Assembly (NCBI RefSeq): GCF_009914755.1
Contig: NC_060925.1
DNA from: the human T2T-CHM13v2.0 reference genome, Homo sapiens
Reading direction: 5' to 3' (one strand)
DNA: 64,000 nucleotides
Numbering within the stretch: the first letter of the stretch is position 1; each line of letters starts with the position of its first letter. The translations under genes were made by a program, and so were the position numbers. This document shows, piece after piece, positions 1 to 64,000 of the stretch. The notes under the pieces were generated by a model, which was given only the letters and a program-made list of their open reading frames with translations, was not told where the DNA came from and did not search any database.

Positions 1-169
1 CTTTTGTACACAGAGACGCCCACACCAGGTGCCTGACTTTCCCACAAATACCAACATTTAAGAGCACACCTGAAGATGCCACATATGAACATCAGGCTCA
101 CAAAGATCAGAGGGTTGACCAGAGACTTCCCTCATTCCTCTATTCGAATTACCACACAGGACGTCTCAC

Positions 170-8842
<8,673 letters not shown>

Positions 8843-9060
8843 GGTGCAGCACCTGCTGGATCTCTGAGTGCCCCTACCTCTCTCTGACCACCCCCGTCCC
8901 CCTGTGCTCAAATCCAGGGAGGATTGTCCCGCCCACTTGTGGGGAGAGTGAAGGAGGAGGGCAGAACTTGGACCTCAGAGTTCAGAATCAATTGACTATG
9001 GATGATCCACCTAGGGCAACAGTGGGAGAAAAGCTTCATCAGCTGTCTACCACATTCCCC
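8843..9060 (-). promoter_or_regulatory. CYP4A11 5'UTR and proximal promoter (no obvious TATA box)
   Basis: Directly upstream of ATG; GC box CCCGCCC 8928-8934; half-site pair TGGACC-n4-AGTTCA 8969-8984; ONECUT-like AATCAAT 8986-8992; block conserved in the paralogous copy at 61910-62150. Confidence 0.65.
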
Positions 9061-10727
9061 TGTCCATGTACCTCACAAATATTTAATGAGCATTTACTGT
9101 GTGCCAGGCAGTATGCTAGGTGTGTGGGCACCGCTGCGAGGAAAACAGACTTGAATGCTGACCTCAAGGAATTTGCATTCTGCTTTACTACATTGCAATA
9201 ATGTTCATTCAGTAGCACTTTTTTTTTGTTATGTGTTCAAAGAAAATTCTCAACATGATATGTACATTTAAACTTAACATTAACCAAGCCCTGAATCATT
9301 ACTTTTGTCTTATTGCAAATCTAATTTTATTTACCATAAAAACCACTTCCATCTATATATTGAGTGAAGAGTGGGAATTATGTCTTTCTAGTAACTGGAT
9401 GATGATATGGACAAACAGATGCTAATATAGCAGCTGTTCAAGTACTTTATTTTATTCCATTGGGGAAACTGGTCTCATAATATGCATAGCATGATTTTTT
9501 TTCTCAATTCATATACATGACAATTTAAAAAAATTCTACATCATGTTAGGTATGACTTTTTCCCCTATTGATAGGTCTACCTTTTCTACCAGAGTAAGTC
9601 CTAGAGCAATTTTAGTCCTACTTCAGTCTAGTACTATAGTCACAGCAGGAGCCTGTTTACCAATTCTCTTTCACCCTACAATAGTACGTAATTACACAAT
9701 CAGAACTTTGCACTCTGTTTAGGAGTCCTGACCAAGGACAATCTGTACTAAACAGAAATTAATATTTAAAAAATGATTGCTTTGCCAACCTCAAGTAAAG
9801 TAGGTTAAATAGCAACTGTTGCTATGAATTAACCCTCCCTGGCATTTTTACATGCATATCTGTGCATGAGCATTCTTTTTTTCCTCTTTTTATAATTTCA
9901 ACTTTTATTTTAGATTCAGGTACGTATGCAGGTTTTTTACACTGGTGTATTGTGTGATGCTGAGGGTTTGGATACAAATGATTCTGCCACTCAGGTAGTG
10001 AGTATGGTATATATTAGTCAAATTTCCAATGCTTACTCATATCTGTACCTACCCCTCTAGTAGTCCCCAGTGTCTATTGTTCCCATATTTATGTCCATAA
10101 GTATCCAAAATGTAGTTCCCACTTATAAGTGAGAACATGTGGTATTTGGTTTTCTGTTGCTGTGTTAATTTGCTTAGGATTATTGCCTCCCAATTCATCC
10201 ATGTTGCTGCAAAGAACATGATTTCTTTATTTTTTTATAGCTGTCTAGTATTCCACTGTGTATATGTATCACATTTTCTTTATCCAGTCCACCATTGATG
10301 GGCACCAAGGTTGATGCCATGTCTTTGCTATTGCGAATAGTGCTGTGATGAATGTATGAGTAGAGGTGTCTTTTTGGTAGAGCAACTTATTTTCTTTTTG
10401 ATATATAGCTAATATTGGGATTGCTGGGTCAAATAGTAGTTCTATTTTAAGTTCTTTGAGAAATCTCCAAACTGCTTTCCACAGTGGCGGAACTAATTTA
10501 CATTTCCACAAACAATGTATACACATTATGTTTTTTTTCTGCAGCTTAGCCAGCATATGTTGCTTTGAAACTTTTTAATAATAGCCATTCTGACTTGTGT
10601 GAGATGTGGTTTTGATTCACATTTCTCATTAGTGATGTTGAGCATTTTTAAAAATATTTTTTGGCTGCTCATATGTTTTCTTTAGAGAAGTGTCTGTGTC
10701 TTTAATGGGGTTGTTTGTTTTTCGCTT

Positions 10728-12738
10728 GTATTGGAAGTTCTGGCCAGGTAAGAGAAAGAAGTAAAGGGTATTCAAATAGGAAGAGAGGAAGTCAAATTGT
10801 CTCTGTTTGCAGATGACATGACTGTATATTTAGAAAACCCCATCATCTCAGTCCAAAATCTCCCTAAGCTGATAAGCAACTTCAGCAAAGTCTCAGGATA
10901 CAAAATCAATGTGCAAAAATCACAAGCATTCCTACACACCAATAATAGAGAAACAGAAAGCCAAATCATGAGTGAACTCCCATTCACAATTGCTACAAAG
11001 AAAATAAAATACCTAGGAATACTGCTTACAAGGGATGTGAAGGACCTCTACAAGGAGAACTACAAGCCACTGCTCAACAAAATGAAAGAGGACACAAAGA
11101 AATGGAAAAAAATTCCATGCTCATGGATAGGAAGAAACAATATAGTAAAAATGGCCGTACTGCCCAAAGTAATTTATAGATTCAATGCTATTCCCATCAA
11201 GCTACCATTGACTTTCTTCACAGAATTAGAAAAAACTACTTTAAATTTCATATGGAATAAAAAAAGAGCCCCCATTGCCAAGGCAATCCTAAGCAGAAAG
11301 AACAAAGCTGGAGGCATCATGCTACCTGACTTCAAACTACACTACAAGGCTACAGTACCCAAAACAGCATGGTGCTGGTACCAAAACAGATATACAGACC
11401 AATGGAACAGAACAGAGGCCTCAGAAATAACACCACTTATCTACAATTATCTGATCTTTGATAAACCTGACAAAAACAAGCAATGGGGAAAGGGTTCCCT
11501 ATTTAATATATGGTGTTGGGAAAACTGGCTAGCCATATGCAGAAAACTGAAACTGGACCCTTCCTTAAACCTTACACAAAAATTATTTCAAGATGGATTA
11601 AAAACTTAAACTTAAGATGTAAAACCATAAAAAGCCTGGAAGAAAACCTAGGCAATACCATTCAGGACATAGGCAGGGGCAAGGACTTCATGTCCAAAAC
11701 GTCAAAAGCAATGGCAACAAAAGCCAAAGTTGACAAATGGAATCTGATTAAGCTAAAGAGTTTCTGCAGAGCAAAAGAAACTATCATCAGAATGAAAAGG
11801 CAACCTACAGAATGGGAGAAAATTTTTGCGATCTATCCATCTGACAAAGGGCTAATATCGAGAATCTACAAAGAACCTAAACAAATTCACAAGAAAAAAA
11901 CAACCCCATCAAAAAGTGGGCAAAGGATATGCACAGACACTTCTCAAAAGAAGACATTTATGCAGCCAAAAAAACAGCAAAAAAAGCTCATCATCACTGG
12001 TCATTAGAGAAATGCAAACCAAAACCGCAATGAGATACCATCTCATGCCAGTTAGAATGGCAATCATTAAAAAGTCAGGAAACCACAGATGCTGGAGAGG
12101 ATGTGGAGAAATAGGAATGCTTTTACACTGTTGGTGGGATTGCAAATTAATTCAACCATTGTGGAAGGCAGTGTGGCAATTCCTCGAAGGTCTAGAACCA
12201 GAAATACCATTTGACCCAGCAATCCCATTACTGGGTATATACCCAAAGGATTATAAATCATTCTACTATAAAGACACATGCACATATATGTTCATTGCAG
12301 CACTGTTCACAATAGAAGACTTGGAGCCAACCCAAATGCCCATCAATGATAGATTAGATAAAGAAACTGTGGCACGTATACACCATGGAACACTATACAG
12401 CCATAAAAGAGGATGAGGTCATGTCCTTTGCAGGGACATGGATGAAGCTGGAAACCATCATTCTCAGCAAACTAACACAAGAACAGAAAACCAAACACCA
12501 CTTGTTCTCACTCATAAGTGGGAGTGGAACAATGAGAACACATGGACACAGGGAGGGGAACATCACACACAGGGACCTATCTGGCATGGGGGGTTAGGGG
12601 AGGGATAGCATTAGGAGAAATACCTAATGTAGATGACGGGTTGATGGGTGCAGCAAACCACCATGGCACATGTATACCAATGTAACAAACCTGCACTTTC
12701 TGCACATGTATCTCCGAACTTGAAGTATAATAAAAAAA
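10728..12738 (+). mobile_element. 5'-truncated L1PA (about L1PA6-7), decayed ORF2 RT/C-terminus, 3'UTR and short A tail
   Basis: ORF 10797-11609 contains LFADD (L1 RT motif); canonical L1PA 3'UTR; no clear TSD. Confidence 0.92.
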
Positions 12739-13030
12739 TGAATTGTTTAATTTCTTTAGGGATTCTGGATATTAGACCTTTGTCAGATGCATAGTTTATG
12801 AATATTTTCTTCCATTCTGTAGGTTGTCTGTTTACTTTGCTCAAGTTTCTTTTGCTGTACAGAAGCAGTTTAATTAAGTCCCACTTGTGAATTTTTACTT
12901 TTTTGCAATTGCTTTTGAGGACTTAGTTATAAATTCTTTCTCAAGGCTGATGTAAATCATCATGTTTCCTAGGTTTTCATCTAGGATTCTTATAGTTTCA
13001 GGTCTTACATTTAAACCTTTAATCGATCTT

Positions 13031-13287
13031 GTCTTTTTTTTTTTTTTTTTTGATGTTGGCTCACTGCAAGCTCAGCCTCCCAGGTTCATGCCATTCTCCT
13101 GCCTCACCCTCCTGAGTAGCTGGGACTACAGGTGCCCACCACCACGCCCAGCTAATTTTTTGTATTTTTAGTAGAGATGGGGTTTCACCATATTAGCCAG
13201 GATGGTCTCGACCTTCTAACCTCGTGATCTGCCCACCTCGGCCTCCCAAAGTGCTGGGATTACAAGCGTGAGCCACCGTGCCCGGCC
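13031..13287 (-). mobile_element. AluY-like element missing about 45 nt next to its tail
   Basis: Alu consensus on minus strand; TSD CCTTTAATC(G/C)ATCTT at 13016-13030 and 13288-13302. Confidence 0.9.
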
Positions 13288-13469
13288 CCTTTAATCCATC
13301 TTAACTTAATTGTTATATGGTGAAAAGTCAGGGTCCAGTTGCATTCTTTTGCATATGGTCACCCAGTTTTCCCAGTACTATTTATTGTATAGGGAGTCCT
13401 TTTCCCATTGCTTATTTTTGTCAACATTGTTGAGGATCAGATGGCTGTAGGTGCATGGCTTTATTTCTT

Positions 13470-13820
13470 TTTTTCTCTTTTTGTAAAATATTATTTGTTA
13501 AATTTTTGATTCAGAGGGTACATGTGCAGGTTTGTTACATGAGTATATCGCATGATACTGAAGTTTGGGCTCCTAGCCCAGGTAGTGAACACAGTACCTA
13601 ATAGGTAGCTTTTCCATCCTTTCCCCCTCCCTCCATCACATCCCTTTTTGGAGTCCTCAGTGTCTGCCATTCCCATCTTTGTGTCTATGTGTATCCAATG
13701 TTTAGGTCCCAGTTATAAGTGATAACATGCAGTATTTGGCTTTCTGTTACTGTGTTAATCGGCTTAGGGTAATGGCTTCCAGCTGTATCCATGTTGCTGA
13801 AGAGGACATGATTTCATTCT
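13470..13820 (-). mobile_element. L1PB-like 3' end fragment
   Basis: L1 3'UTR motif GGTACATGTGCAGGTTTGTTACATG following a T-rich tail. Confidence 0.75.
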
Positions 13821-13990
13821 TTTTTTTTTATATTATACGTTAAGTTCTAGGATACATGTGCACAACTCGCAGGTGTGTTACATATGTATACATGTGCCAT
13901 GTTGGAGTGCTTCACCCATTAACTCGTCATTTACATTAAGTATATCTCCTAATGCTATCCCACCACCCTCCCCCCACCCCACAACAGGCC
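13821..13990 (-). mobile_element. Short L1PA (about L1PA4-5) 3' end, fused to a HERV-W fragment
   Basis: T-tract then TTAAGTTCTAGGATACATGTGCAC...AACTCGTCATTTACATT...CCCACAACAGGCC. Confidence 0.88.
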
Positions 13991-15487
13991 GATGCGTGTG
14001 CCCCTACCTTTCCTACTGATCCATACCTCCTGGGTCCTGACTACGACTTTCCTGAAAGTGTAGCCCCAAAATCCTCCTTACTTCTGAATCGACTTCCTCT
14101 GATCCCTGCCTCCTAGATACTAATGCTTCAGGCTTTCACTTCCTCTCCCAAGTATTAGAGCAGGTTGTATCTCCAAAGGGATCTAAGGAAGCTCTATGCT
14201 GCATCCTCAGGCCCCTAGGCTATGAACCCAGGGAGTCTTATACCTGGTGTCCCTCCCAATTTAGGCATACAGCTCTCCACATGGGCAGTTATGTGGGACC
14301 CGTTCCCCACCACCCTTGCCAGGGCCTTAGAACTGATAACCTAGTACTTTAACAACTGGAATTGGGTCTACAACAACATACTAGATCAGGATGAAAGCAA
14401 ATTGAGTAAATAAAAGGGAGGCACATATTCCTATAGTGGCAAATGGGGGCAACCAGCGAACATCCTTCCACTGTGTTTCCAAAATCCATCTACAAAGACA
14501 GAAAGGAGAAAGAGAAGGAGAAAGATAGAAGTAGTAAAGAAAAAACAGTGTACCCTATTTCTTTAAAAGCCACGGTAAATTTAAAACCTATAATTGATAA
14601 TTTAAGGTTTTCTCTGTGACCCTGTAACACTCCAATACCACTTTGTTGTCAGTGTAAACAAGGGAATAGCCCAAAAGCACTGAGGCCACTGACAACCAGT
14701 GGCCTTCCTATCAAAAATCCTTAACCCAGAAACCTGCAGATGGCCCACATGCATTCAATATTTTGTGGCAACTGCTTTCCTAACAGAAGGAAGTAGAAAA
14801 TTAGCCTTTAGAGGAAACCTCATTGTGACCACCTCACCAGTTCAGAACTATCCTAAGTCAAAAAAGCAAAAAGGGTAGGTTGCTAACTCAAAAATCTTAA
14901 AGTATGGGGCTATTCTGTTAGAAAAAATAGTTTCACATTAACCACTGAAAATTCCCTTCCCCCAGCAGATTTCCTGACGGGGGATTTAAATCTTAATTAC
15001 CATACGAAGGTCCAACCAGACCTAGGAGGAACTCCCTTCAGGACAGGACAATAGATGGTTCCTCCCAGGTGATTGAGAAAAAAACACAATGGGTATTCAG
15101 TAATTGAAGGAAACTCCTGTAGAAGCAGAGTTAAGAAAATTGCCTAATAACTGGTCTGCTCAAACATGTGAGCTGTTTGCACTCAGCCAAGCCTTAAAGT
15201 ACTTACAAAATCAAAAAACTCTATCTCAATCCTGACTCAAAAGGTTACCCACACCCTCTCTGAAATGAATTTGCATAAGAGAGAACTGTTGCTTGTAGGA
15301 ATGCATCTTGATGGGGCATCTGGGTTATTAGGAAATACTCAGGAACCCAGCCCAGCTCTAGAACTCATGCCTGAGCACAATGGCAATGTCGGGCACACTG
15401 GTAAAGGACCACTAGAATCCAGCAGCCTGGACCCCTTTCTTTGTGGTCAAGAAAGGTGGGAAAACAGGTGCAGGACTGCTACATCCA
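13991..15487 (+). mobile_element. HERV-W (HERV17) internal pre-gag leader fragment without LTRs
   Basis: Colinear with 20166-21660 of the HERV-W copy downstream; about 14 mismatches in the first 400 bp counted by eye. Confidence 0.9.
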
Positions 15488-15570
15488 CCAACTTTCTGGT
15501 ATTTTTTTTTTTTCACAATAGCCCTAGAAAACTAAAATGGGTGGGATAACAATCACTTCTCTCAATATCT

Positions 15571-15628
15571 TGATCTCCTGATCTCGTGATCCACCCACCT
15601 TGGCCTCCCAAAGTGCTGGGATTACAGG
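15571..15628 (-). mobile_element. 58-bp Alu left-arm fragment between 17-bp direct repeats
   Basis: TGATCTCCTGATCTCGTGATCC...GGGATTACAGG flanked by CACTTCTCT(C/G)AATATCT. Confidence 0.85.
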
Positions 15629-16329
15629 CACTTCTCTGAATATCTCATAGAATTATACACTTATTCACTCATTTATTTATTCAAAAACAAAGGTTTTTTT
15701 TTAACCTCACCTTTTAGTAGCTAAAGAAAGAAAAATAAATTATTGTGTTAAAACATTATAGAGGGTGTACTGAAGCAATAAATCATGGGCTTGGGCCATT
15801 CAGAGACAGAGAAAATAAATAAGTAAAGAGGTCTTTAAGGACGAAGAGGAGTTTACCAGTTGGTAAATACTAGAAAAAGGAAAAAGCACTGGCAGATTCA
15901 TGGAGATCATACATGAAAGAGCAGAAATGGGATGAGCTCCTCTTCAAATTACCACTCCTCTCACTTTTTTCATAATTATCTCCACAAGGTCATACCAAAG
16001 GTCATCAATTCAGAACATAAATCAAAGTAGATTTCAGAAAGAATTCCTTGGAAGTCAGCTCTCCCGGGGGCCCGATTTCCTCCTGCTCCCTAATCCATCT
16101 AAACTCTTATGCCCAACACCTTCCTCCTTAGCCCCACTCATGGCAGGTGACTCATTCCAGAACCCAGAGAATCAGAGTTCTTTTCTTTCTGCCTCAAATC
16201 CTGGGCTCCTATCCAAACCAAAGAGTAGGGACATGTAACTATTTACACTTCAATCCACCCAACCTCCCCTAGTTCTGTGACTACTTTCCACCATCCATCA
16301 CTCCCTCCCTGACTCCCACTAGGGACCCT

Positions 16330-16353
16330 TGGACCCTGACTCTTTCCCTACTT
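16330..16353 (-). promoter_or_regulatory. Candidate PPAR/RXR response element (three half-sites, two overlapping DR1s) about 7.5 kb upstream of CYP4A11
   Basis: Minus strand AAGT-AGGGAA-A-GAGTCA-G-GGTCCA, resembling consensus AACT-AGGNCA-A-AGGTCA; motif match only. Confidence 0.5.
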
Positions 16354-17120
16354 GGCTCAGCACCTGTTTTTCTCCCATAGCATGAGCAACAGTAGCTCTG
16401 AAGTCAGAGATTTTAGCTTTGAATTCTCGTTGTGCTTTTTTTTTTTCCCCTCCCTAGATTCTCAATTTCTTTAGAATTGGGCTCAAAATGTGGTAATGGC
16501 CAACATTTAGTGAGCATTTGTTATGTTCTGGCCATGCAGCCAAAACTTTACATGCTTTCTTTGCAAAAACTCTGCAAAAGAGATTTTTAAAAAAATCTTC
16601 ATATTATAGGTGGGAAAGCTAAGGTGCAATCAGGGTAGCTCCCTGTCCAGAATCCCCAGTTGGTAAGAGGTACAGCCAGGATTGTAACCCAGGCAGTCAG
16701 GCTCCAGAGACTTTCCTGTTAACCATTCATTTAAATGAGGTCATGATTAAGTTGAGCCTCCAGTCCAGATGGCACCCCGTAAACTTTCCAGGGAGCATTT
16801 CATGTTTGCTATGTTTTATTCAGTATTTTCAAATAGCAAGAAGATGTGTCAGATTATGAACTCCCCATATTGGCATAAATGCAAGTCTCATTATCCAGGG
16901 CAGCTCCTGTGAGAAACTGAATGGCAACCATGGGGCTAGGTGTAGCATAGTCATTGAAAGCGATGTTTATGGAGAATGTTTAATGATATGAGTAAAGCAT
17001 ATGGGAAAGTGATAAAAGCAGAATATAGAGCCATCTGTAGAGTATGAATGTAACTCTTAGAAAAGTGTGCTTGTGATTGTCAAGACTTATTAACAAGTAT
17101 ATATCTATCCCACTTATTTA

Positions 17121-17432
17121 TTTATTTATGTATTTATTTATTTATTTATTGAGACAGAGCCTTGCTCTGTCACCCCAACTGGAGTGCAGTGGCACGATCT
17201 CAGCTCACTGAAACCTCAGCCTCCTTGGTTAGAGTGATTCTCCTGCATCAGGCTCCTGAGTAGCTGGGATTACAGGCACCCACCACCATGCCTGGCTAAT
17301 TTTTATACTTTTAGTAGTGACAGGGTTTCATCATGTTGGCCAGGCTGTTCTCAAACTCCTGACCTCAGGCGATCCACCCACCTTGGCCTCCCAAAGTGCT
17401 GGGATTACAGGTGTGAGACACTAAGCCTGGCC
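17121..17432 (-). mobile_element. AluS-type element with (TTTA)n tail
   Basis: Full dimer; TSD TATCCCA(C/T)TTATTTA at 17106-17120 and 17433-17447. Confidence 0.93.
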
Positions 17433-17651
17433 TATCCCATTTATTTACTACTCAGATGCCTCCACAAAAACTCCTGAAAGGTGGTAACTCAGCTGCTGTG
17501 TCCTTTGCTTCCCATTGCATGAAGCAGATGACTGTGTCTGTTGATGATGCCCAAGAAATACCTACTGATTGAATCAATGAGGGACAGCTGGAATAAGCAA
17601 AACTTTGAACTGGTTATATCACCATCCTGAAGAGACTCAGTTCAGTTTTGA

Positions 17652-18082
<431 letters not shown>

Positions 18083-18639
18083 TTACTCCTGTGGGTAGAT
18101 CAGCCCAGGGACTTGATTTCTGGGTTTTGATAAAGGTGAGTTTGATGCTGATGTAACTTTACATTTCTTGTACAGAAATATGTTTAGTTTTAGCTGAGGA
18201 CCTTCGGTATCATCACTTCCTTCCTGGAATGAGAGGCAGAGGTGATTCTGAGAAAGGGAGGTTTTCTTACCTCAGTACCTTGCACAGTGCCAGCATGCCA
18301 TTAAGCCTCAAAATGTCTCTTCTGTATTTGCTGAGTGCTTAACCTTTGCTAAGCAAAATCACAGCTACTCCTTAATTTACTAGGTGTCATTAACATTAAC
18401 CTTATTTTACAGACAGGTGAACCAAGGCCCAGAGATGTTAAGTGACTTTCAGATTACAAAGCATGTGAGTGTGAGTGTCAGGATCATCATTTCAAATTCC
18501 TAACTTCAGTTTTGCTAATATCTGAGTATCCTTAGGATAATACTTCCTAGGTGCTGGGCATGGAGCAAAGTGTTTTTAGCCATTATCCTTCTTCATTCTT
18601 ATCATACCCTGATATAGGGCACATGTCACCCTCTGTGTG

Positions 18640-19058
18640 ATCTCCTCAACCTCTTCTCAGGTGACTGTCTCACCATGGGGCAGCTCCTAAAATACATCAT
18701 GATCTTTCCCACCCCAGAGCCTTTGTGCTTGCTGTCCCTCCCACATTGAATGTTCCTCCCTTGTGCTTCACACAGCCAGAGTCTCACCATCCTTCAAGTT
18801 TCACCTTAAGTCTTGTCTATAACAAGAGGCCTTCCAAGATCACCTGTTTAAGCATGTCCTTCCCTTTAGTGTCTCTCATAGCACTGTCTTTATTCTCAGC
18901 ACTCATTGCTGTCTGTGATTATTTTACTAAATTGTCTGTCTATTATCTGTACTTCCCATAGAATGAAAGGGCAGAATGATTTCGGTCTCTGTTCTCTGAG
19001 ATGTCTGGAAGAGAGCCCTGCACATGTAGGTCCTCAATGAAAATGTTTTAAACAGAAT
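18640..19058 (+). mobile_element. Degraded L2 3' end
   Basis: Loose match to the L2 terminal motif (GCACATGTAGGTCCTCAATGAAAATGTTT). Confidence 0.5.
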
Positions 19059-21997
19059 AAAGGCCATTTATGAAAAACCTGTGGCTAGCAAACTGATTGG
19101 GGGAAAAGCTGAAAGTGTGTCCTTTAAGAACCACAACAAGACAAGGATGCTGTATCTCACCATTCATATTCAACATAGTATTGGAAGCACTTGCTAGAGC
19201 AATTATGCAAAAGTAGAAATAAGGGACAGCTAAATTAGAAAGGAAGAAGTGAAATTGTCCTTGTTTACAGAGGACATAATATTATATACTGAAAAAACCT
19301 GGCAACCCCCTTTGGGTCCCCTCCCATTTTATGGGAGCTCTGTTTTCACTCTATTAAATCTTGCAACTGCACACTCTTCTGGTCTATGTTTGTTATGGCT
19401 TGAGCTGAGCTATCGCTTGCCATTCACCACGTCTGTTTTCCCGCAGACCTGCCACTGACTTCCATCCCTCCAGATCCAGCAGGGTGTCAGTGGCACTCCT
19501 GATCCAGCAAGGCACCCATTGCCACTCCCAAGTGGGCTAAAGGCTGGCCATTGTTCCTGCACAGTTAAGGGCCCAGGTTCATCCTAATCAAGCTGAATAC
19601 TAGTCGCTGGGTTCCTCGGTTCTCTTCCATGTCCCATGGCTTCTGATAGAGCTATAACACTCACTACATGGCCCAATATTCCATTCCTTGGAATCTGTGA
19701 AGCCAAGAACCCCAGGTCAGAGAAAAAGAGGCTTGTCACCATCTTGGAAGTGGCCCACCATCATCTTGGGAGCTCTAAGAACAAGGACCCCCCCCCCAAT
19801 AACATTTTGGCCACCACGAAGGCACGTCCAAAGTGGTGAGTAATATTGGACCACTTTCTCTTGCTACTCTGTCCTATCCTTCCTTAGAATTGGAGGAAAA
19901 TACCAGGTGCCTGTCAGCTGGTTAAAAACGATTAGTGTGGCCACTGGACTTAAGACTCAGGTGTGAGGCTGTCTGGGAAAGGGCTTTCTAACAACCCCAG
20001 CCTTTTATGGGTTGGGAGTGTTGGTCTGCCTGGAACCAGCTTCTGCTTTCAATATTCCTGGGGAAGTCAAGGGTGGACTAGAGGCAGAAAGCTGACGTCC
20101 CAAACTGCTGGCATTAGCCAGTTGAGATCATGGCACAGCCAGAAGTCTCTACTCAGCATTCACTTATGCATACGCCCCTACCTTTCCTTCTGACCCATAC
20201 CTCCTGGGTCCTGACCATGACTTTCTTGAAAGTGTAGCCCCAAAATTCTCCTTACTTCTGAATTGACTTCCTTTGATCCCTGCCTCCTAGATACTAATGC
20301 TTCAGGCTTTCACTTCCTCTCCCAAGTATTAGAACAGGTTGTATCTCCAAAGGGATCTAAGGAAGCTCTATGCTGCATCCTCAGGCCCCTAGGCTATGAA
20401 CCCAGGGAGTCTTGTCCCCGGTGTCCCTCCCAATTTAGGCATACAGCTCTCCACATGGGCAGTTATGTGGGACCCGTTCCCCACCACCCTTGCCAGGGCC
20501 TTAGAACTGATAACCTAGTACTCTAACAACTGGAATTGGGTCTACAACAACATACTAGATCAAGATGAAAGCAAATTGAGTAAATAAAAGGGAGGCACAT
20601 ATTCCTATAGTGGCAAATGGGGGCAACCAGCGAACATCCTTCCATTCTGTTTCCAAAATGCATCTACAAAGACAGAAAGGAGAAAGAAAGAGAGAAAGAG
20701 AAAGATAGAAGTAGTAAAGAAAAAACAGTGTACCCTGTTTCTTTAAAAGCCAGGGTTAATTTAAAACCTATAATTGATGATTTAAGGTTTTCTCCATGAC
20801 CCTATAACACTCCAATACCACTTTGTTGTCATTGTAAACAAGGGCATAGCCCAAAAGCACTGAGGCCACTGACAACCAGTGGCCTTCCTATCAAAAATCC
20901 TTAACCCAGGAACCTGCCAATGGCCCAGATGCATTCAATCTTTTGCGGCAACTACTTTCCTAACAGAAGAAAGTAGAAAATTAGCCTTTAGAGGAAACCT
21001 CATTGTGAGCCCACCTCACCAGTTCAGAACTATCCTAAGTTAAAAAAGCAAAAAGGGTAGGTTACTAACTCAAAAATCTGAAAGTATGGAGCTATTCTGT
21101 TAAAAAATGATAATTTAACATTAACCACTGAAAATTCCCTTCCCCCAGCAGATTTTCTGACAGGGGATTTAAATCTTAATTACCATACAAAGGTTCAACC
21201 GCACCTAGGAGGAACTCCCTTCAGGACAGGACAACAGATGGTTCCTCCCAGGTGATTGAGAAAAAAACACAATGGGTATTCAATAATTGAAGGAAACTCC
21301 TGTAGATGCAGAGTTAAGAAAATTGCCTAATAACTGGTCTGCTCAAACGTGTGAGCTGTTTGCACTCAGCCAAGCCTTAAAGTACTTACAGAATCAAAAA
21401 GCTCTATCTCAATCCTGACTCAAAGTTTACCCGCATCCTCTCTGAAATGAATTTGCATAAGAGAGAACTGTTGCTTGTAGGAATGCATCTTGATGGGGCA
21501 TCTGGGTTATTAGGAAATACTCAGGAACCCAGTGCAACTCTAGAACTCACCCCTGAGTGCAATGGCAATGTCAGGCATGCTGGTAAAGGACCACTAGAAT
21601 CCAGCAGCCTGGACCCCTTTCTTTGTGGTCAAGAAAGGTGGGAAAACTGGTTCAGGACTGCCCCATTGGTGAACGTAACTAATCCAATAAGCAGAGGTCC
21701 ACTGGTGGCTATGCACCCTAGAAAGGAACTCATCTCTGAGTGCAACAGCAGTGTTGGATATGCTGGTAAAGGACCTCTAGAACCCAGCAGCCCCATCCCC
21801 TTTCTTAGTGGTCAGGAAAGGCAGGAAAATAGGTGGAGGACTGCTACATCATTGAAAGTAACTAATCTGAAAAGCAGAGGTCCTTGAGTGGTTACGCACC
21901 TGAAAGGAATAAGCATTAGCTCCATAGAGGATGCTCTAGGTCTAATGCTCATCAGAAAATGACTAAGAGTGCTGGCATCCCTATGTTTTATTTTCAA

Positions 21998-23075
21998 ATG
22001 GGAAACATTTCCCCCAAGGCAAAAATGCCCCTAAGATGTATTCTGGACAATTATGCCCAGTCAGAGTGTACATACCTTTTTCCCTGTCAGACTTGAAGCA
22101 AATTAAAATAGACCTAGGTAAATTCTCAGCTAAGACTGATAGATATTTTGATGTTTTACAAGTGTTAGGACAATCCTTTCATCTGACATGGAGAGATATC
22201 ATGTTACTGCTAGATCAGACACTAACCCCAAATAAGAGAATTGCCGCCATAACTGCAGCCTGAGAGTTTGGTCATCTCTTGTATCTCAGTCAGGTCAATG
22301 ATAGGATGACAACAGAGGAAAGAGAACAATTCCCCACAGGCCTGCATGCAGTTCCCCGTGTAGACACTCACTGGGACACAGAATCGGATCATGGAGATTG
22401 GTGCCACAGATATTTGCTAACTTGGGTGATACAAGGACTAAGGAAAAGTAGGAGATAGCCCATAAATTATTCAATTATGTCCACTGTAACACAGAGAAAG
22501 GAAGAAAATCCTACTGCCTTTCTGCAGAAACTAAGGGAGGCATTGAGGAAGCATACCTCTCTGTCACCTGACTCTATTGAAGGCTAACTAATCTTAAAGG
22601 ATAAGTTTATCACTCAGTCAGCTGCAGACATTAGAAAAAAACTTCAAAAGTCCGCCTTAGGCCCAGAGCAAAACTTAGTTACTGGGTTCATAGCCCCATG
22701 ACCCATGGCTTCTAATAGAGCTATTAGAACTATTGAACTTGGCAACCTTGTTTTTTTTATAATAGAGATCAGGAGGAGCAGGCACAATGGGAGAAACAAG
22801 AGAAGAAAAAGGCCACGGCTTTAGTCATGGCCCTCAGGCAAGCAGACTTTGGAGGCTCTGGAACACAGAAAGCTGGGCAAATTGAATGCCTAATAGGGCT
22901 TGCTTCCAGTGTGGTCTACAAGGACACTTTAAAAAAGATTGCCTGAATAGAAATAAGCCACCACCTCGTCCATGCCCCTTATGTCAAGGGAATCACTGGA
23001 AGGCCCACTGTCCCAGGAGATGAAGGTCCTCTGAGTCAGAAGCCACTAACCAGGTGATCCAGCAGAAGGACTGAG
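21998..23075 (+). pseudogene. HERV-W gag, disrupted
   Basis: ATG GGA AAC start; CFQCGLQGHFKKDC and CPLCQGNHWKAHC zinc knuckles near 22900-23010; stops, frameshifts, internal deletion. Confidence 0.85.
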
Positions 23076-25677
23076 GATGCCCAGGGTAAGCACCAGCCCA
23101 TGCCATCACCCTCACAGTGCCTTGGGTATGCTTGATCATTGAGGGCCAGGGGGTTAACTGTCTCCTGGACACTGGTGCAGCCTTCTCAGTCTTACTCTCC
23201 TGTCCTAGACAACTGTCCTCCAGATCTGTCACTATCCAAGGGGTCCTAGGACAGCCAATCACTAGATACTTCTCCCAGCCACTAAGTTGTGACTGGAGAC
23301 ATTTACTCTTTTGACATGCTTTTCTAGTTATGCCTGAAAGCCCCACTTCCTTGTTAGGAGGAGACATTCTAGCAAAAGCAGGGGCCATTATACACCTGAA
23401 CATAGGAGAAGGAACACTCATTTGTTGTCCCCTGCTTGAGGAAGGAATTAATCCTGAAGTCTGGGCAACAGAAGGACAATATGGATGAGCAAAGAATGCC
23501 TGCCCTGTTCAAGTTAAACTAAAGGATTCCACCTCCTTTCCCTACCAAAGGCAGTACCCCCTTAGACCCGAGGCCTAGCAAGGGCTCCAAAGGATTGTTA
23601 AGGACCTAAAAGCCCAAGGCCTAGTAAAAACATGCAATAGCCACTGCAGTACTCCAATTTTAGGAGTACAGAAACCCAACGGGCAGTGGAGGCTAGTGCA
23701 AGATCTCAGGATTATCAATGAGGCCGTTGTCCCTCTACACCCAGCTGTACCTAACCCTTATACTCTGCTTTCCCAAATACCAGAGGAAGCAGAGTGGTTT
23801 ACAGTCCTGGACCTTAAGGATGTCTTTTTCTGCATCCCTGTACATCCTGACTCTCAATTCTTGTTTGCCTTTGAAGATCCTTCAAACCCAACATCTCAAC
23901 TCACCTGGATTGTTTTACCCCAAGGGTTCAGGGATAGCCCCCATCTATTTGGCCAGGCACTAGCTCAAGACTTGAGCCAGTTCTCATACCTGGACACTCC
24001 TCTCCTTCAGCACATGGATGATTTACTTTTAGCTGCCCTTTCAGAAACCTTGTGCCATCAAGCCACCCAAGCATTCTTTAATTTCCTCTCCACCTGTGCT
24101 ATAAGGTTTCCAAACAAAAGGATCAGCTCTGCTCACAGTAGGTTAAATACTTAGTGCTAAAATTATCCAAAGGCACCAGGGCCCTCAGTGAGGAACATAT
24201 CCAGCCTATCCTGGCTTTTCCTCATCCCAAAACCGTAAAGCAACTAAGAGCGTTCCTTGGCATAACAGGCTTCTGCTGAATATAGATTCCCTGGTACAGC
24301 AAAATAGCCAGATCATTATATACACTAATTAAGGAAACTCAGAAAGGCAATACCCATTTAGTAAGATGGACACCTGAAGCAGAAGTGACTTTCCAGGCCC
24401 TAAAGAAGGCCCTAACCTAAGCTCCAGTGTTAAGCTTGCCAACGTGGCAAGACTTTTCTTTATATGTCACAGAAAAAACAGGAATAGCTCTAGGAGTCCT
24501 TACACAGGTCTGACGGACCAGCTTGCAACCTGTGACATACCTGAGTAAGGAAATTGATGTAGTGGCAAAGGGTTGGCCTCATCGTTTATGGGTAGTGGCA
24601 GCAGTAGCAGTATTAGTATCTGAAGCAGTTAAAATGATACAGGGAAGAGATCTTACTGTGTGAACATCTCAAGATGTGAATGGCATACTCACTGCTAAAG
24701 GAGACTTGTGGATGTCAGACAACCATTTGCTTAAATATCAGCATCTATTACTTGAAGGGCCAGTGCTGCGACTGCGCCCTTGTGCAACTCTTAATCCAGC
24801 CACATTTCTTCCAGACAATGAAGAAAAAATAAAACATAACTGTCAACAAGTAACTGCTCAAACCTACACCACTCAAGGGGACCTTCTAGAGGTTCCCTTG
24901 ACTGATCATGATCTCAACTTGTATGCTGATGGAAATTCCTTTGTAGAAAAAGGACTTTGAAAAGTGGGGTATGCAGTGGTCAGTGATAATGGAATACTTG
25001 AAAATAATCCCCTCACTCCAGGAAGAAGCGCTTAGCTGGAAGAACGAATAGCTCTCACTCAGGCAATAGAATTAGGAGAAGGAAAAAGGGTAAATATATA
25101 TACAGACTCTAAGTATGCTTAGCTAGTCCTCCATGCCCACACAGCAATATGGAGAGAAAGGAAATTCCTGACTTCCAAAGGAACACCCATCAAACATCAG
25201 GAAGCCATCAGGAGATTATTATCGGCTGTACAGAAACCTAAAGAGGTGGCAATCTTATGCTGCCGGGGTCATCAGAAAGGAAAAGAAAGGGAAATAGAAG
25301 GGAACTGCCAAACGGATATCAAAGCCAAAATAGCTGCAAGGTAGGACCCTCCATTAGAAATACTTATAGAAGGACCCCTAGTATGGGGTAATCCCCTCTG
25401 GGAAACCAAGCCCCAGTACTCAGCAGGAGAAATAGAATGGGGAAACTCATGAGGACATAGTTTCCTCTCCTCAGGATGGCTAGGCACCAAAGAAGGAAAA
25501 ATACTTTTGCCTGCAGCTAACCAATGGAAATGACTTAAAACCCTTCACCAAACCTTTCATTTAGGCATTGATAGTACCCATCAGCAGGCCAAATTATTAT
25601 CTACTGGACCAGACCTTTTCAAAACTTTCGAGCAGATAGTCAGGGCCTGTAAAATGTGCCAAAGAAATAATCCCCTG
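23076..25677 (+). pseudogene. HERV-W pro-pol, disrupted and truncated early in integrase
   Basis: Protease LLDTGA; RT LDLKD, LPQGFRDSP and degenerate HMDD (24011-24022); RNase H YADG and YTDSKYA; many stops. Confidence 0.88.
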
Positions 25678-25700
25678 CACTGCAGGCCATACATTTCAAT

Positions 25701-25935
25701 CCCTGTATCTTTAACCTCCTTGTTAAGTTTATCTCTTCCAGAATCAAAGCTGTAAAACTACAAATCATTCTTCAAATGGAGCCCCAGATGCAGTCCATGA
25801 CTAAGATCTACTGTGGACCCCTGGACTGGCCTGCTAGCTCATGCTAGCACCCCTACTGACATTGACAGCACCCCTCCTGAGGAAATCTCAACTGCATGAC
25901 CCCTACTATGCCCCAGTTCAGCAGGAAGCAGTTAG
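25701..25935 (+). pseudogene. HERV-W env C-terminal remnant
   Basis: PCIFNLLVKFISSRIKAVKLQIILQMEPQMQSMTKIY, syncytin-1-like cytoplasmic tail, followed by the polypurine tract at 25981-25993. Confidence 0.85.
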
Positions 25936-28802
25936 AATGGTCATCGGCCAACCTCCCCAACAGCACTTGGGTTTTCCTGTTGAGAAAGGGGACTGAGAGA
26001 CAGGACTAGCTGGATTTCCTAGGCTGACTAAGAATCCCTAAGCCTAGCTGGGAAGGTGACCACATCCACCTTTAAACACGGGGCTTGCAACTTAGCTCAC
26101 ACCCAACCAATTGGGCAGTAAAGAGAGCTCACTAAAATGCTAATTAGGCTAAAACAGGAGGCAAAGAAGTAGCCAATCATCTATTGCCTGAGAGCACAGC
26201 AGGAGGGACAATGATCAGGATATAAACCCAGTATTCGAGCTGGCAATGGCAATCCCCTTTGGGTCCCCTCCCATTTTATGGGAGCTCTGTTTTCACTCTA
26301 TTAAATCTTGCAACTGCAAAAAGAAAAAAAAAAAGAGAGAAAAAGAAAAAAAAGAGAAAAAACCCAAATGCTCTACCAAAAAACAAAAAACCTGTTACAA
26401 CCAATAAACAAATTCAGTGAAGTTGCACAATACAAATCAAAATACAAAACCTGTAGCATTTATATACACGAATCATAAACTAGTTGAAAATAAAACTAAG
26501 AAAGGAATCCCGTTTAAAATAGTTACAAAATATACCTAAAAATAAATTTAACCAAGGAGGTGAAAAATATGTATACTGAGAACTATAGAACATTGATAAA
26601 AGAAATTAAAGAAGACACATATAAAAATGGAAAGGCACCCCATGTTCATGAACTTGAACAATTAATATTGTTAAAATAAGCATACTGCACAAAGCAATAT
26701 ACAGGGTCAATACAATCCTTATCAAAATACCAGCGACATTCTTCACAGAAATAGAAAAAAATTCAAACATTCATAGAGAACCACAAAAGACCCCAATAGT
26801 CAAAGCAATGCTGAGAAAAAGAATAAAACTGGAGGCATCACGCTACCAGACTTCAAAATATATACAAAGCTATAATAACCAAAACAGAATAGTCCTGGGA
26901 TAAAAAAGACGTAGAACAATGCAAGAGAATAGAGAACACAGAAATTAATTTACATATCCATTGTCAGCTGATTTTTGACAAAGGTGCCAAGAATAGTCAT
27001 TGGGAAAGTACAGTCTCTTTAATAAACAGTGCTGGGAAAACTGGATATCCATAAGTAGCTGAATGAAACTAGACCCCTATTTCTCACCCCTATTTCTCAT
27101 GCAAGAACCAACTCAAAATGGATTAATGACATAAATTTAAGACCCTGAAACCATAAAACTACTAGAATAAAATGGGGGGAAAATGCTTCAGGACATTGGT
27201 CTGGGAAAAAATTTTATGAATAACACCTCAAAAGCAATGGCAACCAAAGGAAAAATGAACAAATGAGATTATATCAAACTAAGAAGTTTCTGCATATCAA
27301 GGAAAATAATCAATAAAGTGAAAAGATAGCCAGGAGAAAAGATTTGCAAACTACTAATCAGACAGCAGATTAATATCCACAGTATACAAGAAACTCAAAC
27401 ATCTCAACTCAGAAAAAAATCTGATTAAAAATGAGCAAATGATCTGAACAGATATTTCTCAAAAGAGGACATACAAATGGTCAACAGGTGTATGAACATA
27501 ATGCTCAACATCACTAATCATCAAGGAAATGTAAATCAAAAGCACAATGATATATCATATCCCAGTTAGGATGATTGTTATCAAAAAGACAAAATGGCAA
27601 CAACAACAAAAACAACACTAGGAAGAATGCCAAAAAAGGAAACTCATATACACTGTTGGTGGGAATGTACAGTAGTACAACCACTGGAGAATGACATGGA
27701 GGTTTCTCAAAAACCTACAAAGAGAACTCACACGTGATCCAGCAATTTTCCTGCTGGGTATTTATCAAAAGGAAAGAAAAGGAAGGAACATCAGTGTACT
27801 GAAAGGATATCTGTACCTTCATGTTTATTGCAGCATGATTCACAAGAATCAACATGTGAAATCAACCCAGTGTTCAACAACAGATGACTGGATGAAGAAA
27901 ATGTAATATATACACACAATGGACTACTGTTTAGCCATAAAAAAATAAAATGCTGTCATTGATGGCAACATGGAAAGAACTGGATGACATTATATTAATT
28001 GAAATAAGTCAGGAAAAGAAACTGCATGTTGTCACCCTTATGCAGAGGCTAAAAATAGTTGATGTCATAGTTGTAAAAGGTTAGTAGAGTCTGCAGAGGT
28101 TAGTAGAGTCTGGGAAGGGAGGTGTAGTGAGAGATTTTTTTAAAGGACACAAAATTATAGCTAGATAGGAGGAATAAGTTTTCATGGGTATAGCACTGTA
28201 GGATGACTATAGCTAACAACAATATATGTTTTCAAATAGAAGAGAGCATATTGAGTGTTCCTAACACAAAGAAATGACAAATGTTTGAGATGATGGCTAT
28301 GCTAATTGCCAATGGTCGCTATACACTGTATGTATGAAAACATCAAAAAATACCTCTAAATATGTACAATTATTATGTGTCAATTTGAAAAATATTTTTT
28401 AAATGTGTTGAATGATACAAGGGTGGAATAGAGATAATTTCTCTATTGCACAACAAGCAACTATTACTTTTATAAAGAAAATGCTTTAATGTGGACAAGA
28501 AAGTGCTTTCTGGCTGCAGTGCAGTAGAGAGTTGGTGGCAGGTGTGAGGTGGAAGCAAGTTGGCTAGTTTGGAGGTTGTTGAGCTAACCCCAGTGTAAGA
28601 AGAGGGTGGCTTGGACTTAGAACAGTGGGTGTGAGGCTGGAGTGGGCACTGAAACCAGAGATGTTTAGGAGAGGGAGGTACAGGAGTGGGAGGGAAGCTC
28701 CCACAGACTGCCTGGGCAGTCTCCTCCCCTGCCCTCCCAGAGACTTCGGGCTTTAGTGGTGATACTGGATTCCTAAGTGGCCTTGGCCTTCTGTTATTTC
28801 AG

Positions 28803-29167
28803 ATCCAGCAGATGGGGAGACTGAACAAAGTGGTATCCTGGGCCCACCAGTTTTTCTACACTCACCCACTCTGGTTTGAACCGTTCACTGGCTTCCAGAA
28901 CATTTGAGCCCAACTATGTCAAAGCTGTGTGTAGCCACAGGGGTGAGGTGTTCTTGGGAGAGCTGCTCTTCCTGAGAACAAAGGGCTCAGGCTATGATGT
29001 GGGGAGGAGGCCTGGACCTGTGTCCTATGCCTGGGCAGCTGAAGTTCCCACCCTGCTTATCAAGGTGCCTCCTCTGGGAACCCCCTAGTCTCTATTTGAC
29101 CCAACCAACTTCTTCACTTGCAGAACCTCAAGCCCTAATATGTATGACTTCTTCCTCCAGTGGATTG
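28803..29167 (+). pseudogene. CYP4B1-like pseudogene fragment, exon 2 (28803-28942) and exon 3 (29124-29167)
   Basis: [34 protein letters not shown]/fs/EPNYVKAVCSHR and PQA/fs/NMYDFFLQWIG versus recalled CYP4B1 [47 protein letters not shown] and DPKAPDVYDFFLQWIG; all four splice sites intact; 140 and 44 bp versus 142 and 45 bp for CYP4A11 exons 2 and 3 in this window. Confidence 0.88.
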
Positions 29168-29504
29168 GTGAGTAAGCACCTGCCTTTCTTGCCTTGCCCA
29201 CCCCAGACCCTTGGTGCTGGATGACCTCTGCCCTGCCCTACTTAGTTGGTTATCCCATCAAACAGACAACCTGGCCTCTTTGTGCCTGTCTTAGGTTCAG
29301 TTGCTTTTTGGGGAGTCAGAGAAGGGGAGAGGAGAGCTTCTGGCTGGCTGGCAGGGGACATGGACCCAGGCACTTTCTCTTGCCAGGTTGTCTTCTACCC
29401 TGGATAGGCATCTTTCCCACTGGTCATGTTTCTCTGCTAAATCCCTGATTAAGACACATTTTGGTCCAAAGACTGGTACTAAAGAGACTGAATCTGAAGT
29501 ATGA

Positions 29505-29876
<372 letters not shown>

Positions 29877-30000
29877 TAATCTGACTAGTTAAAAAGTAAC
29901 CAATTACTGTTTTCAGTGGTAAAGAGAACACTGGTAGTCCATGGCAAAGAAGTTAAAAACGTTGAAAAAAGATTAGACGAATGGCTAACTAGAATAACCA

Positions 30001-32810
30001 ATTTGATTGCACTGTGGTCTGAGAGATAGTTTGTTATAATTTCTGTTCTTCTACATTTGCTGAGGAGTGCTTTACTTCCAACTATGTGGTCAATTTTGGA
30101 ATAAGTGCAGTGTCGTTCTGAGAAGAATGTATATTCTGTTGATTTGGGGTGGAGAGTTCTGTAGATATGTATTAGGTCTGCTTGGTGCAGAGATGAATTC
30201 AATTCTTGGATATCGGTTGTTAACTTTCTGTCTCATTGATCTGTCTAATGTTGACAGTGGGGTGTTAAAGTCTCCCATTATTATTGTGTGGGAGTCTAAG
30301 TCTCTTTGTAGGTCTCTAAGGACTTACTTTATGAATCTGGGTGCTCCTATATTGGGTGCATATATATTTAGGATAGTTAGCTCTTCTTGTTGAATTGATC
30401 CCTTTACCATTATATAATGGCCTTCTTTGTCTCTTTTGATCTTTGTTGGTTTAAAGTCTGTTTTATTAGAGACTAGAATTGCAACCCCTGCCTTTTTTTT
30501 GTTTTCCATTTGTTTGGTAGATCTTCCTCCATCCCTTTATTTTGAGCCTATGTGTGTCTCCACATGTGGGATGGGTTTCCTGAATACAGCACACTGATGG
30601 GTCTTGACTCTTTATCCAATTTGCCAGTCTGTGTCTTTTAGTTGGAGCATTTAGCCCATTTACATTTAAGGTTAATATTGTTATGTGTGAATTTGATCCT
30701 GTCATTATGATGTTAGCTGGTTATTTTGCTCATTAGTTGATGCAGTTTCTTCCTAGCATTGATGGTCTTTACAATCTGGCATGTTTTTGCAGTGGCTGGT
30801 ACTGGTTGTTCCTTTCCATCTTTAGTGCTTCCTTCAGGAGCTCTTGTAAGGCAGGCCTGGTGGTGACAAAATCTCTCAGCATTTGCTTGTCTGTAAAGTA
30901 TTTTATTTCTCCTTCACTTAGTTTGGCTGGATATGAAATTCTGGGTGGAAAATTCTTTTCTTTAAAAATGTTGAATATTGGCCTCCACTCTCTTCTGGCT
31001 TGTAGAGTTTGTGCCGAGAGATCAGCTGTTAGTCTGATGGGCTTCCCTTTGTGGGTGACCTGACCTTTCTCTCTGGCTGTCCTTAACATTTTTTCCTTCA
31101 TTTCAACTTCAGTGAATCTGACAATTATGTGTCTTGGAGTTGCTCTTCTTGACGAGTATCTTTGTGGCATTCTTTTTATTTCCTGAATCTGAATGTTGGC
31201 CTGCCTTGCTAGATTGGGAAGTTCTCCTGGATAATATCCTGAAGAGTGTTTTCCAACTTGGTTCCATTCTCCCCGTCACTTTCAGGTACACCAATCAGAC
31301 ATAGATTTGGTCTCTTCACATAGTCCCATATTTCTTGGAGGCTTTGTTCATTTCTTTTTATTCTTTTTTCTCTAAACTTCTCTTCTCACTTCATTTCATT
31401 CATTTGATCTTCCATCACTGATACCCTTTCTTCCAGTTGATTGAATCGGCTACTGAGGCTTATGCATTCATCACGTAGTTCTCGTGCCATGGTTTTCAGC
31501 TCCATCAGGTCCTTTAAGGACTTCTCTACATTGGTTATTCTAGTTATCCATTCGTCTAATCTTTTTTCAAGGTTTTTTACTTCTTTGCCATGGGTTCAAA
31601 CTTCCTCCTTTAGCTCAGATAAGTTTGATCGTCTGAAGCCTTCTCTCAATGCATCAAAGTCATTCTCCGTCCATCTTTGTTCTGTTGCTGGTGAGAAGCT
31701 GCGTTCCTTTGGAGGAAGAGAGGCGCTCGATTTTTAGAGTTTCCAGTTTTTCTGCTCTGTTTTATCCCCTTCTTTGTGGTTTTATCTACCTTTGGACTTT
31801 GATGATGGTGACGTACAGGTGGGGTTTTGGTGTGGATGTCCTTTCTGTTTGTTAGTTTTCCTTCTAACAGTCAGGACCCTCAGCTGCAGGTCTGCTGGTG
31901 TTTGCTGGAGGTCCACTCCAGACCCTGTTTGCCTGGGTATCAGCAGTGGAGGCTGCAGAACAGTGAATATTGGTGAACAGCAGATGTTGCTGCCTGATCA
32001 TTCCTCTGGAAATTTTGTCTCAGAGGGGTACCTGACCATGTGAGGTGTCAGTCTGCCCCTACTGGGGGTGCCTCCCAGTTAGGCTACTTGGGGGTCAGGG
32101 ACCCACTTGAGGTGGCAGTCTGTCTGTTCTCAGATCTCCAGCTGCATGCTGGGAGAACCACTACTCTCTTCAAAGATGCCAGACAGGGACATTTAAGTCT
32201 GCAGAGGTTTCTGCTGCCTTTTGTTTGGCTATGCCCTGCCCCCAGTGGTGGAGTCTACAGAGGTAGGCAGGACTCCTTGAGCTGCAGTGGGCTTCACCCA
32301 GTTCGAGCTTCCCGGCCGCTTTGTTTACCTACTCAAGCCTCGGCAATGGTGGGCGCTCCTCCCCTAGCCTCACTGCCGCCTTGCAGTTTGATCTCAGACT
32401 GCTGTGCTAGCAATGAGTGAGGCACCTTGGGTGTAGGACCCTCCAAGCCAGGCACAGGATATAGTCTCCTGGTGTGCCATTTGCTAAGACCATCAGAAAA
32501 GTGCAGTATTAGGGTGGGAGTGACCCAATTTTCCAGGTGCCATCTGTCACCCCTTTCCTTGGCTAGGAAAGGGAATTCCCTGACCCCTTGCACTTCCCGG
32601 GTGAGGCGATGCCTCGCCCTGAATTGGCTCATGCTCGGTGTGCTGCACCCACTGTGCTGCACCTACTTTCCTGCACCCACTGTCTGACAATACCCAGTGA
32701 GATGAACCCAGTACCTCAGTTGGAAATGCAGAAATTATCCATCTTCTGCATTGCTCACGCTGGGAGCTGTAGACTGGAGCTGATCCTATTCAGCCATCTT
32801 GGAACTGCCC
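30001..32810 (-). mobile_element. L1PA 5' half (5'UTR, ORF1, ORF2 endonuclease), 3' end missing
   Basis: ORF2 start MTGSNSHITILTLNVNGLN at 30705; ORF1 fragments; 5' end CAAGATGGCTGAATAGG on minus strand near 32800. Confidence 0.92.
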
Positions 32811-32811
32811 C

Positions 32812-34135
32812 CACTCTTTTTTGTTGATGTTGTTGTTGTTTCCTGTTTTTTGTTTTTCTTTTAACTCTCAGGCCACTCTACTGTAGGGCTGCTGCAGTTT
32901 GCTGGCAGTGCACTGCAGACCTTTGTTGCTTCGGTGGGATACCTGGAGGTATCACATGTGAAGGCTGTGAAACAGCAAAGATGGAGGCCAGCTCCTTCCT
33001 CTGGAAGCTCTGTCCCAGCGGGGTACTGAGTTGTTGCTGGCCTGAATGCACCTGGAAACCCCTGTTGGGAGGTCTCACTCAGTCAGAAGAGCAGGATCAG
33101 GGACCAGCTTAAAGAAGCAGTCTGGCTTCTTTTTAGTACAGCAGGTGTGCTGCATTGCAGCAGGGGTCCTTCCTCATCTGGACCATTTGTATTCTCTATA
33201 GCTGGCAGGCTGGAATGTCTGAGTTGGCCAAACCATGGAGATGATGGCCACGCCTCCCCTCAGGAGCTCCATCCTGGGAGAGACCAGAGCCCTATCCATA
33301 GAACCCTGGCTGGAGTGATGGAAGCCCCCACAGGGAGATCTCACTCAGTGAGAAGGAATGGATCAGGGTCCTGCTTAAAGAAGCAGTCTGACCACAATCT
33401 GGCAAGGCAGCTGTGCTGCTTTGTGGGAGATCCTTCCTTGTCTGGACCATTTGTATTCTCCAAAGCCGGCAGACTGGAACAGCTGAGTCTACCAAACTGC
33501 AAAAATGGCTGCCACTCCTCCCACTAAAAACTCAACACTTTTCAGGCAGATTCCAGGCTGCTGCTGTTGGTTGGCTAGAATTCCAAACCAGTGGGTTTTA
33601 ACCTGTGAGATGCCATGGAAATGGGGCCCACAGAATGACAGTGCTTGGCTCGCCGGATTCAGCCCTCTTCCTAGGGATATGTATGGTTGGATTTTCTGCC
33701 TTGCCAAGGATCCCAGGGCTGGATTATGTAAAACTCCTGGGTTGCTGTGTGGGCCTGAGTTGCTGCTCTGCTGAGACTCCACACAGCTCTGTGTATCTGA
33801 CCCAAGGCCCTAGTGGCTTGGGCTCACTAGAGGATCTCCTGGTCCATGGGTTTTAAAGATCCATGGGAGAAGTGTGGTTTCCTGGGTGGGGTCGTACAAT
33901 CAGTCACTGCTTCTCTTGGCTGGGGGTTGGGGTTTCTTTGGCTCTGTGCCACTTCTGGGTGGGCCATTGCCTTCCTCTTTCTTTTCTTCATTCTCCATGG
34001 GCTGAATTGTTTGCCTAGTCAGTCCCAAGGCAAGAACCTGGATATTTCAGTTGTAGGCACTGAATTCACTCGCCCCTTTTCATTTCTCTTCATGAGTGCC
34101 ATGGACTGCAGCTGCTTATAATCAGCCATCTTGGA
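32812..34135 (-). mobile_element. Older L1 5'UTR fragment with internal repeats
   Basis: Ends CAGCCATCTTGG; duplicated monomer-like units at about 33060-33240 and 33330-33510. Confidence 0.75.
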
Positions 34136-34369
34136 CAAAATCCCATTCACAATTAACATTAGATATATTAATAATAGTTAACTTTAATATTCTCTTTAGA
34201 GAATCACTGTATTTAAGTTACAGAATATTAAAGAGAAGGGTGAATGTCATTCAATGACTTTGCATTGCCTTTGTGAGGGAAAGGTTAATGTACTTCCAAT
34301 TGTGTATAGGAGAGTTAGCAAAAGTATGACTTTGTCATAGTTTTTACTGGCAGATTAAGTAGACCCTAA

Positions 34370-34785
34370 GGGGATGTGTATAGATGCCAAATTGACAAGG
34401 TATGAAATGTGTTGTTTAATTTTACATGTTAACTTGGACAGGCTGTAATACCCAGTTATTCAATTAAATGCTATTCCAGATGTTGTGAAGAGATTTTGTG
34501 GTTGTAGTTAACATCTACAATCAGTTGACTTCAAGAAAAAGAGATAACTCTTGATAATTTATGTAGACTTAATTCAATCACTAATAGGCCTGTAGAGCAA
34601 AGCTCTAGCAGCTGAAAAAGTGGAAGAAAAGAGATTCTCCCTAGAGCCCCTCAACACCTTGGATTTGGAGCAAGAAAATCCAATTCAAATGTGAGACCTC
34701 CAGACATTTAAGACTATAAATTTCTGCTGTTTTAAGGCACTGACGTTGTGGTAGTTAATTACAGCACCAATAGGAAACTCATACA
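34370..34785 (+). mobile_element. ERVL/MaLR LTR remnants (MLT2-like then MLT1-like)
   Basis: GCCAAATTGACAAGG then TGTGTTGTTTAATTTTACATGTTAACTTG; terminal TTACAGCACCAATAGGAAACTCATACA. Confidence 0.5.
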
Positions 34786-35084
34786 AAAGCAGAAAAGCAG
34801 GCAGAAGGAATAAGAAAGAAATGGGGGCAGACAGGCTGGAGGGCAGGCAGGAGATTGGTTGCTGGATGGACAGTCTGTGATGCAGGTAGGCAGGAGAGAG
34901 GTAGAGCAGCAGATACAGAGCCTAGGGAAAGGTGAGAGAAAGAAGGGCAGACAACATGGAGTACAGAAGGGAGGATAGCAGGTAGATGGGAAGAAGGCAG
35001 GTGGGCCGATAGAAAGCAGGATGTGGGCAGACAGGCAGGAGACAGGAGCAGGGGTGAGGAAGACAGGGTGGCAGGTGGAGGCCC

Positions 35085-35280
35085 TCAGAGCTGGTCCTTG
35101 TCCCCACAATGGTTAGGGACCCTCCTGAGATGCAGGTGGATTCCACTTTTGAACTTCAGCAAAATTCATGGTATGCCGACCGGGATCCTGGTGGGATCAG
35201 GCAGCAGCTCAAAGCGGAGCAGGGTCAGGGCCATGGCCACCTTTAGCTCATTCATGGCAAATTTTTTCCCAATGCAGGTC
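35085..35280 (-). pseudogene. CYP4A26P: CYP4A last-exon (exon 12) pseudogene with heme Cys and an in-frame stop
   Basis: cag|G then [63 protein letters not shown]; 196 bp, exactly the length missing from CYP4A11 here; TGA at 35166-35168; CYP4A-like pyrimidine-rich 3'UTR at about 34790-35084. Symbol assigned from memory of cluster order. Confidence 0.88.
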
Positions 35281-36394
35281 CTGAGCCAGGCAGACAGTGA
35301 ATTGATAAGAGGCCTCAGTCCCCATTATGAGCTGGAAATTCATGAATGGTTAAAGGGTTAATCAATGGTTTGTTCACTCTTCCACAGTGTGTGGTTCTGC
35401 AGTGTGGAAGCCAAGTTCAGGTCACTGTAGGGTGAGGGTGGGCCACACTCTCAGGTTTTCCCCATGTAGAGGGATGCCCAGGGACTAGGATCCTTAGGAA
35501 GGGGCCCAGATGGGTGGGCAGGGGAGTCAGAAGGGCACTAGAAATTTTTCTGAAGGGGCACTTTGTGGATGGATGGTCCTCAGCTGCTGCCTCACTTGCT
35601 TCCCAGTCTAGGGGCCAGGCTTCTGCCTCCCCTTACTCCTTCATTACCCATGCCTGTAGCCTTATAATTCTACTCCAGAAATGTCCCTCCTTGTTGTCCA
35701 ACAATCTTCTTGCCTGGACTCTCTGGCGTCCCTGCTTCCCCTTTCTCCACACTGAAGCCACATCCCAGCTTAGACCCTCCCATGCTCTTCATCACAGCTG
35801 GGCAGCATCCTAATGCCCCAGCTGTCAGCCAGCCCTCCATGGACTGTTGCCTCGCCCACCTCTTACCTGTGCAGCCCATGTCCTTGTCCCATACATGTAG
35901 AGATGGCTGAGAACATTCTCCTTCCACCACTGCCTGTAACATCCTCAAGGCTATGGCCAGGGACCTGCCTCTCACCTTCTGCTGGCTGTGCCTCTCCCTC
36001 CCCAGTACCCCAAGGCAGCTTTTTCCCTTATCCATGAACAGTCACAGTCCAGTGCCTAGGATAGCACCATGAACACTCAACGAGGCACTCAGTGATTGAG
36101 TGAGTGAGTGAGTGAGTGAGTGAAAGGATGGATGAGGGAGCAATGTTTGTCTGAAGCACAGGATGTGTTTCTATATAACACGTTTTGTCCTTGACTGTAC
36201 TTAGAGGCAAGAGCAGTGCCTTGTATCTTTGTTTTCCCATCATGGTGTATGGGACTTTACCCTCAGACACAGGCTTAATAGATACTGTTATATTTAAATG
36301 ACATTACTTGGGTTTTGAAAATGAATGAAATAGAATGGAATACAGTGAGAGTCAGTATTAGTTCTGAGCTCGAATTTGTGCTGCTGAATACTCT

Positions 36395-36811
36395 TGGTAT
36401 GGTTTCGCTGTTGGTCCCCTCCAAATCTCATGTTGAAATGTGATTCCATTTTGGAGATGGGTTGGGTGGGAGTTGATTGGATCATGGGGGCAGATCCCTC
36501 ATTATGGTTTAGCACTATACCACTGGTGATCAGTGAGTGAGTGCTCAGTTTGTTCACAGGAGATCTGGTTCTTTAAAAGAGTCTGGGACTTCCCTGCACC
36601 CGCTCTCTTGCTCCTGTTCCCACCACGTGACATGCTGGCTCCCCTTCGCCTTTGCCGTGAGTGAAAACTTACTGAGGCCCTCACCAGAAGCAAATGCTGG
36701 CACTTCATGTCTTGTACATCCTGATGAACCATGAGTAAAATAAATATCTTTTCTTTATAAATTACCCTGTCTCAGATAATCCTTTATAGCAATGCAAGAG
36801 TGGTCTAATGG
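36395..36811 (+). mobile_element. MST-type MaLR solo LTR
   Basis: TGGTATGGTTT...CCAAATCTCATGTTGAAATGTGAT...TTCTTTATAAATTACCC...TTTATAGCAATGCAAG. Confidence 0.8.
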
Positions 36812-37772
36812 AACTCGTCCTGTCCTCTAGTGGCAGCAAACCAATTGGCAGCCAATATTTTGGAGGAAGTACTCATCCTGGGATAAACCAATGCTGAGAA
36901 AGGACTTTCTGGAAGAACAATTTGCTTAAAACCTGTTCTGGGAAAGTGAATTCATCATTGGAAGGATTCTCATAAATTACTTTTTCTAAAAAACTTATTT
37001 CTACTATTTACATTGTTTTTGGCATTCATATTTCTCAGGACGATTCCTGCAGTCTTTGAAGATTTCCACAGAAGCAATTATAGAGTGTACCTGTCCAGTT
37101 CAACAGCTATATTATGTGTCTTCTGTATTTCACATACGAGGAGCATTTAAAGGCTATGTAGCATATCCTAAAAAGGCCTTTCCCCACAGTCAGTTTATTG
37201 TCATTTTTATGTTTTTGCTAATGATGTGCTAAGTGAAATATAGGACTATGGTACAGAGATTCTACTGGGTGTACAGAACTTGCCAAATGGAAATGGAGAT
37301 GTAATTATATGAACATTACTATGTAGTGAAAATTTTGTTGGGCAAGATAACCAAGTGTGTGAGACAACACACATCGGTTAAAACTTTTTGCAAAGGACTT
37401 TGTTAACCTTTCATTTGTATGACTCCAAAAGTAAGACTAGCAAGGTGTCTGAATTCTAAACATAGGCAAAGACTTCAATGATTCAACTCTATGTAGACTG
37501 GTGAATTAAGTCAAAAGGTGGTGTGCTGCATTGGGAGTATGTGAGGAGAGAGAGAAATCAACTCCTTAATATTTTTGAAAATTGAGAAAAACAAACACCT
37601 GAAGTTGAATTTATTATGTACTATCTAATTCTGACAAGTCATATTTCTAAAGTGAAGAAAACACTAGGATACAGTGAAATTTGGAAGACCCACTGACAGT
37701 AAATGCTGGCTGGCCATTGGGAAACAGGAGAAGGAGCAATGACTCCATGGTGTTCTCTGAAATGCCACCTTT

Positions 37773-37933
37773 CTTTAGTGCAAGAGACATTTACACAAGG
37801 TCGTTTTCTTACAAACACCAACATTCAAGGACAAAACTGAAGATGCCACGTATGAACATAGGGGCCCAGAGACTCTGCCTCCTTCCCTACTCCCATTACC
37901 ATACAGGAAGACTCACCTTGATCCTATTGAGAA
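37773..37933 (-). pseudogene. CYP4A exon 11 stub (17 bp, FSIGSR) with donor site and start of intron 11
   Basis: 37773-37933 aligns with window 1-186 (e.g. CTGAAGATGCCAC.TATGAACAT and CTCACCTTGATCCT..TGAGAA). Confidence 0.85.
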
Positions 37934-38295
37934 TGTTACAATATTGAGTCTATGTTAAAGAAAAATTTTGCTTGCTTGAGGATAATTGCTGCTTTAAGTT
38001 TATAGACTAATCATTAAAAACAGCCTCAGAAAAGCCAGACCTGCAACAGTGGTAAAAGAGAAATGTGCTGTGTAGGAATTCTGGGAACAAGTTGACCAGC
38101 TGTTTTAACCACCAGATAATAGTCTTGTGGCACCTGCAGAAGGTCATAAGATGCTAACCAAGACAGCAACAATTAAGTGCCTCCCTGAGATTGCACACGC
38201 AGCTGCTGCACAAGAATGCTTTGACTATTACTTACAGTTTTCCTAATTTTCCTTAAAAACCCCTGGTGTGAAGGCACAACTCAGAGAGGTGGTTT
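37934..38295 (+). mobile_element. Probable LTR fragment, family not identified
   Basis: Starts with TG exactly where CYP4A homology stops; LTR-like CTTAAAAACCCC element; cut off by an L1 tail. Confidence 0.4.
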
Positions 38296-38299
38296 TTTA

Positions 38300-51785
<13,486 letters not shown>

Positions 51786-51819
51786 TAAAAAAAAAAAAAA
51801 AAAAAAAACCAGGAGAGGC

Positions 51820-58460
<6,641 letters not shown>

Positions 58461-59431
58461 GAGTCAGGAGAGGCATCCCGTTAGTGGATCTGCTAATTGC
58501 ACCTCAATCAGCACTGGATTCACAGAAATGTTCCCCCTCTTGCTCCCAGAAGCAACCTTCCAGACTGCTTTTAATGCGTTCTCTCAAGGTTCAAAGAAGC
58601 CCTACACTTCAAAGAAGGCCTCATTTCTGTTAACTTATTGCCACCTACTGGCCTACGTTAAATTTTATCAAGAAACGAGAGCCTGGATTTTAATGACCAG
58701 TTGACATCATGGATTTGTAGTTTTCCAGGGAGGCTTAGCAGGGCTGTCACAAGGGGCCTCATTAATTCTCCACAGTAAGCCCCAGACGGCTGAATATTTA
58801 GCTTGTTCTTACAGGCTTTTCAAAGGGAATTCCACGCTTACCTCCCCTAGCTCATTCCTACAACTTAGCATCTCTCACTGGGCAGAAGTCCTATCCCAGA
58901 GCTAATCCCAGTTCCTCCTGCTGCAGTTAAAGCACCCTTGTTTGATTATCATCCATGGAGCTGTATACACTTAGTGGCCATCATCTGACCTCTGTATTTT
59001 CTACCTCAGAAGCCTCCACTGGGAGGGGTAGGTGAAAATCCACTTAAGGCAGAGGACACAGATGCGTTCCAAGAGGCTTGGGCTTCCCCCATGTGAGGGC
59101 CAAAGCAAGCGCAGAGCAAACTTAAAGCAGCCTCGGGAGTGACAGGAGGACAAGCCTGTTGGAAAGGAATACGCTGGCCGGCGACTCGGAGGGCACACCT
59201 CTCAGCACATTAGAGGCATTGTGATGCGTGGGAAGGAGGAGGCTTTGGAGTCTTATAGATCTGATTCTCCTCTGCAAAATAGAGACAATAATCTTAATCT
59301 TAATAAAGAGTTGGGAAAATGAAATGAGCTGGCTTTACAAAGTGCCTGGTATGAAACAGATCCCACTCAACAGACGTTATCATCCGCTCCTCTCCCCACT
59401 CCCAGGACTGTCATTAAGAAAACTCAATTCA

Positions 59432-59662
59432 GGCCAGGCATGGTGGCTAACGCTTGTAGTCCCAGCACTTTGGGAAGCCATGGTGGGCAGATCACCTGAG
59501 ATCAGAAGTTCAAGATCAGCCTGGTCAACATGGTGAAACCCTGTCTCTACTAAAAATTTTTTAAAAAATTAAATTAGCTGAGTGCGAAGGCACACGCCTG
59601 TAATCTCAGCTACTTGGGAGGCTGAGGCACGAGAATCACTTGAACCCGGGAGGCAGAGGTTG
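59432..59662 (+). mobile_element. AluS-type element, 3'-truncated without tail
   Basis: GGCCAGGCATGGTGGCT...GAACCCGGGAGGCAGAGGTTG. Confidence 0.88.
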
Positions 59663-59669
59663 AAGAATA

Positions 59670-60340
59670 TAAAAATAGACACTTTAACCAATTTAAATTG
59701 TACAGTTCAATGGCTTTAATGAAATTCATGATGATTTAGAAACCTCATTACTACCTATTTCCAAAACATTTTCTTCACTCCAACAGAAACTCTGTAACCA
59801 TTAAGCAATACTTCCCCAGTCTGACTTCCCCCAGTCCCTGGTTATTTCTAATCAACTTTCTGGATCTATGAATTTGCCTATTCCTCTACCTATAAGCGGA
59901 CTTATTACAGTATTTGTCTTTTTATGTCTGGCTATTTTCACTTAGCATACTGTTCTCAAGGTCATTCCTGCTGTTGTATGAATCAGAACTTCACTCCTGT
60001 TTGTGATGAAATAATATTGTATGTATATAGGACATTCTGTGTACCCATTTGTCTGTTAATGGACACTTGAGTTCTTTCAATCTTACATCTGTTGTGAATA
60101 ATGGTGCCATGAACATTGGCTCACAAGTATCTGTTCAAATCCCTGTTTTCAATTCTTTTGGTTATATAGCCAGGTGTGAATTTCTGGATCCTATGGCACT
60201 TGTGATTTTCTTTTTCAGGAACCACAGATCTGTTTTCCAAATTGATATGCCAATTTATATTCACCAGCAATTTGTAAGAGTTCCAATTTTCCCACATTCT
60301 GTTAAATATTTGTGATTTTCCACTAAAAATAATTATAGAC
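59670..60340 (-). mobile_element. Ancient L1M 3' end
   Basis: Degraded L1M 3'UTR motifs (GAAACTCTGTAACCATTAAGCAATA; TTTTCACTTAGCATA; AATGGACACTTGAGTT). Confidence 0.65.
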
Positions 60341-60344
60341 TTCC

Positions 60345-61756
60345 TTTTTTTATTACACTTTAAGTTTTAGGGTACATGTGCACAACGTGCAGGTTAGTTA
60401 CATATGCATACATGTGCCATGTTGGTGTGCTGCACCCATTAACTCGTCATTTAACATTGGGTATATCTCCAAATGCTATCCCTCCCCCCTCCCCCCACCC
60501 CACAACAGGTCCCGGTGTGTGATGTTCCCCTTCCTGTGTCCATGTGTTCTCATTGTTCAATTCCCACCTATGAGTGAGAACATGCGGTGTTTGGTTTTTT
60601 GTCCTTGTGATAGTTTGCTGAGAATGATGGTTTCCAGCTTCATCCATGTCCCTACAAAGGACATGAACTCATCCTTTTTTATGGCTGCATAGTATTCCAT
60701 GGTGTAGATGTGCCACATTTTCTTAATCCAGTCTATCATTGTTGGACATTTAGGTTGGTTCCAAGTCTTTGCTATTATGAATAGTGCCACAATAAACATA
60801 CATATGCATGTGTCTTTATAGCAGCATGATTTATAATCCTTTGGGTATATACCCAGTAATGGGATGGCTGCGTCAAATGGTATTTCTAGTTCTAGATCCC
60901 TGAGGAATCACCACACTGACTTACACAATGGTTGAAATAGTTTACAGTCCCACCAACAGTGTAAAAGTGTTCCTAGTTCTCCACATCCTTTCCAGCACCT
61001 GTTGTTTCCTGACTTTTTAATGATTGCCATTCTAACTGGTGTGAGATGGTATCTCATTGCGGTTTTGATTTGCATTTCTCTGATGGCCAGTGATGAGCAT
61101 TTTTTCGTGTGTCTTTTGGCTGCATAAATGTCTTCTTTTGAGAAGTGTCTGTTCATATCCTTTGCCCACTTTTTGATGGGGTTGTTTGTTTTTTTCTTGT
61201 AAATTTGTTTAAGTTCTTTGTAGATTCTGGATATTAGCCCTTTGTCAGATGAGTAGATTGCAAAAATTTTCTCCCATTCTCTAGGTGGCCTATTCACTCT
61301 GATGGTAGTTTCTTTTGCTGTGCAGAAGCTCTTTAGTTTAATTAGATCACATTTGTCAATTTTGGCTTTTGTTGCCATTGCTTTTCGTGTTTTAGACATG
61401 AAGTCCTTGCCCATGCCTATGTCCTGAATGGTATTGCCTAGGTTTTCTTCTGGGGTTTTTATGGTTTCAGGTCTAACATTTAAGTCTTTAATCCACCTTG
61501 AATTAATTTTTGTATCAGGTGTAAAGAAGGGATCCAGTTTCAGCTTTCTACATATGGCTAGCCAGTTTTCCCAGCACCATTTATTAAATAGGGAATCCTT
61601 TCCCCATTTCTTGTTTTTGTCAGGTTTGTCAAAGATCAGATGGTTGTAGATGTATGGTATTATTTCTGAGGGCTCTATTCTGTTCCATTGGTCTATATAT
61701 CTGTTTTGGTACCAGTACCATGCTGTTTTGATTACTGTAGCCTTGTAGTATACTTT
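60345..61756 (-). mobile_element. 5'-truncated younger L1PA (about L1PA3-4)
   Basis: Low-divergence 3'UTR and ORF2 C-terminus (ORF 60908-61414); no TSD found. Confidence 0.93.
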
Positions 61757-61779
61757 ATGCCCACCATTCCCTTAGTGCT

Positions 61780-61909
61780 GGCAGTGCCTGTGCAGTTAGG
61801 GCTGGGCTGCCTTCAATAGTAACAGAAGCAGGCTCAGCAGTGAGGCTCCTTGGAGGAGCCCTGAGACACCATCTGGGAGTCTGTTGGGGTTCAGCACAGA
61901 GACACTCAT
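61780..61909 (-). pseudogene. CYP4A43P: CYP4A exon-1 pseudogene, 3'-truncated, stop at codon 38
   Basis: [40 protein letters not shown] versus CYP4A11 [41 protein letters not shown]; TAA at 61796-61798. Symbol assigned from memory of cluster order. Confidence 0.88.
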
Positions 61910-64000
61910 GCCGCAGCACCTGCTGGATCACTGAGTGCCCCTGTCAGTCCCTGACTGCCCCTGACTATCCCTGACCACCTCTGACAAGTCCTGTGAGATC
62001 CCCTGTCTACTTGTGGGGAAGGTAAAGTGGGAAGGAAGATCTTGGACCCCAGTGTCCAGAATTGATTGATTGTGCAGGATCCACCTGGGGAAATAGCAAG
62101 AGGAAAGCTTCGTGAGCTGTCCATAGTAATGGCCATGCACACACCCACATTCCCCTGTCCATATCACTCAAAAATATTCAACAAACACCTACTATGTGCC
62201 AGGCAGTATGCCAGATGGGGGGCACAGCTGTATAGAAACAGAAATGAACTGTGACTTTAGGAATTTATAGTCTAATTTACTGAATGTTCAAAACATGTGG
62301 CTGCTTTTATTATTACCTGGATTTCAGTAATGAGAAAATGATTACAGAGGAGTAGAAACTTCTGTTAAAAATAAAACACCCACTGAGAGTCAAAGATGGA
62401 TTAGACTCTTTCTCTACTCCAATACTCCCTGTCCCAGGTGCCTCTGAAATATTACCTGGGGCTGGCCCTGTCCACCCTTCAGTCATCGCCCAAGGTGATG
62501 GTGCTGGTGGATGGAGCACTGGACTTGGACTCAGGAGCCTCAAGCCTCAGGCTCACTATATATGTTGATAGAAACTTAAAGTCTCTGAGCCTCAATTTTT
62601 TTCTGTTGTAAGGTGGGAGCATAATCTTTATGCTACGTACCTAATAGATTTAAGTCATTCTTTCATTCAGCAAATGTTTCTTGAGCTCATAATTTAGAGG
62701 CTAAAGGCAGAAAACTAAAACTGTTCAATAAAATATCATAAGGCTTTACTAGGGAAGTGAAATATCCATCCAGGAAAGGAAAAATCTAAAAAGGAAGAAT
62801 GAGGTCTTGAAGAGTAATAGGAGTTAACCGGGTAGAGAGTCCTAGGTAGAGGGACAAGCACCGAGAAAATCATGGAGATCACAGATAGAGGAGCAAGGGA
62901 TGGGACATTTTATCTTCAAGTTCTGCACTCTCACTTTTTTCATGATTTATTTTCTCTAAGATCAAATTCAATGTCCAGAGTTCAGAGAGTAAGACACAAC
63001 AGATATTTCTTGAAAAATTCCTCGGAAGTTTTAGAAGCCAGCTCTCACTGGGATCACAAGTTTCCTCCTGACCTGCTCTTTCACCCACCTTAAGTCTTAC
63101 TCCCATCACTTTCCCCTTTGTGCCCCTGCCTTGTGACAAGAAATTCATTATAAAACTCATAGGGCCAGAGTTCTTTTCATTCTCCTCTAAGTCCTGGATG
63201 CCATGCAAAACCAACGGCAGAAGGCCATGCAACAACGTACACCCCATTTCAGCTGCCTTTCGTTTAGTTCTGTTGCTCCTTTTCCTCACTACATCATCCG
63301 GACACTGACACTTTTCATGCTGGGCTCAGCACCTGGTTTTTATTCACCCCCTGAGATACAGCAGCAGAAAGAGGTGTAGAGTCATAGTGCCTGTCTGTGA
63401 AACCTGGTTTTGGCTGTTTCTGTCTTTGGGTACTCATTTCTTAAAACAGTTGAGTTCATAATGTGGTAATATACAACATGTAGCGGGCACTGGCTATGTT
63501 CTAGGCATTGAACAAACAACTTTACATACTTTCTATCACAACAACTCTACGAAACTGTTTCTTAAAAAGAAATCTGATATTGTACATATAGAAACTAAGG
63601 CATGAAGAGGGCAGCTGCAACACTAGTGTCCCCCTGTTGGTAAGAGGTACAGCCAGGATTCTAACCCAGGCAGTCTGGCTCAGGAGACTTTGCTGTTCAC
63701 CATCCATGTAAAGGAGATAATGATTAGGTTGAGCATCCAGGCCAGGTGGCAGCTCCTAAACATTCCAGGTGACATTTCATGTTTGCCATGTTTCTTCCAG
63801 TGTTTCCAAGTAGCAGGATGAGGTGTCAGGTTATCAACTACACATATTGACATAAATGCAAGCAAGCCTCTCTATTCGGGGTGGTTTCTGTGTGAAAGTG
63901 AATGGCAAAACTTGGGGCTAGGAGTAACATAGTCATTGAAAATGATGTTTATGGAGAATGTTTAATGATATGAATAAGAGTATAACAAAGCAATAAAAGC
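61910..64000 (-). other. Ancient duplicate of the CYP4A11 promoter and upstream region
   Basis: 61910-62290 aligns with 8843-9195; about 62605-64000 aligns with about 15530-17019 (e.g. GTTGGTAAGAGGTACAGCCAGGATT and GATGTTTATGGAGAATGTTTAATGATATGA identical). Confidence 0.9.

What the first reader, a model, noticed from the sequence alone, without database searches (positions are those of the whole stretch)
9195..15530. About 6 kb of stacked transposons turned a proximal CYP4A promoter block into a distal one
Seen: in the fossil copy the two homology blocks are only about 0.3 kb apart (62290 to 62605), so the upstream block starts about 0.7 kb from the ATG. In CYP4A11 the same block starts about 6.7 kb from the ATG, and the gap is mostly L1s, an Alu and a HERV-W fragment. 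Inference: the pseudogene preserves the ancestral spacing, and primate insertions displaced CYP4A11 regulatory elements. This could contribute to the modest fibrate response of human CYP4A11 relative to rodent Cyp4a genes.
Basis: partly seen in the sequence, partly recalled or inferred. Interest (0 to 1): 0.7.

Follow-up and report, generated by a model that had tools for sequence, protein, structure and literature searches.

The report
Mitochondrial fossil inside CYP4A11 promoter
The DNA behind the human CYP4A11 promoter is a layered pile of insertions whose first layer is a decayed piece of mitochondrial DNA that likely pushed the neighbouring block away before primate transposons arrived and likely carries a known blood-pressure promoter variant, while a link to the weak fibrate response is unsupported.

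Summary
The spacing difference is real: the upstream block starts 0.70 kb from the ATG in pseudogene CYP4A43P and 6.7 kb in CYP4A11; CYP4A22 shares the stack. About 88% of the gap is L1, Alu and HERV-W, but the 696 bp next to the promoter (9183-9878) is an ancient mitochondrial ND5 insertion (NUMT), and the far junction keeps 52 bp of an old LTR. An older paralogous upstream region, likely broken by an inversion into two halves 341 kb apart, holds more of this NUMT (ND5, tRNA-Leu, ND1) and the whole LTR: about 3.8 kb. So the block was likely already distal before primate L1/Alu/HERV-W; these replaced older filler through a deletion, with the HERV-W piece copied from the neighbouring locus 1p33b. 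The pseudogene's junction is ancestral (unbroken SINE), but probably too old to explain a human-rodent difference. No regulatory activity of the displaced block could be shown; its best AGGTCA pair is absent from the pseudogene. Most interesting: the functional promoter variant -845A/G (rs9332978) falls inside the NUMT, 15 bp from a lineage-gained HNF4-type motif; co-option is possible, unproven.

The parts
8704..9189 (-). Proximal block: CYP4A11 exon 1, core promoter, tail of an old LINE-type repeat (L2 name recalled)
   Evidence: 72% to 61771-62281; 96% to CYP4A22; its last part hits 14 unlinked sites
9183..9878 (+). Ancient NUMT, mitochondrial ND5 (about mt 12.6-13.3 kb), decayed by stops and frameshifts; -341 to -1036 from the ATG
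   Evidence: Aligns to another ND5 NUMT, score 12820 vs best of 50 shuffles 2056; 9340-9477 in code 2 hits solved ND5, E 1.5e-5; copies in CYP4A22 (K2P 0.038) and beside CYP4B1 (0.26)
9687..9687 (-). Likely site of promoter variant -845A/G (rs9332978), counted from the ATG; sense G here, A in CYP4A22
   Evidence: counting from the TSS gives 9730, sense C, also inside the NUMT; variant described in PMC5816861; exact coordinate not confirmed by a variant database
9702..9714 (-). HNF4-type DR1 motif in the NUMT; its core G is present in CYP4A11 and CYP4A22, absent in the CYP4B1-side copy and three other NUMTs
   Evidence: expected 0.04 in a stretch of this composition; found after a looser scan, one of six regions tested
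9879..13468 (-). Old L1 (three pieces 9879-10727, 12741-13031, 13288-13468) inserted into the NUMT and later interrupted
   Evidence: 73-77% (one piece up to 82%) to other L1 copies, 96% to CYP4A22; self-BLAST
10728..12740 (+). Younger 5'-truncated L1
   Evidence: RVT_1 match E 3.7e-8; 88-89% to other L1 copies
13032..13287 (-). Alu with target-site duplication
   Evidence: Duplicated flank at 13016 and 13288; 89% to the Alu at 17825
13469..13820 (-). 3' end of a second old L1
   Evidence: 70-75% to other copies
13821..13991 (-). 3' end and poly(A) of a young L1, fused directly to the HERV-W piece; no target-site duplication found
   Evidence: 89-90% to other copies; junction shared with CYP4A22
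13992..15484 (+). HERV-W leader piece, a local copy of 20166-21661
   Evidence: 94.5% to the neighbour; 12 private shared columns with it vs 0,0,1,0,0,0 with six distant copies, clade support 0.998
15485..15536 (+). Last ~52 bp of an old LTR-type repeat (MLT1/MaLR name recalled) that is whole in paralog c3: marks a deletion
   Evidence: 15 of 42 non-self matches end at the same base
15537..18171 (.). Distal block: duplicated flank shared by CYP4A11, CYP4A22, paralog c3 and the fossil; contains old SINE-like DNA (16446-16825) and later Alus
15987..16004 (+). Two perfect AGGTCA half-sites 6 bp apart (imperfect DR1 and DR2 overlap), about -7.1 kb; identical in CYP4A22, one kept in c3, neither in the fossil
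19300..26316 (+). HERV-W processed pseudogene 1p33b, donor of the piece
   Evidence: Sequence; length and place match Grandi 2016 Table S1, 33.8 My, shared with rhesus
61771..62281 (-). CYP4A43P exon-1 remnant and promoter (fossil proximal block)
62282..62610 (.). Fossil-only spacer, ending in a SINE-like element (62514-62624) that is cut in the other copies
   Evidence: Single hit in the genome; profile match E 1e-5 with the test sites left out of training
62611..64000 (.). Fossil distal block (runs on to about 64513); mosaic in divergence
   Evidence: 37% mismatch to CYP4A11 over 15630-16480, 22% over 16481-17110, Fisher p 6e-10; change point near 16540-16650, 0 of 200 permutations

Best explanation
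The CYP4A11 upstream gap is a layered record of insertion and deletion that begins with a mitochondrial ND5 insertion touching the promoter, and the block was likely already several kb away before primate transposons arrived. Order: (1) compact ancestor, kept at the CYP4A43P junction (polarity shown by the unbroken SINE; age inferred); (2) a NUMT (ND5 joined to tRNA-Leu/ND1) and an old LTR element entered between promoter and block, at least about 3.8 kb (pieces shown in a paralog; that CYP4A11's ancestor held all of them is inferred from the shared ND5 end and shared LTR tail); (3) L1s and an Alu inserted into the NUMT and into each other (shown); (4) one complex event, likely an L1-initiated break repaired with 1.5 kb copied from the neighbouring HERV-W 1p33b, deleted the rest of the NUMT and nearly all of the LTR (products shown, mechanism inferred), after about 34 My and before the CYP4A11/CYP4A22 duplication; (5) CYP4A22 inherited the stack. 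The added distance most likely has little effect on fibrate induction.
For: NUMT identity. Same insertion beside CYP4B1: 69 of 322 columns where both depart together from three other NUMTs, K2P 0.26. Its ND1 stops near residue 60 at C1:46702184 and resumes near residue 67 at C1:47043350 on the other strand, then LTR block, then the c3 distal block; piece sizes 696+245+284+790+1832 bp. Tsuji 2012 lists three of these outside pieces with ages a, a and o (a = after the human-mouse split, o = older). LTR tail. HERV-W local origin. No target-site duplication around the L1-tail/HERV-W unit and no ND1 or LTR-internal remnant left in CYP4A11. No NUMT or LTR trace in the fossil.
Against: No other mammal could be aligned, so dates rest on paralog distances and recalled rate calibrations. 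The ND1 half and the second LTR unit could have been gained by the paralog after it split from CYP4A11, which would lower the early spacing to about 1.4 kb. Joining the CYP4B1-side and c3 halves is an inference; the test for recombination between the two L1s at the ends was negative. CYP4A11's HERV-W piece is closer to the donor (4.6%) than to CYP4A22's piece (5.7%), 9 vs 3 shared columns, which needs later gene conversion. The fossil is a mosaic. Subfamily names of L1, MLT1, MIR and L2 are recalled; no repeat library was on hand.
Confidence: 0.75

Rival explanations
1. One reading: primate L1/Alu/HERV-W moved a proximal PPARA enhancer 6 kb away and so blunted the human fibrate response.
For: 88% of the present gap is such DNA; the human response is modest, 2-fold vs 30-70-fold in mouse (PMC2840373 passage).
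Against: Block likely distal by about 3.8 kb before these elements; the LTR at the junction is old, so rodents may share the spacing; AGGTCA pair absent from the fossil; no DR1 excess; a review calls the assumption that PPAR sites lie near the start site likely flawed (PMC4060217); a recalled rabbit/rat PPRE motif has no match in the window at 3 mismatches. Recalled, not seen: the rat CYP4A1 PPRE is itself about 4 kb upstream.
Confidence: 0.07
2. The displaced block is a working distal nuclear-receptor enhancer whose distance is harmless (compatible with the best explanation).
For: Two perfect AGGTCA half-sites, identical in CYP4A22; fewer changes on the CYP4A11 line than on c3 in 15630-16480, 43 vs 74, p 0.005. 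Recalled, paper not held: Savas 2009 reported PPARA-binding elements near -7.2 and -4.5 kb; the second would fall in the old L1 near 13320.
Against: The asymmetry is absent in 16481-17110 (45 vs 54) and reversed further out (38 vs 24); the fossil outgroup is mosaic; no perfect DR1; the RefSeq table given with the task lists no element here.
Confidence: 0.45
3. The NUMT remnant has been co-opted as a working part of the CYP4A11 promoter (HNF4A/FOXA1/CEBPB site), sitting where the old block once sat.
For: -845 lies in the NUMT under either numbering; PMC5816861 reports, citing Sugimoto 2008, lower promoter activity of -845G and lists FOXA1, HNF4A, ARID3A, CEBPB from rSNPBase; HNF4-type motif 15 bp away with a core base gained on the CYP4A11/22 line.
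Against: No constraint on the NUMT as a whole: 30 vs 30 lineage-specific changes, CYP4A11/22 distance 0.034 like the adjacent old L1 at 0.030; the motif was found post hoc; the primary paper and the supplement were not readable; listed factors may belong to a broad promoter peak.
Confidence: 0.3
4. The long spacing is the original state and the pseudogene became compact by deletion.
For: The fossil is a broken gene among L1s and is mosaic.
Against: The fossil holds 330 bp found in no other copy and an unbroken SINE across the junction; NUMTs and LTRs are insertions by nature; no trace of either in the fossil.
Confidence: 0.05

Closest known systems
Ancient human NUMTs, Tsuji et al. 2012 (PMC3467031), hg18 chr1:47061913-47062312, 47402788-47403095, 47403825-47404151
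   Same: These three rows are the CYP4B1-side and c3 pieces of the same insertion (places agree).
   Different: The table lists them as unique and has no row between hg18 chr1:47062312 and 47402788, so the CYP4A11 and CYP4A22 promoter copies are missing (part 1 of 4 read, which holds all chr1 rows); the pieces are not joined there.
HERV-W processed pseudogene 1p33b, Grandi et al. 2016 (PMC5016936)
   Same: Window 19300-26316 matches in length and place.
   Different: The 1.5-kb piece at 13992-15484 is a secondary local copy without LTR, poly(A) of its own or target duplication; two 1p33 loci were seen in the table passage and neither is this piece.
L1 insertion-mediated deletion with templated filler (recalled: Gilbert 2002, Symer 2002, Han 2005)
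   Same: L1 3' end at a T-run, no target duplication, flanking DNA lost.
   Different: The filler is 1.5 kb of a neighbouring HERV-W; the pre-event allele survives only in a paralog.
CYP4A43P and other detritus CYP4A exons of the CYP4ABXZ cluster (RefSeq table given with the task)
   Same: The 'fossil' is this annotated exon-1 pseudogene.
   Different: Its upstream flank, the third paralogous flank c3 and their mosaic divergence are not in that table.
Transposon-derived promoter and enhancer elements (general knowledge)
   Same: Old inserted DNA next to a promoter carrying factor motifs and a functional variant.
   Different: Here the candidate source is mitochondrial coding DNA; function of the NUMT itself is untested.

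Membership tests
NUMT | Homology to mitochondrial genes, read in the mitochondrial code | tested here: met
   ND5 hits E 1.5e-5 to 1.2e-3, 14 of 20 listed sequences are ND5 and they rank first; ND1 E 2.6e-19 for the c3 piece. Pfam found nothing for the 4 short window frames.
NUMT | Colinear with mitochondrial sequence over the whole stretch | tested here: met
   9183-9878 colinear with three other NUMTs used as stand-ins; no mtDNA itself was on hand
NUMT | Decayed and embedded in nuclear flanks | tested here: met
   Stops and frameshifts in all three frames; flanked by promoter and L1
HERV-W processed pseudogene (piece 13992-15484) | HERV-W family sequence | tested here: met
   94.5% to 1p33b, 83-92% to other scored copies (40 of 626 candidates scored)
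HERV-W processed pseudogene (piece 13992-15484) | R-U5 and U3-R ends, poly(A), target duplication | tested here: not met
   Internal leader only; no duplication found
L1 retrotransposon | ORF2 reverse-transcriptase remnant and similarity to dispersed copies | tested here: met
   RVT_1 in 1 of 7 frames sent (5 were L1 frames); copy identities
L1 insertion-mediated deletion | L1 3' end without target duplication and loss of adjacent DNA | tested here: met
L1 insertion-mediated deletion | Pre-insertion allele in an outgroup species | not testable with these tools
   No other mammal genome held
MaLR/MLT1 LTR | Dispersed ~410-bp repeat with fixed ends | tested here: met
   1110 candidates, 40 scored; copies cover query 33-443
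MaLR/MLT1 LTR | Match to a curated family model | not testable with these tools
   No repeat library; name recalled
PPRE (DR1 bound by PPARA/RXR) in the distal block | Direct repeat of AGGTCA spaced by one base | tested here: inconclusive
   Only imperfect DR1s (15992, score 9.8; 16335, score 10.2); perfect half-sites are 6 apart; no excess over chance
PPRE (DR1 bound by PPARA/RXR) in the distal block | Receptor binding and ligand-dependent activity | not testable with these tools
   Savas 2009 not held
Exapted regulatory element (NUMT) | Purifying selection on the inserted DNA | tested here: not met
   a single site would escape this test
Exapted regulatory element (NUMT) | Measured effect on transcription | tested here: inconclusive
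   Second-hand report for -845A/G; placement by counting

The most novel reading that the evidence does not exclude
A piece of the mitochondrial ND5 gene, inserted in an early placental or primate-line ancestor, now works as part of the CYP4A11 promoter: it gained an HNF4-type site and carries the hypertension-associated -845A/G variant, taking the place of the block it pushed away; the rest of the same NUMT marks an inversion break in the CYP4ABXZ cluster.
Probability: 0.3. Interest if true: 0.7.

Novelty: new member of a known kind. Interest (0 to 1): 0.42.

Why it matters
CYP4A11 makes 20-HETE and its promoter variant -845A/G is studied in hypertension and coronary disease. If that variant sits in co-opted mitochondrial DNA it would be a rare, directly testable case of a NUMT acting in a human promoter. 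The layered history also gives dated markers for the rearrangement of the CYP4ABXZ cluster and warns that a pseudogene's compact spacing can be far older than the species difference one wants to explain. The transposon stack by itself is ordinary.

Tried and rejected
Homology between the two gaps: none. Genome search with the fossil spacer or its SINE: self only. Recalled rabbit/rat PPRE motif: 0 matches at 3 mismatches, 0.93 expected; a general DR1 pattern: 1 match outside the region, 3.6 expected. DR1 excess upstream: none. Constraint on the NUMT: none. Constraint on the distal block: one of three segments only. A single ~8-kb NUMT running through CYTB, D-loop and rRNA: no such pieces found in 192 kb of the cluster; ND5 is joined straight to tRNA-Leu/ND1. 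Inversion by recombination between the two L1s: outer flanks do not match (score 1280, best shuffle 1496). Pfam on short NUMT frames: 0 of 6 cluster frames hit. Papers wanted and not held: Savas 2009, two reviews or follow-ups on CYP4, Aldridge 1995. Ten full-text searches gave no open paper with CYP4A11 PPRE coordinates; NUMT + CYP4A11 gave one false hit. This covers open-access papers only and one NUMT catalogue.


Full report
OBSERVATION. Self-comparison of the window shows two blocks shared by CYP4A11 and the exon-1 pseudogene CYP4A43P: 8704-9189 with 61771-62281 (72%) and 15825-17019 with 62798-64000 (69%). A sensitive alignment extends the second block to 15617/62614, far above 30 shuffles, and finds no homology between the two gaps. 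A genome search finds four copies of the block among 11 matches: CYP4A11, CYP4A22 (95%), a third flank downstream of CYP4A22 that I call c3 (80%), and the fossil (69%); the other 7 are short SINE-like hits. CYP4A22 has the whole stack plus one extra 1-kb insert.

WHAT FILLS THE GAP. Of 6354 bp (9183-15536): L1 60.7%, HERV-W 23.5%, Alu 4.0%, NUMT 11.0%, LTR tail 0.8%. The younger L1 has a reverse-transcriptase remnant and is 88-89% like other copies; the older L1s are mostly 70-77%. Subfamily names are not tested.

THE FIRST LAYER IS MITOCHONDRIAL. 9190-9880 hit CYP4A22, a site beside CYP4B1 and three other chromosomes. Those three are ND5 NUMTs. The window stretch aligns to one over 9183-9878 (score 12820, best of 50 shuffles 2056), and 9340-9477 read in the mitochondrial code hits solved ND5 chains, best group E 1.5e-5 and a last group of three chains at 1.2e-3 (that the weaker group is human is recalled from the entry codes). 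It begins where the proximal block ends. The CYP4B1-side copy is the same insertion: K2P 0.26, and both depart together from three other NUMTs in 69 of 322 columns. Tsuji 2012 (PMC3467031; passages and part 1 of 4 of the hg18 table read) lists the CYP4B1-side piece and two ND1 pieces near c3, ages a, a and o, but has no row at CYP4A11 or CYP4A22. A full-text search for NUMT with CYP4A11 gave one false hit.

AN OLDER PARALOG SHOWS THE PRE-STACK STATE. Beside CYP4B1, ND5 runs on past CYP4A11's end and joins tRNA-Leu and the start of ND1, stopping near residue 60. At c3, ND1 resumes near residue 67 on the opposite strand 341 kb away (E 2.6e-19 to solved ND1), runs to its end, and is followed by a block of two LTR-type units and then the distal block. 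The unit next to the block is a dispersed repeat with fixed ends (15 of 42 non-self matches end at the same base), K2P 0.32-0.34 from five copies. CYP4A11 keeps only its last 52 bp. I infer one lost paralogous flank broken by an inversion; a test for recombination between the L1s at the two ends was negative. Summed, NUMT and LTR put about 3.85 kb between promoter and block. CYP4A11 and c3 differ by K2P 0.234, HERV-W copies by about 0.08, CYP4A11 and CYP4A22 by 0.03-0.06. With recalled human-line rates, 0.23 between paralogs is about the primate root and 0.33 between LTR copies about the root of boreoeutherian mammals. If the ND1 half and second LTR were gained by the paralog alone, the early gap was still about 1.4 kb.

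POLARITY. A profile of SINE-like copies, trained without the test sites, matches fossil 62514-62624 (E 1e-5) and nothing significant at CYP4A11 15400-15800; CYP4A11 and c3 join the fossil only from 62611-62614. The fossil spacer is single-copy and holds no NUMT or LTR trace. So the fossil junction is ancestral. But the fossil is mosaic: 37% mismatch to CYP4A11 over 15630-16480 and 22% beyond, so its compact part comes from a very old paralog line.

THE HERV-W PIECE. 19300-26316 is locus 1p33b of Grandi 2016 (PMC5016936; passages and supplement passages read), 33.8 My, shared with rhesus. The piece at 13992-15484 is closest to it among 40 scored of 626 candidates; over 1389 ungapped columns both pieces share 12 private bases with it and 0,0,1,0,0,0 with six distant near-full-length copies (three partial loci left out), clade support 0.998. 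It is fused to a 170-bp young L1 tail on one side and the LTR tail on the other, with no target duplication, and both junctions are in CYP4A22. The likely mechanism is an L1-initiated break repaired with nearby DNA and a deletion. Against a clean order, CYP4A11's piece is nearer the donor than CYP4A22's piece (9 vs 3 columns), which needs later conversion.

FUNCTION OF THE DISPLACED BLOCK. The block is a duplicated flank that ends near 18134-18171 in all copies and contains old SINE-like DNA; homology alone does not make it regulatory. DR1 motifs over 8886-18200: 4 seen, 5.7 expected. Two perfect AGGTCA half-sites at 15987-16004 are identical in CYP4A22, half kept in c3 and absent from the fossil, so they are not shown to be ancestral. 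The CYP4A11 line is slower than c3 in one of three segments (43 vs 74, p 0.005; 45 vs 54; 38 vs 24). The modest human response is reported (2-fold vs 30-70-fold; PMC2840373 passage; disputed induction, PMC6888257 passage), yet CYP4A11 is among the top 50 induced genes in human hepatocytes (PMC2729378 passage), and nearness of PPAR sites to the start is called a likely flawed assumption (PMC4060217 passage). Savas 2009, which I recall mapping PPARA sites near -7.2 and -4.5 kb, was not held (reference seen in PMC2933910) and is not used as evidence. The fibrate link is therefore unsupported (about 0.07).

THE NUMT AS PROMOTER DNA. PMC5816861 (passages and Table 6 read; supplement unreadable) states that rs9332978 is -845A/G, that Sugimoto 2008 (not seen) found lower promoter activity and hypertension association for -845G, and that rSNPBase lists FOXA1, HNF4A, ARID3A and CEBPB there. 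Counting from the ATG gives window 9687, sense G with A in CYP4A22, which fits an A/G variant; counting from the start site gives 9730; both lie in the NUMT. An HNF4-type motif at 9702-9714 has a core G found in CYP4A11 and CYP4A22 but not in the CYP4B1-side copy or three other NUMTs (expected 0.04; post hoc, one of six regions). Against: the NUMT shows no overall constraint (30 vs 30; 0.034 vs 0.030 for adjacent L1). I put co-option at 0.3.

VERDICT. The anatomy is real and the fossil is ancestral at its junction, but the displacement likely began with mitochondrial DNA and an old LTR, was reshaped by a deletion, and has no shown effect on fibrate response. Each part is a new member of a known kind. 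Interest 0.42, carried by the NUMT in a clinically studied promoter.

Noticed in passing
G000:C1:46700943-46702184 (L013) and C1:47041910-47043350 (L011): Two halves of one ND5/tRNA-Leu/ND1 NUMT, 341 kb apart on opposite strands, about 6 codons missing between them: a likely inversion break bracketing CYP4Z2P-CYP4A22.
   Followed up: partly
G000:C1:47038083-47040082 (L011): A third paralogous CYP4A upstream flank (c3, about 80% to CYP4A11) downstream of CYP4A22 with no promoter or exon 1 found.
   Followed up: yes
G000:C1:47010622-47011649 (L009): CYP4A22 has an extra ~1.03-kb solo-LTR-like insert with a 6-bp target duplication in the younger L1, absent from CYP4A11.
   Followed up: partly
window 8963-8975: A DR1-type motif about 80-90 bp upstream of the start site carries a 1-bp deletion in CYP4A22; a candidate for a difference between the two genes.
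   Followed up: no
window 15554-15645: A 62-bp scrap of an Alu 5' end between two near-identical ~16-bp repeats, without poly(A); shared with CYP4A22, absent from c3.
   Followed up: no
window 62611-64513 vs 15630-18170: The fossil flank is mosaic, with a change point near 16540-16650; gene conversion or unequal crossover is likely, selection not excluded.
   Followed up: partly
window 34695-37533 and G000:C1:46877786-46880327: CYP4A26P and CYP4A27P/44P regions are 3' ends of lost CYP4A genes at 72-82% to CYP4A22; CYP4A43P exon 1 and CYP4A26P may be two ends of one gene whose middle is now L1.
   Followed up: no
window 13992-15484 vs 20166-21661: CYP4A11's HERV-W piece shares 9 private columns with the donor that CYP4A22's piece lacks, suggesting conversion after the gene duplication.
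   Followed up: partly
window 13321-13341: A DR1-like word inside the old L1 at about -4.4 kb, identical in CYP4A22, near where a PPARA site was reported as I recall.
   Followed up: no

What the first reader, a model, noticed from the sequence alone, without database searches (positions are those of the whole stretch)
28803..29167. Hidden CYP4B1-like pseudogene (exons 2-3), possibly unannotated
Seen: two exons with CYP4 exon 2/3 sizes minus 2 and 1 bp, correct phases, a 181-bp intron and intact splice sites. Exon 2 matches recalled CYP4B1 at about 31 of 47 residues ([9 protein letters not shown], HPLWF); exon 3 contains YDFFLQWIG. Both are far closer to CYP4B1 than to CYP4A11 exons 2-3 in this window. 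The first frameshift (about 28905) gives an immediate TGA. Human CYP4B is usually described as a single-member subfamily, and I recall only CYP4A and CYP4Z pseudogenes in this cluster, so this may be an undescribed second CYP4B locus.
Basis: partly seen in the sequence, partly recalled or inferred. Interest (0 to 1): 0.9.

Follow-up and report, generated by a model that had tools for sequence, protein, structure and literature searches.

The report
CYP4B1-derived two-exon pseudogene relic
A decayed 1.4-kb copy of exons 2-3 of the human CYP4B1 gene lies between CYP4A11 and CYP4X1, and its old splice donor now ends an upstream alternative exon of CYP4X1; it is a dead gene fragment that matters mainly for annotation.

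Summary
Window 28803-28942 and 29124-29167 (+ strand) are copies of CYP4B1 exons 2 and 3, 140 and 44 bp against 142 and 45. A 181-bp intron separates them, and all four splice sites are intact. The copy has two frameshifts and an immediate TGA. The only other match in the T2T genome is CYP4B1 itself, 150 kb upstream. That match is 78-79% identical and runs through the introns, so this is an unprocessed genomic duplicate. It is not related to CYP4A, 4X or 4Z (exon 2: 81% against 50-59%). The duplicate is a 1.42-kb block (18621-19053 plus 28401-29387), split by a later L1 insertion with a 13-bp target-site duplication. No other CYP4B1 exon has a second copy in the window or the genome. Divergence (K2P 0.245) equals that of the neighbouring CYP4A relics (CYP4A26P, 43P, 27P), which suggests one old duplication of a 4B-4A unit. 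No CYP4B pseudogene appears in the hub's RefSeq table, in a 2016 list of 26 human CYP4 pseudogenes, or in my paper searches. RefSeq does already annotate 28775-29167 as an exon of alternative CYP4X1 transcripts, ending at the relic's exon-3 donor. This is an ordinary, probably unnamed, solo-exon pseudogene.

The parts
18621..19053 (+). Upstream part of the duplicated block, copied from the 3' part of CYP4B1 intron 1
   Evidence: It is 83% identical over 441 columns to G000:C1:46687367-46687804. The genome holds only itself, CYP4B1, and a 48-bp match on C12.
19041..19053 (+). Left copy of the 13-bp target-site duplication of the L1 insertion
   Evidence: The same CYP4B1 bases (46687792-46687804) align to both 19041-19053 and 28401-28413.
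19054..28400 (+). Later insertion that splits the relic: a 5'-truncated old L1 (+) carrying a roughly 7.3-kb nested insertion (19300-26577)
   Evidence: 19056-19280 and 26578-27944 map colinearly to positions 2156-1929 and 1692-335 from the 3' end of an L1 copy used as a ruler, at 72% and 69% identity. CYP4B1 has no such insertion at the homologous point.
28401..28413 (+). Right copy of the target-site duplication
28401..28802 (+). Copy of the last ~400 bp of CYP4B1 intron 1
   Evidence: 83.8% identical over 401 aligned bases.
28803..28942 (+). Copy of CYP4B1 exon 2 (140 bp against 142) with a 2-bp deletion after 28904
   Evidence: 81.4% nucleotide identity and 31 of 47 codons with the same residue. 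The only PDB match of its first 34 residues is cytochrome P450 4B1, E 3.1e-7.
28905..28907 (+). In-frame TGA created by the 2-bp deletion
28943..29123 (+). Copy of CYP4B1 intron 2 (181 bp against 190), with GT and AG kept
   Evidence: 78.0% identical over 177 aligned bases.
29124..29167 (+). Copy of CYP4B1 exon 3 (44 bp against 45) with a 1-bp deletion near 29132/29133; the donor gtgagt is intact
   Evidence: 88.6% nucleotide identity and 10 of 15 codons with the same residue.
29168..29387 (+). Copy of the first ~220 bp of CYP4B1 intron 3; homology fades here
   Evidence: 72.4% identical over 199 aligned bases.
28775..29167 (+). RefSeq exon of non-selected CYP4X1 transcripts. It starts 28 bp before the old exon-2 acceptor, keeps the old intron 2, and ends at the old exon-3 donor.
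   Evidence: The hub's gene table gives the exon. The coincidence of its end with the relic's donor was read. Canonical CYP4X1 exon 1 lies at about window 91269.

Best explanation
This is an unprocessed (DNA-level) pseudogene fragment derived from CYP4B1. A block of about 1.42 kb was copied: the end of intron 1, exon 2, intron 2, exon 3 and the start of intron 3. It sits between CYP4A11 and CYP4X1 on the + strand and has since drifted neutrally. It has two frameshifts and an immediate stop. It lacks exons 1 and 4-12, including the haem-binding region, so it cannot encode a P450. A 5'-truncated L1 later inserted into its intron-1 part and pushed the two pieces 9.3 kb apart. All of this is shown by the sequence. 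According to the RefSeq table, its one present use is that its still-good exon-3 splice donor ends an upstream alternative exon (28775-29167) of CYP4X1 transcripts, about 62 kb before the canonical CYP4X1 exon 1. I infer that this exon is a mostly non-coding leader that carries short upstream reading frames.
For: 1. Genome-wide DNA searches with 426 bp and 1020 bp of the relic each return 2 places: the relic itself and G000:C1:46687792-46688674 (78-79% identity, introns included).
2. That place is CYP4B1. Its exon 2 matches PDB cytochrome P450 4B1 at 42 of 47 residues (E 6.7e-25), and its exon 8 matches at E 1.3e-33.
3. Exon-2 nucleotide identity of the relic is 81% to 4B1, 59% to 4X1, 58% to 4Z2P, 50% to 4Z1 and 56% to 4A11. 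With CYP4B1 exon 2 as the protein query, 7 places in the genome match: the relic at 69% (E 6e-9), the next best at 41-47%.
4. Drift looks neutral. K2P is 0.197 in exons (n=184) and 0.245 in non-coding DNA (n=777). Changed codons are 6 synonymous against 19 non-synonymous, and there are two frameshifts.
5. No other CYP4B1 exon is copied. tblastx with 11 CYP4B1 pieces hits, outside the CYP4A11 gene, only the relic and CYP4A26P. CYP4B1 exons 4-12 DNA gives 34 genome matches, none longer than 150 bp apart from itself.
6. The two pieces were once contiguous. The CYP4B1 coordinates abut, there is a 13-bp target-site duplication, and the interior maps to L1.
7. The RefSeq exon ends at 29167, which is the relic's exon-3 donor (hub table).
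Against: Nothing contradicts the identity. The limits are these. No other mammalian genome could be searched, so age and orthology are inferred. A Pfam scan of the short translated pieces found 0 families. The transcript use rests on the hub's annotation table alone; I saw no RNA evidence, and I do not know which downstream exon the donor joins. In the 393-bp exon, reading frames starting at ATG 28994, 28997 and 29027 stay open to the donor in phase 0. The frame from ATG 29140 stays open in phase 1. A coding contribution to a CYP4X1 isoform is therefore not excluded.
Confidence: 0.9

Rival explanations
1. Origin variant A, compatible with the main reading. The relic is what is left of a complete second CYP4B gene. 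That gene was made when a tandem unit of CYP4B(+) followed by CYP4A(-) was duplicated once. The second 4B and second 4A copies then eroded through deletions and repeat insertions.
For: The order and strands fit: CYP4B1(+), CYP4A11(-), 4B relic(+), then a 4A relic(-) consisting of 34695-37933 (exon 12 to the edge of exon 11, CYP4A26P) and 61771-62281 (exon 1, CYP4A43P). The ages fit: the 4A relics differ from CYP4A11 by K2P 0.17-0.28 over six segments, and the 4B relic differs from CYP4B1 by 0.245.
Against: No homology to CYP4B1 exon 1, the rest of intron 1, exons 4-12 or its 3' flank survives in the window. Equal divergence is also expected from separate events of similar age. A second 4A relic (27P/44P, window 67109-70725) needs a further event.
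Confidence: 0.45
2. Origin variant B. Only a short piece of CYP4B1 (about 1.4 kb or a little more) was ever copied here, by a small segmental duplication or a repair event. There was never a second CYP4B gene.
For: Only exons 2-3 with short intron flanks are found in the window. Exons 4-12 have no second copy anywhere in the genome. Homology fades at both ends without an obvious repeat at the edge.
Against: The position, strand and age mirror the CYP4B1-CYP4A11 pair. The flanks are crowded with younger repeats that could have replaced more of a longer copy.
Confidence: 0.4
3. The exon is not merely a leader. Part of it is translated and gives a CYP4X1 isoform a different N-terminus. This could come from the frame open from ATG 28994 to the donor in phase 0, or from ATG 29140 in the old exon-3 frame in phase 1.
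For: These frames are open to the donor. The CYP4X1 exon-2 acceptor is in phase 0. By homology of intron positions, the exon-3 and exon-4 acceptors are in phase 1 (inference).
Against: Two upstream ATGs (28812 and 28916) open short frames that end at 28905 and 28973, which would hinder downstream initiation. The frame from 28994 runs mostly through former intron sequence. I have no transcript structure and no protein evidence.
Confidence: 0.15
4. The two exons belong to a live, unrecognised CYP4B gene, or they derive from CYP4X, 4Z or 4A and not from 4B.
For: The splice sites are intact.
Against: There are two frameshifts and a TGA and no further exons. Intron-level homology exists only to CYP4B1. 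Exon-2 identity to the other subfamilies is 50-59%.
Confidence: 0.01

Closest known systems
Human CYP4B1, exons 2-3 with flanking introns (G000:C1:46687367-46688801)
   Same: The exon order, exon sizes (within 2 and 1 bp), intron phases, splice sites and the intron sequence itself are the same. Identity is 79.5% in non-coding DNA and 83% in exons.
   Different: The relic has two frameshifts, a stop and 19 non-synonymous codon changes. It lacks exons 1 and 4-12. It is split by a 9.3-kb L1-based insertion, and it lies 150 kb downstream of the parent gene.
CYP4A26P, CYP4A43P, CYP4A27P and CYP4A44P (named exon-fragment pseudogenes in the same cluster)
   Same: They are the same kind of object: isolated exons with intron flanks from an old DNA-level duplicate of a cluster gene. 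They show similar divergence from the parent (K2P 0.17-0.28) and lie in the same intergenic stretch between CYP4A11 and CYP4X1.
   Different: They derive from CYP4A, lie on the - strand and have names. The 4B relic has no name in the sources I could see.
Mouse Cyp4b1-ps1 (source of the lncRNA CYP4B1-PS1-001)
   Same: It is a CYP4B1-derived pseudogene inside the mouse chromosome-4 P450 cluster and is transcribed as non-coding RNA (PMC6390257, passages read).
   Different: Orthology is untested, because no mouse sequence was available here. The mouse RNA is described as a separate lncRNA and not as an exon of Cyp4x1.

Membership tests
CYP4B subfamily (P450 nomenclature) | More than 55% amino-acid identity to a subfamily member (rule as quoted in PMC12233900) and a closer match to it than to other subfamilies | tested here: met
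   41 of 62 residues (66%) are identical to human CYP4B1 when read codon by codon. With CYP4B1 exon 2 as the query, the other subfamilies match at 31-47%. Only 62 of roughly 511 positions exist (the total length is from a table in PMC4964396), so the rule is applied to a fragment.
Unprocessed (duplicated) pseudogene | Introns are retained and are homologous to the parent's introns | tested here: met
   The intron-1 part is 83.8% identical, intron 2 is 78.0% and the intron-3 part is 72.4%. The upstream block is 83% identical.
Unprocessed (duplicated) pseudogene | Disabling lesions or missing essential parts | tested here: met
   A 2-bp deletion creates TGA at 28905-28907, and there is a 1-bp deletion near 29132/29133. 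Exons 1 and 4-12 are absent.
Unprocessed (duplicated) pseudogene | No purifying selection on the coding frame | tested here: inconclusive
   Changed codons are 6 synonymous against 19 non-synonymous, and exon K2P (0.197) is close to non-coding K2P (0.245). This fits neutral drift, but 184 bp is too few for a formal test.
Functional cytochrome P450 gene | A complete reading frame including the haem-binding Cys region encoded by the last exons | tested here: not met
   Only exons 2-3 are present, and both are frameshifted.
Alternative 5' exon of CYP4X1 | Transcripts that start here and splice from 29167 into CYP4X1 exons | not testable with these tools
   This rests on the hub's RefSeq table (exon 28775-29167 of non-selected CYP4X1 transcripts). 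The end at the old exon-3 donor was read directly. No RNA data were available.
Orthologue of mouse Cyp4b1-ps1/ps2 | A syntenic position and a shared breakpoint in mouse | not testable with these tools
   No mammalian genome other than the window's own is held. The protein database search returned no relatives.

The most novel reading that the evidence does not exclude
The relic and the neighbouring CYP4A fragments are the remains of a second complete CYP4B-CYP4A gene pair made by one old tandem duplication, in early primates or early placental mammals. That second CYP4B might survive intact in some mammals. In humans its only surviving pieces were taken over as a distal start exon of CYP4X1 62 kb upstream, possibly giving a CYP4X1 isoform a new N-terminus.
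Probability: 0.2. Interest if true: 0.4.

Novelty: new member of a known kind. Interest (0 to 1): 0.2.

Why it matters
The value is mostly for annotation. Human CYP4B would gain a pseudogene fragment beside its single gene, and the CYP4ABXZ cluster map would gain one more relic. The relic also explains where the distal CYP4X1 exon and its splice donor came from: an old P450 exon-3 donor put to new use. Together with the equally old CYP4A fragments, it gives a small handle on the duplication history of the cluster. In practice, primers, probes or short reads aimed at CYP4B1 exons 2-3 have a second target at about 80% identity. It has no consequence for enzyme function.

Tried and rejected
- Pfam scan of the 34-aa and 84-aa translations found 0 families. 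The pieces are too short for the p450 model, so this says nothing.
- I translated CYP4A11 exon 3 in frame 1. That was the wrong phase and was not used. The CYP4A11 protein was rebuilt from the table's coding parts instead.
Sent as residues 45-84 of the 84-aa open frame, it gave 1 candidate and none scored. The database evidently lacks mammalian P450s, so no cross-species test was possible.
- Nelson et al. 2004 (PubMed 15128046), the paper most likely to list cluster fragments, is not held. What I say about its naming of fragments is recalled.
- I ran six paper searches and read passages of PMC4076195, PMC4964396, PMC6390257, PMC4565547, PMC11004013, PMC12233900 and PMC1866355. None mentions a human CYP4B pseudogene. 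'CYP4B1P' in PMC11004013 is an engineered enzyme name. 'CYP4B2' in PMC4565547 is only a cited reference title; the other three papers listed for that term were not opened. The CYP4X1 alternative-exon search returned nothing with CYP4X1. No supplements were opened.
- Rfam on 18000-30000 gave 0 matches.
- Direct repeats of at least 80 nt in 19000-28500 gave only one 175-nt tandem pair and no flanking long repeats around the nested insertion.
- One genome search did not complete because the machine was busy. I repeated it unchanged.

Full report
**What is there.**
Reading the + strand gives two exon-like segments. A polypyrimidine tract and cag end at 28802, and a 140-bp segment runs to 28942, followed by gtgagg. 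A 181-bp spacer ends in ttgcag at 29123. A 44-bp segment then runs to 29167, followed by gtgagt. The first 34 codons from 28803 are open and end in TGA at 28905-28907.

**Whose exons they are.**
- A phmmer search of the 34-residue open piece against all PDB chains, with E up to 10, returned only 2 distinct sequences. Both are named cytochrome P450 4B1 (5t6q/6c94 and 6c93), E 3.1e-7, aligned end to end at chain residues 39-72. That these entries are the rabbit enzyme is my recollection; the tool does not say so.
- The window's own genome is held (T2T, 24 contigs). A 426-bp DNA query gave 2 places: the relic itself and G000:C1:46688173-46688610, at 78% over query bases 2-424, E 5.8e-94.
- A 1020-bp query again gave 2 places, the second at 79% over bases 1-857, E 5.2e-217.
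- The 34-residue protein query likewise gave 2 places, the second at 71% identity, E 4e-9.
- The second place is CYP4B1. Its 142-bp exon translates to a peptide identical to PDB P450 4B1 at 42 of 47 residues (E 6.7e-25). An exon 4 kb downstream matches chain residues 274-335 at E 1.3e-33. It lies about 150 kb upstream of the relic, beyond CYP4Z2P, where I recall CYP4B1 to be.

**It is not related to the other subfamilies.**
With CYP4B1 exon 2 as the protein query, the genome gave 7 places:

| Place | Identity | E-value |
|---|---|---|
| CYP4B1 itself | 100% | 2.9e-27 |
| relic | 69% | 6e-9 |
| CYP4X1 exon 2 | 41% | 3.2e-4 |
| CYP4Z2P | 47% | 0.008 |
| CYP4Z1 | 44% | 0.015 |
| CYP4A11 | 31% | 0.37 |
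| weak place at C1:40.9 Mb | 42% | 0.41 |

- All five cluster genes have a 142-bp exon 2 beginning in phase 0.
- Global nucleotide identity of the relic's exon 2 is 81% to CYP4B1, 59% to 4X1, 58% to 4Z2P, 50% to 4Z1 and 56% to 4A11.
- tblastn with the CYP4A11 protein (454 aa from the 11 coding parts in the window) gave 14 HSPs in the window at E<=10. None lies on the relic.

**Extent and anatomy.**
- blastn of 40 kb around CYP4B1 against the window gave 91 HSPs. Most are L1 or Alu matches hitting several places.
- Two HSPs are single-copy and colinear, and a more sensitive run (5 HSPs) sharpened them. CYP4B1 46687367-46687804 matches window 18621-19053 (83.0%, 441 columns). CYP4B1 46687792-46688801 matches window 28401-29387 (76.6%, 1025 columns).
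- The upstream piece has only CYP4B1 and a 48-bp match elsewhere in the genome (3 places including itself).
- The two CYP4B1 intervals overlap by 13 bases, and those 13 bases occur at both 19041-19053 and 28401-28413. This is a target-site duplication.
- The 9.3 kb between the two pieces begins and ends as one 5'-truncated L1 in + orientation. 19056-19280 and 26578-27944 map to 2156-1929 and 1692-335 bases from the 3' end of an L1 used as a ruler, at only 72% and 69% identity. About 7.3 kb of other DNA is nested inside.
- The duplicate was therefore one block of about 1.42 kb: about 840 bp of intron 1, exon 2, intron 2, exon 3 and about 220 bp of intron 3.

**State of decay (MAFFT).**

| Segment | Identity | Aligned bases |
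|---|---|---|
| intron-1 part | 83.8% | 401 |
| exon 2 | 81.4% | 140 |
| intron 2 | 78.0% | 177 |
| exon 3 | 88.6% | 44 |
| intron-3 part | 72.4% | 199 |

- Pooled K2P is 0.245 for non-coding DNA (n=777) and 0.197 for exons (n=184).
- Exon 2 lost 2 bp after 28904, which creates the TGA. Exon 3 lost 1 bp near 29132/29133.
- Read in the CYP4B1 frame, 41 of 62 codons give the same residue: 31 of 47 in exon 2 and 10 of 15 in exon 3.
- Among changed codons, 6 are synonymous and 19 are non-synonymous. This is the pattern of drift without selection, although the sample is small.

**No other part of a second CYP4B gene.**
- tblastx with 11 pieces covering CYP4B1 exons 1-12 hit, outside the CYP4A11 gene itself, only the relic and 35124-35333. 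The latter is CYP4A26P, an exon-12 copy on the - strand.
- Genome-wide, 6.5 kb holding CYP4B1 exons 4-12 gave 34 matches. Apart from the query itself, none exceeds 150 bp, and those in the cluster are single conserved exons of other CYP4 genes.

**Age and origin (inference).**
- K2P of 0.245 between two copies that both sit on the human lineage is about 0.12 substitutions per site per copy. With mammalian neutral rates as I recall them (1-2 x 10^-9 per site per year), that is roughly 60-100 million years, early primate to early placental.
- There is one weak pointer to the younger end. In the first 34 residues, human CYP4B1 and the PDB enzyme differ at 5 positions. The relic has the human residue at 4, neither residue at 1, and the PDB residue at none.
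- The neighbouring CYP4A fragments are of the same age. Window 34695-37933 and 61771-62281 cover CYP4A26P and CYP4A43P. A second copy at 67109-70725, beyond the window end, covers CYP4A27P and CYP4A44P. These differ from CYP4A11 by K2P 0.17-0.28 over six segments of 310-2166 bases.
- The order CYP4B1(+), CYP4A11(-), 4B relic(+), 4A relic(-) is what a single tandem duplication of a 4B-4A unit would leave. I rate that origin at about 0.45, against about 0.4 for a fragment-only copy.

**What it does now.**
- As a P450 it does nothing.
- The hub's RefSeq table gives 28775-29167 as an exon of non-selected CYP4X1 transcripts and starts the CYP4X1 gene span at 28775. That exon begins 28 bp before the old exon-2 acceptor, retains the old intron 2, and ends exactly at the old exon-3 donor.
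- Canonical CYP4X1 exon 1 lies at about window 91269, exon 2 at 97394-97535, and exon 4 near 100640.
- The 393-bp exon contains 7 ATGs. Those at 28812 and 28916 open frames of 31 and 19 codons that stop at 28905 and 28973. Those at 28994, 28997 and 29027 stay open to the donor in phase 0, as does the one at 29144. The one at 29140 stays open in phase 1; it is a GTG in CYP4B1 and lies in the old exon-3 frame.
- The CYP4X1 exon-2 acceptor is in phase 0. By homology of intron positions, its exon-3 and exon-4 acceptors are in phase 1.
- My reading is a non-coding leader with upstream reading frames. A coding N-terminal extension is possible (0.15). I had no transcript or RNA data to decide.

**Is it known?**
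- The hub table has no pseudogene row here.
- PMC4964396 (passages read) lists the 26 human CYP4 pseudogenes of GRCh38.p6: four CYP4A, twenty-one CYP4F and CYP4Z2P. There is no CYP4B.
- Searches for CYP4B1 or CYP4B pseudogene names found only the mouse Cyp4b1-ps1 lncRNA literature, an engineered enzyme name, and four unrelated CYP4B2 listings, of which only one (a cited reference title in PMC4565547) was opened.
- Two CYP4B1 evolution papers and two P450 birth-death papers mention no human paralogue in the passages I read.
- Nelson 2004 is not held, and GENCODE and HGNC cannot be queried here.
- The relic is therefore probably unnamed as a pseudogene, while the DNA is already annotated as a CYP4X1 exon.

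**Verdict.**
It is an ordinary, old, two-exon unprocessed pseudogene fragment, a new member of a well-known kind. Interest is low (0.2). The only mildly interesting points are the re-use of its splice donor by CYP4X1 and what it suggests about an old 4B-4A unit duplication.

Noticed in passing
window 34695-37933 (- strand gene copy): Homology of the CYP4A26P relic to CYP4A11 runs for about 3.2 kb, at 73-82% BLAST identity. It covers the 3' flank, exon 12, intron 11 and the edge of exon 11, which is far beyond the annotated 34892-35277. The RefSeq silencer 35931-36122 lies inside this old intron-11 copy.
   Followed up: partly
window 61771-62281, and 67109-70725 (beyond the window end; loci L021): CYP4A43P (exon 1 plus promoter copy) may belong to the same eroded CYP4A copy as CYP4A26P. 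In a second copy, the exon-12/intron-11 homology (68092-70327) abuts the exon-2 homology (70323-70725) directly. CYP4A27P and CYP4A44P therefore look like one copy with an internal deletion. All have K2P 0.17-0.28 to CYP4A11.
   Followed up: partly
window 19300-26577: About 7.3 kb is nested inside the old L1 that splits the relic. It is mostly single-copy within the window and has no long flanking direct repeats. I did not identify it.
   Followed up: partly
window 21543-21900: A tandem pair of 175-nt units, 78% identical, with 183-bp spacing.
   Followed up: no
G000:C1:40904768-40904881 (+), outside the window: A weak match (42% over 38 residues, E 0.41) to CYP4B1 exon 2, far from the cluster. 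It is probably chance.
   Followed up: no
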